From Bacilli bacterium (lineage in GTDB: Bacteria > Bacillota_I > Bacilli_A > RF39 > UBA660): a stretch of DNA of 64,000 nucleotides. Below are positions 1 through 64,000 of the stretch, in pieces. The position numbers were made by a program, and so were the translations under genes. The DNA lies in the NCBI GenBank assembly GCA_017411405.1, contig JAFQQE010000012.1:17280-81279 (forward strand). Reading direction: 5' to 3'. The first letter of the stretch is position 1, and each line of letters starts with the position of its first letter. The notes beneath the pieces are model-generated. The model was not told where the DNA came from. It was given only the letters and a program-made list of their open reading frames with translations, and made no database searches.

Positions 1-1
1 T

Positions 2-463
2 ATAGTAAATGATATAGATGAATTATATGATATAGTTTCTAAATATATTATAGATAGTAGTCTTATATTTAAAGAAATAGAGAAAATAAAAGAATATAAT
101 AATTTAAAATATATTAAAGAAAATACTAATATAGTTATTAAAGTTTTAGAAAATGATTTAAAGTATTTAAATTTGTCTATAAGTAATGTAGATTTAATAA
201 GTTTATTTAAGTCTAAATTATATTTTGTTGGTAAAGTATTAGAAATAAAAGAATTAATTAATAAAGATATATTTGAAGGTATAATAAATGAATATAATAA
301 TTTTATTAATAGTAGTGAGTATGAATTTTTAACTGATGAAGAAAAACAAAATAAGATAAATAGTTTTATTAATAGACTAGAAGAATTAATTAATATAATA
401 GAAAAAAATAGTACTTATAGATATAAAAAAGATTTTATTAATCCTATAAAAATTATTCGTTAA
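2..463 (+). CDS. hypothetical protein, 5' end outside window
   Basis: Frame 2 is open from nt 2 to TAA at 461-463. The ORF-track start at 173 is an internal TTG. No motif recognised. Confidence 0.45.
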   Translation: MVNDIDELYDIVSKYIIDSSLIFKEIEKIKEYNNLKYIKENTNIVIKVLENDLKYLNLSISNVDLISLFKSKLYFVGKVLEIKELINKDIFEGIINEYNNFINSSEYEFLTDEEKQNKINSFINRLEELINIIEKNSTYRYKKDFINPIKIIR

Positions 464-530
464 GATTTAATATAAAAAAATATAAATTGATTAATAATAG
501 TTTTTTTGATATTATTTATATGGTGATAGT

Positions 531-920
531 ATGTTTTTTATAGATGATATAGAATTTAGACTAATAATGCCAGAAATATTTTTGAGCAGGTTAAATGTTT
601 ATGGTATAGATAAAAGTTATTTTAATATATTAAATGATAATTATATATTAAAAGAGAACGTTAGTGAAGAAATTAAATATACTTTACTTAGTGAAGGATT
701 AAGTTTTTTAACAGGTGATATGAGTGAGACCGTTTTGAATAATGATGAAGTAATAAATAAATATGGACAAGTTGGGGCTCACATTTATTATAAAGAACAT
801 TTAGCTAAATCACTTTATACTAATAATAAAATTGATAAAGCAAATAATATATTAAAAAAATTAATTAGTGAATTATGTAGTATTAGAGAAGAAGTATATA
901 GTAATGATAGAAAATATTAA
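531..920 (+). CDS. hypothetical protein
   Basis: 129-aa ORF with ATG start preceded by GGTGA. A promoter-like TTGATT-17-TATTAT lies upstream. No motif recognised. Confidence 0.5.
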   Translation: MFFIDDIEFRLIMPEIFLSRLNVYGIDKSYFNILNDNYILKENVSEEIKYTLLSEGLSFLTGDMSETVLNNDEVINKYGQVGAHIYYKEHLAKSLYTNNKIDKANNILKKLISELCSIREEVYSNDRKY

Positions 921-966
921 AGTAAGTGTAAATTGTTGCAAATGCAACTTTATTCTTACTTTATTT
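921..966 (+). terminator. nested hairpin plus T-rich tail, likely terminator upstream of pflB
   Basis: Outer stem AGTAAG (921-926) pairs with CTTACT (955-960). Inner stem GTTGCA (935-940) pairs with TGCAAC (943-948). TTATTT follows. Confidence 0.45.
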
Positions 967-1008
967 AATTTATAATTGTATAGTACGAGAGAATTAGGAG
1001 GAGTAAAT

Positions 1009-3240
1009 ATGAATAAAGAATGGAATAGTTTTAAAGAAGGTAAATGGGTTAATGAAATAGATGTAGAAAATTTTATTAGTGAAAATTATATTGAATATAA
1101 GGGAGATGAGTCTTTTTTAGAAGGTATAAGTGAAAAGACTAGTAAAGTTTGGAATAAATGTTTAGATTTATTAAGTGATGAGTTAGAAAAAAAAGTATTA
1201 GATATAGATGTAAATCATATGTCTGGTATAAATTCTTTTAAACCAGGGTATATTGATAAAAAAAATGAAGTTATATTCGGATTACAAACTGATGCTCCAT
1301 TAAAACGTATGGTAAATCCGTATGGTGGGATTAGAATGGTTTACTCTGAATTAGAAGCTTATGGTTATAAATTAAATCCTACTGTAGATAAATATTTTAA
1401 TGAATTTAGAAAAACTCATAATCAAGGAGTATTTGATGCTTACAGTAAAGATATTAAAGTAGCTAGACATGTTGGTTTACTTACTGGATTGCCAGATGCT
1501 TATGGTAGAGGAAGAATTATAGGTGATTTTAGACGAGTTGCTTTATATGGTATAGATAAATTACAAGAACAAAAATTGAATGATTTTAATAATGTTTTTG
1601 TGGGTAGTATGGATGAAAATCTTATAAGACAACGTGAAGAATTATCAATGCAATATAGAGCATTGGAAGAGATGAAAAAGATGGCTTTATCTTATGGATT
1701 TGATATTTCTAAACCTGCTAGCAATTCTTTTGAAGCAGTTGAGTGGACTTATTTAGCTTATTTGGCAGGTGTTAAAGAAAATAATGGTGCTGCAATGTCT
1801 TTAGGTAGAGTAGATGCATTTTTTGATATATATTTTGAGAGAGATTTAAAAAATGGGTTAATCACTGAAAGTGAAATTCAAGAGTTGATAGATCAATTTG
1901 TTATAAAACTTAGACTAGTAAGACATTTACGTACTCCTGAATATGATGAGTTGTTTTCAGGAGATCCTACTTGGGTTACTTGTTCTATTGGTGGTATGAA
2001 AACTAAAGATAAATCTTTAGTTACAAAAACAACTTATAGAGTATTACATACTTTAGAAAACTTAGATACTGCTCCTGAACCTAATATGACTGTTTTATGG
2101 AGTAATCTATTACCAGAAAGTTTTAAAAAATATTGTGCTAAGTTAAGTATAAGTACAGATGCTATTCAATATGAAAATGATGATTTGATGAGTAAAATAT
2201 ATGGTACTGATTATGCTATAGCATGTTGTGTTTCTGCAATGAGACTAGGTAAAGATATGCAATTTTTTGGCGCTAGATGTAATTTAGCTAAGGCATTATT
2301 ATACTCATTAAATGGCGGAGTTGATGAAATAAAAGGCGATAAAGTAATAGATGGTATAGAATTAAATAAGGATAAAGTATTGAATTATGAAAATGTAAAA
2401 GAAAGTTATTTTAAAGTTTTATCTAAGATTGCATTTATTTATAGTAATGCTATGAATATTATTCATTATATGCATGATAAATATGCTTATGAAGCAGGAT
2501 TGATGGCATTACATGATACTGATGTTCATCGTTATATGGCTTATGGTGTTGCTGGTTTATCTGTTGCAGTTGATTCTTTATCTGCTATAAAATATGCTAA
2601 AGTATATCCAATAAGAGATGAAAATGGAATTAGTATTGATTTTAAAATAGACGGCGATTATCCTAAATATGGTAATGATGATGATAGAGTAGATAATATT
2701 GCTCGTGAACTTACTGATTATTTCTTTAATGAGTTAAAAAAACATAAATGTTATAAAGGTGCAGAACCTACTATGTCGGTTTTAACTATAACATCTAATG
2801 TAGTATATGGCGCTAAAACTGGTGCAACTCCTGATGGTAGAAAAAAAGGTGTTGCTTTTGCACCGGGGGCTAATCCTATGCATGGTAGAGATGAAAATGG
2901 AGCTATTTCATCACTTAATTCAGTAGCTAAACTTGATTATTGCAATTCTTGTAAAGATGGTATTTCAAATACATTTACTATTATTCCTGATTCGTTAGGA
3001 AAGGACAATGAATCTAGAATAGATAATTTGGTTTCTTTATTAGATGGATATTTTAAAAAAGGCGCACATCATCTGAATGTAAATGTTTTAAATAGAGAAA
3101 TGCTTATTGATGCTATGAACAATCCAGAAAAATATCCATTACTTACAATAAGAGTTTCTGGTTATAGTGTAAGATTTAATAGACTTACTAGAAAGCAACA
3201 GGAAGAAGTTATTTCAAGGACTTTCCATACTAAATTATGA
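1009..3240 (+). CDS. pflB: pyruvate formate-lyase (glycyl radical enzyme)
   Basis: Glycyl-radical motif RVSGYSVRF near the C-terminus and active-site Cys pair in [12 protein letters not shown] at 1009 follows the RBS AGGAGGAG; the track start at 976 is an upstream TTG. Confidence 0.95.
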
Positions 3241-3959
3241 TAGGTAGTGTAGCAAGTATTGAAACATTTGGTACTCAAGATGGTCCTGGAATAAGAACAG
3301 TAATTTTCTTTAATGAATGTAAATTACGATGTATATATTGTCATAATCCTGAAATGTGGAATAAAGGTATTAAAAATTATTCTGTTGAAGAATTATTTTT
3401 GAGAATAATTAAGAATAAAGAATATTATGGAGAGAATGGTGGGGTAACTTTTTCTGGGGGAGAACCGTTATTACATTCTGAATTTTTGTTAGAATTATGT
3501 AAAAAATTAAAGAATGAAAATATTCACATTGCATTAGATACTGCGGGTATTGCGGAAGTTGATTATGAAGAATTACTAAAGTATGTTGATTTGATTATAT
3601 TTGATGTTAAACATATTAATGAAGAAGGATATAAATTGATAACAAGAACAAATAATTTTAATAAGGCTAATAAGTTTTTATCTGTTGCTAATAAATTAAA
3701 TAAAAAATTTTGGATTAGACAAGTAATAGTACCTGGTATAATGGATAATTGTGATTATTTAATTGGTTTAAAAGAATATCTAAAACGTATTAATAATATA
3801 GAAAAAATAGAGTTTTTACCTTATCATAAATTAGGCTGTGAAAAATATATAAAAATAGGAATTCCTTATTATTGTGAAAATATAAAAGAAATGGATAAAA
3901 TCACATGTGAAAATTTATATAATAAGTTTTTAGAAATATATAATGACAACAATGATTAG
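3237..3959 (+). CDS. pflA: pyruvate formate-lyase activating enzyme (radical SAM)
   Basis: CX3CX2C cluster (CKLRCIYC) and GGEPLL motif. ATGA overlap with the pflB stop suggests translational coupling. Confidence 0.93.
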
Positions 3960-3974
3960 CTATTGTTGTTTTTA
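3946..3974 (+). terminator. rho-independent terminator of pflBA
   Basis: 8-bp stem ACAACAAT/ATTGTTGT (3946-3953 / 3962-3969) followed by a T-run. Confidence 0.7.
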
Positions 3975-3998
3975 TATTGTAAAAAATTAAATTAATAA

Positions 3999-4027
3999 TT
4001 GATATATTGTTTTTTATTTGATATAAT
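3999..4027 (+). promoter_or_regulatory. sigma-A type promoter of the 4055-7787 operon
   Basis: -35 TTGATA (3999-4004), 17-nt spacer, -10 TATAAT (4022-4027). Confidence 0.65.
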
Positions 4028-4054
4028 CTTTTTAGAATAGGAAAGAGGCTGGAA

Positions 4055-5179
4055 ATGAATGATTTAGTGGATATATATTTAAATAAATCTAAGACTAATT
4101 TAAAATCAATAGTCAAATGTCTCGAACAAAATATTATATATTTAGATAATAGTATCTGGAGTAATAATAGTGAGTTTGAATTAATAACAAATCGTATTAT
4201 AGATATATATTATGATAAGTATTATATTTATACTAAAAATGATTTTAAAATAATAGATAAATATATAAAATTTAATAAAAATATAAATAGAAAACTTAAG
4301 TGCATATTACTTGCAATTATAGATTATTATGAAGAAATTAGTGAAAGTAATAAACTTAGTATAAATGAAGGTTCTATACTTTATTTAACTATATTAATTT
4401 ATCTAGGTATTAAGTTATATAATACTAATTTTAATAACATAGATACACCTAAAAAGATACAGAGTGTAATAAATAATATAATAGATTATTTTGCTAAAAT
4501 AACTTTTAGAAAAGATAGAAATTTAGAAAGTTTAATTAATAATATAAGAGAGTATGTAGAGTGGAATAATGAATTTAATAGTAAATTAAATAATGTTTAT
4601 TCTAAAGATAGTAAAAATATGTTTGTTAAAATAAATAATAAAGATAATTTTTATAAAGTATTATATGAATATAATATAAATGAATTAAATAGTTTTGATA
4701 ATAAAGATATTAGTATAGTAAATAATAAGATTAATTTAGGTAATGTTTTATCTAATATATCTTTAGATTTAAGTTATATTACACTTTTTAAAGCTTTAAG
4801 TAATGGATTAAATTATATATTCTTATTTGAAGTAGATAAAGATTTCTTTACTGAAGAAAATATAAAAAAAATATGTAGTAAGAATGATTTAGTTACTAAT
4901 AATATAAAGTTCGTTATAGATTATGATAAAATTGAAAAAGATTATGATTTTATTAATATGATTAAGAGCAATAATATTGATTTATATATAGACGTAGTGA
5001 ATAGTTTTGAAACTAATAATTATAATATGTTTATGGATATGAAGAATATTATTATATCTGAAGATTTCTTAAATATGAATGAAAAATATAAAGAGATTTG
5101 GAAAGATATGGGATTAAATTTTATTGTAAAGAATATGTCTAACAAATTAAATGAAAAAAGGTTATTAAGTAGAAAGTAG
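4055..5179 (+). CDS. hypothetical protein, first gene of the McrB-like operon
   Basis: 374-aa ORF with RBS GGAAAGAGG upstream. Its stop is 9 nt before the next start. No family recognised. Confidence 0.6.
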   Translation: MNDLVDIYLNKSKTNLKSIVKCLEQNIIYLDNSIWSNNSEFELITNRIIDIYYDKYYIYTKNDFKIIDKYIKFNKNINRKLKCILLAIIDYYEEISESNKLSINEGSILYLTILIYLGIKLYNTNFNNIDTPKKIQSVINNIIDYFAKITFRKDRNLESLINNIREYVEWNNEFNSKLNNVYSKDSKNMFVKINNKDNFYKVLYEYNINELNSFDNKDISIVNNKINLGNVLSNISLDLSYITLFKALSNGLNYIFLFEVDKDFFTEENIKKICSKNDLVTNNIKFVIDYDKIEKDYDFINMIKSNNIDLYIDVVNSFETNNYNMFMDMKNIIISEDFLNMNEKYKEIWKDMGLNFIVKNMSNKLNEKRLLSRK

Positions 5180-5188
5180 AGGTTTTTT

Positions 5189-6685
5189 ATGGATAATTAT
5201 GGTAATTTTTTTGTAGAATTTTTAACTCCTTTTTTTGAAGGATTGATATCAATATTTAAATCAATATTTGCAGGTATTGTAGAAATGTTTAATATAATTA
5301 AGTATATTGATACAGTAAATGAATATAAAGATACTGTTAATATAGTATTTATAATAATTTCTATTTTATGTTTATTATTATTAATATGTTTATTATCTTA
5401 TGTTATATATTATATAATTAAGAAAACAATTAAAGTTGTTAGAAAGAGTCATGAACAAGATGCTTTATTGGAAGAAGTAGAAAAATTAAATTATGATATG
5501 ATTAAGTTAAAACAAGAAAATGATAAACTTACAACTATGGCAGAAAATATGGGTGCTGATTTAGACGAAAATGGTAATCCAATAACTAAGATCAAAGATG
5601 GAGAAAGTAGATTCTATAAACTTACTGAAATTGATAGTAAATGGGAAAATTATACTCCTGAAGTTCCATTTAATAATAGTTTATCTTTAAAAGATATTTG
5701 TGAATCATTTAGAAATTATGCTGCTAGTGAGTTAGGTTTATATTATACTCCAGAATTAATTAGGTTATTTATTTCTGCATTTTCATCTTCTAGAATAATT
5801 ATATTACAAGGTATATCTGGTACAGGTAAAACATCTTTAGCTTATGCTTTTGGACATTTTTTAGGTAATGATTCAGTTATAGCTCCAGTACAACCTTCAT
5901 GGAGAGATCGTACAGAATTATTTGGATATTTTAATGAATTTACTAAAAGATTTAATGAAACTGAATTATTAAGTAAAATGTATGAAGCAACTTATAATGA
6001 TAAGATATATATAACTATTTTAGACGAAATGAATATAGCTCGTGTAGAATATTATTTTGCAGAAATGTTGTCAATTATGGAAATGCCTGATAAAAAAGAA
6101 TGGAATATTAGTTTAGTTGCAACACCTTGGGAAAATGATCCTAAGAAGATTGTAAATGGTATATTTACGTTACCAGGTAATATGTGGTATATAGGAACTA
6201 TAAATAATGATGATTCAACATTTATGGTAACAGATAAAGTATACGATAGAGCAATGCCTATTGATATTAATGAAAAATGTGCTAAATTTGAAGCTCCTAA
6301 AACTGAGAGTATAAACATTAGTGATGATTATTTAGAAAGTCTTTTTGATGATGCACAAAAGAAAAATCCTATTACTGAAGAAATGCTAAAAAAACTTGAT
6401 GAATTAGATCAATATATTATTGAGCATTTTAGAATATCTTTTGGTAACCGTATATTAAAACAAATAGAAGATTTTGTACCTGTATATGTAGAATGTGGAG
6501 GTACTGAGGTAGATGCAATAGATTATTTGATTTGTGCTAAAATATTAAGAAAATTCGAACAATTAAATCTAGCATTTATAAAAAATGAATTAGATGAGTT
6601 TATTAATTATTTAAATGTTAATTTTGGTAATAAGAATATGAATAGATGTAAAGATTTTATTTTAAGATTAAAAAAATCTATATAG
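5189..6685 (+). CDS. membrane-anchored McrB-family AAA+ GTPase (AAA_5-like) with coiled-coil linker
   Basis: Hydrophobic helix IVFIIISILCLLLLICLLSYVIYYII, then the charged heptad-like stretch EQDALLEEVEKLNYDMIKLKQENDKL. Walker A is GISGTGKTS and Walker B is ITILDEMNIARVEYYFAEMLSIME. YIGTINNDDSTFMVTDKVYDRAM parallels the McrB segment GTMNtADRS...D.AlrRRF. Confidence 0.7.
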   Translation: MDNYGNFFVEFLTPFFEGLISIFKSIFAGIVEMFNIIKYIDTVNEYKDTVNIVFIIISILCLLLLICLLSYVIYYIIKKTIKVVRKSHEQDALLEEVEKLNYDMIKLKQENDKLTTMAENMGADLDENGNPITKIKDGESRFYKLTEIDSKWENYTPEVPFNNSLSLKDICESFRNYAASELGLYYTPELIRLFISAFSSSRIIILQGISGTGKTSLAYAFGHFLGNDSVIAPVQPSWRDRTELFGYFNEFTKRFNETELLSKMYEATYNDKIYITILDEMNIARVEYYFAEMLSIMEMPDKKEWNISLVATPWENDPKKIVNGIFTLPGNMWYIGTINNDDSTFMVTDKVYDRAMPIDINEKCAKFEAPKTESINISDDYLESLFDDAQKKNPITEEMLKKLDELDQYIIEHFRISFGNRILKQIEDFVPVYVECGGTEVDAIDYLICAKILRKFEQLNLAFIKNELDEFINYLNVNFGNKNMNRCKDFILRLKKSI

Positions 6686-6692
6686 GTGAATT

Positions 6693-7787
6693 ATGATAAA
6701 AAATATTACTGATATTATGAATAATGTAAATAATAATGAATTAGAACTATTTATGTCAAATACTGATGCTAATTTTTCTATGAAATCTGATATTAGAGAA
6801 ACAAAAGTTGATTATTCTTGGATTAATGTTTTAGAAGACACTTTATCTAGTTTAGATAAAATTGTTAGAAATCCTAGACGATTTATTGTTCAAGAAGAAG
6901 ATGTTGTTATAGTGGAAAAAATAAAAAGAGTATCGTTAGAAACTATAAAACATTTGGCAGTACATAGTGAGAATATACAAAGTTTAGATGAAAATGGAGA
7001 TGTGGTTCCTAAAAAGTTATTAAATGTACATAAGGAAGATACATCTGATTTATATGAAAATAGGTTTATATATACTTTGGTAACTAGATTGGAATCTTTT
7101 ATAAATAGACAATTAGATGCTTTAGATTTAGAAAGTAAATGTGAAATAAAGAAGAGTGTAGTATATAATGCACAAACCAAAATAGATAATAGAAATATAA
7201 ATATAGAATTGAAATTAGAAGATGATGATATTATATTTACAGATGATGAAGGAGAAGATTATAAAACTAGAATACTTGCATGTTACGAAATAATTAATGC
7301 TTTTAAATCAACGGAGATGATTAAAGAATTAATAGGCTGTAGCTTAGTAAGTAATCCTATTAGAAAGACCAATTTAATATTAAGAGAACCTAATTTTCAA
7401 AAAGCTTTTATACTTTGGGAATATTTAGATAATTATGAATTAAGAGAACCTAAAGTTGTAAATTATGAAAGTATTACAAATAATAGTGATGATATAAAAA
7501 ATGAATTTACATTATCTTATTTTATAAATTCTAATGCAATTAAACAAAATAAAGAAAATTTATTACAATATAAAGATACAGATAATAAATTAAAAAAATT
7601 AATAAATGATTATATATATGAAAATGATAATGATATTAATAAATTAACTAACAAAGCATTTGAATATTATAATAATGCATTAGTAGAAAAACATAATAGG
7701 GAAATTAAGATAGAAGATATATATAATATATTTATAAGTAAAAATAAATCTATTATAGAAGATATTTATTCATTTCTTAATAATTAA
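6693..7787 (+). CDS. McrC/DUF2357-like N-terminal domain protein, no nuclease motif seen
   Basis: The segment DTSDLYENRFIYTLVTRLESFI resembles the (D/E)xxENRF helix of McrC-like/DUF2357 proteins. No hydrophobic-D...(D/E)xK motif is visible in the C-terminal half. Start is 7 nt after the McrB-like gene. Confidence 0.45.
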   Translation: MIKNITDIMNNVNNNELELFMSNTDANFSMKSDIRETKVDYSWINVLEDTLSSLDKIVRNPRRFIVQEEDVVIVEKIKRVSLETIKHLAVHSENIQSLDENGDVVPKKLLNVHKEDTSDLYENRFIYTLVTRLESFINRQLDALDLESKCEIKKSVVYNAQTKIDNRNINIELKLEDDDIIFTDDEGEDYKTRILACYEIINAFKSTEMIKELIGCSLVSNPIRKTNLILREPNFQKAFILWEYLDNYELREPKVVNYESITNNSDDIKNEFTLSYFINSNAIKQNKENLLQYKDTDNKLKKLINDYIYENDNDINKLTNKAFEYYNNALVEKHNREIKIEDIYNIFISKNKSIIEDIYSFLNN

Positions 7788-7788
7788 T

Positions 7789-7818
7789 AAAGTATAAAAA
7801 TATACTTTATTTTTTTTA
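7789..7818 (+). terminator. rho-independent terminator of the 4055-7787 operon
   Basis: Stem AAAGTATA (7789-7796) pairs with TATACTTT (7801-7808), followed by ATTTTTTTT. Confidence 0.65.
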
Positions 7819-7888
7819 TAAAATTAATATGAAGTATTGTTTTTTTATTATCTTTTTTGTATAATTAATAATAAGGAGAGTATGTTTT

Positions 7889-9184
7889 ATGAAAGTAGAA
7901 AAGAAAGATAAAAAAATGAAGAGATTATCAAAAAGTAAAGTTAAGACAATTGTTATAACAGTTGAAGAATTGGAAAAATTAAGTGCTGAAAAACAATTAG
8001 AAAAATTTGAAGAAATATTTGATAAAATATACTCTGGAGAAGAAGTAGAATCAATTAGAAAATATGCTTTAAGATGTGTTAAATTAACATGTGATCCTAA
8101 AGATAATAAAGTACATTTACCTTATGGTGTATTAGTACAAAAAAAGGATAATGATATAATTATTAAACTTTATAATAATAGACATATATTTTTATTCTTA
8201 TTATTTTTAACATTACTTTTCTTTGCGTTATTAGGTTCAAGTTATTCTGTAATTAATTATAATATTATTAAGAATTTTAATAAAGATATAGATGGTGATA
8301 AAATTCCGGATATAAATTTAGAGTTAACTGGTGATAGAAAAAGCGATATTAATATTGATATAAATAATGATGATAAGCCAGATTTAAATATAGATTATGC
8401 TATGAATAGAGAACCTATTTTTAATCGTGATAGAAATCACGATGGTAAAGCAGATCATAATTTAATGAATCAAGATTTGAATCAAGATGGTAAATGTGAT
8501 CTTAATTGTGATATAAATAATGATGGATGGCCTGATATTAATATAAATTTTGATGGGAATAAAAAACCAAATATGCATGTTGATATAGATGGTGATGGTA
8601 AACCTGATTTGAATTTTGATACAAATGGTGATATGAAATGTGATTTACATTGCGATACAAATGAAGATAAGGTATGTGATAAGTGGTGTTTAACAACTCC
8701 AGAATTAGATAATATGGATCATATTAATAGTGGTACAAGTAATACTGTGGGAAATAAGGATGTATTTGTGCAATCAGGTGAATTAGTTCTTGAATATGAA
8801 GAAGATAATACTGTATATATTACAGATATTTATCCTGATGATCAACCTTATTATGTTCAAGATATTCCAACTAAGAAGTTTAAAGTAACAAATAAATCTA
8901 ATTTATATATAAAATATAATTTAAGATGGGTTATAACTTTAAATGATTATGTTTCAGATAATTTTAAATATAAAGTAACAAGTAGTTTAAATACTTTAAA
9001 TACAGATTGGATTACAGCACCAAAATTAACTAGTCCTATGAGTACAGAAATATTAATAAATCCTCATACTACTCAAGAATTTGAAATTGATTTTAAATTA
9101 CAAGGTATAGGTGGAAAACAAAATTATGATCAAGGAAAGACTTTTGCTGGATATATAGAAATTTATTTAGATAATGAGTTTTAA
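7889..9184 (+). CDS. single-pass membrane protein with Ca-binding-loop repeat array and TasA/camelysin-like C-terminal domain
   Basis: RBS AAGGAGAG upstream. TM helix at aa 99-117. Repeat array at aa 133-266. The C-terminal 150 aa are similar to the N-terminal domain of the 20487 ORF. Confidence 0.6.
   Translation: MKVEKKDKKMKRLSKSKVKTIVITVEELEKLSAEKQLEKFEEIFDKIYSGEEVESIRKYALRCVKLTCDPKDNKVHLPYGVLVQKKDNDIIIKLYNNRHIFLFLLFLTLLFFALLGSSYSVINYNIIKNFNKDIDGDKIPDINLELTGDRKSDINIDINNDDKPDLNIDYAMNREPIFNRDRNHDGKADHNLMNQDLNQDGKCDLNCDINNDGWPDININFDGNKKPNMHVDIDGDGKPDLNFDTNGDMKCDLHCDTNEDKVCDKWCLTTPELDNMDHINSGTSNTVGNKDVFVQSGELVLEYEEDNTVYITDIYPDDQPYYVQDIPTKKFKVTNKSNLYIKYNLRWVITLNDYVSDNFKYKVTSSLNTLNTDWITAPKLTSPMSTEILINPHTTQEFEIDFKLQGIGGKQNYDQGKTFAGYIEIYLDNEF
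8285..8686 (+). repeat. about 11 tandem 12-residue (36-nt) D-x-[DN]-x-D-G-K-[PC]-D-x-N-x units inside the CDS
   Basis: Units read off the translation include DIDGDKIPDINL, DINNDDKPDLNI, DRNHDGKADHNL, DLNQDGKCDLNC, DINNDGWPDINI, DIDGDGKPDLNF, DTNGDMKCDLHC and DTNEDKVCDKWC. Confidence 0.8.
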
Positions 9185-9212
9185 GTTCTAAATTCTATAT
9201 TAGAACTTTTTT
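9185..9212 (+). terminator. rho-independent terminator
   Basis: Stem GTTCTA (9185-9190) pairs with TAGAAC (9201-9206), followed by TTTTTT. Confidence 0.6.
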
Positions 9213-9229
9213 CTTTTGTGAGGTAGTGT

Positions 9230-10288
9230 ATGAAAAAAGTTTATATTATTTTAAGTTTAATTATAATTAATTTGATATTAGTTGTTATTACTTCTTTTTC
9301 TTTTGGTAGTATGTTTTTAAAAAGCAATAATATTATTTCTAAAAAGACAACTACTAAATTTATTACCGAAGTAATAAATAATACTACGGTAAATATTTCT
9401 GCAATAGGAGACTGTACAATTGGTTATGATGATAACTTTGGTTATACAAACAGTTTTAATGAAGTATTAAATAAAAATGGTTATGAATATTTTTTTAGTA
9501 ATGTAAAAAATGTAATAGGATATGATGATATTACTGTTGCTAATTTAGAGGGTACATTTACTGATTATAATCAAAAACGAGAAAAAGCCTTTAATTTTAA
9601 AGGCCCTAAAGATTATGTTAAAGTTTTAACTAAAGGTAGTATTGAGGTAGTAAATTTAGCTAATAATCATACTTATGATTATGGTGATATAGGTTATAAT
9701 GATACTGTTAATACATTAAATGAATCTAATGTTTCTTATTTTGGTTATGATAATTATTATGTATTTAAAAAAGATGATGTAAATATTGGATTTGCTGGAA
9801 TATTTTGTATAGAAAATAGGAACTGTACTACTAAGATAGATAAAGCTATAGAAAATTTAAGAGAAAGAAATGTTGATACAATTATTTTATCTTTTCATTG
9901 GGGGATAGAAAAATCTTATAGACAAAGTAGTATCCAAACTTATTTGGCACATTATGCAATTGATTCTGGAGTGGAATTGGTATTAGGTCATCATCCACAT
10001 GTATTGCAGGGGATAGAGCTTTATAATGATAAATATATAGTTTATAGTTTAGCAAATTTTAGTTTTGGTGGTAATAAAAATCCTGGTGATAAAGATACTA
10101 TGATATTTAATATTAAGTTTAAATATCAAAATAAAAAAATAGTAGATACTATTGTAAATGTTTATCCTACTAGAGTATCAAGTGTAAATAATATTAATGA
10201 TTATAGACCAACTATACTTGATGGCGAAGAGGCAAATAGAGTATTAAAAAAAATAGAAAAAAATAGCATTGGAGTAACTTTAACCTAA
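9230..10288 (+). CDS. CapA/PGA_cap family metallophosphoesterase-like protein (poly-gamma-glutamate capsule type)
   Basis: N-terminal TM anchor. Motifs NLANNHTYDYG, FHWGIE and LGHHPHVLQGIE...VYSLANF are typical of the CapA family. Confidence 0.7.
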   Translation: MKKVYIILSLIIINLILVVITSFSFGSMFLKSNNIISKKTTTKFITEVINNTTVNISAIGDCTIGYDDNFGYTNSFNEVLNKNGYEYFFSNVKNVIGYDDITVANLEGTFTDYNQKREKAFNFKGPKDYVKVLTKGSIEVVNLANNHTYDYGDIGYNDTVNTLNESNVSYFGYDNYYVFKKDDVNIGFAGIFCIENRNCTTKIDKAIENLRERNVDTIILSFHWGIEKSYRQSSIQTYLAHYAIDSGVELVLGHHPHVLQGIELYNDKYIVYSLANFSFGGNKNPGDKDTMIFNIKFKYQNKKIVDTIVNVYPTRVSSVNNINDYRPTILDGEEANRVLKKIEKNSIGVTLT

Positions 10289-11074
10289 TGCTATATCTAA
10301 AATCATCATTAAACTAAACCCAATTAGTGTAATAAAGGCCATAAGGTCTTTTTTTTCACTATTTTGACTTTCTGGTATTATTTCTTCAACTACAACATAT
10401 AACATTGCTCCTGCTGCAAATGCTAGTAGATAAGGCAAAACTATACTCATTTTTAATACTAATGAAGCTCCAATTATTCCTGCTATAGGTTCGACTATTG
10501 CGGAAACTGCTCCTATTAAGAATGCTTTCTTTTTATTTACACCACTACTTACTAAAGGTAGACTTATAGCACTACCTTCTGGAAAGTTTTGTATTCCTAT
10601 ACCTATTGCAAGAGATATAGCTGCTCCGATTGTAGCACCATTTAAACCATATATAACTGAACCAAATGCAACACCTATGGCCATTCCTTCAGGAATATTA
10701 TGTAACATTATTGAAAAGAATAACAAACTAATTCTTTTTTTATTATTTGAGACTTTTATTTTTTTTTCAAATATTTTATCTCCTATAAATAATAGTAAAG
10801 TTCCTCCTAATATGCCAATTGTTAATACAATGCTTGGTATTAAATTCAAGTTTTCTGACATTTCTATTGCAGGATTTATTAATGAAAAGAAACTAGCTGC
10901 AATCATAACTCCTGCACTTATACTTAAAAAAGAATCAAGTAAAGTTTTATTAAATTTTTTAAAGAAAAATACACTTGCTGAACCTAATGCAGTTATCAAA
11001 AATGTAAACATACATGCAATAAATGCTTGTAATGCTGGATTTAATTCATAAAAAAAACTAAACATTTTAATCAC
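10280..11074 (-). CDS. zupT: ZIP family zinc transporter
   Basis: Multi-TM protein with HNIPEGMAIGVAF and QNFPEGSA motifs. Confidence 0.8.
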   Translation of the reverse strand: MIKMFSFFYELNPALQAFIACMFTFLITALGSASVFFFKKFNKTLLDSFLSISAGVMIAASFFSLINPAIEMSENLNLIPSIVLTIGILGGTLLLFIGDKIFEKKIKVSNNKKRISLLFFSIMLHNIPEGMAIGVAFGSVIYGLNGATIGAAISLAIGIGIQNFPEGSAISLPLVSSGVNKKKAFLIGAVSAIVEPIAGIIGASLVLKMSIVLPYLLAFAAGAMLYVVVEEIIPESQNSEKKDLMAFITLIGFSLMMILDIALG

Positions 11075-11230
11075 CTACGATATTAAATGTTAAGTTTTTT
11101 TATTATGTATGGGCTATTATGAATTTACTAGTTTTTAATAATTATGTTATAATATTCTTAAGTTATGTTGTATATTTAGTAAAATAGTATATACTTAATT
11201 AAAGGTTTAGATAAATAAAGGAGTAAAAAT

Positions 11231-11842
11231 ATGAAAAAAATTAATAATCCATTAACTTATTTGATATTAATAATCTTTATTAATATTTTAATTTTAATGT
11301 TTTTAAAGGGAGCAGAATTTATATGTTTTACAATAGTACTAGATTTATCTTTCTTGGTTTTTTTTATTCCAAGGACAAAGAAATATATTATAAAAAATAC
11401 TTCAGATGTAGTTGTTGGAAGAATAATAGATACAATTGTGACTTACCAAAATATGATGTTTGATAATTCACAAATGCCCGAAATTAATAATTATTGTATA
11501 GTTGATTTAGAATATAAAGGGGAAGAATATAAATTATTAGTATATGACGAAACCATGGATTTAACGATTGATGATGAAGTACAAGTATATTTGAAAAAAG
11601 TAAAAAACAACGAAATTAAATATCAAATGGATATAGAAAAAAATATGTTTTATGGTAAGTCTTATAAAAGTATAATAATAATAGAAGAACAATTAGATCA
11701 AATTGATGATACTTTACCTGAAGAAAACTTATTAATTTACCATAATAACATTGAATTAAATTTATCTAATTTAAAATTTGGTAATGGAACTATTGATTAT
11801 AAAAATGTTATAATAAAAAAAAATAATCAAAATCAGAATTAG
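11231..11842 (+). CDS. hypothetical membrane protein
   Basis: RBS AAGGAG upstream and two N-terminal hydrophobic helices. No family recognised. Confidence 0.5.
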   Translation: MKKINNPLTYLILIIFINILILMFLKGAEFICFTIVLDLSFLVFFIPRTKKYIIKNTSDVVVGRIIDTIVTYQNMMFDNSQMPEINNYCIVDLEYKGEEYKLLVYDETMDLTIDDEVQVYLKKVKNNEIKYQMDIEKNMFYGKSYKSIIIIEEQLDQIDDTLPEENLLIYHNNIELNLSNLKFGNGTIDYKNVIIKKNNQNQN

Positions 11843-11940
11843 TACTGGGAACTTAAAAGTGTTCAAAAATGATGTAAAAATAATTAAATTGATAAGAACA
11901 AGAATTTATTAAAAATTTCTAAAACAAATAAAAAATAGAA

Positions 11941-11964
11941 AAAGAGAAAAATAATTTTCTCTTT
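11941..11964. terminator. bidirectional hairpin between convergent genes
   Basis: 10-bp stem AAAGAGAAAA/TTTTCTCTTT flanked by A-runs and T-runs. Confidence 0.5.
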
Positions 11965-12021
11965 TTAATTACTATCTTTTTATAAATTCTCCAAAATGTG
12001 ATTTATATCAAGTAAATGTTT

Positions 12022-13689
12022 TTATCTTCTTACTTCCATAATAACAGGTAATATAATTGGTCTTCTTCCAGTTAAATTTATTATAAATGGATTAAGTTCT
12101 AATATAATTTGATTTTTTAAATTTATGTAATTATATCCTGTATTTAATGAACTTTTAACTATTTCACTAACTTTTTTTTCTATTTCGTGAATTAATTCTC
12201 CATTTTCATTTACTAATATAAATCCTCTTGTTGTAATGTTTGGTTTAATTAATAATTCTTTTTTTATTGGATCAACATTTATTATTGTAACTAATATACC
12301 GTCATTACTCATTAATCTTCGATCTCTTATTACAACGGAACCAATATCTCCAATACGAGAACCATCAACGTAAACATCACCAGCTGGAATCTTTTTATTT
12401 ATAACAGCATTATTTTTAGATAGTTCTAAAACATCACCATTTCTCATAATGAATATATTTTCTGGCTTTATATCACAAGATACTGCTAAATCCATGTGTT
12501 TTTTTAACATTCTATATTCACCGTGTACTGGCATAAAGTATTCTGGTTTAATTATTCTTAACATCCATTTTAATTCTTCTTGTTTAGCATGCCCTGATGT
12601 ATGTATATCTGCAAGTTCTGTATTTGTATAAACTTTTACTCCTTTTAAATATAATTTATTTATTATATTATTTATACTAGCACTATTTCCAGGAATAGGA
12701 CTTGATGAGAATATTACAACATCATCAGGTAAAAGTTGTATTTGTTTGTGTGTTCCATTTGCAATTCTTGATAGTGCAGCAAGCGGTTCACCTTGAGAAC
12801 CAGTACAAAGTATACATATTTCATTTTTCTTTAAATCTTTTGCTGCATTTGCATCAATAAATATATTGCTGTCTTTTATTAGATTGTTTTTTAATGCTAT
12901 ATCTTTTGCAGTTTCCATACTTCTTCCAAAAGTAATAATTTTTCTATTGTTTTTTCTGCATGTTTCTACTATATGCTTTATTCTATAAATATTTGAAGCG
13001 AATGTAGCAATTATTATTCTTGATTTGACTTTATGGAAAATATCTCCTAATGCTTCATCTACTGAACTCTCACTTTTAGAAAAACCTTCTGATAAAGCAT
13101 TAGTACTATCTGAAAGTAGTAATTTTACTCCTTTTTTACCTAAATCAGCCATTTTATGTATATCAGCCATTGGACCAATAGGTGTTAAATCAAATTTAAA
13201 GTCTCCAGTAGTCATTATTATACCAATTGGTGTATGAACTACTATTGCAAATGAATCTGGTATAGAGTGAGTTGTATTAATAAATTCTATATTCATATTT
13301 TTAAATTTGATATTTGAATCTTTATTTACAACTTCTAAATTGTCGTATCTGATATTTTTATCAAGTAATTTTTTTTCTATTAAATCACATGCAATTTGTG
13401 GTGCATATATTTTTGGTATTTCAATGCTTTGTAATAAGAATGAAATACCACCAATATGATCTTCATGACCATGTGTAATAAATAATCCTTTAATTTTTTT
13501 CTCTTTTTGTTTTAAATAAGTAATATCTTGTATAACATAATCTATCCCTAACAAATCATCTTCTGGAAACATTACTCCAGCATCTATAATTATTAGTTCG
13601 TTATTTGTTTCTATAATATACATATTCTTACCAATTTCGCCTAAACCACCTAAGGCTGCAACTATTACAGTTGTATCATTATTCTTCAT
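12022..13689 (-). CDS. rnj: ribonuclease J
   Basis: Metallo-beta-lactamase motif ITHGHEDHIGG, a beta-CASP region and the RNase J C-terminal domain. 555 aa, the typical length. Confidence 0.92.
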   Translation of the reverse strand: MKNNDTTVIVAALGGLGEIGKNMYIIETNNELIIIDAGVMFPEDDLLGIDYVIQDITYLKQKEKKIKGLFITHGHEDHIGGISFLLQSIEIPKIYAPQIACDLIEKKLLDKNIRYDNLEVVNKDSNIKFKNMNIEFINTTHSIPDSFAIVVHTPIGIIMTTGDFKFDLTPIGPMADIHKMADLGKKGVKLLLSDSTNALSEGFSKSESSVDEALGDIFHKVKSRIIIATFASNIYRIKHIVETCRKNNRKIITFGRSMETAKDIALKNNLIKDSNIFIDANAAKDLKKNEICILCTGSQGEPLAALSRIANGTHKQIQLLPDDVVIFSSSPIPGNSASINNIINKLYLKGVKVYTNTELADIHTSGHAKQEELKWMLRIIKPEYFMPVHGEYRMLKKHMDLAVSCDIKPENIFIMRNGDVLELSKNNAVINKKIPAGDVYVDGSRIGDIGSVVIRDRRLMSNDGILVTIINVDPIKKELLIKPNITTRGFILVNENGELIHEIEKKVSEIVKSSLNTGYNYINLKNQIILELNPFIINLTGRRPIILPVIMEVRR

Positions 13690-13826
13690 AAATTTCCTCC
13701 TTAAAAAATAAAAAATAACAAAGCTATTTGATGTATTAATTATAATATAAAAATTTTATTTTGTCTAGTAAATGCTATTTGAAAAAATATTATAAATAAA
13801 GTATTATATATTTAGTGAGGTTTTGT

Positions 13827-14633
13827 ATGTATAAAAAGATATATTTAGAAATAACAAATAATTGTAATTTAAGTTGTTCATTTTGTATTAAAAATTCTAG
13901 ACCTAATATGTTTTTGTCAAAAGATAATTTTATTAATATATTAGATAAAATAAAAGATTATACTAATTATTTATATTTTCATATATTAGGTGAACCTTTA
14001 TTACATCCTAATATAAATGAATTTATTAATATAGCTAATGAAAACAAATTTAAAGTAAATATTACTACTAATGGTTATTTAATAAAAAATATTATAGATA
14101 ATAAGAATATTAGACAGTTAAATATTTCTTTGCATAGTTATAATGAAATATATAAGATTGATTTACAAGAATATATGAGTAATATTTTTAATGTAGTGGA
14201 TGTTTTAAGTCAGAACACTTATATATCTTATAGAATATGGTTAAAGAATAAGTATACTGAAGAAATATTAAAATTATTGAATAAAAAATATAATACTAAT
14301 TTGACTATAGATAATATTAAGAATAATAGTACTTTAAGTAAAAATGTTTTTATAAGTATAAATGAAGAGTTTATTTGGCCTAGTTTGGATAATAATTATT
14401 ATAGTGAAATAGGTAATTGTTATGCTTTAAAAGATCATATTGGTATATTGGTAGACGGAACAATAGTTCCTTGCTGTTTAGATACTAAAGGTATAATTAA
14501 GTTAGGTAATATTTATAAAGATAATCTAACTGACGTTATTAATAGTGATAGATATCAAGGTATGTTAAATGGATTTAAACATAATAAGAAGTGTGAATTA
14601 TTATGTAAGAAGTGTAATTTTTTAGATAAGTAA
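13827..14633 (+). CDS. small radical SAM protein with Cys-rich SPASM/twitch-like C-terminus
   Basis: CNLSCSFC (CX3CX2C) at the N-terminus. C-terminal cysteines lie in VPCCLDTKG...CELLCKKCNF. ATG at 13827 follows GTGAGG. Confidence 0.7.
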   Translation: MYKKIYLEITNNCNLSCSFCIKNSRPNMFLSKDNFINILDKIKDYTNYLYFHILGEPLLHPNINEFINIANENKFKVNITTNGYLIKNIIDNKNIRQLNISLHSYNEIYKIDLQEYMSNIFNVVDVLSQNTYISYRIWLKNKYTEEILKLLNKKYNTNLTIDNIKNNSTLSKNVFISINEEFIWPSLDNNYYSEIGNCYALKDHIGILVDGTIVPCCLDTKGIIKLGNIYKDNLTDVINSDRYQGMLNGFKHNKKCELLCKKCNFLDK

Positions 14634-14712
14634 TATAAATTATTAATATTACTTTTTTTATTGTAAAAAACTTACAAATATTATATACTTTTTATATAAA
14701 GTAGGTGATATA

Positions 14713-15393
14713 GTGAATAATAAAGGTTTTATTGCAACTAGTTTGATTTATTCATTCTTTTTAATTTTTATTACTTTATTTTTGACTATTATTGCTGATT
14801 ATTTACAAGATAAAGTTTTGTTAAATACTATTGAAAACGGTATAAAAGATATTTTAAATAATACAATGACTATTAATGATTTTGAAGTAGGCGATATCTT
14901 AGTATTTGATGAAGATAGTGATAGTTCGATTAATTTTTCTCATAAATATGATGATTTAAAAGATGATATATGGATTGTATCCAAAGTTAATACCAATGAA
15001 AATAAGATTGTTTTATATAGTTATGGTGCTAGTTATAGTTATGAAAGTAATGATAAATTAACATTAAATGATGTTTATAACGACTTAAGTTATGGTGGTT
15101 ATTTAAATGATACTTATTTAAGTAAAATCATTTATACAAGTCAATTCAAATTTGGTTTAATTGAAAATCATATGTCTTCTTATTCATTTGATTTAAATAC
15201 TTTTATTTTAAATCTTGATTATTTGAACAAAATTATAAGTGAAGCAGGATGCTTAGATACATATGAGTGTAATTTATATTATGAAGATGATTATGGTTGT
15301 AGATTAAGAAAAGAAGTTAATATAGGAACTGATAAATTAATTAAGGGTGAAACTTCTCCAGATGGTTCAATTACTCTAATAGGGGTGGAATAA
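14713..15393 (+). CDS. pilin-like protein with atypical prepilin leader lacking Glu+5
   Basis: N-terminus MNNKG/FIATSLIYSFFLIFITLFL. GTG start after AGGTGA. Confidence 0.45.
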   Translation: MNNKGFIATSLIYSFFLIFITLFLTIIADYLQDKVLLNTIENGIKDILNNTMTINDFEVGDILVFDEDSDSSINFSHKYDDLKDDIWIVSKVNTNENKIVLYSYGASYSYESNDKLTLNDVYNDLSYGGYLNDTYLSKIIYTSQFKFGLIENHMSSYSFDLNTFILNLDYLNKIISEAGCLDTYECNLYYEDDYGCRLRKEVNIGTDKLIKGETSPDGSITLIGVE

Positions 15394-15884
15394 TGAAGAA
15401 TAAAGGTTTTGTTTTAATGGAAACTATAGTAGTAATTGTTGTTATATCTGTTGCTTTGGTTACAGTTTTTGCTTCTTATAATAAAATATTATCTAAATTA
15501 AAAACTGAAAATAAGTATGATACTAGTGAATATATATATATGACTTATTATATAAAAAAAAGTTTAAGTAATAGTATTGTTGCTCAAGATATTACTAATA
15601 GTAATATTACTAATTATTATAATAATTCTATGGATAAGTTTAATGTGAAAAATGTATATATATTAACTAATTTAAATGCTGCTAATAGTACTTATTTATC
15701 TAAATTTGATGCTTATATGATAGATTATATTAGAAAATTAGATGTAACGGATAATGAAGAGTTAATAATTGTTGAGTATAAAAGACCTGCTTTAAAAACT
15801 GATGGTAATGAATTAAAAGAATATAAGGATGGTAGCGAAGGGGGTATATTATATGAAACGTATATTGCAAGCTTGGAATGGTAA
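15393..15884 (+). CDS. type IV prepilin-like (pseudopilin, ComG-type) protein
   Basis: Class III signal MKNKG/FVLMETIVVIVVISVAL with Glu at +5. TAATG overlap with the upstream gene. Confidence 0.7.
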   Translation: MKNKGFVLMETIVVIVVISVALVTVFASYNKILSKLKTENKYDTSEYIYMTYYIKKSLSNSIVAQDITNSNITNYYNNSMDKFNVKNVYILTNLNAANSTYLSKFDAYMIDYIRKLDVTDNEELIIVEYKRPALKTDGNELKEYKDGSEGGILYETYIASLEW

Positions 15885-16452
15885 ATCAAATAATAAGGGT
15901 ATGACATTAGTTGAAATTATCATTTCTATTGCTTTAATTACAATTGTATTAGTATTCTTATTTTCATTGCTAATTACTGTAAATGATATTAATAAAGAAA
16001 GTGAAGTTAATTCAACTTATTTAGTTAATAAGTCATTGATATTAAAAAATATACAAGGTGATTTAAGTAAATTTGATTCTATTCAATTGTCTTCTTGTAA
16101 TATAAAAGATTTTTATACAACTTATGAATCTGATAGAGGTGAAAATATTGCTAATGATTGTTTAGAAATAACTTATAAAGATGATGTTAATCCTGCTTAC
16201 TTAGCTATATATTATTATGAAAATCAAAATGATTATGTAATTTCATATATACATGGTAATGTAAAATCAACAAGAAAACTTCCAGAGTTTGAAAAATATA
16301 ATGTTGATGCTGATAGTCTAAAAAAAGAATTCATTTATAATGGTGAAGTAACAGATGGTTTTTATACAATAACAATACCAATAATTGGTTCTGATGGGAA
16401 AGATTATTCTATAATAATTTCATACTATGGAACAGTAAAAATAGAAACATAG
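15853..16452 (+). CDS. type IV prepilin-like (pseudopilin) protein
   Basis: Leader ...SNNKG/MTLVEIIISIALITIVL with Glu at +5. ATG at 15853 follows GAAGGGGG and overlaps the previous gene. Confidence 0.65.
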   Translation: MKRILQAWNGKSNNKGMTLVEIIISIALITIVLVFLFSLLITVNDINKESEVNSTYLVNKSLILKNIQGDLSKFDSIQLSSCNIKDFYTTYESDRGENIANDCLEITYKDDVNPAYLAIYYYENQNDYVISYIHGNVKSTRKLPEFEKYNVDADSLKKEFIYNGEVTDGFYTITIPIIGSDGKDYSIIISYYGTVKIET

Positions 16453-17296
16453 ATATTATTAAAGTTAGTAATCTACTTTTAAAAAACAATTTATAATTAG
16501 TATCTGTAAAGATGCTTTTTATTTGTATATGAATTGATAATCCTCCAAATGATAGGTAAACTAAAGATAGTAAAACTTTTAAAGTATAATTAATATTGAT
16601 ATATTTTAAACTAGATAAAGCAGTTGTTATTTCTAGTAATCCATTTATTATATTTTTTAATAGTGGGTTAAATGTAGGCAATATATTGATTATTAAATTA
16701 AAGAATATTAAAGTTCCTAGTATCATAAGCAATGTATCCATAGTATTTTTAATTATATTAGATATATCTATATTTTTATTTATATTTTTATTATTTAGTA
16801 TTTTTATTTTTTCATTTCTATTTATGATACCTACTATAATATTAGATAATACTATTATTAATAGTATTTTATATGAAGTTTGTTTATTTAGATAAAGGTT
16901 TAATAGGCTTATTATGAGTAATGGATTATAATTTGTTGTAAATATTAATAATTTATTACCTTCTTCTTTAGTTATTAAGTTATTGTCTTTTAAATCTTTA
17001 ATATATTTTGCATTAGATGGAGATCCTGATATTAAACTAAGTAAAAATACAAATATACCATATTTGCTAGTTTTAAATATTTTAGAAAAAGTTTTACCTA
17101 GTATATTGCATAAATTATATATTAATTTGCTTTCTATAATTAAACTACTTATAATAAACATAGGAAATAAGTTGGGTACAATGTTTTTGAACCAAATAAG
17201 TGTAGTGTTATATATGGTATAATACATTATATCTTTTTTTATAAATATTAATATTAAAAATAATAATATTGTTATTTTAGTAAGTTTGTTTTTCAT
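16409..17296 (-). CDS. YlbJ-like / nucleoside-recognition (Gate) domain integral membrane protein
   Basis: Polytopic membrane protein with an SFGGLSIHIQ motif like sporulation protein YlbJ. It is adjacent to a ylbL-like gene, as in Bacillus. Confidence 0.4.
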   Translation of the reverse strand: MKNKLTKITILLFLILIFIKKDIMYYTIYNTTLIWFKNIVPNLFPMFIISSLIIESKLIYNLCNILGKTFSKIFKTSKYGIFVFLLSLISGSPSNAKYIKDLKDNNLITKEEGNKLLIFTTNYNPLLIISLLNLYLNKQTSYKILLIIVLSNIIVGIINRNEKIKILNNKNINKNIDISNIIKNTMDTLLMILGTLIFFNLIINILPTFNPLLKNIINGLLEITTALSSLKYININYTLKVLLSLVYLSFGGLSIHIQIKSIFTDTNYKLFFKSRLLTLIISMFLFLLFHSMKLL

Positions 17297-17364
17297 AATA
17301 TAATATATTTAATATTTTCTTAATAAATTCATGTAAAGTTTGATATAATATATTAGTGATTATT

Positions 17365-18375
17365 ATGAAGAAGATTATTGATTATATAAAATTATTTTTT
17401 AAAGAAAATTATAAAGGATTATTAATACTTTTAGGTATTTTCGTTATATGTAATTATAGATTAAATTATAGCATATATACTCCAGGTGGTTTGATTGATT
17501 TAAATGATAGAATTGTTAGTGAAGATAAACTTTATGATTCTAATGGAAGTATTAATCTTACTTATGTTAGTTTAGTTAAAGGGACTATTCCTACTTATTT
17601 ACTTGCTAAAGTTATACCTACTTGGGATATAGTTAAAAATGATGATATTACTTATGATGGAGATATTGATGAAACTATAAAGATAGATAAGTATTATTTA
17701 GAAGAAAGTATAAGTAATGCATATATGGTTGCCTATAATAAAGCTGGTGTTGATTATAAAATTACTAATTCTGAAAATTATATTACATATGTAAATGAAA
17801 GTGTAAAGAGTAACTTAAAATTATTTGATAAAATAATAAAGTATGATAATATAGATTATACAACTTTTGCTGCTTTGCAAGATTATATAAGTAGTAAAAA
17901 TGTTGGTGATAAAGTTATTTTTCAGGTTATTAGAGATAATAAAGCTGTTGAATGTTATGCTGAATTAATTGATATTAATGGCATAGCTAAAATAGGAATT
18001 AGTGCTGTAAATATTAATGAATATGATAGTCATATTAATGTTGATATAAAATCTAAAAGTAGTGAATCAGGCTCTAGTGGAGGTTTTATGACAGCGCTTG
18101 CAATATATAATTCAATAACTGAAAAAGATATTACAAAAGGTAGAAAAATTGCTGGAACTGGTACTATAGATTTGTATGGTAATGTTGGAGAAATTGGAGG
18201 AGTAAAATATAAATTAAGTGGTGCAGTTAAAAATAAAGCAGATTTGATGTTAGTACCTAGTAGTAATTATGAAGAAGCTTATCAATATAAAAAAGAACAA
18301 GGATTTGATATAGAATTAGTTTCTATAAGTGATTTTGATGAAGCAATTGATTTTTTAAATAATTGGGAGGGTTAA
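17365..18375 (+). CDS. YlbL/SepM family PDZ plus Lon-like (S16) serine protease
   Basis: N-terminal TM, a PDZ-like middle region and the Lon protease C-terminal motif SGSSGGFMTALAIYN...KIAGTGTI...IGGVKYK. Confidence 0.7.
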   Translation: MKKIIDYIKLFFKENYKGLLILLGIFVICNYRLNYSIYTPGGLIDLNDRIVSEDKLYDSNGSINLTYVSLVKGTIPTYLLAKVIPTWDIVKNDDITYDGDIDETIKIDKYYLEESISNAYMVAYNKAGVDYKITNSENYITYVNESVKSNLKLFDKIIKYDNIDYTTFAALQDYISSKNVGDKVIFQVIRDNKAVECYAELIDINGIAKIGISAVNINEYDSHINVDIKSKSSESGSSGGFMTALAIYNSITEKDITKGRKIAGTGTIDLYGNVGEIGGVKYKLSGAVKNKADLMLVPSSNYEEAYQYKKEQGFDIELVSISDFDEAIDFLNNWEG

Positions 18376-18376
18376 A

Positions 18377-19351
18377 ATGGAAAGATATTTTATAAAGTTT
18401 GAAGATATAATTAATAATAATATATTAAATAAAAAATTCGATATATATAGTGATGATTTAAAAATTAAGAAAAAGACAAAGAATGGCAAGAATGTATTTC
18501 AAAATATAACTGTTTTTAATAATTATTCTAAGGATTTAATACAATATTCTAGAGGTTTAGATTGTAATAGTATTCTTATGGTTGAACTTACAAAAGAAGA
18601 GAGTGAATTATATGATCCTTTATTTATAAGAAAATATAAAAGTTTAAAGGGAAATATATATGAAGAAGTTGATAGTAAAACACAAAAAATAGAATTAATA
18701 AATTACAATGGTATAATAAAAATGACTGATAAAGAGTTAAGTAAAGGTTTGATAGTTAGTATTTTACCTAAAAAATCTGATGCTAAATCGTTATTAAAGA
18801 ATAATAATTCTAATAAGCGTGTTATGGAAGTGGAAAATAAAAATATTATTAAATATTCAACTGTTAGAGAAGATATAGTTAAATCTGGAGTTGGGTGTGA
18901 TTTATATTTTTATACAAAAGATGAAGATTTAAAATCATTTTATAATGATGATATTATAGAAGTTGAAACTGAAGAGGATTATCAAGTTAAAATAACTAAG
19001 CATAAGTTATTTATAATGGATAAAATTACTCAGAGAGATAGAGATGAGCTTGCTATATCTACATTCTTGAGTTTAAATGGTTTAATTGAAAAATCTATGC
19101 CTATAAAAAAAGAATATAATGATTCTTATTATGATTTTAAATTATGTAAATATTCTGATGAAGCAAGGATTGGATATTTATTAGATGAAGATTATTTAAG
19201 ACGTTTGTTATATACAGATTGTATTAGAGAGTTATTTCCATTTATTACTGTTTATGTATTAGAAAATGGAATATATAATAAAATGAATTTGCATGATTAT
19301 TTATATAATAAAGAAACTATAAAATATATTAAAAAAGCTGACAAGAAGTAA
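18377..19351 (+). CDS. hypothetical protein
   Basis: 324-aa ORF starting 1 nt after the protease stop. A hairpin terminator CTGACA...TGTCAG plus T-run lies at its end. No family recognised. Confidence 0.5.
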   Translation: MERYFIKFEDIINNNILNKKFDIYSDDLKIKKKTKNGKNVFQNITVFNNYSKDLIQYSRGLDCNSILMVELTKEESELYDPLFIRKYKSLKGNIYEEVDSKTQKIELINYNGIIKMTDKELSKGLIVSILPKKSDAKSLLKNNNSNKRVMEVENKNIIKYSTVREDIVKSGVGCDLYFYTKDEDLKSFYNDDIIEVETEEDYQVKITKHKLFIMDKITQRDRDELAISTFLSLNGLIEKSMPIKKEYNDSYYDFKLCKYSDEARIGYLLDEDYLRRLLYTDCIRELFPFITVYVLENGIYNKMNLHDYLYNKETIKYIKKADKK

Positions 19352-19403
19352 TTGTCAGTTTTTTTGTAAATAAAAAAAGTTCATAAGAACTTAATTTTTT
19401 TAA

Positions 19404-19494
19404 TGGCGGAGTAGAGAGGATTTGAACCTCCGCGCCAGTTACCCGACCTACATCCTTAGCAGGGACGCCTCTTCAGCCTCTTGAGTACTACTCC
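19404..19494 (-). tRNA. tRNA-Ser (anticodon GCU), CCA encoded
   Basis: The reverse complement folds as a class II tRNA. Acceptor GGAGTAG pairs with CTACTCC, anticodon loop is CUGCUAA, there is a long variable arm, and the T-loop is GGTTCAAATCC. Upstream promoter is TTGACA-17-TAAAAT. Confidence 0.9.
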
Positions 19495-19572
19495 ATGCCC
19501 GATAAATAAATTTTACTATATTGTTTATTATTTGTCAATTTAAAGTCGTAAAATTTATTAAAAAAGAAGTAA

Positions 19573-20343
19573 TTATTTAAGTTTTTTTGTCTTTTTAATT
19601 ACTTCTTCATTATTATTATAATCATTTTGTTCATTATTATAATTGTTATTTTTAATATTTGTTAAATCTTTTTTAAGTTTCTTTAATTCTTCTAAATCTT
19701 TTTTGATATCATGTTTTTCTATTTCTATTTTTCTATTATTATCTAAATTTTCTTTATTTTCATTTATAAAGTTTTCGATACTTCCATATTGCTCTTCTAC
19801 ACTTTGAACCATACTTATAAGGCTTTTTCTGATTTTTTCTTCTAATTCTTCATTTGTTTTATGTTTTAGAGGACCTTTTATTTTTATTATTTTTATTTCA
19901 TCTGTTTCCTCATTATATAGAAAATCAATTTTACTTTTTTCTTCTTTAAAATTTATTGTAGTTATAGTGTTTTTTTCTGTCATATTTTTTATAGTTAATA
20001 GAAGTGCGATAAATCCAGTAGGTTTCAATTTATAAGTGTTTTTATCTTCTTCATTTAGTTCTATTACTAAATTATATATATCTAATGTATCTAATATATT
20101 TTGATTATTGTATTTATATTCATACATTAATTTCATAGTATTTAACATATTATATATTGGTATTAAGTCTATAAATTTTGTAGTGGTTATTTGTTTTTCG
20201 TTTAATATGTTTAAGTTGCTTAATCTTTCTATATTTAATATATATCCATTATCTGCTAAATCTTTTAGCAAATTACCCATAAAAGTTATTTTCATTAAAT
20301 AAGTAGCTATGATTGAACTTATCCAAGCTATTATAAATTGCAT
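19573..20343 (-). CDS. hypothetical membrane-anchored coiled-coil protein
   Basis: N-terminal hydrophobic helix and a Lys/Glu/Asn-rich C-terminus. No family recognised. Confidence 0.45.
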   Translation of the reverse strand: MQFIIAWISSIIATYLMKITFMGNLLKDLADNGYILNIERLSNLNILNEKQITTTKFIDLIPIYNMLNTMKLMYEYKYNNQNILDTLDIYNLVIELNEEDKNTYKLKPTGFIALLLTIKNMTEKNTITTINFKEEKSKIDFLYNEETDEIKIIKIKGPLKHKTNEELEEKIRKSLISMVQSVEEQYGSIENFINENKENLDNNRKIEIEKHDIKKDLEELKKLKKDLTNIKNNNYNNEQNDYNNNEEVIKKTKKLK

Positions 20344-20486
20344 ATTCTTTTCTCCTTTATAAGAAGATATTTTAGATTATTAATTGTTGTTTGTCAATGT
20401 GTTTGTAAAACTTTATAAAATAATTATTGTTATATTGAATTATTTATTGATTTATTATAAAATATTTAATAGAGAGTAGGAATAGT

Positions 20487-22262
20487 ATGGATAAAATGGA
20501 TAATGTGAAAAAGCGAATAATAATTAGTATGTGTGCTATTGTTATGCTTATTTTAACTTTAGTTGGAATTACTTATGCATACTTTTTGTCTAAAATAGTT
20601 GGTAATACCAATGATAAAAGTATTGGTATTACTGCAGGTAGATTAGAGTTAACATATGGGGATGGAAATAATACTATCGTTGTAAAAAATTTAGTTCCTG
20701 GAAAAACTATTCAAAGTAAAACTTTTACAGTAGAGAATACTGGTACTAGTTTAGTAGAAAATTATGATGTTTATTTAGAAAATGTAGTTAATGAACTAGA
20801 GTATTATGAAGATTTAACTTATGTATTAGAGTGTACAACTGATAATGGAGAATGTAATGGTAGTAGTGGAGTATTCCCTAAAGGTGATGCTGTAATTGTT
20901 ACTAATTCAATTGATAAAGAGGTAATTCATAATTATAAATTAACTATTACTTATAATGAAACTAATACTGATCAAAGCGACGATATGAATAAAGTAGTAA
21001 GCTGTAAAGTTAATATTAAAGATGATATTGTTAATTTTAAAACTTTTAAAATATATGGAAATAGTATACAAAGTAAATTACCTAGTGAGTATCAACAAGT
21101 AGAATATATTGAAAGTACAGGTACTCAATATATTGATACAGGAGTTGCAAAATGGGAAAATGGTACAAAATTCGAACTTGATATGAAGTTTAAATCTTCC
21201 ACTACGCGTTGTTTGATGGGGTATAGTCCAAACGTAGGGTTTTATTTTGGAAAAAATGCAAGTGATAATTATGAATTAGGCTCGGCTTTTACTATGAATT
21301 TACTTGCTACAGAAAGAAGAGTTTGTACTTTTTATAGAGAAAATGATGTTGCTTATTTAAGTGTTGATGGAAAGACAATTTCAAGAAGCGTTTCACCAAC
21401 AGGTTCTGAACAAACTAACTTTTCAACCTATTTAGCAGGTTATAGTGGTAGTGGAGTGATTTTATACAACATTAAGGCATACAAAGATGATGTTCTTTTA
21501 AGAGATATGATACCTTGTTATCGTAAATCAGATGGTGAGGTAGGTATGTATGATTTAGTAAATGATGTGTTCTATACAAATACAGGAAGTGGAGAATTAA
21601 CAAAAGGAAATGATGTACCTAATATTGAAACACCTATTAAAATTGAAAGTTTAGGTGAATTTGACGAAGAAACTGGAAAATATAAAATATCAGTTAAAGT
21701 CAATGATGAATTAGGAAATGTGATTACAACTTACATTTATCTAAATGAACCTTTAAGAAAAGTAGGAAATTATGCAGATTATATAGATTTAGAAAATAGA
21801 AAAGTTGTTAGAAAAATTGCTAAAGGGATTATTGACGAAACGAGTAGTTTTGGTAAATTTGGAGGTGTAAGTAATTATTCTGCTTTCTATTTACAAAATG
21901 ATAATTTAATAAGTAGAAAAAATCATAAAAATACAAATGTTGATTTATTGTCAAACACTTTTGTGAATTATGCATGTGGTGGAGGAAATGTGAATGATTC
22001 ATGGAGTAATAGTTATCAGATTTGTGGTAGTCTTGCAGATACATATACTAGAATTGATTTTACATTACCTAATACAATTACTGATGTTGATGCTGCTAAG
22101 GACTGGTTAAAAGATAATCCTGTAGAATATTATTATCCTTTGAATAATTCGTATGAAGAAAGTATAAGTATTCCTGACTTTAGTTTGGAAGAAAGTAATA
22201 ATATAGTTGTTTGTAGTGATAACAATGTATGTGCAAGTAATATTGAAGTAGAATTTGATTGA
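20487..22262 (+). CDS. secreted protein: SipW-type signal peptide, TasA/camelysin-like domain, lectin/tail-fibre-like C-terminal modules
   Basis: The signal ends in VGITYAYFLS (TxAyF motif). AGRLELTYGDG...NLVPGKT...FTVENTGTSL resembles the Peptidase_M73/TasA core. The C-terminal part carries EYIESTGTQYIDTG and MYDLVNDVFYTNTGSG motifs. Confidence 0.6.
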   Translation: MDKMDNVKKRIIISMCAIVMLILTLVGITYAYFLSKIVGNTNDKSIGITAGRLELTYGDGNNTIVVKNLVPGKTIQSKTFTVENTGTSLVENYDVYLENVVNELEYYEDLTYVLECTTDNGECNGSSGVFPKGDAVIVTNSIDKEVIHNYKLTITYNETNTDQSDDMNKVVSCKVNIKDDIVNFKTFKIYGNSIQSKLPSEYQQVEYIESTGTQYIDTGVAKWENGTKFELDMKFKSSTTRCLMGYSPNVGFYFGKNASDNYELGSAFTMNLLATERRVCTFYRENDVAYLSVDGKTISRSVSPTGSEQTNFSTYLAGYSGSGVILYNIKAYKDDVLLRDMIPCYRKSDGEVGMYDLVNDVFYTNTGSGELTKGNDVPNIETPIKIESLGEFDEETGKYKISVKVNDELGNVITTYIYLNEPLRKVGNYADYIDLENRKVVRKIAKGIIDETSSFGKFGGVSNYSAFYLQNDNLISRKNHKNTNVDLLSNTFVNYACGGGNVNDSWSNSYQICGSLADTYTRIDFTLPNTITDVDAAKDWLKDNPVEYYYPLNNSYEESISIPDFSLEESNNIVVCSDNNVCASNIEVEFD

Positions 22263-22306
22263 TTCTACTTTTTTAATATTATATAATACTTTTGCGAGGT
22301 GTTTAT

Positions 22307-23155
22307 ATGATTTTATGTATTGTTGGACCAACTGGGGTAGGTAAAACTAAATTAAGTATTGAACTTGCTAAACGTTATAACGCAATAGTAGTTAATGGTG
22401 ATAGTATGCAAGTCTATAAACGTTTAAATATTGGAACTGCTAAAGTTACAGATTCAGAAAAAGAAGATATTCCTCATTTACTGTTTGATATAGTTGATGT
22501 TAATGATATGTATACTGTATATGATTATCAAAAGGATTTAAGAAATATATTAGAAGAAAATAAGGATAAAAATATAATTATTGTTGGTGGTACAGGTTTA
22601 TATATTAAAGCAGCTTTATATAATTATGTATTTAATGAAGAAGAGGATTCTTTAACTTATGATGAATTAAGTAATGAAGAGTTATATAAATTAGTAATGG
22701 AAAAAGATAATAATAGTGATATACATATAAATAATAGAAAAAGAATGGTAAGGTTTTTAAATAAAAGTGATAGTTTAAAAGATAAAGATAATTTATTATA
22801 TGATGTTAAATTTATAGGTCTTACTACTGATAGAGAAACTTTATATGATAGAATAAATAAAAGAGTGGATATAATGATTCAAGATGGTTTAATTGATGAG
22901 GTTAAATCTTTATATAATGAAGGAATTAGAAGTAAAGCTATAAATACTGGCATAGGTTATAAAGAATTGTATGATTATTTTGATGGTAATATAAGTTTAG
23001 AAGAAGCTATAGATTTAATTAAAGTTAGAAGTAGAAAGTATGCTAAAAGACAATATACTTGGTTTAATAATCAAATGGATATAAATTGGTTTAATGTTGA
23101 TTTTAATAATTTTAATAATACTATAGATGAAATAGTTCGATTTTTAGAGAAATAG
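22307..23155 (+). CDS. miaA: tRNA dimethylallyltransferase
   Basis: P-loop GPTGVGKT, then GDSMQVYK..NIGTAK. ATG at 22307 follows GAGGTG. Confidence 0.9.
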   Translation: MILCIVGPTGVGKTKLSIELAKRYNAIVVNGDSMQVYKRLNIGTAKVTDSEKEDIPHLLFDIVDVNDMYTVYDYQKDLRNILEENKDKNIIIVGGTGLYIKAALYNYVFNEEEDSLTYDELSNEELYKLVMEKDNNSDIHINNRKRMVRFLNKSDSLKDKDNLLYDVKFIGLTTDRETLYDRINKRVDIMIQDGLIDEVKSLYNEGIRSKAINTGIGYKELYDYFDGNISLEEAIDLIKVRSRKYAKRQYTWFNNQMDINWFNVDFNNFNNTIDEIVRFLEK

Positions 23156-23239
23156 TTTACATAAGACATTTACATTTACATGTCTTTTTTCTTGTATAAA
23201 AAAATTATGTATTATATAATTTAGTTATGGTGATAGTAT

Positions 23240-25441
23240 ATGGCAAAGAAAAAAGTAAGTAAGACAAGTACTGGTACAAAGAATAAAGTAAGTATAGAAT
23301 TTATAGGATTAATATTAATATTAATTGGTGTAATTGGTATTGGAGTATTTGGGCCTGTAGGTAGTATAATTAAACAATTTGCAATATTTTTGGTAGGTAC
23401 TTATTGTAATGTTTTAGTTTTGGCTTTAATTATACTAGGTTTATATTTCATTATAAAAAGAGATACACCTAAGTTTTATTCTATAAGATTTATTGGAATA
23501 TATATATTGAGTTTATCTATACTTGGTTTATCTCATATGAAGTTTGTGGAAAATAGTAGCAAATTTAAAGATTTTTTAGAGTTAACAATAGAGAGACTTA
23601 TGAGTATAGAGGGGCCAGAATTTACTAATTTATCTAATGCAGGTGGAGGTATTATTGGTTCTGTTTGTAGTTGGAGTTTAGATAAATTGTTTGATAATAA
23701 AGGTGCTTATATAATTTTTTATGTATTATTATTTTTTGGTGTTATATTATTATTTAATTTATCAATTGGTGATGTAGTTGATAAAATTGGTAATTTATTT
23801 AGAAGAGATAAATCTAAAGTAAAAGTTAATGTTGATGATGAAGAAGATGAAGATGTAGAAGAAGTTGTTGAAGTTAAAGAGCCTAATAGAGTTATTATAA
23901 CTAGTATGGAGGATGCTCATAATTATAATAAGAATGTTGAAGTAGAAAAAGTAGAACAAGTAAATAGAACTGATATAGTACAAGAGAAAACTAATTATAG
24001 ATTACCTTCGTTAGATTTACTCGATCCTATTAAGAAAAACAAGAAAGCAAGTACAACTGAATTTTTAACTAAAACCAAAGATGCTTTGGAAAAGGTTTTA
24101 AATGATTTTCAAATACATGGTAAGGTTGTTGAAATTCATGAAGGACCTACAGTTACTCAATTTGAAGTAGAGGTTGCTAGTGGAACTAAAGTTAGTAGAA
24201 TAACAAGTATTAATAAAGAAATTGCTTTAGCTCTTGCAGCAAAAGATGTTCGTATTCAAGCACCAATTCCTGGTAAAAGTACTATCGGAGTTGAGATACC
24301 GAATCGTGTAACAAGTAGTGTTCCTATTCGTGAAGTATTATCTAATGTACCAAGTAATATGGAAAATGCTAAGATATTATTTTCTTTAGGTAAAGATATT
24401 ATGGGGAGAAATTGTTGTGCGGATATGGCAAAAATGCCACACCTTTTAGTAGCAGGATCTACTGGTAGTGGTAAGTCAGTTTGTATCAATAGTTTTATAG
24501 CAAGTATTTTGATTAGAATGAGGCCTGATGAATGTAAACTTGTGTTAGTTGACCCTAAAAAGGTTGAATTATCTAACTATAATGGTGTACCACATTTGAT
24601 GTGTCCTGTTGTAAATGATCCTAAAAAGGCTAGTATCGCATTACAAAAGATAGTTGCTGAGATGGAACATAGATATGATATGTTTAGTGAAAAAAATGTA
24701 AAAAATATAACAGGATATAATGAATGGGTTGAAAAAACTAATAAAAGTGCTAATGCAGAAATTGAAAAAAAATTGCCGTATATAGTTGTTATTATAGATG
24801 AGTTAGCAGATTTAATGTTAGTTGCAGCTAAAGAAGTTGAAGATTCAATTATGCGTATTACTCAAATGGCTCGTGCAGCTGGTATACATTTAATTGTTGC
24901 AACACAAAGACCTTCAACTGATGTTATTACTGGTGTTGTAAAAGCGAATATTCCAAGTCGTATATCTTTTGCTGTTGCTAGTCAAATTGATTCAAGAACT
25001 ATTCTTGATATGGGTGGAGCAGAAAAATTATTAGGTAAAGGTGATATGTTGTATTTACCGATGGGTGAGAATGTTCCTATACGTATTCAAGGAAACTTTA
25101 TTAGTGATGAAGAAACTCAAAGACTTATAGATTATGTATGCAAAGAACAAGTTGCTCAGTATGATAATAGTTTAACAGAAAGTGCACCTGATCATATGGC
25201 TGCTGGAAGTGATTTTGAGGTAGAAGAATATGATGATCCTCTTTATAATGAAATTGTCGAATTTGCTATAGAAACTGGTAAAATAAGTGCTTCTTTAGTT
25301 CAAAGAAGGTTTAAAGTAGGTTATAATAGAGCAGCAAGAATAATTGATTTATTAGAAGAAAGAGGTATTATTGGACCACAAAATGGTTCTAAGCCTAGAG
25401 AAGTATTAGTAAAATTGGAATCTAGTGTTGAGGAAGAATAA
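23240..25441 (+). CDS. ftsK: DNA translocase FtsK/SpoIIIE
   Basis: N-terminal TM helices, Walker A GSTGSGKS, Walker B VVIIDELADL and the gamma winged helix VQRRFKVGYNRAARIIDLLEERGIIG. Confidence 0.93.
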   Translation: MAKKKVSKTSTGTKNKVSIEFIGLILILIGVIGIGVFGPVGSIIKQFAIFLVGTYCNVLVLALIILGLYFIIKRDTPKFYSIRFIGIYILSLSILGLSHMKFVENSSKFKDFLELTIERLMSIEGPEFTNLSNAGGGIIGSVCSWSLDKLFDNKGAYIIFYVLLFFGVILLFNLSIGDVVDKIGNLFRRDKSKVKVNVDDEEDEDVEEVVEVKEPNRVIITSMEDAHNYNKNVEVEKVEQVNRTDIVQEKTNYRLPSLDLLDPIKKNKKASTTEFLTKTKDALEKVLNDFQIHGKVVEIHEGPTVTQFEVEVASGTKVSRITSINKEIALALAAKDVRIQAPIPGKSTIGVEIPNRVTSSVPIREVLSNVPSNMENAKILFSLGKDIMGRNCCADMAKMPHLLVAGSTGSGKSVCINSFIASILIRMRPDECKLVLVDPKKVELSNYNGVPHLMCPVVNDPKKASIALQKIVAEMEHRYDMFSEKNVKNITGYNEWVEKTNKSANAEIEKKLPYIVVIIDELADLMLVAAKEVEDSIMRITQMARAAGIHLIVATQRPSTDVITGVVKANIPSRISFAVASQIDSRTILDMGGAEKLLGKGDMLYLPMGENVPIRIQGNFISDEETQRLIDYVCKEQVAQYDNSLTESAPDHMAAGSDFEVEEYDDPLYNEIVEFAIETGKISASLVQRRFKVGYNRAARIIDLLEERGIIGPQNGSKPREVLVKLESSVEEE

Positions 25442-25541
25442 TATTCTTTCTTTTTAAATGTAAATAAAATGTAAAAAAATGTTTAAATTGTATGTAAATT
25501 TAAAAATATATTGTATATTATTATCATAGGAGGGTGGCTTA

Positions 25542-25742
25542 ATGATATATCCATCAATAGATAAATTGTTAAATGTTGTTGATTCAAAGTATAAACTAGT
25601 TCATATTATTAGTAAAAGAAGTAAACAAATGCATGAATATGATCATTATCAAATGAAAGAAAATGAATATGTTAATAAAAGAGAACTAGGTCGTGCTTTA
25701 GAAGAAATAGAAAAAGGATTAATAACTGTTAAAAATAAATAG
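25542..25742 (+). CDS. rpoZ: RNA polymerase omega subunit
   Basis: 66 aa. PSIDKLL...SKYKLVHIISKRSKQM is typical of Firmicute RpoZ. RBS GGAGGG upstream. Confidence 0.75.
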   Translation: MIYPSIDKLLNVVDSKYKLVHIISKRSKQMHEYDHYQMKENEYVNKRELGRALEEIEKGLITVKNK

Positions 25743-25784
25743 TTTTAATTCTTTTTTTGTGTTATACTTTTGTTGGTGATCTAA

Positions 25785-26258
25785 ATGAAGTTTAAGGTAA
25801 TAAAGAATGAAAATTATAAAGGGTCAACAGTTAAGAAAGAAAAAGATATAAACTCTTTAAATAAAGAACTTTATTCTTTAGAAAATAAATTACAAGAAAA
25901 TATATATAGTTATAATTTTATAAAGAATTGTAGGATATTTTTATATTCTTTTGATATTTTAACAATAATATCTTTATTATGTTTTAATGCTCCCTTATTT
26001 GCTATATTATCTTTGCCTATTTTAATGACTTCTTCAATAGAATTATTGTTAAATAGAGAATTGGGTTCATCTAAAAAATTGAAGCGTAATATTGAAAGAT
26101 ATACAATTAGAATTAATAATATAAAAGAAATAATAAATAGTGAGTATAGAAAAAATAATATTGAAAATATAAATTTAAGTAATGATAAAAATTGTCGAAA
26201 AACAAATAATAAAGTAAAAAAGTTAATAAAAGTGTTCGATCCTAATAAACTTGATTGA
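25785..26258 (+). CDS. hypothetical membrane protein
   Basis: Two central hydrophobic helices between charged N- and C-terminal segments. No family recognised. Confidence 0.45.
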   Translation: MKFKVIKNENYKGSTVKKEKDINSLNKELYSLENKLQENIYSYNFIKNCRIFLYSFDILTIISLLCFNAPLFAILSLPILMTSSIELLLNRELGSSKKLKRNIERYTIRINNIKEIINSEYRKNNIENINLSNDKNCRKTNNKVKKLIKVFDPNKLD

Positions 26259-26337
26259 TTATTACAATTGAGTTTTTTGTTTTTTAAAATATTTATTTTG
26301 ATAAAATTATGTGTTATAATTTTTATAGGTGTTAAAT

Positions 26338-27360
26338 ATGGATAATATTTATAATTATAAAATAGAGGATCTTGAAGATTATTTTTTAAGTATTGGTGAA
26401 AAGAAATTTAAGGCTAAACAAATATATGACTGGTTATATGTAAAAAGAGTACGTAGTTTTTATGATATGACTAATATAAAAAAAGAATTACAAGATAAAT
26501 TATCAAGTCAATTTAGTATGGAATTTATTAAAATAAAGACTATACAAAAGAGTGATTTAACTAATAAGTATTTGTTTCAATTATTAGATGGTAATTATAT
26601 TGAGGCTGTATTAATGAGACATGACTATGGGATAAGTGTATGTGTATCTAGTCAGGTTGGTTGTAATATGGGATGTAAATTTTGTGAAAGTGGTAGACTT
26701 AAAAAGGTAAGAAATTTAGAAACTTATGAAATGGTTCAAGAAATTTTATTAATTGAAAGTGATATTAAGGAAAGAATAGATTCTGTAGTTATTATGGGAA
26801 TTGGAGAGCCGTTTGATAATTATAATAATGTAATGAATTTTATTAGAATTATAAATAGTCCATATGGAATTAATATAGGGGCTAGACATATTACTGTTTC
26901 TACTTGTGGTTTAATTCCTAAGATTAAAGATTTTATGTTAGAAAATATTCAAGTTAATTTAGCTATAAGTTTACATGCACCTAATGATTTTATAAGAAAT
27001 AGTATTATGCCTGTAAACAAAGCGTATAGTTTAGTAGAATTAATTGAGGTTTTAAAGGAATATATATCAAAAACTAATAGACGAGTTACTATAGAATATG
27101 TTATGCTTAATAATGTAAATGATAGTATAGATAATGCAATGGAACTTGCTAAATTATTAAGAGGTATGAATGTATATGTCAATTTAATACCTTATAATGA
27201 AACGAGTAATTTAGAGTTTAAAAAAAGTTCTAAGGATACTGTTATGAAATTTTATGATGCTTTAAAGAAACAAGGTATTAATGTTACTATAAGAAAAGAA
27301 TTTGGTGGTAACATTGATGCAGCTTGTGGACAGCTTAGAGCTAAAGAGGTGATTAAATGA
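26338..27360 (+). CDS. rlmN: 23S rRNA/tRNA A2503 methyltransferase (radical SAM)
   Basis: CNMGCKFC cluster, MGIGEP and the C-terminal DAACGQL motif. ATG at 26338 follows AGGTG. Confidence 0.92.
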   Translation: MDNIYNYKIEDLEDYFLSIGEKKFKAKQIYDWLYVKRVRSFYDMTNIKKELQDKLSSQFSMEFIKIKTIQKSDLTNKYLFQLLDGNYIEAVLMRHDYGISVCVSSQVGCNMGCKFCESGRLKKVRNLETYEMVQEILLIESDIKERIDSVVIMGIGEPFDNYNNVMNFIRIINSPYGINIGARHITVSTCGLIPKIKDFMLENIQVNLAISLHAPNDFIRNSIMPVNKAYSLVELIEVLKEYISKTNRRVTIEYVMLNNVNDSIDNAMELAKLLRGMNVYVNLIPYNETSNLEFKKSSKDTVMKFYDALKKQGINVTIRKEFGGNIDAACGQLRAKEVIK

Positions 27361-28097
27361 AATCTTATTATTTAACTGATTCAGGAAGAGTTAGAAGTCA
27401 TAATGAAGATTCTGTTACAATTGTAAAAAATTTAACTAGTGAACATTTAATGATGGTTGCTGATGGTATGGGAGGTCATAGAGCAGGCGAGATAGCTAGT
27501 TCTATGGTGGTTACTCATTTAGGTTCTAGATTTTCTAATCTTTCTACAATTGGAACTAAATTTGATGCGGTAAACTGGTTAAATGAAAATATAAATACTA
27601 TAAATACTAATATTTTAAAATATACTGAAGAAAATCCAGAGTCAACTGGTATGGGAACAACTATAGTTTTGGCATTATTGACTAAAGATTTTCTTATATT
27701 TGGTAATATTGGTGATTCAAGTGGTTTTGTTTTAAAACAAGGCAAGTTACACAAGATAACTAAAGATCATACATTAGTTAATTTGCTTGTAGAAGCAGGA
27801 GAAATAAAGCCTGAAGAAGCTTATAATCATCCTAAAAAGAATGTATTGATGCGAGCACTTGGTACAGAAGATAAACAAGTACTTGATATATTTGATGTTG
27901 AAACGGATATTGATGCAATATTATTATGTAGTGATGGATTAACTAATATGTTAACAGTCGATCAAATAGAGAAAGTATTGAATGAAGAAGAATTAGAAAT
28001 AGAAGAAAAATTAATAAAAATAATAAAGAAGTGTAATGCTAGAGGAGGAACAGATAATATATCTATTGCTTATCTAGTTAAGGATGGTGAAGAATAA
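27357..28097 (+). CDS. stp: PP2C-family Ser/Thr phosphatase
   Basis: HNEDS, VADGMGGH and CSDGL...GGTDNIS motifs. ATGA overlap with rlmN. Confidence 0.9.
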   Translation: MKSYYLTDSGRVRSHNEDSVTIVKNLTSEHLMMVADGMGGHRAGEIASSMVVTHLGSRFSNLSTIGTKFDAVNWLNENINTINTNILKYTEENPESTGMGTTIVLALLTKDFLIFGNIGDSSGFVLKQGKLHKITKDHTLVNLLVEAGEIKPEEAYNHPKKNVLMRALGTEDKQVLDIFDVETDIDAILLCSDGLTNMLTVDQIEKVLNEEELEIEEKLIKIIKKCNARGGTDNISIAYLVKDGEE

Positions 28098-29860
28098 TGA
28101 TAATGAAGGGGCAAAAAATTAATGATCGTTATCAGATTATTAAAACGATTGGCGAAGGCGGAATGGCTAATGTTTATTTAGCTTATGATACTATTTTAGA
28201 TAGAAATGTTGCTGTTAAAGTTTTACGTGGAGACTTAGCTAATGATGAAAAATTTGTTAGACGTTTTCAAAGAGAGGCGTTATCTGCAAGTAGTTTAAGT
28301 CATCCTAATATTGTTGAAGTATATGATGTAGGAGAAGATAATGGACTATATTATATAGTTATGGAATATATTGAGGGTAAACATTTAAAACAATTATTAA
28401 AAAAACGTGGTAGTTTAACTGTAAGAGAAGTTGTAGATATAATGTTGCAAATTACAGATGGAATGAGTGCTGCTCATGATTCATATATAATTCATAGAGA
28501 TATAAAACCACAAAATATAATGATTTTAGAAAATGGTTTAATAAAAATAACTGACTTTGGTATAGCGATGGCCTTGAATGCTACACAACTTACACAAACA
28601 AACTCAGTTATGGGTAGTGTTCATTATTTACCACCCGAACAAGCTATAGGTAAGGGCGCTACAATACAAAGTGATGTATATTCAATGGGAATATTAATGT
28701 ATGAATTATTAACAGGAAATGTTCCTTATAAGGGAGAAAATGCTGTTGAAATTGCATTAAAACATATTAAAGATACAGTACCTTATATAAAATTAGAAAA
28801 TAATGAAATACCAAGTTCTGTTGCAAATGTAGTTAAAAAAAGTACTGCTAAGAATGTAAAAAACAGATATCAAGATGCAAGAGAGATGAATGAAGATTTA
28901 AAAACTTGTTTAAGTGATGTAAGGTTAGATGAAGAAGAATATGTTTTTGAATTTCCTGAAGTTGAAGATGATAAAAAATCTAAAAAAACTATTAATGATT
29001 TAGAGAATACTTCTATTATTGAAGATAAAGTACAAGAAGAAAAGGTAGTACCTAAGAAAAAAGTAGAGGAGGAAGAAATTATAAGCAAACAAATAACTCA
29101 AGAAGATGTTAAAAGTCATGAAAATAAATTACTTTTAGTATTAGCAATAGTATTTACGAGTTTAATTGTTATAGTAACTGCTATAGTGTTTTTACTTCCT
29201 AAACTTACAGAATCTCCTGATATTAAAATTCCAGATGTATCAAATCTTACAGTAATTGAAGCGGAAAATATATTAGAAGAAGCGGGCTTTAATGTTGCAA
29301 CCGAAACCAAAGATGTTACAAGTGATAAAATAGAAGTGGGAAAAGTTGTTAAAACTAGTCCTGCTGCATTAAGAACTGTCAAAGAAGGGTCTACAATCAC
29401 TTTATATATATCAATTGGAGAAGGCGGATATATATTAGAAGATCTTGTTGGTAAAAACTATATATCAGAGAAAGCTATTTTAGAAAAAATGTATAATTTA
29501 TATGTTGAAGTTATAGAAGAAGAAATAGAAGATTTAAATAAATATGAAAAAGGTATAATTATTAGGACTGAACCTGAGGTTGGAACTTTATTAAAAGAAG
29601 GAGATACTATTAAATTATATATTCCTGATTCTAGTGTATTATACCCTGATTTTACGAGTGGAGAATATAGTTTAAAAGATATAGAAAATTTTGCAGAAAA
29701 ATATAGTTTAAATTTAACAGTTGAATATGTAGAAACTAATGAGTATGAAGTTGGTGAAATATTTGAACAAAGTCGTGATGCTGGAGATATAGTAACTGAA
29801 GGACATACTTTAAAAATATTTATAGCTGAATATTTAGATGAAGAAAATTTAGGTGAATAA
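28097..29860 (+). CDS. prkC: Ser/Thr protein kinase with three PASTA repeats
   Basis: GEGGMANVY, HRDIKPQN and DFG kinase motifs, one TM helix and three C-terminal PASTA-like repeats. Confidence 0.92.
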   Translation: MIMKGQKINDRYQIIKTIGEGGMANVYLAYDTILDRNVAVKVLRGDLANDEKFVRRFQREALSASSLSHPNIVEVYDVGEDNGLYYIVMEYIEGKHLKQLLKKRGSLTVREVVDIMLQITDGMSAAHDSYIIHRDIKPQNIMILENGLIKITDFGIAMALNATQLTQTNSVMGSVHYLPPEQAIGKGATIQSDVYSMGILMYELLTGNVPYKGENAVEIALKHIKDTVPYIKLENNEIPSSVANVVKKSTAKNVKNRYQDAREMNEDLKTCLSDVRLDEEEYVFEFPEVEDDKKSKKTINDLENTSIIEDKVQEEKVVPKKKVEEEEIISKQITQEDVKSHENKLLLVLAIVFTSLIVIVTAIVFLLPKLTESPDIKIPDVSNLTVIEAENILEEAGFNVATETKDVTSDKIEVGKVVKTSPAALRTVKEGSTITLYISIGEGGYILEDLVGKNYISEKAILEKMYNLYVEVIEEEIEDLNKYEKGIIIRTEPEVGTLLKEGDTIKLYIPDSSVLYPDFTSGEYSLKDIENFAEKYSLNLTVEYVETNEYEVGEIFEQSRDAGDIVTEGHTLKIFIAEYLDEENLGE

Positions 29861-29865
29861 TTTTT

Positions 29866-30696
29866 ATGGAAGGTAAAATCACAAGAATAGTAAGTAATTT
29901 ATATAGAGTTAATTCAAATGATAAGGATTTTGAATGCCGAGCAAGGGGTAAGTTTAGACATGATAAGCTTACTCCTTTAGTAGGTGATATTGTAGAATTT
30001 GATCCTATTAATTGTTATATATTAGATATAAAACCTAGAATTAATTCTTTAGAAAGACCTACTATTGCTAATATAGATAGTGCTTTAATAGTTACTAGTG
30101 TAAAAAAACCCGACTTATCTTTAAATCTATTAGATAAAGAATTAGTATTATGTATTTCTAATAATATAGAACCTATAATTGTTTTTACAAAAATAGATTT
30201 ACTTTCAAAAAGTGAATTAAATAAAATAAAAAGTATAATGAAGTATTATACTAAAATTGGTATAAAAGTTACTACCAATAGAAGTTTGTATAAATTAAAA
30301 AGATTAATAAAAAATAAAACTTTAGTGTTAACAGGGCAAACTGGTGCTGGTAAAAGTAGTTTATTAAATAAACTAGATAAAAATTTAAATTTAGAAACAA
30401 ATGAAATTAGTGAAGCGTTGGGAAGAGGTAAGCATACTACTAGACATGTAGAATTATTTAACTATAAATCTTCTTTTATAGCAGATACTCCGGGTTTTTC
30501 TTCTTTAGATTTAACTAATTTAAGTAAAGATGATATTAAATCTACTTTTAAAGAATTTAACAAAGTTAGTTGTCCTTATAAAGATTGTAGTCATACTAAT
30601 GAGAGTGAATGTAATGTAAAAAAATTAGTTAAAAATAAAAAGATTATGAAAAGTAGATATGAAAATTATATTAAGTTTATAAAGGAGTTAAAGTAA
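29866..30696 (+). CDS. rsgA: ribosome small-subunit biogenesis GTPase
   Basis: GQTGAGKSSLLN and DTPGF motifs, and zinc motif CPYKDCSHTNESEC. Confidence 0.9.
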   Translation: MEGKITRIVSNLYRVNSNDKDFECRARGKFRHDKLTPLVGDIVEFDPINCYILDIKPRINSLERPTIANIDSALIVTSVKKPDLSLNLLDKELVLCISNNIEPIIVFTKIDLLSKSELNKIKSIMKYYTKIGIKVTTNRSLYKLKRLIKNKTLVLTGQTGAGKSSLLNKLDKNLNLETNEISEALGRGKHTTRHVELFNYKSSFIADTPGFSSLDLTNLSKDDIKSTFKEFNKVSCPYKDCSHTNESECNVKKLVKNKKIMKSRYENYIKFIKELK

Positions 30697-31325
30697 TGAA
30701 AGTTGCAGTATCTTTTTTAAAAAGTAAATTTGATAATAAAGAAACTATAGATAAAATAAATGAGACGGATTCTGATTTTTTACATGTTGATGTAATGGAT
30801 GGTAACTTTGTAGAAAGAAAAAATTTTAGTTTTAATGAATTTAAAGAATGGTCTAAAGATAATAAAAAATTATTAGATGTTCATTTAATGGTAGAAAACC
30901 CTATTAATTATATTTTTGATTATAAAAAATTAAAGCCTGAATATATTACAATACATAGTGAAATTGATAAGAATTTAGATGATTTAATAGATCTAATACA
31001 TAGTTATAATATAAAGGCTGGAATAAGTATAAAACCTAAAACTAGTATAGAAGGTATTGAACATATATTATCTAAGATAGATAATGTATTAATTATGAGT
31101 GTTGATCCTGGTAAAGGTGGACAAAAATTTAATCCTAGTGTTCTTTATAAAATAGATGTATTAAGGAAATTAAGAGAAGAAAATAACTATAATTATATAA
31201 TTAGTATTGATGGTGGAATAAATAATAAAACAATTGATAAAGTAAAAGATGTTGATTTAGTTATAAGTGGTTCATATATTTGTGAAAGTAAAGATTATCA
31301 AGCTAATATTAATAAATTAAGATAA
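30696..31325 (+). CDS. rpe: ribulose-phosphate 3-epimerase
   Basis: HVDVMDG and MSVDPGKGGQKF motifs. It sits after rsgA, as in Bacillus. Confidence 0.88.
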   Translation: MKVAVSFLKSKFDNKETIDKINETDSDFLHVDVMDGNFVERKNFSFNEFKEWSKDNKKLLDVHLMVENPINYIFDYKKLKPEYITIHSEIDKNLDDLIDLIHSYNIKAGISIKPKTSIEGIEHILSKIDNVLIMSVDPGKGGQKFNPSVLYKIDVLRKLREENNYNYIISIDGGINNKTIDKVKDVDLVISGSYICESKDYQANINKLR

Positions 31326-31356
31326 ATATAAAAAAATAACATTATTTTAGTTAATG

Positions 31357-31722
31357 TTATTTTAATTTGCTATAAACTTCATCAATATTAATTATTTCTT
31401 GTTTATTTTTATATGCAGGAATAATATGTAGATGATAATGTTTTACTACTTGATATAATCCGTAATTATTTACTAATCTTATACCGTCAGCATTTAATCT
31501 TTCGTAAATTAGATCTTTCATTTTTTTTGTAACTTCGTTAATTTTTAATATTATGTCATTATCTAATTCAGTAAAATCAGTATAATGTTTTTTAGGTACT
31601 ATTAACATGTGCCCGTTTTGGCTTGGATCATTATCCATAAATACTATAATATCATTATCTTCATACACTGTTCTTGTTGGAATGTCTCCATTAATTATTT
31701 TACAAAATATGCATTCTTTCAT
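31357..31722 (-). CDS. HIT family protein
   Basis: CIFCKI N-terminus and histidine triad HYHLHIIP. Confidence 0.85.
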   Translation of the reverse strand: MKECIFCKIINGDIPTRTVYEDNDIIVFMDNDPSQNGHMLIVPKKHYTDFTELDNDIILKINEVTKKMKDLIYERLNADGIRLVNNYGLYQVVKHYHLHIIPAYKNKQEIINIDEVYSKLK

Positions 31723-31822
31723 TTATATCACCAATAAAATTTTAACATATATTTAAAAAATTTTAAATATAATCTATTTTATTTAATTAATTATGTTATA
31801 CTGAAGATAAGGGAGTGGTATT

Positions 31823-33037
31823 ATGATTATAAAGGATAAAGAATATAAAATTGATAGATCTTTAGCTAAAGTTACTGAATGGGATAAGATTTATTGTGAA
31901 ATATTAAAAGATATTTTAAATAGAGGAGAGTTATCACCAAATAGAACTGGTATAGAAACTTTATCTATTCCTAATGTTAATTTTTCTTTAGATGTAGGTA
32001 AAGAATTTCCTATTTTGGAAACTAAAAAAGTTGCTATGCAAAATAGTATTACAGAACTTTTGTGGATTTATCAAGCTCAAAGTAATGATGTTTCTTGGTT
32101 ACATGAAAGAGGTAATCATATCTGGGATGATTGGATGATAGATAGTGATGGTATTTATAGAATATATAATCCATTTTTAAAAGAAAATGATGGTAAATCT
32201 ATTGAAGTTAAAACACAAGATGGAACTAGTTTTGATCAAACTAAAATTGGTGAAAAACTTTATGCAAAAAGTTTAAAGGAAGATAGAAGTTTAGATAAAG
32301 TTATTTATTACGGACATGAGTTTGCAGGAACTATTGGAACTGCTTATGGTGATGTTTTAAAAAGAACTGGGCAAGTAGATAAAGTTTTAGATGCTTTAAA
32401 AAATGATCCTAGAAGTAGAAGAATGGTTATTTCTTTAAGACAAGATAATTATTTGAAAACTGGAGTATTAGAACCTTGTGTGTGGGCTAATTCTTATAAA
32501 ATGTATAAAGGTAAATTATATAGTAATGTAGAAATTAGAAGTAATGATATGCCAATAGGTAATCCGTTTAATGTTACTCAATATGCAGTTTTACTTGCTT
32601 TATTTAGTAATCATGCTAATTTAGAAGTTGGTGAAATTTCTTTTGATATTACTGATTGTCATATATATGTTAATCAATTAAAAGCGATAAAACTTCAATT
32701 AGAAAGATATACTAGACTATTAAAATGGGAAAAATATATTAAAGAACATGACGATATGGAAGTAGAAAGGGAATATAATGATTTAATTAGTAGAAGAGAA
32801 TATTTACTAGATAAAATAGAAAAAGCAGATTATTTAAAAGATGATTATGAGGAGATAATTAGAGAGGTTAATGAAGAAATAATGTGTTTTGAACATTTAA
32901 TTATTAGAGAAGCTCCTATTCTTTATATTGCACCTAATAAAGAATTTTATGAACTTGATAATAAAAAAGATAATGATGATATAAAAATACTTAAATATAC
33001 ATCTTTACCTTATATAAAGATGCCGGTAGCACAATAG
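31823..33037 (+). CDS. thyA: thymidylate synthase (ThyA type) with two insertions
   Basis: Motifs RTG, LEPC (catalytic Cys), IRSND, PFNVTQYA, TDCHIY and the C-terminal IKMPVAQ. 404 aa versus roughly 265-320 aa typical. Confidence 0.85.
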   Translation: MIIKDKEYKIDRSLAKVTEWDKIYCEILKDILNRGELSPNRTGIETLSIPNVNFSLDVGKEFPILETKKVAMQNSITELLWIYQAQSNDVSWLHERGNHIWDDWMIDSDGIYRIYNPFLKENDGKSIEVKTQDGTSFDQTKIGEKLYAKSLKEDRSLDKVIYYGHEFAGTIGTAYGDVLKRTGQVDKVLDALKNDPRSRRMVISLRQDNYLKTGVLEPCVWANSYKMYKGKLYSNVEIRSNDMPIGNPFNVTQYAVLLALFSNHANLEVGEISFDITDCHIYVNQLKAIKLQLERYTRLLKWEKYIKEHDDMEVEREYNDLISRREYLLDKIEKADYLKDDYEEIIREVNEEIMCFEHLIIREAPILYIAPNKEFYELDNKKDNDDIKILKYTSLPYIKMPVAQ

Positions 33038-33526
33038 ATGAATAATTTAATATTAATTGGTGCAATTGGTAAAAATAATGAATTAGGTTGTAATAATAAA
33101 TTAATTTGGTATATTCCTGAAGATTTAAAGTTTTTTAAAGATAATACAATCAATCATACTATAGTTATGGGATATAATACTTTTTTATCTTTACCTAAAT
33201 TATTAAGTGGTAGAAAACATATTGTACTAACTAGAAAAAATATTAAACTTCCTAGTGAAGTATTGGTATTTCATGATAAAGAAAGTGTTCTTAATTATGT
33301 TAAAAATAATAATGAGCAAGTGTATGTTATTGGAGGAGAAAGTATATATAAACAATTTATAGATTATTCTGATAGGATGATTTTAACTGAAATAGAAGAT
33401 AGTTTTAATAATGCAGATACTTTCTTTCCTAAATTTAATTTAAATGAATGGAATAAAGAAATTTTAAGTGAACATGAGTATAATAAACTTTATTATAAGC
33501 ATGTTTTATATAAAAGAAAAAAATAA
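33038..33526 (+). CDS. folA: dihydrofolate reductase
   Basis: LIGAIGKNNELG, VMGYNTFLSLP and VIGGESIY motifs. Immediately follows thyA. Confidence 0.9.
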   Translation: MNNLILIGAIGKNNELGCNNKLIWYIPEDLKFFKDNTINHTIVMGYNTFLSLPKLLSGRKHIVLTRKNIKLPSEVLVFHDKESVLNYVKNNNEQVYVIGGESIYKQFIDYSDRMILTEIEDSFNNADTFFPKFNLNEWNKEILSEHEYNKLYYKHVLYKRKK

Positions 33527-33631
33527 AGATGTTTTTATATAATAAATAAGTTATATAAATATTTTTTTTATTTTATTTAAATAGTACAATTTTAACTTTA
33601 TAAGCATAAAATACTTTGAGGAGTGATATAT

Positions 33632-34159
33632 ATGGCTTATTTTAAAGAAATTGTTACAAAGGCTATAATAGGTAAAGGTAAAAAGACTTCTAATTTAGAA
33701 CATATTGTACAAACTGAAGATAATATTAATACAGTATTAGGGTGTTGGGTAATAAATCATATTTTTGATGGAATAAATAATAATGGTAAAGTAAATGTTA
33801 ATGGAAGTTATGATATTAATATTTGGTATTCTTATGATAATAATACTAAGACTAATGTTTTAGTTAGAAGATTTAATTATCAAGATATCATGAATGTAAA
33901 AATAAAAGAAAATAGTGAAGTTGATAATACTAGTGAAATAATTGTAAGAGCATTAAATCAACCTTCAGTAACTGATGTAAATGTAGAGGGTAGTGAAATT
34001 AAATTAACTGTTCATAAAGAATTAGGTGTAGAAGTGGTTGGAGATACTAAAGTAAGAGTAAGTGTAGAAGATGAATTTGAAGATTATGAAGAGATTTTAG
34101 ATGAAGATGAAATAAACGAAGCATTAGAAACAGAAGTAAGTGACGATTATTTAAATTAG
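33632..34159 (+). CDS. cotE: spore coat morphogenetic protein CotE
   Basis: Collinear with B. subtilis CotE as I recall it: FKEIVTKAI.GKGKK, LGCWVINH, YDINIWYSY.NNTKT and an acidic C-terminus. ATG at 33632 follows GAGGAG. Confidence 0.75.
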   Translation: MAYFKEIVTKAIIGKGKKTSNLEHIVQTEDNINTVLGCWVINHIFDGINNNGKVNVNGSYDINIWYSYDNNTKTNVLVRRFNYQDIMNVKIKENSEVDNTSEIIVRALNQPSVTDVNVEGSEIKLTVHKELGVEVVGDTKVRVSVEDEFEDYEEILDEDEINEALETEVSDDYLN

Positions 34160-34252
34160 AATAATTAATTTTATTCTTTTTTTTGTTAATTTTTAAAAAT
34201 TAGTATGGTTTTATAAATAAATTATGATAGAATAATATGTGTGGTGATAGTG

Positions 34253-34669
34253 ATGATACATATTGTTATATGTGATAATAAAACTAAAGAATTAGATAAA
34301 ATTATTAATAAAGAAAGAACTGTTCTTTTAAGAGGTAATGCTAAAAGACGTATACCTCATTCTAGAATATTTATAAATGATGAGTTGTATTTTGTTGATA
34401 AAGGAAGTAATAAAAGTTTTTATCATGCTATAGTTAAAAATGCGGATAGTTATTCTAAATTAACTTCTTTAGAGATAGAAGATATATTTTCAAAATATAA
34501 AGATAGATTAAATTTATGTGAAGTAGAAGAAAATAAATGGAAGAATAAGTGCATTTGTGTTATAGAGTTTGATAATTTAGAAAAAATAGAAGGTTTAGAT
34601 ATACCTAACTATACTCCATTAGAAGATTGGATTATGGTAAATAGTTTAGATGAATTAAATAATAGATAA
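34253..34669 (+). CDS. hypothetical protein
   Basis: ORF with ATG at 34253 after GGTGATAG. No family recognised. Confidence 0.45.
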   Translation: MIHIVICDNKTKELDKIINKERTVLLRGNAKRRIPHSRIFINDELYFVDKGSNKSFYHAIVKNADSYSKLTSLEIEDIFSKYKDRLNLCEVEENKWKNKCICVIEFDNLEKIEGLDIPNYTPLEDWIMVNSLDELNNR

Positions 34670-34725
34670 AATACTTTTAAATAATAAAAAAATTGTTATA
34701 ATATATAAGTGAGGGATGTGTTATT

Positions 34726-35736
34726 ATGAAAAAAAATATAAAAAAGAATACAAAATCTAATAAGAAAATAAATAGTAGTACATCCAAAACTAATAATATA
34801 TTAAATGATAAAAATTATAAAAATGCAGAAAAGTTATATAAAAGTAAAGATTATGAAAATTCTTATCAAGAATTTTATGAATTAATTAGTAAATATAAAG
34901 GAAATAAGAAGATTTATAAAAGATTATTAGATACTTTAACTAAAGATTTTACTTATAAAGAGAATAATAAGAGTTTTAAATTAGCTTTAAATAATTATGT
35001 AGAGCTATATAAAAAATTTGCAACTAAAAGAGAAATTAAATTATTAGAAAGTAAGTTAGAAGAATATAGAAAAGTTAAAGCAATAAGTAATAAGAGTAAG
35101 TTTTTACTTATAGCGTTTTTAGGATATTTTGGTATACATAAATTTATAGAGAGAAAATATATATTAGGTTTTTTATATTTATTTACTTTAGGATTTTTAG
35201 GTATAGGTGTAGTAATTGATTTAATAAGTGATTATGCAACTTATGAAGATGATAAACAGTTAAATATATTTAGATATTTTATATCATTAATAATACTTAT
35301 ATTTGGTATACTTAGAATGGATAACAGTAATTATTATTATATTATTATAGCTTCTATTTTATTTACACCAATTGTTTATAGTTTCTTATTAAAGTATATA
35401 CCTAGTATTATTAAGTTAATAGGTATAATTGTACTTATATATTTTGGTTTTAAAACAGAAACTATAATAGAAAAAGTACCAAATAGAGTTGTTGGGATAT
35501 GGAAGACAGATAATGAAAATACAAATTATAGTGAATTAAATATAAAGTTAGATAGTACTACAATATCTTTTAAAGATAGAGATAAAGAAACAGGAACTAA
35601 TACTTATGATGAAAAGAATAATATATTAACTATTAAAGTAAGTGATACTATTAAGTATAAGTTTAAAATATATAGTAATGATGAAGTATGTACATATAAC
35701 GAATCTAATAAGTGTTTAATATCTTTTAAAAAATAA
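34726..35736 (+). CDS. TM2 domain-containing membrane protein
   Basis: The segment FLGYFGIHKFIERKYILGFLYLFTLGFLGIGVVIDLI matches the TM2 domain pattern. It is followed by extra TM helices and a C-terminal soluble domain. Confidence 0.6.
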   Translation: MKKNIKKNTKSNKKINSSTSKTNNILNDKNYKNAEKLYKSKDYENSYQEFYELISKYKGNKKIYKRLLDTLTKDFTYKENNKSFKLALNNYVELYKKFATKREIKLLESKLEEYRKVKAISNKSKFLLIAFLGYFGIHKFIERKYILGFLYLFTLGFLGIGVVIDLISDYATYEDDKQLNIFRYFISLIILIFGILRMDNSNYYYIIIASILFTPIVYSFLLKYIPSIIKLIGIIVLIYFGFKTETIIEKVPNRVVGIWKTDNENTNYSELNIKLDSTTISFKDRDKETGTNTYDEKNNILTIKVSDTIKYKFKIYSNDEVCTYNESNKCLISFKK

Positions 35737-35783
35737 TTTATAGGAATATCCTATATTTTATTTGTATTAAAATAGGTGATAAA

Positions 35784-36680
35784 ATGGAATATATAGATAA
35801 TATAATATATGGATATATAATAGGTGATTCTTATGGATTAGGGTTATTAAATAATGAAGTTAATAATAACTCTATAAAGTTAATAGATAATAATAATTTA
35901 AATATAGAAAAAGGATCTTACTCTAGTATGACCACATTTATGTTAGCTACGTTGGATTCTGTTACTTCATTTAAGAATATAAATATAGCAGATATATTAA
36001 ATAAAATGTGTACTAGTTTAATATTAGGTAAATTTACTAATGATGGTAAAATATATGATTTAAATAATGAAACTTTAAATATATTAAAACATTATAGTAA
36101 AAAGAATAATTTAAATTATAATTATAATGAATTAGATGAGAGTTCATATGCTTTATCAAGATTATTACCTATAATAATATATAATAGTATAAATAAAGAT
36201 GATTATATTATAGTTAATAAAGTTATTTCTTTAACAAATATAAATGAAGAAGTATTATTTGGGAGTTATATATTTTATAAGTATATGTTGAATTTGATAA
36301 GTGGTAAGGATAAATATAAAGCATTAAAGTTTAATATTCCTAATACTTTTAATAAAGAATTAGTTAAAAAATATAAGAATTTATTAAAGGGTAATATATT
36401 TTATAAAGATATTAAATTTAATAGTAATATATACAATGTATTAAGTGTAGTATTTTATGTCATATTACATAGTGATAATTTTAATGATATGTTTATGATG
36501 ATAAATAATTTAGAAGGTAATACTAATATATATTCTAGTTTGATATGTTCTATAGGCGGTATATTATATGGTAAAGATAGTATAGATAAAAGTATAATAA
36601 AAGATTTAAAAAATAAAAAAGAGATAAATAAATATATTAGAGATTTTAAAAGGAGTTTAAAAAATGAGAAAGTATGTTAA
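35784..36680 (+). CDS. ADP-ribosylglycohydrolase-like protein, metal ligands apparently substituted
   Basis: N-terminal GYIIGDSYGLG (consensus G.a.GDAlG). C-terminal EGNTNIYSSLICSIGGILYG (consensus GGDTDTnaaiaGal.GayyG). Confidence 0.4.
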   Translation: MEYIDNIIYGYIIGDSYGLGLLNNEVNNNSIKLIDNNNLNIEKGSYSSMTTFMLATLDSVTSFKNINIADILNKMCTSLILGKFTNDGKIYDLNNETLNILKHYSKKNNLNYNYNELDESSYALSRLLPIIIYNSINKDDYIIVNKVISLTNINEEVLFGSYIFYKYMLNLISGKDKYKALKFNIPNTFNKELVKKYKNLLKGNIFYKDIKFNSNIYNVLSVVFYVILHSDNFNDMFMMINNLEGNTNIYSSLICSIGGILYGKDSIDKSIIKDLKNKKEINKYIRDFKRSLKNEKVC

Positions 36681-37239
36681 GTATATAGTAATTGTTTTAG
36701 TTATATTGTTTTTTGTTGTAGGTATATTAGTAAGTGATAATAGTAATAAAAGAGTTGAAATAAGTATTAAAGATTATGGTAAGATGGTAGTAGAATTATA
36801 TAGAAATGCTGCTCCTATTACTGTTGATAATTTTTTAAATTTAGTTAATAGTGAATTTTATAATAATTTAACTATGCATAGAATTATTGATGGATTTATG
36901 ATACAAGGTGGAGATCCGGATGCAGATGGTACTGGTGGAAGTAGCAAAAAAATAAAGGGAGAATTTTCTAGTAATGGAGTAAATAATAATTTGAGTCATG
37001 TAAGAGGAGTTATTTCAATGGCTAGAAGTAATGATCCTAATAGTGCTAGTAGTCAATTCTTTATAATGCATAAAGATAATACTTCTTTAGATGGAAATTA
37101 TGCTGCTTTTGGTAAAGTTATAAATGGTATTGAAGTTGTTGATAAAATTGTTGATGCTGTAAGTGATTTGGGTGATGATAATGGTTTAATACCAAAGGAA
37201 AATCAACCAATTATAGAGTATATTAAAGTTATAGAATAA
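36664..37239 (+). CDS. cyclophilin-type peptidyl-prolyl isomerase, membrane anchored
   Basis: N-terminal TM helix. Motifs HRIIDGFMIQGGDP, GTGG, SMARS and SQFFI. Confidence 0.88.
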   Translation: MRKYVKYIVIVLVILFFVVGILVSDNSNKRVEISIKDYGKMVVELYRNAAPITVDNFLNLVNSEFYNNLTMHRIIDGFMIQGGDPDADGTGGSSKKIKGEFSSNGVNNNLSHVRGVISMARSNDPNSASSQFFIMHKDNTSLDGNYAAFGKVINGIEVVDKIVDAVSDLGDDNGLIPKENQPIIEYIKVIE

Positions 37240-37329
37240 GTGTAAATAAATAGTCAGAATTAAATGAATTATATTTTTAAATGTTTTATATTTTAAAAAT
37301 ATAGTGTATAATTAAATAAGAGGTGGATT

Positions 37330-38322
37330 ATGTTAATTTTAGCTAAGACAGTATTGGGAATAATGTTAGGTTTTATATTATCTATTATAGTTGGATTAGT
37401 TTTAATTCCTTTTTTAAAGAAACATAATATAGGACAATTTACTACTGATACTATAAATGAAAGACATGTAAAAAAACAAGGTACTCCAACAATAGGTGGT
37501 TTAATATTTATTATTCCAACTATTATAAGTGTACTAGTCTTATTCTTTAAAGGAAGTTTAGAATTAAATCATAATTTAATTATTACTTTAATAGTATTTG
37601 TTGCTTATGGTTTAATAGGATTTTTAGATGATTATTTAAAAATTAGACGTAAAAATAATAGTGGTTTATCTATTAAAGTTAAGTTTATTTTGGAGTTAAT
37701 TATTGCTATTACTTTTTATGTAATATATAAATATAATGGAGGATTAACTGATTTAACGATAAGTTTATTTGGGTTGAAAATACAATTGGGTTATTTATTT
37801 GGATTATTTATATTATTTTTACTTGTAGGTACAACTAACGCTGTTAATATAACTGATGGTTTAGATGGTTTATGTGGAGGATTATCTGCAGTTGCATTTT
37901 TAGCTTATGGTGTAATTTCATGGGGTTCTTATTGGATTACAGGCTATCAAGAAATTGCAATATTCTGTTTTATATTAACTGGTGCAATACTTGGATTTTT
38001 AGTTTTTAATACTCATCCGGCTAAAGTCTTTATGGGAGATACTGGATCTCTTGCTTTAGGAGGGGCTTTAGCTACTGTTGCTATTTTAACTAGACATGAA
38101 TTAAGTTTAGCAATTATTGGTGGAGTATTTGTTATTGAAACTTTATCCAGTATGATTCAAATAATAGCAATAAAAAAATTTAAAAAAAGAGTTTTCTTAA
38201 GAGCACCGTTACATCATCATTTTGAACAACTTGGTTGGAGTGAAACTGATATAGTTAAAATGTTTTGGATAATAGGTTTTATGTTAGGAATGTTAGGAAT
38301 TATTTATGGAGTATGGTTATAA
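37330..38322 (+). CDS. mraY: phospho-N-acetylmuramoyl-pentapeptide transferase
   Basis: NAVNITDGLDGL, VFMGDTGSLALGG and PLHHHFE motifs. Confidence 0.95.
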   Translation: MLILAKTVLGIMLGFILSIIVGLVLIPFLKKHNIGQFTTDTINERHVKKQGTPTIGGLIFIIPTIISVLVLFFKGSLELNHNLIITLIVFVAYGLIGFLDDYLKIRRKNNSGLSIKVKFILELIIAITFYVIYKYNGGLTDLTISLFGLKIQLGYLFGLFILFLLVGTTNAVNITDGLDGLCGGLSAVAFLAYGVISWGSYWITGYQEIAIFCFILTGAILGFLVFNTHPAKVFMGDTGSLALGGALATVAILTRHELSLAIIGGVFVIETLSSMIQIIAIKKFKKRVFLRAPLHHHFEQLGWSETDIVKMFWIIGFMLGMLGIIYGVWL

Positions 38323-38367
38323 TCATACTTCTTTTTTTTTCTAATAAAATTAAATAGGTGGTATTAT

Positions 38368-39447
38368 TTGAAAAAAATAGACTATAAATTATTTATATGT
38401 GTCATAGTCCTTGCTATATTTGGTACTATTATGATATATTCTTCAAGCTATATATGGGCGGAATATAAATTTGATGATGCATTTAAATATATGAAAAATC
38501 AAGCATTATTTTTAGTAATTGGTATTGTTTTGATGTTTTTTTTATCTAAATTAAATTATAATTTTTATAAAAAAAAGTCTAATTTAATTATATTAATATG
38601 TTTTTTATTATTAATATTAGTTTTAATACCTGGTATAGGTGTTGTTAGAAATGGAAGTCGTAGTTGGTTTGGGGTAGGAGGCTTTGGGATACAACCTAGT
38701 GAAGCTGCTAAGATTGGATTGGTAATCTTTGTTGCTAAATACTTATCTAATAATTATTCTATTATGTATGATATAAAAAAAGGTGTCTTTCCAATTATGA
38801 GCGTTATTATTACATTTTTTCTTTTAATTATGTTAGAGCCGGATTTTGGTACTGGAATGGTAATAACGATGGCTTTAATTGCGATGATATTTATATCTAA
38901 AGTAAAATTATCTTTCTTTGTTAAAATAGGTTTAGCTGGATTGCTTGGCATAATTGGACTTATAATAATAGCGCCATATAGAATGGCAAGGATAGTATCT
39001 TTTTTAAATCCATGGAGTGATCCTTTAGGTAGTGGATTTCAAATCATTCAAAGTTTATATGCAATAGGTCCTGGAGGTTTATTTGGACTAGGTTTTGGTA
39101 ATAGTATACAAAAACATTTTTATCTGCCTGAACCTCAAACTGATTTTATATTTTCTATTATTAGTGAAGAATTAGGCTTTTTAGGTGTATTAATACTAAG
39201 TTTATTATTTTTATTTATATTTTATAGATGTATTAAAATATGTTTAAATACTAAAGATTTATTTGGTAAATATTTATGTTTTGGTCTTAGTTTTATGATT
39301 ATATTTCAAACTATATTAAATTTATCTGTAGTAATAGGATTAGTGCCAGTTACGGGAGTAACACTTCCTTTTATTTCGTATGGTGGTAGTAGTTTGTTAG
39401 TTTCTATGGCTAGTATTGGAATAATACTTAATATATCAAGAATTTAA
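38368..39447 (+). CDS. SEDS family protein (FtsW/RodA/SpoVE)
   Basis: IQPSEAAKI, QTDFIFSIISEELGF and LPFISYGGSS motifs. TTG start after AGGTGG. Confidence 0.9.
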   Translation: MKKIDYKLFICVIVLAIFGTIMIYSSSYIWAEYKFDDAFKYMKNQALFLVIGIVLMFFLSKLNYNFYKKKSNLIILICFLLLILVLIPGIGVVRNGSRSWFGVGGFGIQPSEAAKIGLVIFVAKYLSNNYSIMYDIKKGVFPIMSVIITFFLLIMLEPDFGTGMVITMALIAMIFISKVKLSFFVKIGLAGLLGIIGLIIIAPYRMARIVSFLNPWSDPLGSGFQIIQSLYAIGPGGLFGLGFGNSIQKHFYLPEPQTDFIFSIISEELGFLGVLILSLLFLFIFYRCIKICLNTKDLFGKYLCFGLSFMIIFQTILNLSVVIGLVPVTGVTLPFISYGGSSLLVSMASIGIILNISRI

Positions 39448-39499
39448 TTTTCGTTTGGTTTGATTTATGTTATAATTATCAATGTTAGGAGAAATGAAA

Positions 39500-39895
39500 A
39501 TGATAACAAGAATTGTTGTTACTGGTATTTTAAAAGATAGTGATTTATTTTTGGTTGTAAAAAGAAATGAAAATGATGCTTTGTTTCCTAGTGCATGGGA
39601 ATTTCCGGGTGGACATTTAGAAGATGGTGAAGATCTAAAAGAGGGGTTAAAAAGAGAATTAAAAGAAGAAATTGGGTTTACAGATGAATTTGAACCAATA
39701 ATTACTCATTATTACGATGAAGTAAAAGAAAAAAATGGTGAATTAGTTCATGATTTAGAAATTGATTTTATTATTAACGTTGATAGTTCTAAATTCAATG
39801 TTAAATTAAGTGATGAACATTGTGATTATAAATGGGTAAAAAAAGATTCTAATTATTTAGATAACTTTATAAAAGATAAATTATCAAATATTTAA
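39500..39895 (+). CDS. NUDIX hydrolase
   Basis: Nudix box GGHLEDGEDLKEGLKRELKEEIG. The ATG at 39500 is best spaced from AGGAGA; upstream in-frame ATGs at 39482 and 39494 are possible. Confidence 0.8.
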   Translation: MITRIVVTGILKDSDLFLVVKRNENDALFPSAWEFPGGHLEDGEDLKEGLKRELKEEIGFTDEFEPIITHYYDEVKEKNGELVHDLEIDFIINVDSSKFNVKLSDEHCDYKWVKKDSNYLDNFIKDKLSNI

Positions 39896-39920
39896 GGTTT
39901 AATATAAGAAATAAATAAAG

Positions 39921-39954
39921 AAAAAATGTGAGTGCAAAATAACTCACATTTTTG
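39921..39954. terminator. bidirectional terminator
   Basis: 9-bp stem AATGTGAGT/ACTCACATT flanked by an A-run and a T-run. Confidence 0.65.
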
Positions 39955-39960
39955 TATTAA

Positions 39961-40608
39961 TTATTTTTTACTATGACCTCTTAAAACTTTTGGAAGTTTT
40001 GTGATTTTTCCTAATCTGTCTTTTTCTATTGTTACTTCGTAAATTTCATCTTCTAATAGTTCTATCAATTCTAAATCATTTATTTGATTATATAAGGCTG
40101 AATAACCTCCAAATTTTTCTTGTAAAAATTCTTGTCTTTCTTTTATACTAGAATCTATAATATCTACTTTGTTTATAAGATAAATATCTTCATCAGCCAT
40201 ATTACATTTTAAAAGTGCAACAGTAGTAAATTTATTATAATCTTCTCTACTTTTAATATATGGATAAATAGGTGTTTCATATCCTATTAAATAAATTTTA
40301 TTTTCTATTTCTTTTTCACTTTCTTTTTTTATTAAATCTTCATATGTATAAATATTTTCTTGTCTTACTTTATCTAAATTTTCGTCACTTATTTCGATTA
40401 TTAAAGTTTCGTTTTTAGGTAAAGTTTCAGCAAATTCTGATAGATTATTTACAGTTCTAGCTGGGCCTAAAATATATAAAATTGGTTCAATAGTGAATTT
40501 ACCATTTTTATTTACTAATTTATAGAGTTCTGGACTTAGTTTGGTGAAATTTTTTTCAATAAATGGATTTCCTTTTTCGTCTTCGTATTTTACAAATTTT
40601 TTATACAT
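39961..40608 (-). CDS. hypothetical protein
   Basis: 215-aa ORF with no family recognised. Confidence 0.45.
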   Translation of the reverse strand: MYKKFVKYEDEKGNPFIEKNFTKLSPELYKLVNKNGKFTIEPILYILGPARTVNNLSEFAETLPKNETLIIEISDENLDKVRQENIYTYEDLIKKESEKEIENKIYLIGYETPIYPYIKSREDYNKFTTVALLKCNMADEDIYLINKVDIIDSSIKERQEFLQEKFGGYSALYNQINDLELIELLEDEIYEVTIEKDRLGKITKLPKVLRGHSKK

Positions 40609-40758
40609 ATAATCATTCCTTTTTTCTATATATAGTATAACATTTTATTTTTTTATATGAAAGTATATTATGCAAATTTGGTAAAAATATTTTTTAATAT
40701 ATTTATTGATTAAATATCGTTAGTTTTGATAAAATATAATTGTAAAAGGAGTAGTAAT

Positions 40759-42492
40759 ATGAAATTTGATTTATGTAAATATATTCCTAGATTATTTGCA
40801 TCTTGGTTAAGTATGATTTTAATACAAAATGTTTCAATTATATTTATAAATGAAATTAATATAATTCATATGTTTTTAGGGATTTTGATTTTTATTGTTA
40901 ACTTTATACTATTAACTATATTTAGTAAAAAAATAACAAAAATAAATGTTGATTCTTTATTTTTAGTAGTTAATTATTTTATTTGCTCTTTGATATGGCT
41001 AAGTCAGAATAATAATATTTTATATTTGTTAGCAATACTTATATTTTTTTATATTATTTTAATGTTTTTTATTAATAAAAATAGAAGGTTAGTGAATAAT
41101 ATTAGAATTAACAAAAAAATATATGTAACTATGTTGATATTAATAATAATTGTACCTTTTTTAATATTATTAAATATTGGTATTTTGCGTTATATAACAT
41201 ATAATACTCCCAATTTTGATTTTGGTATATTCAGTCATATTTTTTATTATATGAAAGAAACATTTATACCTTATTCTACTTGTGAAAGGGATTTTTTATT
41301 ATCTCATTTTGCTGTACATTTTTCTCCTATTTTATATTTTATTTTACCTATTTATTATATTTTTTCTAATCCTGTTGTTTTACAGATTTGTCAGGTTGTA
41401 TTATTATATTTAGGGTTAATTCCTTTAATTAAATTGTGTGATTTTTATAAATTTAGTAAAAAGAAGAAATTAATTATGGTGTTTTTATATTCATTTTTTC
41501 CTATATTGAGTAGTGGTACTTTTTTTGACTTTCATGAAAACTGTTTTTTACCTGTATTATTGTTATATGTTTTTTATTTTTTTGAGAAAGATAATAAGTT
41601 TTTATTTTATGTTTTTATATTTCTAACTTTATTAGTGAAAGAAGATGTTTTTATATATATGGTTATTTTTGCTTTATATATAATTATTTCTAGAAAGAAA
41701 TATAAATTAGGTTTAAGCGTGATGATTATTTCTCTTGTTTATTTTTGTATTACTGCATTTTTTATGAATAAGTATGGATTAGGGATTATGTCTAATAGAT
41801 ATGAAAATTTAATTTATGGTGATTCTGGATTGTTAGGTGCTATAAAGACTATTATTTTTAATCCGGGATATACTTTAACTCAATTGTTAAGTAATCCTAA
41901 TAATGACTTTAATAAAATTATTTATTTAATTAAGTTATTTTTACCTGTTATGTTTATACCATTTGTTACTAAAAAGGTTTCTAGGTATATATTACTATTA
42001 CCTTGTTTAATAAATTTATTAACTAATTATATTTATGCATATGATGTGAATTTTCATTATAGTTATGGTATACTAGCTTTTGTGTTTTATTTAATGATTT
42101 TGAATTTAAAGGATATGAGGTTAGGATTATCTTTAAGAATTTTTCCTTTTGCTATTATGACATGTTTCTTATTTTATTATTGTTTTGTATTTTCTTGTTT
42201 TAAAAATAATGTTTCAAATTATTTAATTTATAAAGATGATTATAAAATAGTAAGTAAAATAATAAATAGTATTCCAAATGATGCTGTTGTTAGTAGTTCA
42301 ACTTTTTATTTACCTCATTTAACTTTAAGAAAAGAATTATATGAAGAATATTATCATACGGATTTAGATGATATAGATTATATAGTTTTAGATATGAGGT
42401 ATAACGATAATAATTTAGAATTTTATTTAAATAATGGTTTTGAAATAATTAAAGAACATAGTGAATTTATAGCAATATTAAAAAATAAGTAG
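40759..42492 (+). CDS. DUF2079-like polytopic membrane protein (GT-C-like)
   Basis: More than 10 TM helices. NFDFGIFSHIFYY...LSHFAVHFSPILYFILPIYY resembles the DUF2079 signature. ATG at 40759 follows AAAGGAG. Confidence 0.55.
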   Translation: MKFDLCKYIPRLFASWLSMILIQNVSIIFINEINIIHMFLGILIFIVNFILLTIFSKKITKINVDSLFLVVNYFICSLIWLSQNNNILYLLAILIFFYIILMFFINKNRRLVNNIRINKKIYVTMLILIIIVPFLILLNIGILRYITYNTPNFDFGIFSHIFYYMKETFIPYSTCERDFLLSHFAVHFSPILYFILPIYYIFSNPVVLQICQVVLLYLGLIPLIKLCDFYKFSKKKKLIMVFLYSFFPILSSGTFFDFHENCFLPVLLLYVFYFFEKDNKFLFYVFIFLTLLVKEDVFIYMVIFALYIIISRKKYKLGLSVMIISLVYFCITAFFMNKYGLGIMSNRYENLIYGDSGLLGAIKTIIFNPGYTLTQLLSNPNNDFNKIIYLIKLFLPVMFIPFVTKKVSRYILLLPCLINLLTNYIYAYDVNFHYSYGILAFVFYLMILNLKDMRLGLSLRIFPFAIMTCFLFYYCFVFSCFKNNVSNYLIYKDDYKIVSKIINSIPNDAVVSSSTFYLPHLTLRKELYEEYYHTDLDDIDYIVLDMRYNDNNLEFYLNNGFEIIKEHSEFIAILKNK

Positions 42493-42498
42493 GAGGTT

Positions 42499-42825
42499 AT
42501 GATGGATAATAAAAGATTTAAAATGATTGATGAGAACTTTATTTGTGAGGTTTGTAATAAGAGTGTAGAAAAGTTAGAATATACTGCTAGAGATCATTGT
42601 CCTCATTGTTTATGTAGTAAACATTTAGATGTTAATCCTGGAGATAGAAAGAGTGATTGTCTAGGAATACTTGAACCTATTGATATAGAAAAGGGTAAGA
42701 AAGATTCTTTAAAAATAGTATATAAATGTAATAAATGTGGAATGATTAAGAAAAATAAATCAGCAGAAGATGATAATTTTGATAAGTTATTAGAAATTAT
42801 GAGTAAAGAGAATAAAAGTATTTAA
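42499..42825 (+). CDS. RNHCP domain protein (Zn-ribbon)
   Basis: CEVC...RDHCPHCLCSKHLD...CNKC matches the RNHCP pattern. Confidence 0.6.
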   Translation: MMDNKRFKMIDENFICEVCNKSVEKLEYTARDHCPHCLCSKHLDVNPGDRKSDCLGILEPIDIEKGKKDSLKIVYKCNKCGMIKKNKSAEDDNFDKLLEIMSKENKSI

Positions 42826-42867
42826 AATAAATGCTTTTTTTTGTATAATAAAATGTAGGTGATAAAA

Positions 42868-44175
42868 ATGTTTGAATACATGGGAGATAGAATAAGTAAT
42901 GCTATAAAGAATATTAAAGGTATGGGTAAAATTACTGAAGATAATATTAGTGATGCAATGCGAGAGATAAGAATGGCTTTATTAGAAGCTGATGTTAATT
43001 ATGAAGTAGTTAAAGAATTTGTTCGTAATGTTAAAGAAAAAGCTTTAGGTATGGAAGTTGGTAAAAGTTTAAAACCTGATGAAGTGTTTATTAAATTAGT
43101 TAAAGATGAATTAATTACGCTATTAGGAAATGATTATGTAGAATTAGAAACTAAAAAAAATCCTACTATAATTATGATGGCTGGGTTACAAGGTAGTGGT
43201 AAGACTACTACTGTAGGGAAACTTGCTAATATGTTAAGACGAAAACATAAAAAGAATCCTTTATTAGTTGCATGCGATATTTATAGACCTGCTGCTATAG
43301 AACAATTAAAAACTATAGGTAAAGAGCTTAACATTACTGTTTTTGAACGTGGCAAAGAAAAGCCTTTAGATATTGTAAAAGAAGCTTTAGATTATGCTAA
43401 ACTTAATAATCATGATTATATTATCATAGATACAGCTGGTAGGCTTCATATAGATGAAGAGTTGATGGGAGAGTTAGTATCTATAAATGAGATAGTGAAA
43501 CCTGATGAAATCCTTTTAGTTATTGATGCTATGATGGGACAAGATGCAATAAATGTAATAAAAGGATTTAATGAAAAACTGCCACTTACTGGAGCTATAT
43601 TAACTAAAATGGATGGTAATACTAAAGGTGGGGTTGCTTTATCAGTTAGACATTTAACAAACATACCTATTAAGTTTATAGGTACTAGTGAAAAAATGGA
43701 TGGATTAAGTGAATTTTATCCAGAAAGAATGGCTGAACGTATTTTAGATATGGGAGATATTTTATCTATTGCAGAAAAAGTTGAAGGAATTATAAATGAA
43801 GATGAAGCAGAAGAACTTACTAAAAAAATGCAAAGAGGAAAATATGATTTAGAGGACTTCTTGACTAATTTAAAACAGATTAAAAAGTTGGGACCTTTAG
43901 AAAATATTTTAAAAATGTTACCAGGTGCTAGAAAAATGGGGTTAAATAATATTACTATAAATCCTAAAGATTTTGCTCATATAGAAGCTATAATACTTTC
44001 TATGACTCCTTATGAAAGAAAAAATCCGGATGTATTAAAAAATTCAAGGAAATTGAGAATTAGTAAGGGTAGTGGGAGAAGTGTTGAAGAAATAAATAGA
44101 TTACTTAAACAATTTGAACAAATGAAAGTTATGATGAAACAAGTAAGTAATGGAAATATGAAATTGCCATTTTAA
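42868..44175 (+). CDS. ffh: signal recognition particle protein Ffh
   Basis: GLQGSGKTTT, DTAGR and TKMDG GTPase motifs and a Met-rich M domain. ATG at 42868 follows AGGTGA. Confidence 0.95.
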   Translation: MFEYMGDRISNAIKNIKGMGKITEDNISDAMREIRMALLEADVNYEVVKEFVRNVKEKALGMEVGKSLKPDEVFIKLVKDELITLLGNDYVELETKKNPTIIMMAGLQGSGKTTTVGKLANMLRRKHKKNPLLVACDIYRPAAIEQLKTIGKELNITVFERGKEKPLDIVKEALDYAKLNNHDYIIIDTAGRLHIDEELMGELVSINEIVKPDEILLVIDAMMGQDAINVIKGFNEKLPLTGAILTKMDGNTKGGVALSVRHLTNIPIKFIGTSEKMDGLSEFYPERMAERILDMGDILSIAEKVEGIINEDEAEELTKKMQRGKYDLEDFLTNLKQIKKLGPLENILKMLPGARKMGLNNITINPKDFAHIEAIILSMTPYERKNPDVLKNSRKLRISKGSGRSVEEINRLLKQFEQMKVMMKQVSNGNMKLPF

Positions 44176-44202
44176 AAAAGTATTAGAGTTTAATACTTTT
44201 TT
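44176..44202. terminator. bidirectional terminator between ffh and a convergent gene
   Basis: 10-bp stem AAAAGTATTA/TAATACTTTT plus T-run. It overlaps the last codons of the minus-strand ORF. Confidence 0.6.
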
Positions 44203-44620
44203 CTTTTAGTTGTTCTGATATATAAATAATTTTATAATTATCGATAGAGTTGTATCTACAGTTTTTATTATTATCTATTTGGTATTGGCTTTGTTTTAAA
44301 AATAACGCTATTTTTTCAAAAAAATTTTGACTAATATATAGTTTATTATTTTTTACTTTTCCCTCAATTATAAAAGCAGCAGCTAATCTTCTTATTCTTT
44401 TTAAATCACTAAGTAGTACATTTTTTGTATCTGATGTTATTTTAATTATGGATTTTCCATATTCATATAATTCATTTTCACTAATTAATATATAGTTAGC
44501 GAAATTATTATTTATGTTACGAACTAAAAATAGTTTTTCTTCATTTGTTTTAAAGTTTAATGGTAAAACATAATGCTTATCTTTTTTTTCAATATTGTCT
44601 ATATTTAGCGTATTTTCCAT
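44183..44620 (-). CDS. hypothetical protein
   Basis: 145-aa ORF with RBS GGAGAA upstream. No family recognised. Confidence 0.45.
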   Translation of the reverse strand: MENTLNIDNIEKKDKHYVLPLNFKTNEEKLFLVRNINNNFANYILISENELYEYGKSIIKITSDTKNVLLSDLKRIRRLAAAFIIEGKVKNNKLYISQNFFEKIALFLKQSQYQIDNNKNCRYNSIDNYKIIYISEQLKEKSIKL

Positions 44621-44684
44621 AATTTAATTCTCCTTTGTTTAATTAAATGATATCATATATTTATAAATAATTAAAGAAATAGTA

Positions 44685-44713
44685 TTGACATAACCTTTAA
44701 TTTACTATATACT
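44685..44713 (+). promoter_or_regulatory. near-consensus sigma-A promoter with no ORF behind it
   Basis: -35 TTGACA (44685-44690), 17-nt spacer, -10 TATACT (44708-44713). Confidence 0.6.
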
Positions 44714-44718
44714 ATAGG

Positions 44719-45077
44719 TAGCTTAGATAGAGTAATATAGTTCAGGAAGATTTAATTATTTTTTATTAAATCTTAGAAAGTCGTTTGCATTTTTGTAGGA
44801 ATTATATTCAATTAGGTTTTTATAATCGAGCATAGGGTTGGTATCAATTATTAATGTTATGATTGATTATAAGATAACCGCTTTTATTGAAAATTTATTT
44901 ATATGAATAATAAATAAAATCTTGTCAAATCTAAGCATTGCAATTGTAATAGAGAAAGACACTCTGAATGATAAGATGTTGTGCTAAATACTGATAATAT
45001 TTAGTTGTTAGATGGGACATCTACTCACAACTTTTCTTAAACTCGGACCAATAGTATTATCAGTGCTATTGGTTTTT
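44719..45077 (+). ncRNA. candidate structured RNA of about 360 nt, or a long attenuator leader (unclassified)
   Basis: Bounded by the promoter above and a strong terminator. No ORF of 60 aa or more on either strand. Locally G+C-richer patches. Hairpins at 44743-44772 and 45004-45031. Possible long-range pairing of GCTTAGAT (44721-44728) with ATCTAAGC (44929-44936). Confidence 0.4.
45047..45077 (+). terminator. rho-independent terminator or attenuator
   Basis: Perfect 8-bp stem ACCAATAG (45047-45054) / CTATTGGT (45066-45073) followed by TTTTT. Confidence 0.7.
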
Positions 45078-45126
45078 GTATGGACAAAAATATTTAAATA
45101 TCTTATACTTTTATTAGGTGATGTTT

Positions 45127-45309
45127 ATGAAAAAAAGATTATATAAAAGTACAACTGATAAAAAAATAGCAGGTGTGTGTGGTGGAATTGCTGAATACAT
45201 GAATGTTGATTCAACAATCGTTAGATTAATTTGTATTGCACTAGTATTTGGTTGGGGTACAGGATTACTTGCTTATATAGTAGCTGCTATAATTATGCCT
45301 ATAAAATAA
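45127..45309 (+). CDS. PspC domain protein
   Basis: KRLYKS..DKKIAGVCGGIAEYMNVDSTIVRLI followed by a TM helix. ATG at 45127 follows AGGTGA. Confidence 0.75.
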   Translation: MKKRLYKSTTDKKIAGVCGGIAEYMNVDSTIVRLICIALVFGWGTGLLAYIVAAIIMPIK

Positions 45310-45329
45310 TTTAATTGTAGTGGGGGATT

Positions 45330-46121
45330 ATGAAAATAAATGGTTTAAAACATTTAAATAATAATTGGTATGATAGTATTATGATACGTAATACTGATTC
45401 TAATGAAACTAAAATTAATATTAAAAATAAAGATAATATAAATTCTATATACAATAGTTCTTTTTCTGATTCAATTAAATATTTAAGTGAAAAAGATAAA
45501 ATAAATGAAATAATAAGGTATTATTTAAGAAATAATAAAATATATTCTATAAATGATAAAACTAAGTTGGAGTATTATGATGGTTATTTTATTGCTATAG
45601 AGGGTACTAGAAATTTATATTTACAACTTAAAGATAATTCTATAGATAAAGAAGTATTAGAAGAAATTAAAGAAAAATATATTAGCGATAGATATGAATA
45701 TTTATATAATTTAGATATTAAAAATATAGATTTTAGTTATTTTATTGATGAAAGTTCTTATTATGTAAGTAAATATAGAAATGAAGTAGAAGATGTATTA
45801 AATATTCAATTAAAATCTAATGATAATAAAGTATTATCAAAATTTGAAAAAGATTTTTTATTAGATTATATTAAGTATTTATTTAGTAAAACTGATCAAA
45901 AAATATATGAACGCCATGTAGGTATATCTATTTATATGTATAAGTATTATGATACTTTAAAATTTGGAGAATTTCCTGGTATATATATTGGAAATAAAGA
46001 CTTTATATTAAAAATAAATTATAGTATTTTTAAAGAAATAGATGGTTTAATTTATAGGCATAATAAAAATATTGAAGATTCTAAAAAAATGCAATTATCT
46101 TTATTAAAAAAGAATAGTTAA
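45330..46121 (+). CDS. hypothetical protein
   Basis: 263-aa ORF with RBS GGGGGA upstream. No family recognised. Confidence 0.45.
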   Translation: MKINGLKHLNNNWYDSIMIRNTDSNETKINIKNKDNINSIYNSSFSDSIKYLSEKDKINEIIRYYLRNNKIYSINDKTKLEYYDGYFIAIEGTRNLYLQLKDNSIDKEVLEEIKEKYISDRYEYLYNLDIKNIDFSYFIDESSYYVSKYRNEVEDVLNIQLKSNDNKVLSKFEKDFLLDYIKYLFSKTDQKIYERHVGISIYMYKYYDTLKFGEFPGIYIGNKDFILKINYSIFKEIDGLIYRHNKNIEDSKKMQLSLLKKNS

Positions 46122-46182
46122 AATATACTAGTACATATCTAATAATATTTCATAAAATATTTTAGAAAGGATAGTGTACAAA

Positions 46183-46470
46183 ATGTATAATTTTAGATGT
46201 GTAGATAAAGAACCAAAAGAAATTAATTATGGAAATATGATGTATAACGGCAATATGTCTATGGCTGGTATGGAATGTCCTATAATTTATGAGTGTCCAA
46301 TAGAAAGAGTGTGTCATAGGGAAATACATCATCATGTACCACATGTTTGTCCAATAAATACTAGAGTAATTAACCATCATATTTATACTCATACTTATAC
46401 TCCTGAATATACTTGTTCAGAGGAAAATGAAAAGTGTGATATATATCAAGGTAATTGCAATAACTTTTAA
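46183..46470 (+). CDS. small Cys/His-rich protein, possibly CotD-like spore coat protein
   Basis: ECPIIYECPIERVCHREIHHHVPHVCPINTRVINHHIYTHTYTPEY resembles the His/Pro-rich pattern of CotD. A hairpin terminator follows at 46471-46495. Confidence 0.35.
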   Translation: MYNFRCVDKEPKEINYGNMMYNGNMSMAGMECPIIYECPIERVCHREIHHHVPHVCPINTRVINHHIYTHTYTPEYTCSEENEKCDIYQGNCNNF

Positions 46471-46773
46471 ATCTCTTAGGAGATTTTTTCTTTTTATGTT
46501 AAATAATTTATGAAGTGCGTAGATAGTTATCGAAATTTGTTAATTTTTAGTTTTATAATTTGTTATATAGAACTGAAAAAATAGAGGAATGTGGTAGTAT
46601 TGTTTCTGAATATATATTAGTAAATAATTATTATTTTTTTATAATTCATGTAATTTGCATTTTAATTTTTATATGTTATAATGTAAGTGTTTGATTTAAG
46701 TATTTGTATTGTAAATTTAATATTGTTTTTTAGATTAAAAGATAATACAGTTAAATAATATTTGGAGGGTTTT

Positions 46774-47901
46774 ATGAATATAAAGGATATTATAAAAAAT
46801 TTTAAAATAGATGGAGAAATAGTTAGTATAGAGGCAAATAATACTGGAAATATTAATAGAACTTATATGGTTACTGTTAATAAAGATGGTAAAGATAAAA
46901 GGTATATTGTTCAAAAAATTAATACTACTGTATTTAATGAACCTTATTTATTAATGAATAATATAGAAAATGTTACTAATTATTGTAGAAATTATTTAGA
47001 ACAAAATGGTGAAGATATTAAAAGAGGTACATTAAGTGTAGTTAGGACAATAGATAACAAAAATTTATATAGAACTAAAGATAATGAGTATTATAGAATG
47101 TATGATTTTGTTGAAAATGCTATATCTTATGATAAAGCTGAAAATGAAGAAATGTTTTATAATGTTGGAAAAGCTTGCGGACATTTTGTACGTATGTTAG
47201 ATGGCTATCCTATGGATGAATTAGATGAAACTATACCTAATTTCCATAATACTAAATCTAGATATGATGATTTGATAAATAGTATAAAAAAAGATCCGGT
47301 AGGACGAGCTAAAATGGTTATGCCTGAGATATTATTTGTTTTAAAGAGAAGTGATCAAGTTAGTCAAATAGTAGATTTGATTGATAAGGGAGAAATTCCT
47401 TTACGTGTTACTCATAATGATACTAAAATTAATAATGTTTTAATGGATAAAAATACTAATGAAGCTATATGTATGATAGATTTGGATACTGTAATGCCTG
47501 GAAGTGCACTATATGATTTTGGAGATGCTGTTAGAAGTGGTGCTGCTAAAACTATAGAGGATGATCCTAATTTAGAAAATGCAGGTATTAATTTGGATTA
47601 TTTTAAAAGTTTTACTGAAGCTTATTTAAGTGAAACTAAGGATATATTAACTAAAACTGAAATAGATTATTTAGCTTTTTCTTGTATTTTATTGACTTTA
47701 GAGTTAGCTATTAGATTTTTAACTGATTATATTAATGGTGATACATATTTTAAATGTAATTATGAAAATCATAATTTAGATAGAGTAAGAAATCAAATTG
47801 CTTTAGTAAAAGATATGGAAAAGAATTATGTTAATATGAATAATATTGTAAGAAAAATTGCTTATGGTAAATCATTAACATTAAAAAAGGATAATAAGTG
47901 A
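46774..47901 (+). CDS. APH-fold sugar/small-molecule kinase, N-acetylhexosamine-1-kinase-like
   Basis: Brenner motif HNDTKINNVLMD and IDLDTVMPGSALYDFGD. ATG at 46774 follows GGAGGG. Confidence 0.55.
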   Translation: MNIKDIIKNFKIDGEIVSIEANNTGNINRTYMVTVNKDGKDKRYIVQKINTTVFNEPYLLMNNIENVTNYCRNYLEQNGEDIKRGTLSVVRTIDNKNLYRTKDNEYYRMYDFVENAISYDKAENEEMFYNVGKACGHFVRMLDGYPMDELDETIPNFHNTKSRYDDLINSIKKDPVGRAKMVMPEILFVLKRSDQVSQIVDLIDKGEIPLRVTHNDTKINNVLMDKNTNEAICMIDLDTVMPGSALYDFGDAVRSGAAKTIEDDPNLENAGINLDYFKSFTEAYLSETKDILTKTEIDYLAFSCILLTLELAIRFLTDYINGDTYFKCNYENHNLDRVRNQIALVKDMEKNYVNMNNIVRKIAYGKSLTLKKDNK

Positions 47902-48269
47902 AAGCATTAACTATAAAACAACCTTATGCATCTTTAATAGTAAATAATTATAAAGAATATGAATTTAGAAGTTGGAATACTAATTATAGAGGTAAAATTT
48001 TAATTCATGCTGGGTTATCTAAGTATAGTAATTTAAATGATTTTAATATGTATAATTTAGATTATATTTATGGTGCTATTATAGGAGAGGCTTATATAGT
48101 TGATTCTATAAAAGTGGACAAAGAATTTGATAGTTATTTGCATAAATTGAACAATTTGGTGTATGCTGGTGATCATGTTGATTTATATGCTTGGAAGTTA
48201 GAAAATATTGTAAAGTATGATAAACCTATATTTGTTAAGGGAAAATTAGGCTTATGGAATTATGAATAG
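47898..48269 (+). CDS. ASCH domain protein
   Basis: The N-terminus KALTIKQPYASLIV...YEFRSW.T.YRGKILIHAG is typical of ASCH/PUA-like proteins. GTGA overlap with the upstream stop. Confidence 0.5.
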   Translation: MKALTIKQPYASLIVNNYKEYEFRSWNTNYRGKILIHAGLSKYSNLNDFNMYNLDYIYGAIIGEAYIVDSIKVDKEFDSYLHKLNNLVYAGDHVDLYAWKLENIVKYDKPIFVKGKLGLWNYE

Positions 48270-48340
48270 AAAGTGAAAATTTTGCTTTCTATTTTCTTTA
48301 TATTATGTTAGAATTTATTTATATAATTTGAGGTGGTATT

Positions 48341-49777
48341 ATGCATGATTTTGAAATATTATTAGACGTAATAAAATCTTATAATGAAGAAGAAATAGAA
48401 AGAATTAAAAAAGCGTATTCTTTTGCTAGTGAGGCACATAAAAATCAAGTTAGACAAAGTGGGGAACCTTATATAATTCATCCAATAAACGTTTGTATTA
48501 ATTTGGCTAAATTTCATGCGGATGGTGCAACACTTGTTGCTGGTATGTTACATGATGTAGTTGAAGATACTAAATATACTATAGAAGATATAGAAAATGA
48601 ATTTGGTAGCGAGGTTGCTAAATTAGTTTTGGGTGTTACTAAAATTAATGATATTCATTTTTCTTCTTTAGATGAAGCTAGAGATGCTAATATTAGAAGA
48701 ATTATTACTAGTTTAAATGACGATGTAAGAATAATTATTATAAAACTTTGTGATAGACTTCATAATATGAGAACTTTAAAGTTTAAGGAATCATTTAAAC
48801 AACAAAGAAGTGCATTGGAGACTTTATCTATTTTTGTTCCTTTAGCATATTTTATTGGAGCTTTTAGATTAAAATGTGAACTTGAAGATATTTGTTTGTC
48901 TTATTTAAAACCTGAAATATATGAAGATTTATTAAAAAAACAACAAAGAATTAAAAGAGAATATTCTCATTGTATTGAAATAACTTCTAAAAAGATATCA
49001 GAAATGTTAGATAGTAATTCAATAAAATATGAGATGCGTTCAAAGTTAATTAATATTTATAATGTATATAAAAAAATTAAAAGAGGGTATAAAATAAATG
49101 AAATTCATGATTTAGTTAATATAAAAGTTATTGTTGAAACTCGTGATGAATGTTATAGAGTCTTGGGGTTAGTACATAAATTATTTAAGCCAATGAATTA
49201 TAAATTTAAAGATTATATTGCTACACCTAAAACTAATATGTATAGATCTTTACATACTACAGTTTTTGGTCCTTTAGAAAAATTAATTCAAATTCAAATA
49301 AAAACTAAGGATATGGATAATATAAATACTTATGGACTTGCTAGTTATTGGAATCAATATAGAGGTATGGGTAGTAAAAAAATGCAGGAAGAATTATTAC
49401 GTAATTATCAATTTATGTCTACTATTACTGATTTAAATGAAACTATTAAAAATGATAAAGCTTTTATAGAAAAAATAAAAAATGAAATATTTAGTAATAA
49501 TATATATGTATATACTGCTAATGGTGATATAGTTGAATTACCTAATAATTCTACTCCAATTGATTTTGCTTATAAAATACATACTAATATTGGTAATCAT
49601 TTATCTAAATGTTTTGTTAATGGAGATGAAGTATCTTTAGATTATAAATTAAAAAATAAAGATAGAATTATTGTAATTGTAAAAGATAGTAGTCATCCAT
49701 ATAAAAAGTGGTTGAATATAGTTACTACTAGCTTAGCTAAAAGAAAAATAAAAGAGTATTTTAAAAGTAAAGAATAA
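48341..49777 (+). CDS. rel: RelA/SpoT homologue (HD, synthetase-like and TGS domains) lacking the C-terminal regulatory domains
   Basis: SGEPYIIHP, MLHDVVEDT, CDRLHNMRTL, KDYIATPKTNMYRSLHTTV and a TGS segment (YVYTANGDIVELPNNSTPIDFAYKIH). 478 aa. Confidence 0.8.
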   Translation: MHDFEILLDVIKSYNEEEIERIKKAYSFASEAHKNQVRQSGEPYIIHPINVCINLAKFHADGATLVAGMLHDVVEDTKYTIEDIENEFGSEVAKLVLGVTKINDIHFSSLDEARDANIRRIITSLNDDVRIIIIKLCDRLHNMRTLKFKESFKQQRSALETLSIFVPLAYFIGAFRLKCELEDICLSYLKPEIYEDLLKKQQRIKREYSHCIEITSKKISEMLDSNSIKYEMRSKLINIYNVYKKIKRGYKINEIHDLVNIKVIVETRDECYRVLGLVHKLFKPMNYKFKDYIATPKTNMYRSLHTTVFGPLEKLIQIQIKTKDMDNINTYGLASYWNQYRGMGSKKMQEELLRNYQFMSTITDLNETIKNDKAFIEKIKNEIFSNNIYVYTANGDIVELPNNSTPIDFAYKIHTNIGNHLSKCFVNGDEVSLDYKLKNKDRIIVIVKDSSHPYKKWLNIVTTSLAKRKIKEYFKSKE

Positions 49778-49863
49778 TTGCTCTTTTTTTGTATAAAAAA
49801 TGTAAAAGATATTCAGTTAATCATTTTTAAATGTTATAATAAAATAGTTAAGAAGGTGAAGTT

Positions 49864-52800
49864 ATGGATGATAAATTAAATAGGTTTTTTAATAAGATAG
49901 GATATACTAATTTAGAAGATTTTAAAGATTCTAATGTAGAAAAGGTAACTATTAATAAATTAGAAGAATCTTGGACAGTATATATTAAAAATAAGAAGTT
50001 TATTAATATTGATAGTATGATAAATTTAATTAATTTATGTAGTAAGGGTATAGATGATGTTAAAACTATTAATATTGTTTTTAGTAATGAAATTATTACA
50101 AACGATGATATTATAACTTCTTTTAGATATTTATTAAATGATTTAATTAAAGAAAGTCCTTCTTTATCTAGTATTATAAATAATGAAATAACTATAATTG
50201 ATGATGTTATAACTATTGAAGTTATTAGTGAAATAGAAGAAAAATTAATTAAGAAAGAAACTAAAAAATTAATTAAAAAATTAGAGATGTTTGGGTTATA
50301 TGATTTAAATATAAATTGTAAGATAAATGAAAAATTAAAAGAAGAAATAAAGAAAAAAATTAAAGAAACTAGAGTAGAAATAGTTAAAACAGAAGAAGTT
50401 AGTCCAATAATTTTGGGTGAGGCTATAAAGGGTAAGGTAAGTACAATAGATTCTATAGTTGGTGAAGATAATAATATTGTAGTAGAGGCTTTTGTATTTG
50501 GGCTAGATATTTTTGAATCTAGTAAAAGTAACTTTAAAATATTAACTTTAAAAATAAGCGATAAAACTGATAGCATTTTAGCAAAGGTATTTAGTAAAGA
50601 TGAAGATGAATTTAAAAATATTTGTAAATCTATAAAGTCTGGTAATTGGTATAAGATAAGAGGTTATATAAAAAATGATCAGTTTGCTCATGATATGGTA
50701 TTAAATATAAGAGATATGGAAAATATACCAAGTAAAGATGTGAGTATAATTGATGATGCAGAGGAGAAAAGAATAGAATTACATGCACATACGTTTATGA
50801 GTCAGATGGATGGTTGCGTAGATGCTAAGAAGTTATTAAAGACCGCTACAAAGTGGGGACATAAGGCTATAGGTATAACTGATCACAACGGTTGTCAATC
50901 TTTTCCAGATGTTTATCACTTTGTAACTGATTATAATAAAGGTAAAAGTGAAGAAGATAAATTTAAAGCAATATATGGCTCTGAAATGGTTTTAGTAGAT
51001 GATACTGTAAGGATAGTAACTAGACCGAATGAATTGTCTATTATGGATACTACATATTGTGTATTTGATATTGAAACAACTGGTTTTAATGCAGGTGGTC
51101 AAGACTCTATTATTGAAATTGGTGCAGTGTTAATTAGAAATGGAGAAATTATTGATAGATTTGATGAATTAATAGATCCAAAAAGACCACTTCCTTATAA
51201 GATAATTGAATTAACTAATATAACAGATGATATGTTAAAAGGTAAAGATGATGAAGAGACTGTAGTTAAAAGATTTATGGAGTGGGCAAAAGATTATCCT
51301 TTAGTTGCTCATAATGCTAAATTTGATACTTCATTTATAGATATGTGTCATAAAAAATATAATATGGGTGAATTTACACATTGTGTTATAGATACTTTAG
51401 AATTATCACGTGCTTTAGAACCTGAATATAATAAGCATAGCTTAAGTGCATTAGTTAAAAGGTATGATGTTCCTTGGGATGAAGATGCTCATCATAGAGC
51501 AGATTATGATGCAGAAGGGACTGCTTTAGTTTTAACTAAAATGTTAAAAAAATTACAATCTAAAAAGTTTGAAAAAATTAGTGAGATAAATAATTTAATC
51601 GATAGTAAAGAAATACATAAATATGGTAGAACTTTTCATGTTAATTTACTAGTACAGAATAAAATAGGTTTAAAAAATTTATTTAAAATAATTAGTTATG
51701 CCAATACTACTTATTTATATAAAACTCCTAGAATTTTAAGAAGTAAATTAGAAGAATTAAGAGAAGGTATTTTAATTGGTAGTGGTTGTTATGAATCTGA
51801 AGTATTTATAGAAGCAAGAAGTAAAAGTGAAGAAGAGTTAAGAAATATTATTGATTTTTATGATTATGTTGAAATACAACCTAAAGATGCTTATAGTCAT
51901 TTAATAGATCAAAGTGATTTTTTAAATGAAGCAGAATTGGAAAGTAGTATTAGAAAAATAATTAATTGTACTAAAGAACAAGGTAAAATAATTGTTGCTA
52001 CTGGAGATGTACATTATTTAAATAAAGAAGATAAAATTTATAGAGAGATAATAATTAATCAAAAAGTTCCAGGTGGAGGAAGACATACTTTAAATAGACC
52101 TAGTATAACACATATACCAGAAAATCATTTTAGAACTACAAATGAAATGCTTGATGATTTTTCTTATTTAGGTAGTGAACTTGCTTATGAAATGGTCGTT
52201 TTAAATCCCAAGAAAATTAGTGATAGTGTTGAAATAATTGAGGTTATTATTGAAACTGGAGGAGTGCCTTTTTCTCCTAAGATGGGCGACTCTAGAGGAG
52301 AAGTTTATAAATTAGTTTATGATAAAGCTCATAGTATGTATGGAAATCCTTTACCTAATAATATAGAAAGTAGAATAGCACAAGAATTATATGGTGATGG
52401 AATTTTAGCTTTAGTAAAAAATAAAGTAAAGAGTGAAAATGAAGATAAATCTGATGAAGAAATAGAAAATATTTTTTATACTGAATTATCTAATATAGTT
52501 AAAGAAGGTTATGATAAAGTATTTGAATTAACTAAAGAGAATATAAAAAATACAAGTGATAGCGAGTTAACTTTAGAGGAATTAGATAAACAAACTAAGA
52601 AAAATTTAGGCGGAATAATTGGTGGAGGTTTCGATGTAATATATCTTATTGCACAAAAATTAGTTAAACACTCTAATGATGATGGATATTTAGTTGGTTC
52701 TCGTGGTAGTGTAGGATCTAGTTTTGTTGCAACTATGATGGGGATAACAGAAGTTAATCCTTTGCCTGCTCATTATTTATGTCCGAATTGTAAAATGAGT

Positions 52801-54399
52801 ATTTTTAATTTTGAAGATGGTAGAAGTTTAGGTAGTGTTTATTCTAGTGGGTTTGATTTGCCTGATAAAAATTGTCCTAATTGTGGTACTCCTTTTGAAA
52901 AAGATGGGCAAGATATGCCATTTGCAACATTCTTAGGATTTAATGCTGATAAGGTTCCTGATATAGATTTAAACTTTTCTGGTGATAATCAAGCAAGTGC
53001 TCATGAATATACTAAGGTATTATTTGGTGTTGATAACGTATATCGTGCTGGTACAATAGGTACTGTTGCTGAAAAAACCGCTTATGGTTTTGTTAAAGGA
53101 TATTGCGAAGAAAAAGGAATAAATTTAAGAAGTGTAGAGATAGAAAGATTAGCAATGGGATGTACTGGAATTAAAAGAACTACTGGACAACATCCTGGAG
53201 GAATAGTTGTTATACCTGGTTATATGGATGTCTTTGATTTTACGCCATTTCAATATCCTGCAGATGATCCAGAAAGTGCTTGGCGAACTACTCATTTTGA
53301 TTATCATGCTATTGATCAGGATGTATTAAAATTAGATATACTTGGACATGATGATCCGACTGTGTTAAGAATGTTACAAGATTTATCAGGTATGGATGTT
53401 ACAAAAGTACCTTTAGATGATAAAGATACTATGGCTATATTTAAATCTCCGGAACCATTAGGTGTTACAAGTGAGAGAATTATGTGTGAAACCGGTACAT
53501 TAGGTATACCTGAATTTGGTACTAAATTTACTATTGGTATGCTTATGGATACTAAACCATCAACTTTTTCTGAGTTGATTAAAATTTCTGGTTTATCACA
53601 TGGTACTGATGTATGGTTAGGCAATGCTCAAGAATTAATTAGAAATAACGTAGTTGAATTTAAAGACGTTATTGGTTGTCGTGATGATATAATGGTATAT
53701 TTAATGTACCGTGGATTAGCTCCTAAAAAAGCTTTTAAAATAATGGAATTTGTAAGAAAAGGAAAAGCTAGTAAAGATCCTGAAGCTTGGATGGAATATG
53801 ATAAAGAAATGAGAGAAGCTGGAATTGAAGATTGGTTTATCGATTCTTGTAGAAAAATAAAATATATGTTCCCTAAAGCTCATGCTGCTGCATATGTAAT
53901 AAGCGCATTCAGAATTGCATATTTTAAAGTACATCATCCATTACTTTATTATGCTGCGTATTTTTCAATAAGATGTGATGATTTTGATGTCGATTCTATG
54001 ATAAAAGGAGAGACAGCTATTAGAGCTAAAATAGAAGAATTACAAAATAAAGGATTTGAAATATCAAATAAAGAAGCTAATACTTTAGATGTTTTATTGC
54101 TTGCACTTGAAATGACAGCAAGGGGATTCTCATTTAAAAATATAGATTTAGAGAAATCAGATTCAAGATATTTCTTAATAGATGAAGATAAAAATAGCTT
54201 AATTATTCCTTTTAGAGCATTAGATGGAATGGGTGTTCAAGCGAGTCAACAAATAGTTGTGGAAAGAGAAAAGGGTAAATACATTAGTATAGAAGATTTA
54301 CAAAATAGAGGTAAAGTTAATACAACTTCTATAGAAAGATTAAGATCACTTGGTGTTTTAAAAGGTTTACCTGAGTCTAGCCAATTAAGTTTATTTTAA
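49864..54399 (+). CDS. polC: DNA polymerase III alpha subunit, PolC type
   Basis: PHP motif (ELHAHT), exonuclease motif FDIETTG, zinc finger CPNC...CPNC and the polymerase core. 1511 aa. Confidence 0.97.
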   Translation: MDDKLNRFFNKIGYTNLEDFKDSNVEKVTINKLEESWTVYIKNKKFINIDSMINLINLCSKGIDDVKTINIVFSNEIITNDDIITSFRYLLNDLIKESPSLSSIINNEITIIDDVITIEVISEIEEKLIKKETKKLIKKLEMFGLYDLNINCKINEKLKEEIKKKIKETRVEIVKTEEVSPIILGEAIKGKVSTIDSIVGEDNNIVVEAFVFGLDIFESSKSNFKILTLKISDKTDSILAKVFSKDEDEFKNICKSIKSGNWYKIRGYIKNDQFAHDMVLNIRDMENIPSKDVSIIDDAEEKRIELHAHTFMSQMDGCVDAKKLLKTATKWGHKAIGITDHNGCQSFPDVYHFVTDYNKGKSEEDKFKAIYGSEMVLVDDTVRIVTRPNELSIMDTTYCVFDIETTGFNAGGQDSIIEIGAVLIRNGEIIDRFDELIDPKRPLPYKIIELTNITDDMLKGKDDEETVVKRFMEWAKDYPLVAHNAKFDTSFIDMCHKKYNMGEFTHCVIDTLELSRALEPEYNKHSLSALVKRYDVPWDEDAHHRADYDAEGTALVLTKMLKKLQSKKFEKISEINNLIDSKEIHKYGRTFHVNLLVQNKIGLKNLFKIISYANTTYLYKTPRILRSKLEELREGILIGSGCYESEVFIEARSKSEEELRNIIDFYDYVEIQPKDAYSHLIDQSDFLNEAELESSIRKIINCTKEQGKIIVATGDVHYLNKEDKIYREIIINQKVPGGGRHTLNRPSITHIPENHFRTTNEMLDDFSYLGSELAYEMVVLNPKKISDSVEIIEVIIETGGVPFSPKMGDSRGEVYKLVYDKAHSMYGNPLPNNIESRIAQELYGDGILALVKNKVKSENEDKSDEEIENIFYTELSNIVKEGYDKVFELTKENIKNTSDSELTLEELDKQTKKNLGGIIGGGFDVIYLIAQKLVKHSNDDGYLVGSRGSVGSSFVATMMGITEVNPLPAHYLCPNCKMSIFNFEDGRSLGSVYSSGFDLPDKNCPNCGTPFEKDGQDMPFATFLGFNADKVPDIDLNFSGDNQASAHEYTKVLFGVDNVYRAGTIGTVAEKTAYGFVKGYCEEKGINLRSVEIERLAMGCTGIKRTTGQHPGGIVVIPGYMDVFDFTPFQYPADDPESAWRTTHFDYHAIDQDVLKLDILGHDDPTVLRMLQDLSGMDVTKVPLDDKDTMAIFKSPEPLGVTSERIMCETGTLGIPEFGTKFTIGMLMDTKPSTFSELIKISGLSHGTDVWLGNAQELIRNNVVEFKDVIGCRDDIMVYLMYRGLAPKKAFKIMEFVRKGKASKDPEAWMEYDKEMREAGIEDWFIDSCRKIKYMFPKAHAAAYVISAFRIAYFKVHHPLLYYAAYFSIRCDDFDVDSMIKGETAIRAKIEELQNKGFEISNKEANTLDVLLLALEMTARGFSFKNIDLEKSDSRYFLIDEDKNSLIIPFRALDGMGVQASQQIVVEREKGKYISIEDLQNRGKVNTTSIERLRSLGVLKGLPESSQLSLF

Positions 54400-54454
54400 G
54401 AATATTCGTCAAATTTTTTATAGTTAATCACCTAAAATATAAATAGGTGATAGT

Positions 54455-55321
54455 ATGCGAAAGATATTTAAAAGTAGAACTAATAATAAAAGTTTTATAA
54501 AAAAATTTATTATGCTACTCTTAATATCTTTTTTTAGTGCATACTTTTTAAATAAAATAAATCTTTTTCATAATGAGAGATTTACAAATTTATTAAAAAA
54601 AATTAGTATGAATGAATTGATTAATTCAGAATTGGAATTTAAAGGACAATATTTATTTAATATAGCTTTGAGTACTTTTGATAATATTAAGTTTACTAAA
54701 GAAGTATTTCAAAATGTAGAAGTGGAAAAAAATGAAGATAATGATGCTGTAATATATATTTATAATACTCATCAAACAGAGGAATATGAAACTATAGCAA
54801 ATTATAATTTGACTCCAACCGTATTAACTGCATCTTATATTTTAAAAGATTTATTAAAAGATTATGGAATTAATTCTATTGTAGAAGATAGGGATTTAAA
54901 AAGTGATATGAATCGTTTAGGTTATACGTATAAAGATGCGTATAAAGTAAGTAGAAATTGGTTAAATGAATTAGGAAATAAAGATATGAAATTGTATATT
55001 GATTTACATAGAGATAGCATTAATTATAAATTAAGCAATATAACTATAGATGGTAAAGATTATGCAAAGATCATGTTTGTTGTTGGGACTAATTATAATT
55101 ATCAAGAAAATATGAATGTTGCTACTTCTTTAGTAAATGAAATAGAAAGTATTAATAATAAAATTAGTAGGGGAATATTTACTAGAACTAGTGTATATAA
55201 TCAAGATTTTAATGAAAATTGTGTACTAATAGAAGTGGGAGGGCCAAATAGTACTTATGAAAGTGTAAGTAATAGTCTTTCTGTTTTAGCTTTAGCTATA
55301 AAAAATTATTTGGGTGAATGA
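54455..55321 (+). CDS. spoIIP: stage II sporulation protein P
   Basis: N-terminal TM helix. IYIYNTHQTEEY, IDLHRDS, MFVVG and LIEVGG motifs are typical of SpoIIP. Confidence 0.7.
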   Translation: MRKIFKSRTNNKSFIKKFIMLLLISFFSAYFLNKINLFHNERFTNLLKKISMNELINSELEFKGQYLFNIALSTFDNIKFTKEVFQNVEVEKNEDNDAVIYIYNTHQTEEYETIANYNLTPTVLTASYILKDLLKDYGINSIVEDRDLKSDMNRLGYTYKDAYKVSRNWLNELGNKDMKLYIDLHRDSINYKLSNITIDGKDYAKIMFVVGTNYNYQENMNVATSLVNEIESINNKISRGIFTRTSVYNQDFNENCVLIEVGGPNSTYESVSNSLSVLALAIKNYLGE

Positions 55322-55649
55322 TATGGATAAAAAAAAGAAAAAAAATAATTTAATATTAAAAATTTTGTTAGTTCTTTTTATAATATATTTTTGCTTATAT
55401 TTGATGAATAATTTAGGATATTATAATATTAATTCAAAAAATGTTGTATTAACTAATGAAAAAATAAAAGAATTTGAAGATGATATAAAAAATGGAGAAA
55501 ATATAGATATTAAAAATTATATAAATGATAATATTAATTATAAAAATACCTATAGTAATTTAGGTTATAACTTATCTTTAGGAATAGACAATATATTTAA
55601 TAAAGGGATTAAGAAAGTTAGTAAAATATTCAAAAAATTATTTAAATAA
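55314..55649 (+). CDS. small membrane protein, hypothetical
   Basis: Overlaps the spoIIP stop by 8 nt. One TM helix. No family recognised. Confidence 0.45.
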   Translation: MNDMDKKKKKNNLILKILLVLFIIYFCLYLMNNLGYYNINSKNVVLTNEKIKEFEDDIKNGENIDIKNYINDNINYKNTYSNLGYNLSLGIDNIFNKGIKKVSKIFKKLFK

Positions 55650-55654
55650 AAAAG

Positions 55655-57319
55655 CTATTCTTTTATAAGAACAGCATGTATAACTAATCTTTGAGCACTA
55701 GTAGTGCCACAAGTAGATAAAGTTAAAATATGGTCATCTTTTGTTACTTCTACATTAAAATCGTACATACTTCTATTTTTTAAGAAATCAATAAAAGTTT
55801 GATATTCATCTAAGTCACCAAAATTAGCGTATAAATAATCGTTGGTTTCAGGTACTTTATAAATAGAAAATATTTTCCATTTCATATTTTTAACTTTAGT
55901 ATTAAATGTTATAATTTGATTTTCTTCATTTTTATACCATGATTCATTTGTTGCATATCTAAGTGTACCAAACATCATACCATTTTTTAAATTATGAGCA
56001 TATATAATAGTATTATTACTCATATTATATACGTTATTTCTATAATCCATATATACCCAACCGTATGAATTGTTTTTTTTGTTAAAATCTCTTTTTAAAT
56101 AATAATCATTATCAGTATGTTGTACTACTGGATAATTAATTTTAGTATTATTTACAGTTAACCAACCAACTGTTTCGTCATTGATTTTTCCTAGTTCTTC
56201 AAAAATTTGTTCATATTTTGTATAGTATGATGAAGGTGGTTCTGGTTTTGTTGTTGTATTCTGATTAGTAGTATTATTATCTTCTTCATTTTCTTCAGAA
56301 TCTATATATAATATATCGTCGTCATTTTCATTGTCGATATTTGGTAGTTCAAAATTATCTAATATGTTTGTTAAAGTTTCGTCTATTTTATTAAGTTTTT
56401 TTTCACTTGTGTAATTTTTATAATAATCTAATCCAGAAAATAATAATGCACCTAATAAAACAACTATACATATATATTTTAATGTTACAAAATTTAATTG
56501 TTTAAAGAAATTTTTTTTCTTATATTCTTTAGAATAAACAATTTTAAAATCTATATTTGATTCATTTAAATAGTCTTTATAAATATCTTTTAAATAGTTG
56601 ATAGAATTTACTATAATATTAATATTGTTTTTTTCATAAAATATTATATTTTTATTTATTATGTTGTTTTCCTTGAATAAATCAATGATCGAATATATTA
56701 AATCATTAGTATAATTTTTAATATGTATTTCTTTCAAATATTTGTTTATTCTTAAGAATGTTTTAAATTCTTCTAATTCTTTTAAATCAAAATTTTTGTT
56801 TATTACAACTTTCTTTTTATAATAAATATCAGAATAATTATTTAATTTGTTATCCTCCATGAATTTACTCATAAAAAATATTTCGCATCTTACTTCTATT
56901 TTTAAATTTTTATTAATGTCTAATCTTTCTAGTAAGTATGGTGGTATATCATAACAATTAATATATTCTAATGTATTATTATCTAATAATTTTAAAAATA
57001 TATCATATGTAATAGATTTATCATCACTAATTAATAATTTTTTAATATTTTTAAAACTATTTATTAAATCTAGAGTTAGAGTAGTTAGTTCTATATTATT
57101 TATTCTTACTTTATCAATGGAATTTTTAATTATAATTGTATTTAAAAAGCTGCTAACTAATTCTATATTATCTTTAATATATTGATATGAAAATAATAAT
57201 TCTTTAGTATCAATTATATTAGTGTTATTTAAGTTTTTATTTTCTTTAGATTTAACATGCGTTAAAGTAAGTAATTTTGAATTAACTCGTATTAAAACAT
57301 TATTCATAAATATAATCAC
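55655..57319 (-). CDS. class B sortase with long N-terminal cytoplasmic extension
   Basis: The C-terminal roughly 200 aa carry IIYAHN (His), LTLSTC (Cys) and RLVIHAVL (Arg). The TM helix sits at about aa 275-295, preceded by about 270 aa of unknown fold. Confidence 0.7.
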   Translation of the reverse strand: MIIFMNNVLIRVNSKLLTLTHVKSKENKNLNNTNIIDTKELLFSYQYIKDNIELVSSFLNTIIIKNSIDKVRINNIELTTLTLDLINSFKNIKKLLISDDKSITYDIFLKLLDNNTLEYINCYDIPPYLLERLDINKNLKIEVRCEIFFMSKFMEDNKLNNYSDIYYKKKVVINKNFDLKELEEFKTFLRINKYLKEIHIKNYTNDLIYSIIDLFKENNIINKNIIFYEKNNINIIVNSINYLKDIYKDYLNESNIDFKIVYSKEYKKKNFFKQLNFVTLKYICIVVLLGALLFSGLDYYKNYTSEKKLNKIDETLTNILDNFELPNIDNENDDDILYIDSEENEEDNNTTNQNTTTKPEPPSSYYTKYEQIFEELGKINDETVGWLTVNNTKINYPVVQHTDNDYYLKRDFNKKNNSYGWVYMDYRNNVYNMSNNTIIYAHNLKNGMMFGTLRYATNESWYKNEENQIITFNTKVKNMKWKIFSIYKVPETNDYLYANFGDLDEYQTFIDFLKNRSMYDFNVEVTKDDHILTLSTCGTTSAQRLVIHAVLIKE

Positions 57320-57389
57320 TTACTTTCTATTCTTATATATATTAATAGTATCATGAATTTATAAAAAATACAATTATATTATTAGTTGT

Positions 57390-58169
57390 TTAAATAATTT
57401 GAAAATCTTTAAAATTATTTTCATCGTAATTATAATATGTTACTTTATTAAATAATTTTTCTATATTATCTTTTTTTATTTGAAAAACCAAATTTTTATT
57501 ACAATATCTTCCTTTATTATCGCCAGATTTACTTATTCGAGAAATGATAGATACTTCTATAAGTCCATTTTTGAGTAAGTTTTTAAATGTATAAAAATTT
57601 TTGAGTTCATAAAGTTGTATTTCATAATATCTAAAATATTCTATATTATTTAATATTTTTTTGCTAGCTTTAATAATGGCTAAATTTTTTAGTTTTATTA
57701 GTAAATGTTTTCTTATGTTTTCTAATTCTACATATGCCTTCTTTTCAATTAATACTTTATTTTTGTTGTATACACATATAAAAAGCTTTTCTCCTTCTAA
57801 ACAAAGGCTTAAGTAATATTTTTTATTTAAATCAGATAATTCGTTAACTCTAATTTTTCTTATTAGAGTTTTTTTCTCTTTAAAATCTTTATCATAGTTT
57901 CCATATGTTTGATTTAATCGAATTATCTCTTTATTTGAAGGGCCATCTATTGCTAAAGAGAAAAGTGATATAGGAAAACGACTATATCTTGTTGTACATT
58001 TTATTTCTATATCTTCATAATCTGGTGTATAGTTTGTATCAATTTTTTTACCTATTTCTTTTTCGAATGTTAAACCGATGTTGCCATTCCCTAAAGTTAC
58101 TCCTTCTATCCATCTTTTTTTAGCTATAAGCTTAAATTTTTTTAATAAACCTTCAAAATTTCCTTTCAT
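57390..58169 (-). CDS. MvaI/BcnI-like PD-(D/E)xK restriction endonuclease homologue
   Basis: IGLTFEKEIGKKIDTNYTPDYEDIEIKC parallels the BcnI segment VGQILERQFG...LGDLGEFELKG as I recall it. The C-terminal F.YYEIQLY...NGLIEV...NKGRY..NLVFQI...IEKLF is collinear with the BcnI C-terminus. Confidence 0.55.
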   Translation of the reverse strand: MKGNFEGLLKKFKLIAKKRWIEGVTLGNGNIGLTFEKEIGKKIDTNYTPDYEDIEIKCTTRYSRFPISLFSLAIDGPSNKEIIRLNQTYGNYDKDFKEKKTLIRKIRVNELSDLNKKYYLSLCLEGEKLFICVYNKNKVLIEKKAYVELENIRKHLLIKLKNLAIIKASKKILNNIEYFRYYEIQLYELKNFYTFKNLLKNGLIEVSIISRISKSGDNKGRYCNKNLVFQIKKDNIEKLFNKVTYYNYDENNFKDFQII

Positions 58170-58273
58170 ATATACAGCTCCTTACATTTATATATATTAA
58201 GAAAAAATTTGTATTTCCTTTTTTATTTTAAATATTCTATAAAAAGATCAAAAAGGGCGGTCAGTAGGTAAAT

Positions 58274-58297
58274 AAAAAACAAAGCGCTTGCTTTGTT
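58274..58297 (-). terminator. terminator of the tRNA-CAU/tRNA-Leu transcription unit
   Basis: 8-bp stem AACAAAGC/GCTTTGTT, followed on the minus strand by a T-run. Confidence 0.6.
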
Positions 58298-58307
58298 AAT
58301 GTCAGTT

Positions 58308-58392
58308 TGGTGCAGGTAACAGGACTTGAACCTGCACGGAAGAATCCACTAGATCCTAAGTCTAGCGCGTCTGCCAGTTCCGCCATACCTGC
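58308..58392 (-). tRNA. tRNA-Leu (anticodon UAG), CCA encoded
   Basis: In the reverse complement, acceptor GCAGGTA pairs with TACCTGC. Anticodon loop is CUUAGGA. It has a long variable arm and T-loop GGTTCAAGTCC. Confidence 0.9.
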
Positions 58393-58403
58393 AATTAAAA
58401 AAA

Positions 58404-58480
58404 TGGTGGATCTTGTAGGACTCGAACCTACGACCGCCCGGTTATGAGCCGGATGCTCTAACCAACTGAGCTAAAGATCC
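58404..58480 (-). tRNA. tRNA with CAU anticodon (elongator Met, or more likely lysidine-type Ile2), CCA encoded
   Basis: Acceptor GGATCTT pairs with AAGATCC and the anticodon loop is CUCAUAA. The body closely resembles the tRNA-Ile(GAU) in this window. It lacks the initiator-type GGG:CCC anticodon stem. Confidence 0.85.
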
Positions 58481-58724
58481 GTAATCCGCCATTGCCATTT
58501 AATAATAACATATTTATTTTTTAGATGCAATATATTTTTTAAAAAAACTTAAATTTTTTGTAAAAAATATTTTTTTTATGCATTCGGCTCTATAACTTTT
58601 CTTTATAAAGCATAGTTAATGTACTGAGTATTAAATTTATTGTGATTAAAAGATATTTTCTAATGTTTATGATTTATAAAATTTTTATAAAAAAAACTAA
58701 CATTTCTGTTAGCAAGTTACTATT

Positions 58725-58801
58725 TGGTGACCCGTACGGGATTTGAACCCATGAATGCATGCGTGAAAGGCATGTGTGTTAAACCACTTCACCAACGGGC
58801 C
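58725..58801 (-). tRNA. tRNA-Glu (anticodon UUC), copy 1, CCA encoded
   Basis: Acceptor GGCCCGT pairs with ACGGGTC and the anticodon loop is CUUUCAC. It has its own promoter (TTGACT-17-TATATT) and its own terminator hairpin. Confidence 0.9.
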
Positions 58802-58872
58802 ATAACAAATGACTAGTTAAATATACTATATAATATTGGTTAAGTCAAGTATATTTTTTATTTTTTAATAAT

Positions 58873-58901
58873 ATTAAGTGAGGTCAAAGGTTTAAGTCCA
58901 T
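58873..58901 (+). pseudogene. tRNA-Ile-like 3'-half fragment (plus strand)
   Basis: ATTAAGTGAGGTCAAAGGTTTAAGTCCAT compared with functional ATAAGCGTGAGGTCGATGGTTCAAGTCCAT. Confidence 0.4.
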
Positions 58902-58936
58902 AAAAAAACTCATCAAAAGATGAGTTATATTTTAAT

Positions 58937-59013
58937 TGGTGACCCGTACGGGATTTGAACCCATGAATGCATGCGTGAAAGGCATGTGTGTTAAACCACT
59001 TCACCAACGGGCC
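58937..59013 (-). tRNA. tRNA-Glu (anticodon UUC), copy 2, identical to copy 1
   Basis: The 77 nt are identical to 58725-58801. It lies 8 nt downstream of tRNA-Ile on the minus strand. Confidence 0.9.
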
Positions 59014-59021
59014 AATCAAAA

Positions 59022-59098
<77 letters not shown>

Positions 59099-59164
59099 GT
59101 TTTAATTGACTACATTATTATATCTAAATTATTATTATTTTGTCAATAACTTTATTAAAAATTT

Positions 59165-59198
59165 TAGCTCACTGTTAAGCGCACTTGCGATAAGCTGA
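59165..59198 (+). pseudogene. tRNA-Ile-like 5'-half fragment (plus strand)
   Basis: TAGCTCACTGTTAAGCGCACTTGCGATAAGCTGA compared with functional TAGCTCAGCTGGTTAGAGCGCACGCCTGATAAGCGTGA. Confidence 0.4.
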
Positions 59199-59246
59199 TT
59201 TTTAATATAAAAAGATTGCATTTGTGCAATCAATTAATTAACAAAA

Positions 59247-59322
59247 TGGTGGACTGTTAGGGATTCGAACCCTAGACCCACTGATTAAGAGTCAGTTGCT
59301 CTACCAACTGAGCTAACAGTCC
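59247..59322 (-). tRNA. tRNA-Lys (anticodon CUU), CCA encoded
   Basis: Acceptor GGACTGT pairs with ACAGTCC and the anticodon loop is CUCUUAA. T-loop is GGTTCGAATCC. Confidence 0.9.
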
Positions 59323-59465
59323 AAAAAATTGATTACGTAAATAATTATAACATAAATTTAAAAAATATCTAGTATAAATTTTAAAAAAATGCAAAAAAAC
59401 ATTAAATTTCTTGATAATAGATTTTATTTGATATATAATACTAAGTATCAAGAAGGAGAAATTAT

Positions 59466-60710
59466 ATGAAAAATGTTAAAGAAATAACTGTAAAAATAGA
59501 AAAAGATGAATGGATGAATATTCTTAAAGATACTTTTAATAAAAATAAAAAGAATATTCAAATGGATGGCTTTAGAAAAGGTAGTGTAACTTGGGATTTA
59601 TTTATAAAGAAAAATGGTATTGAAAGTTTATATTCTGATGCTGCTAATTTTATTATAGATTCTAAATATGCTGATGCCTATAAAGAATCAGGAGTAGAAC
59701 CTGTTGTTCAACCAAGTGTTAATATTGAAGATATAAGTGAAAATGGTATTACTATAAAATATACTTTTATTAGCAAACCTGAAGTTAAATTAGGAGAATA
59801 TAAGAATTTAGGTATTAAACGTGAAAAAGCAAAAGTTACTAAAGAAGAAATAGAAAATGAATTAGAATCTTTAAGAGATAAACTTGCTGAAATAGTTAAT
59901 AAAGAAGAAGGCAGTGTTGAATCTGGAGATACAGCTGTTATAGATTTTACTGGTGTAGTTGATGGAAAAGAACTTGATGGAGGTAAAGGAGAAAATTATC
60001 CTTTAGAAATAGGGTCAAATACATTTATACCTGGATTTGAAGACAGTGTAATAGGAATGAAAGTTGGAGAAACTAAAGATATTAATCTTAAATTTCCTGA
60101 AAATTATGTAGAAGATTTAAAAAATAAAGATGTAACATTTACAGTTACAGTAAGAGAAATAAAGACTAGAGTTTTACCTGAAATAAATGAAGATTTCTAT
60201 AAAGACTTAGGATATGAAGATGTAAAAACTCAAGAAGAATTAGAAAAAAAGATTAAAGAACACTTATTAGAACATAAAAATCATGATATAGATAATAAAT
60301 ATTTAGATGAAGTTTTAAAGAAAGCTACTGAAAATATGACTGTTGAAATTAATGAAGAAATTGTTCATGATGAAATCCATAGAATGATTAATCAATATAG
60401 TGAACAATTAAAGATGCAAGGTTTATCAATTGAACAATATTTAGAATTTACTAAATCTACTATGGAAGATTTAGAAAGTCAAATGCATCCTGAAGCTTTA
60501 TCAAGAGTTAAAGAAAGATATTTGATAGAAGCTGTTGCAGAAAAAGAAAATATTGAAGTAACACAAGAAGAAGTTGAAGCTGATATTGAAAGAATTTCTG
60601 CTATGTATAACATTGAAAAAGAGGAATTTGTTAAAATGATTGGTGGAAATGACATGATTAAATATGATGTTAAAATGAGAAAGGCATTAGAATTCCTAAA
60701 AGAAAATTAA
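59466..60710 (+). CDS. tig: trigger factor
   Basis: N-terminal ribosome-binding region GFRKG and central FKBP-type domain (VIDFTGVVDGKELDGG...FIPGFEDSVIGMKVGE). 414 aa. Confidence 0.92.
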   Translation: MKNVKEITVKIEKDEWMNILKDTFNKNKKNIQMDGFRKGSVTWDLFIKKNGIESLYSDAANFIIDSKYADAYKESGVEPVVQPSVNIEDISENGITIKYTFISKPEVKLGEYKNLGIKREKAKVTKEEIENELESLRDKLAEIVNKEEGSVESGDTAVIDFTGVVDGKELDGGKGENYPLEIGSNTFIPGFEDSVIGMKVGETKDINLKFPENYVEDLKNKDVTFTVTVREIKTRVLPEINEDFYKDLGYEDVKTQEELEKKIKEHLLEHKNHDIDNKYLDEVLKKATENMTVEINEEIVHDEIHRMINQYSEQLKMQGLSIEQYLEFTKSTMEDLESQMHPEALSRVKERYLIEAVAEKENIEVTQEEVEADIERISAMYNIEKEEFVKMIGGNDMIKYDVKMRKALEFLKEN

Positions 60711-60801
60711 TATTTAACTGTTAACATTGTTGACAGTTTTTTTATGTTATTGTTGAAAAATTTTTAATATGAAAATATAATATATATAAGGAGGATATAT
60801 T

Positions 60802-61365
60802 ATGGAAACAGGTACAATAATTTTAATAGTTGTTATTGCGATGGTGGTATTATTGGTCTTTTGGTATTTTAAGACATATAATGCTTTAATTGAATTAAGA
60901 AATAGAAAAGATGATCAATTTTCTCAAATAGATGTTCAATTAAAGAGAAGATCCGATTTAATACCAAATTTGGTTGAAACTGTTAAAGGTTATGCTAAAC
61001 ATGAAAGTGATACTTTAGAGGAAGTAATACGTGCTAGAAACGAATATAATACTGCTAGAACAAATGAAGATAAAATGAAAGCTAGTGGGGAAATAACACA
61101 AGCCTTAAATAAACTTTTTGCTCTTTCTGAAGCATATCCTGATTTGAAAGCTAATACTAATTTTATGTCTTTACAAAATGATTTAAAAGAAACAGAAGAT
61201 AAAATTAGTGTAGCTAGACAATTTTATAATGATACTGTTTTAACTTATAATAATAAAGTTGAAACTGTTCCATCAAATATTGTTGCTAATATTGGTGGGT
61301 TTAAAAAGAGTGAGTTTTTCCAAATTGATGAAGCATCTAAAGAAGCTCCAAAAGTTAAATTTTAA
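60802..61365 (+). CDS. lemA: LemA family protein
   Basis: N-terminal TM helix, then YNALIELRN...QIDVQLKRRSDLIPNLVETVKGYAKHE and ARQFYNDTV motifs. Confidence 0.88.
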   Translation: METGTIILIVVIAMVVLLVFWYFKTYNALIELRNRKDDQFSQIDVQLKRRSDLIPNLVETVKGYAKHESDTLEEVIRARNEYNTARTNEDKMKASGEITQALNKLFALSEAYPDLKANTNFMSLQNDLKETEDKISVARQFYNDTVLTYNNKVETVPSNIVANIGGFKKSEFFQIDEASKEAPKVKF

Positions 61366-61367
61366 TT

Positions 61368-61389
61368 GGACGAGTTTCGTCCTTTTTTT
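61368..61389 (+). terminator. hairpin plus T-run between lemA and the DUF2207 gene (partial terminator)
   Basis: Stem GGACGA (61368-61373) pairs with TCGTCC (61377-61382), followed by TTTTTTT. Confidence 0.55.
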
Positions 61390-61401
61390 AAAGGAGATTT
61401 T

Positions 61402-63240
61402 ATGAAAAAGAATATAATATTTGTTTTATGTTTGCTATTATTTCCATTAAATATATTTGCAGTTAGTAAAGTAGATTATGATGTAACTCAATATAAAATC
61501 GATGCAAATATAACTGATAGTGGTAATTTGAATGTTTGTGAATATATTAAATTGACTGGTTCTTTTAATGGGTATATTAGAGATATATTTTATAAAGAAG
61601 GGGATACAACTTATAATCCATTAGGTATAAGAGATATTACTGTTTATGATTTAAATGTTAATTCGATGAATAAGGGTAGTGCTTTTATTTATGATGATAA
61701 TGCTTATAAAGGTGAAAGTTTAAAATATAATGTGCAATATAACTATAATGGTCCTACTGTAACAATGTTTAATGCTAATAATAGTGGTTCTAAAGGTTTT
61801 GTTTTATGTTATACATTAGAAAATGCAATTTTAATTCATAATGATGTTGCAGAGTTATATTATAATTTTATACCAAAGGGTTTTGAAGATTTATTAGAAA
61901 ATGTAAGTGTAGAAGTTAAGTTACCTGGCAAGGATGAAACTTTAAGAGTTTGGGCACATGGACCTTTATATGGAGAAGTAAGTAAAAATACTAATAATAT
62001 TAATTCATATTTATATGCTAATATAAGTTATGTAAATCCTGGAGAGGTTTTAAATATAAGGATGACATTTAATAAAGCTTTAGTTAATAATAGCACAAGA
62101 TATACTAATTTAAATGTTTTAGATGATATTATAAATGAAGAAACTAAGTTAGCAGATGATGCTAATAGAGAAAGAAAAATCAATAATTTAATATATTATG
62201 GTTCAATAATAGAATTTATATCATTTGTAATATTTGTTATATATTCAGTTATATATTGTTATATTAAATATGATAAGGAACATAAAGTTCAATTTGATAT
62301 GGAATATTATAGAGAATTACCTAATAGTTATGGGCCAGAATTTTTAGAGTATTTGATGAAAAAGAACAATACAACAAATTCATATACTGCTAGCATATTA
62401 AATATGATTTATAAAAAAAATATTATACTTACACAAACTGATGATAAGAAAGATTATATTTTAACTAAAGCTGAAATTTTTAAAGAACCTTTAACAGTTA
62501 CTGAAGGAATGATTTTAAATTTTATTTTAAATGATATTGGTAACGGTACTGAAGTATCACTAAAAGAAATACAAAAATATGGTAAAACTGAAAAAAGTGC
62601 AAGAGAGTTTTTAAGTCATTTTGAAAAATGGAAAAATAAAGTGAAGAATGATGCAACCATATATAATTTCTACGAAGGTGGTGCTAAAAATGGTTTATTT
62701 GGTGTGTTAATTATAATATTTGCTATTATAACATTCTATATTAGCGGTGCATCTGAAATATTTTTTATACCGTTTGTAACAATTCTTTTAGCTATAGGTT
62801 CATGTATATATTTATTCACTATATCTAAAAAAACAAAAAATGGTATGTTAGAATATAAAAAATGGTTAGCTTTTAAAAATTTCTTGTTAGATTTTGGTAG
62901 ATTTGATGAAAAAGAATTACCAGAAATAATTTTATGGGAAAAATATTTGGTTTATGCAACTGTATTTGGTATTGCTGATAAAGTAGAAAAGGCTATGAAA
63001 ATTAAAATTGAAAAATTTTATGATACTGATACAGACTTTACAGATATTATGTTAATGAATTATATGATAAGAAATGATTTTGCACATACAATTAATTCTT
63101 CAATTACTAAAGCGTATAACGTTTCGCGTTCAACTATTGCTGCTTCTTCAAGTTCTTCTGGAAGTGGAGGAGGCGGAGGATTTTCTGGTGGTGGAGGATT
63201 CTCTGGTGGAGGCGGTGGCGGAGGTGGCCGCGGTTTCTAA
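61402..63240 (+). CDS. DUF2207 domain membrane protein with Gly-rich C-terminal tail
   Basis: Signal peptide, an extracellular domain of about 260 aa, TM helices, and the tail SSSSGSGGGGGFSGGGGFSGGGGGGGGRGF. It forms the usual pair with lemA. ATG at 61402 follows AAAGGAG. Confidence 0.7.
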   Translation: MKKNIIFVLCLLLFPLNIFAVSKVDYDVTQYKIDANITDSGNLNVCEYIKLTGSFNGYIRDIFYKEGDTTYNPLGIRDITVYDLNVNSMNKGSAFIYDDNAYKGESLKYNVQYNYNGPTVTMFNANNSGSKGFVLCYTLENAILIHNDVAELYYNFIPKGFEDLLENVSVEVKLPGKDETLRVWAHGPLYGEVSKNTNNINSYLYANISYVNPGEVLNIRMTFNKALVNNSTRYTNLNVLDDIINEETKLADDANRERKINNLIYYGSIIEFISFVIFVIYSVIYCYIKYDKEHKVQFDMEYYRELPNSYGPEFLEYLMKKNNTTNSYTASILNMIYKKNIILTQTDDKKDYILTKAEIFKEPLTVTEGMILNFILNDIGNGTEVSLKEIQKYGKTEKSAREFLSHFEKWKNKVKNDATIYNFYEGGAKNGLFGVLIIIFAIITFYISGASEIFFIPFVTILLAIGSCIYLFTISKKTKNGMLEYKKWLAFKNFLLDFGRFDEKELPEIILWEKYLVYATVFGIADKVEKAMKIKIEKFYDTDTDFTDIMLMNYMIRNDFAHTINSSITKAYNVSRSTIAASSSSSGSGGGGGFSGGGGFSGGGGGGGGRGF

Positions 63241-63375
63241 AAAGATACAATCGTATCTTTTTTTGTTGCATTTTTCTATTTTTTTGATAAAATAAACATA
63301 AAATTTAAGAAATTTGCAGAAAAAAAAAGGAAATTTGTAACTTTACGTAATAATTTAAATATTGGAGGGACAAAT

Positions 63376-64000
63376 ATGGCTAATATATCTAATGAAGAAT
63401 TTAATAAAATTAGAAATAGTGTAAATATAGTAGATGTTATTGGCAACTATGTAAATTTAGAAAAAAAAGGTAAAAATTTTTTTGGTATTTGTCCTTTTCA
63501 TGATGATCATACACCTAGTATGAGTGTAAGTTTTGAAAAGCAAATATATACTTGTTTTGTTTGTGGGGCGAGTGGTAATGTATTTACTTTTATAAGAGAT
63601 TTTGAAAATATAAGTTTTTTAGAAGCTGTGAAAAAGATCGCAGACTATAAAGGAATAACATTATCTAAAACAATAAATGTTCAAAAAAAATATGATAAAG
63701 AATATAAAGCGTATGATTTAGCTTTGAAATATTATAAAAATAATTTGAATACTGATTTAGGTAAGAAAGCTAAAGAATATTTATTATCAAGAAAAATAAA
63801 TGAAAAAATAATTGAAGAATTTGATATTGGAGTATCGTTAAATGACAATAATTTAAGTAAATTATTAATTAGTAAAAATTTTTCAGAAGATATGTTATTA
63901 AATATTGGGTTAGTTAATAAAAATGAAGAAATATATGATATTTTTAGAAATAGAATTATGTTTCCTATCCATAATAGTAATGGTATTGTTATAGGATTTA
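63376..64000 (+). CDS. dnaG: DNA primase, 3' end outside window
   Basis: Zinc-binding motif CPFHDDHTPSMSVSFEKQIYTCFVCGASGN. RBS GGAGGG upstream. The frame is open to the window end. Confidence 0.9.
   Translation, partial: MANISNEEFNKIRNSVNIVDVIGNYVNLEKKGKNFFGICPFHDDHTPSMSVSFEKQIYTCFVCGASGNVFTFIRDFENISFLEAVKKIADYKGITLSKTINVQKKYDKEYKAYDLALKYYKNNLNTDLGKKAKEYLLSRKINEKIIEEFDIGVSLNDNNLSKLLISKNFSEDMLLNIGLVNKNEEIYDIFRNRIMFPIHNSNGIVIGF

Follow-up and report, generated by a model that had tools for sequence, protein, structure and literature searches.

A four-gene locus with a membrane-anchored McrB-family GTPase may encode an envelope machine

We propose that a four-gene locus in the window (the whole 64-kb stretch of DNA that we analysed, from a gut Bacilli genome) is a peptidase-less variant of the CoCoPALM systems. 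We put at about an even chance that it encodes a housekeeping machine of the cell envelope that is coupled to secreted proteins; given that proposed coupling, it would be an envelope machine and not a restriction system. The most likely role of the locus is in the service of the envelope or of a surface fibre. The four genes are ORF1 (4055-5179, 374 aa), ORF2 (5189-6685, 498 aa), ORF3 (6693-7787, 364 aa), and ORF4 (7889-9184, 431 aa, family F5), all on the + strand. Hundreds of gut Firmicutes have related clusters, which suggest service to secreted cell-surface proteins, not DNA cutting.

ORF2 is a membrane-anchored relative of McrB

Profile searches and alignments place the predicted ORF2 protein firmly among the McrB-family NTPases, in the NxD/CoCoNuT-like branch and with intact catalytic motifs. 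Its significant matches in PDB are solely to McrB (6hz4, 6ut6, and 7vsr; E = 1e-8) and its best NCBIfam match is also McrB (7e-9), so it is McrB-like, as originally predicted, and not a MoxR or generic AAA+ protein. (Its score against the NCBIfam McrB equivalog is 34.9 bits; the cutoff is 637.) The nearest annotated relatives are CnuB-like ATPases that adjoin DUF2357 genes (34-40% identity, E about 1e-50), and ORF2 homologues form >8000 clusters.

The AAA+ core (aa 186-403, nt 5744..6397, from the alignment to E. coli McrB) includes the Walker A motif GISGTGKTS, the Walker B motif LDEMN, and the signature NNDD, which are all invariant in alignment A1 and which align without gaps with the motifs in the three McrBC structures. 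The NNDD signature aligns with NHDE in CnuB and with NTAD in E. coli. The motifs that were quoted in the original prediction (GISGTGKTS, ILDEMNIARVEYYFAEMLSIME, and YIGTINNDDSTF...DKVYDRAM) are all present, and most of their residues do not vary among 15 homologues from Bacilli and Clostridia.

ORF2 lacks a DNA-binding N-domain. Instead, its N-terminus is anchored in the membrane. Hydropathy identifies a strong transmembrane helix at aa 46-81 (5324..5431; Kyte-Doolittle maximum 3.37), preceded by an F-rich and moderately hydrophobic segment at aa 19-37 (5243..5299; 19-aa mean 1.8) that could be a first transmembrane helix or an interfacial helix. F7, F11, and Y39, near this segment, are conserved. 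The strong helix is followed by KKTIKVVRK, so by the positive-inside rule, the C-terminal part is probably in the cytoplasm. Next is a coiled coil of about four heptads (aa 93-121, 5465..5551), with Asn111 at an 'a' position; in one register, L/I/V/M/N occupy 9 of the 12 a/d positions, versus at most 6 in the other registers. This region has weak matches to bZIP, FtsL, and DUF7491. The hydropathy and the register count thus uphold the expectation of a transmembrane helix and a heptad linker.

This N-terminus raises the question of a role in division or membrane remodelling, in which an FtsB/FtsL-like transmembrane segment and coiled coil would put a McrB-type NTPase at the septum. Bell et al. 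described the N-terminal module of such proteins as FtsB-homologous (PMC11090510), ORF2 has weak matches to FtsL_2 and ftsL_broad, and it is strongly conserved in small genomes. There is also a precedent: PcdA from Staphylococcus aureus is a McrB-family AAA+ protein that acts in division-plane selection, has a degraded nucleotide pocket, and has DivIVA and FtsZ as partners (PMC12272431). From its description, PcdA is similar to ORF2 in that a McrB-family NTPase has a non-restriction role at the membrane or septum, but ORF2 has intact motifs, its own transmembrane anchor, and a McrC-like partner. We consider a division role to be quite improbable. The FtsL/FtsB matches fall far short of threshold (E = 0.05-0.14); the coiled coil would lie in the cytoplasm, opposite to that of FtsB; no division genes are adjacent (an FtsK-like gene is 15 kb away); and in the relatives, genes for secreted proteins and signal peptidases are the conserved neighbours. 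PcdA is also a precedent for the exaptation of a McrB-family protein to a non-defence role, which supports a housekeeping reading of our locus.

ORF3 is a McrC-like partner with a helical tail

As in E. coli McrBC, a gene with the DUF2357/McrC N-terminal domain is immediately downstream of the GTPase gene. Family and structural models show that the predicted ORF3 protein has this domain, with a helical tail where the nuclease would be. The DUF2357 match covers aa 27-146 (6771-7130; 46.2 bits in Pfam, cutoff 23.3) and contains DLYENRFIYTL, which had been noted from the sequence as reminiscent of McrC. ORF3 matched no other family, and a profile search of PDB gave no match. It also carries a conserved PIRKTN...LWEYL motif. 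In the AlphaFold 2 model, the C-terminal half is helical, with just one strand, and the protein ends in a 48-residue helix (aa 315-362, 7635-7778).

Since the gene order (AAA+ and then DUF2357) is that of mcrBC, we considered whether this is an ordinary McrBC-type restriction enzyme with a cryptic nuclease, either in the C-terminal part of ORF3 or in ORF1, whose C-terminal domain is alpha/beta. This is very unlikely. In agreement with the prediction that ORF3 would lack PD-(D/E)xK, we found no such fold, motif, or family match. No D/E/K triad after aa 130 is conserved among the orthologues, and none of the orthologues matches a PDDEXK family. This includes the longer orthologues, which are extended by coiled coil and have neither a nuclease fold nor conserved catalytic residues. 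ORF1 has no invariant residue past Met1 and no structural match, and ORF2, as described above, is tethered to the membrane and lacks the DNA-binding domain of E. coli McrB.

ORF1 is an orphan

ORF1 belongs to a small and fast-evolving orphan family (F3), with just 28 representative clusters in 1.84 billion. As originally reported, it resembles nothing recognisable: it had no match in Pfam, PADLOC, NCBIfam, or PDB, and Foldseek found no match with E < 1e-3 in PDB or BFVD. The AlphaFold 2 model (pLDDT 79.5, pTM 0.76) has a helical N-terminal domain, a disordered linker, and the alpha/beta domain. No catalytic-type residue is invariant in the family; K246 is nearly so, and the start Met is the sole invariant residue. 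Hydropathy did not identify any hydrophobic segment in ORF1; the protein is cytoplasmic and is likely an adaptor.

Comparison to CoCoNuT and CoCoPALM systems

CoCoNuT systems combine CnuB/CnuC with HEPN or other nucleases (PMC11090510). The GTPase domain of ORF2 is most similar to CnuB-like proteins and shares with them the VQxxWRxR...FNxFxKR insert, the NxD[DE] signature, and the C-terminal FRxxxGNR...FVPV...GG lid, and the partner is again DUF2357. In contrast to CoCoNuTs, this locus lacks tandem nucleases, a helicase, and RNA-binding domains; the coiled coil of ORF2 is short, not hundreds of residues, and ORF2 is membrane-anchored; and the locus is chromosomal, with a housekeeping-like character, and is not carried on an island or plasmid.

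The original prediction viewed a membrane-anchored McrBC derivative without a nuclease as a new architecture, but it is already in the literature. Bell et al. (2024) described a large clade of NxD McrB GTPases that are fused to an FtsB-like transmembrane segment and coiled coil, often with McrC partners that lack a nuclease; those linked to signal peptidases were named CoCoPALM, in one paragraph and without characterisation (PMC11090510). Our locus shares the GTPase with its N-terminal anchor and coiled coil, the nuclease-less partner, relatives of ORF2 (50-58% identity) that adjoin SipW-type signal peptidases, and long coiled coils in the clostridial orthologues of ORF3. It differs in that its own coiled coils are short (the four heptads of ORF2 and the one long helix of ORF3) and in that the unit adds ORF1 and ORF4, neither of which is mentioned in PMC11090510. 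Also, there is no SipW-like peptidase gene in the 64-kb window, nor nearby in 24 of 26 loci of the same type.

The unit has four genes, and its ORF2 is conserved like a housekeeping gene

Relatives of ORF2 are found in at least 591 species genomes, from gut Bacilli and Clostridia. Among 79 loci, ORF3 is directly downstream of ORF2 in 73 (median gap 16 nt) and ORF1 is directly upstream in 44. The trio is not a self-contained three-gene operon: ORF4 directly follows ORF3 in 27 related loci, typically about 20 nt apart, and the conserved unit, as judged by gene order, is four genes. Across Bacilli and Clostridia, identity is 51-58% for ORF2 but, in the same loci, drops to 27-42% for ORF3 and 22-30% for ORF1. 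In the comparison with the nearest relative, the conservation of ORF2 (83% identity) is close to that of RNase J (89%). Housekeeping genes flank the locus, its synteny with CapA, ZupT, and RNase J on the downstream side is retained, and its base composition is that of its flanks.

These observations bear on a rival reading of the locus as a CoCoNuT/McrBC-lineage system for anti-phage defence or conflict. A membrane GTPase would sense infection, for instance as DNA or RNA that enters at the membrane or through a signal via ORF4, and would kill or arrest the cell, with the membrane or ORF1 (as an unrecognised effector) as the route. The nearest characterised relatives, McrBC restriction and (by prediction) CoCoNuT, are conflict systems, and ORF2 matches the PADLOC candidate model PDC-M26A (1.1e-40); both count against the envelope reading. 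ORF1 and ORF4 are fast-evolving, which is common among conflict proteins, and there are partial homologues in two phage-labelled metagenomic records. Nevertheless, we think that a conflict system is unlikely. The conservation of ORF2 and the syntenic flanks with no compositional anomaly are housekeeping-like; we found no full-length homologue in 50,697 phage or 72,556 plasmid records; ORF1, ORF3, and ORF4 match no PADLOC model, and the PDC systems are candidates that still await validation; effector domains such as a nuclease or HEPN are missing, as are conserved catalytic residues in ORF1; and the relatives are embedded in clusters of signal peptidases and secreted proteins. The original prediction allowed for either a defence or an envelope-associated module. 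Because of the context, the conservation, and the absence of any effector, we favour the latter half of it over defence.

Possible links to secreted proteins

In the best 80 species genomes, ORF2 and ORF3 lie within same-strand clusters with a SipW-type signal peptidase I (TIGR02228; 98.7 bits, cutoff 51.85), which is present in 31/31 type C loci and 17/17 type B loci. These clusters also hold several paralogous secreted proteins that share a 'TYAWF'-type signal-anchor at the N-terminus, and the clostridial clusters start with a gene for an EAL/HD c-di-GMP phosphodiesterase. Searches of Pfam, NCBIfam, and PDB gave no significant match for the secreted families. Both families have weak similarity to camelysin/TasA (Peptidase_M73); 'TasA-like' is only a hint, and the assembly of TasA fibres in B. 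subtilis is not known to require an NTPase.

The window lacks the peptidase, and it is ORF4 and the more distant relatives that connect this locus to secretion. By hydropathy, ORF4 is a bitopic N-in/C-out membrane protein, with a K-rich cytoplasmic domain (aa 1-95) and a transmembrane segment (aa 96-123, 8174-8257). Outside the cell are Asp-rich DxDxDG-type repeats with Cys pairs and a C-terminal beta-rich domain. ORF4 matches the F5 model (E = 3.7e-163), and neither it nor its relatives match any Pfam family. Its transmembrane region can be aligned to the signal-anchors of the secreted families that are linked to SipW, and its C-terminal 'QGKTFAGYIEIY' is similar to 'QGKSFAGQLQVY' of family F94 at locus L005. 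We also infer a link between the locus and a 591-aa secreted protein elsewhere in the window (20487..22262, + strand; signal-anchor ...LVGITYAYFLS), which is possibly associated. It matches the F14 model (4.6e-9), is 38% identical over 109 aa to L005:3812-4519, and is of the kind that clusters with ORF2 homologues in other genomes.

In E. coli McrBC, the N-terminal domain of McrC inserts into the ring of McrB and stimulates the hydrolysis of GTP. If our envelope reading is correct, ORF2 would form a hexamer that is held beneath the membrane by its transmembrane and coiled-coil stalks, and ORF3 would be the activating 'cam' that plugs into this ring. The C-terminal helix of ORF3, together with ORF1, might transmit movement powered by GTP to the cytoplasmic domain of ORF4. 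More generally, a motor of this type would act on signal-anchored secreted proteins, for their extraction, their presentation, or the assembly of a fibre or pilus-like surface structure. In the relatives, SipW-type signal peptidases would cleave the signal-anchored substrates; in the lineage of the window, which has no adjacent peptidase, ORF4 would remain anchored in the membrane. Apart from the NTPase motifs of ORF2, no component has a nuclease or other catalytic signature.

Transcription of the locus

The signals noticed in the original prediction around ORF1-ORF3 are present, as are the gaps of just 9 nt (ORF1/ORF2) and 7 nt (ORF2/ORF3) between these same-strand genes. The promoter (TTGATA-17-TATAAT at 3999..4027, + strand) is sigma-70-type, scores 11/12, and is the best + strand site in a 6-kb scan. 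The generic scan shows no enrichment of promoter sites in DNA this rich in AT (77 found versus 65 expected), but TG precedes the -10 element (TTGATA-N14-TGA-TATAAT), and the extended form TTGAYA-N14-TGN-TATAAT occurs once in the 64 kb, versus 0.04 expected. The extended -10 promoter is kept upstream of the ORF1 orthologues in loci L002, L003, and L004. A ribosome-binding site, GGAAAGAGG (4040..4048, + strand), can be read ahead of the ORF1 ATG, and its core AAAGAGG is kept in the leaders of the orthologues.

The hairpin and T-run after ORF3 (7786..7818, + strand) are a real but weak intrinsic terminator or attenuator: an 11-bp stem with one G-C pair and a 4-nt loop precede the T-run, and RNAfold gives -7.9 kcal/mol (z = -2.6). 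A consensus terminator scan did not find a terminator here because it demands G+C-rich stems. The hairpin is absent from L001, L002, and L004, where ORF4 starts about 20 nt after ORF3; L003, which has a longer spacer between ORF3 and ORF4, has a similar hairpin and T-run.

A membrane-anchored McrB-family GTPase

The protein encoded by ORF2 (5189-6685, + strand) is a McrB-family protein and not a MoxR-type ATPase, in agreement with the original prediction. The only PDB matches with E < 0.01 were three McrB sequences: amino acids 186-403 aligned to the E. coli McrB structures 6hz4, 6ut6, and 7vsr (E = 1e-8), and the family profile agreed. The next match was RuvBL (E about 0.9), and searches of PDB, NCBIfam, and Pfam gave no MoxR-type match. 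The top match in NCBIfam was also McrB, at a score far under the equivalog cutoff, and Pfam's AAA_5 scored 19.4 bits, slightly short of its cutoff of 22. Walker A (GISGTGKTS, amino acids 208-216) and Walker B (ILDEMN, amino acids 277-282) correspond to GPPGVGKT and IIDEIN in E. coli McrB and are invariant across 15 homologues. Between ORF2 and E. coli McrB, there are no alignment gaps in these two motifs or in the signature region. The sensor-1 signature, IGTINNDDST, also aligns gap-free with IGTANHDETT from CnuB (IGLMNTADRS in E. coli McrB). NNDD fits the pattern NxxD as well as NxD followed by D/E, so the motif by itself cannot settle the branch to which ORF2 belongs.

We found no DNA-binding specificity domain at the N-terminus of ORF2, and Pfam gave no DNA-binding family. 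Instead, as had been predicted, hydropathy and a heptad count show a transmembrane (TM) helix and a heptad linker. A moderately hydrophobic segment (amino acids 19-37) precedes a strong TM helix (amino acids 46-81), which is followed by KKTIKVVRK, so by the positive-inside rule the remainder of the protein is probably cytoplasmic. Amino acids 93-121 form about four heptads, with an Asn at an 'a' position. The N-terminal module also had weak matches to FtsL_2 (E = 0.047) and ftsL_broad (E = 0.14), so that any homology to FtsB/FtsL itself is tentative.

A McrC-like partner without a nuclease

ORF3 (6693-7787, + strand) contains DUF2357, as was predicted (PF09823, amino acids 27-146, E = 4.3e-12, 46.2 bits versus a cutoff of 23.3). 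This domain is present in all 120 of the ORF3 homologues among the matches listed. It is also the sole tie between ORF3 and McrC: the solved McrC in PDB was not retrieved, whether by the ORF3 sequence alone or by its profile.

We consider it very unlikely that a cryptic nuclease is concealed in the C-terminal half of ORF3 or in ORF1. Beyond DUF2357, ORF3 had no match in Pfam, PADLOC, NCBIfam, or PDB, whether we used the single sequence or a profile. Across 38 homologues, the region after amino acid 130 lacks a D...(D/E)xK pattern and any invariant acidic or lysine motif; the invariant residues there are hydrophobic or belong to a PIRKTN...LWEYL motif. In the AlphaFold2 (AF2) model (pLDDT 77), amino acids 190-364 are helices plus one strand, with a final helix of 48 residues, which is not the alpha/beta core of a PD-(D/E)xK nuclease. 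(Foldseek matches of this model, which were TolC-like, had E > 2e-3 and TM about 0.15 and are meaningless.) The longer orthologues from Clostridia (600-900 amino acids) add only coiled coil. Together, the sequence, profile, and model checks indicate that the nuclease is truly absent from ORF3, as had been claimed.

ORF1 as a putative adaptor

ORF1 (4055-5179, + strand) had been described as resembling nothing recognised, and it had no match in Pfam, PADLOC, NCBIfam, or the PDB sequences. When all 1.84 billion representatives were searched with HMMER, just 28 representative clusters came up, all of about 375 amino acids, and the initiator Met is the only invariant residue in the family. Its AF2 model, which is confident (pTM 0.76), has a helical N-terminal domain and an alpha/beta C-terminal domain, and no structural neighbour reached E < 1e-3 in PDB or BFVD. 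We read ORF1 as a fast-evolving adaptor rather than an enzyme. We also considered whether it might be a degenerate EAL domain or TIM barrel. Foldseek gave TIM-barrel proteins at E of about 0.2-1, including the EAL protein 3kzp (TMt 0.39), and hhalign of the ORF1 family to the EAL family from type C loci (described below) gave a probability of 0.3%, so the EAL reading is unsupported.

A four-gene operon

ORF1, ORF2, and ORF3 lie at the predicted positions, on the same strand and with gaps of 9 and 7 nt. The predicted promoter (TTGATA-17-TATAAT, 3999-4027) is the top site on the + strand in a 6-kb scan. This DNA, at 17-29% G+C, shows no enrichment of generic promoter-like sites (77 found versus 65 ± 8 expected). 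The extended -10 form, however, occurs once in the 64 kb versus 0.04 expected, and it is kept, along with the ribosome-binding site AAAGAGG, 5' of ORF1 orthologues in L003, which is the nearest relative, and in two other related loci (L002 and L004). We accept the promoter because the extended form is rare by chance and is conserved in these three loci.

The original prediction of a self-contained three-gene operon fails, since ORF4 (7889-9184, + strand) is directly 3' of ORF3 in 27 loci and must be counted as part of the unit. The hairpin and T-run that were proposed to end the operon after ORF3 are present, but only one of the 11 base pairs in the stem is G-C, and the folding energy is -7.9 kcal/mol (z = -2.6). 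A consensus terminator scan found nothing. We regard the hairpin as a terminator or attenuator, but a weak one. Between ORF3 and ORF4, the spacer measures 101 nt in the window (7788-7888) and 200 nt in L003 (5763-5962), and each contains a hairpin, a T-run, and its own -10 element. In L002, L004, and a third related locus (L001), the spacer is only about 20 nt, with the same ribosome-binding site as in the window. As the longer spacer is common only to the window and L003, the internal terminator and promoter look like a lineage-specific, derived insertion into an ancestral four-gene operon. No structured RNA from Rfam was found within or beside the operon.

ORF4 has a lysine-rich cytoplasmic domain of 95 amino acids, then a single TM helix (by hydropathy), and then an extracellular part with Asp-rich DxDxDG-type repeats, paired cysteines, and a beta-rich C-terminal domain. 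No Pfam family matched ORF4 or its relatives.

Relatives and their gene neighborhoods

ORF2 has over 8,000 homologue clusters. Among the 120 matches listed, homologues are 441-646 amino acids long, nearly all about 500, and the 120th is still 57% identical. (In our alignment, the 646-amino-acid homologue, P0048, contains about 145 residues of its GTPase and lid region twice, a duplication that may be real or an assembly artefact.) In a scan with one genome per species, relatives of ORF2 were present in at least 591 species. The best 80 of these are gut metagenome-assembled genomes of Bacilli (labelled 'Bacilli', 'Tenericutes', or Erysipelotrichaceae) and Clostridia (Oscillospiraceae, Ruminococcus, Acutalibacteraceae, and Christensenellaceae).

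We called and clustered ORFs in the loci from these genomes. An ORF3 homologue is directly 3' of ORF2 in 73 of 79 loci (median gap 16 nt), and an ORF1 homologue is directly 5' in 44. The neighborhoods are of three types. In type A, which is that of the window, the order is ORF1-ORF2-ORF3-ORF4. Type B, in other Bacilli, starts with a protein of about 960 amino acids, a peptidase-like gene, and three secreted proteins; ORF1-ORF2-ORF3 come next, and then a peptidase and further secreted proteins. Type C, mainly in Clostridia but also in a few loci labelled 'Bacilli', opens with an EAL/HD protein and three secreted paralogues; a peptidase, ORF2, and a long ORF3 follow, and then as many as three additional paralogues and another peptidase. 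The gene that opens type C clusters encodes EAL and HD_5 domains (for example L041:3022-4368, EAL E = 1.7e-50), which suggests that c-di-GMP controls the cluster.

The peptidase is an archaeal-type signal peptidase I, or SipW (TIGR02228, 98.7 bits versus a cutoff of 51.85). It is found in all 31 type C loci and all 17 type B loci, but in just 2 of the 26 type A loci, and the HMM for the family had no match in the 64-kb window. Type B loci have two SipW-like genes each. In L073, the single type B example that we read, the upstream copy (3006-3650) may be a pseudo-peptidase, since it lacks the SMxP serine motif and matches SipW at only 1.4e-4; GSMKG and VHRI are kept in the downstream copy (9729-10310).

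Common to the secreted families is a signal-anchor region at the N-terminus, with a 'TYAWF'-like motif. An 18-residue stretch at the C-terminus of ORF4 matches these secreted proteins (E = 0.001). Two secreted families each had one weak match to Peptidase_M73 (camelysin/TasA), which is only a hint that these families and ORF4 are kin to TasA/camelysin: there was no PDB profile match, and no match in Pfam or NCBIfam at normal thresholds.

The window also encodes a 591-amino-acid secreted protein (20487-22262, + strand) with the signal-anchor ...LVGITYAYFLS. It matches the HMM of one secreted family (4.6e-9), is 38% identical over 109 amino acids to L005:3812-4519, and resembles the secreted proteins that cluster with ORF2 homologues elsewhere. 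It implies that a SipW-type peptidase is encoded elsewhere in the genome. Our HMM search found no other gene of the secreted or signal peptidase families in the window. In L005, a collagen-like protein of nearly all G-x-T triplets (GPTGATGATG...; 13441-14304, - strand) lies a few kb from the cluster.

Relationship to CoCoPALM and CoCoNuT systems

The architecture was originally predicted to be new, but it has already been recorded, though not characterised, as CoCoPALM, a large clade in which NxD McrB GTPases carry a fused, FtsB-like module of TM and coiled coil (Bell et al., eLife 2024, PMC11090510). That paper names the class in one paragraph and defers the detail to a future paper. We found no later paper on it in the literature searched. 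ORF2 resembles CoCoPALM in combining an NxD McrB GTPase, a TM helix, and a coiled coil. The locus differs in that the 64-kb window has no signal peptidase gene (as is true near 24 of 26 type A loci), its coiled coils are short, and the unit includes ORF1 and ORF4. Coiled coils are 'usually' on both CoCoPALM partners. ORF3 of the window ends in that single 48-residue helix; in orthologues from Clostridia, the coiled-coil tail runs to several hundred residues (rich in K and E in the one that we read, from L041). Given these differences, we classify the locus as a four-gene variant, without the peptidase, of a class that has been named but not studied, rather than as a plain member or a first sighting.

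The GTPase is also similar to that of CoCoNuT systems, but the coiled coil of ORF2 has only about four heptads and no nuclease domain was found in ORF1-ORF4. Compared to McrBC, ORF2 lacks the DNA-binding N-terminal domain and ORF3 lacks the C-terminal nuclease. The closest plasmid matches to ORF2 (by tblastn) are AAA ATPases of about 800 amino acids (34-40% identity, E about 1e-50). In Polaromonas and Deinococcus, these adjoin DUF2357 genes and large AAA-domain proteins, a CoCoNuT-like arrangement. They share with ORF2 a VQxxWRxR...FNxFxKR insert, an NxD[D/E] signature, and C-terminal lid motifs; the signature is NNDD in ORF2, NHDE in the CnuB-like plasmid proteins, and NTAD in E. coli McrB.

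A possible role in the cell envelope

McrBC is the textbook GTP-driven restriction enzyme, and a role in defence, by a membrane-acting mechanism, is an alternative for this locus. PADLOC's candidate system PDC-M26A does match ORF2 (1.1e-40), but only in part (model positions 223-436 of 724), which fits its kinship with CoCoNuT-like ATPases. ORF1, ORF3, and ORF4 had no PADLOC match, so the PDC-M26 component set is incomplete, and PDC systems are unpublished and unvalidated candidates. None of the four proteins has an effector domain. Neither does the locus appear to be mobile: we found no full-length homologue in phage or plasmid collections and rejected a mobile-element origin, synteny downstream of the operon is kept, and its base composition is the same as that of its flanks. 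We think that a defensive role is unlikely; if it were correct, this would be a nuclease-free, membrane-acting derivative of McrBC, likewise unstudied.

Between Bacilli and Clostridia, ORF2 is 51-58% identical, while in the same loci ORF3 is 27-42% and ORF1 is 22-30% identical. This argues that the divergence is old and the motor strongly constrained, and it speaks against recent transfer. Relative to L003, ORF2 (83%) falls between RNase J (89%) and a ZupT-like protein (78%), followed by ORF4 and a CapA-like protein (both 69%), ORF3 (68%), and ORF1 (54%). There is also a precedent for a McrB-family protein outside of defence: PcdA acts in staphylococcal cell division (PMC12272431). A role in division for this locus seems less likely to us than even defence. 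We favour a housekeeping role in the envelope, as suggested by the conservation of ORF2, the stable and non-mobile setting, the lack of an effector, and the analogy to PcdA.

How such a system might work can be proposed only tentatively. ORF2 would form a hexamer that is tethered to the membrane, with the 'finger' of ORF3 (its DUF2357 domain) as activator. The tail of ORF3, with ORF1, would link the movement that GTP drives to the domain of ORF4 that lies in the cytoplasm. In the relatives, the motor would instead be coupled to signal-anchored substrates that are cleaved by SipW and give rise to a surface structure. It is possible that an exapted McrBC motor became a new GTP-powered membrane machine, widespread and vertically inherited in gut Firmicutes, which handles the signal-anchored proteins of a fibre or pilus-like structure at the cell surface. 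ORF1-ORF4 might then be the streamlined, peptidase-independent form in small-genome Bacilli, with ORF4 as a substrate that stays anchored.

If the envelope reading is true, then an immune motor was recruited to cell-envelope biology, with loss of DNA binding and the nuclease and gain of a membrane anchor, and there may be a novel mechanism of secretion or fibre assembly in abundant and mostly uncultured gut bacteria. What makes the locus noteworthy is that its class is abundant in the gut, is strongly conserved (constraint is at a housekeeping level across hundreds of gut Firmicute species), and is mechanistically unexplained. The four-gene form is the smallest version of the system, which makes it a handy start for biochemical and structural work.

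Other features of the window

Directly 5' of the operon are pyruvate formate-lyase and its activating enzyme (976-3959, + strand). In L003, the upstream neighbor is instead a 478-amino-acid protein whose homologue in the window is at 48341-49777 (77% identity), so there is a rearrangement breakpoint just 5' of the promoter. Elsewhere in the window, we identified a PGK RNA motif (Rfam RF03040; 44914-45004, + strand; 85.8 bits versus a gathering score of 50.8), a tRNA-Ser(gct) on its own (19404-19494, - strand), and a tRNA cluster (Leu-Met-Glu-Glu-Ile-Lys; 58308-59322, - strand) in which tRNA-Glu(ttc) is duplicated.
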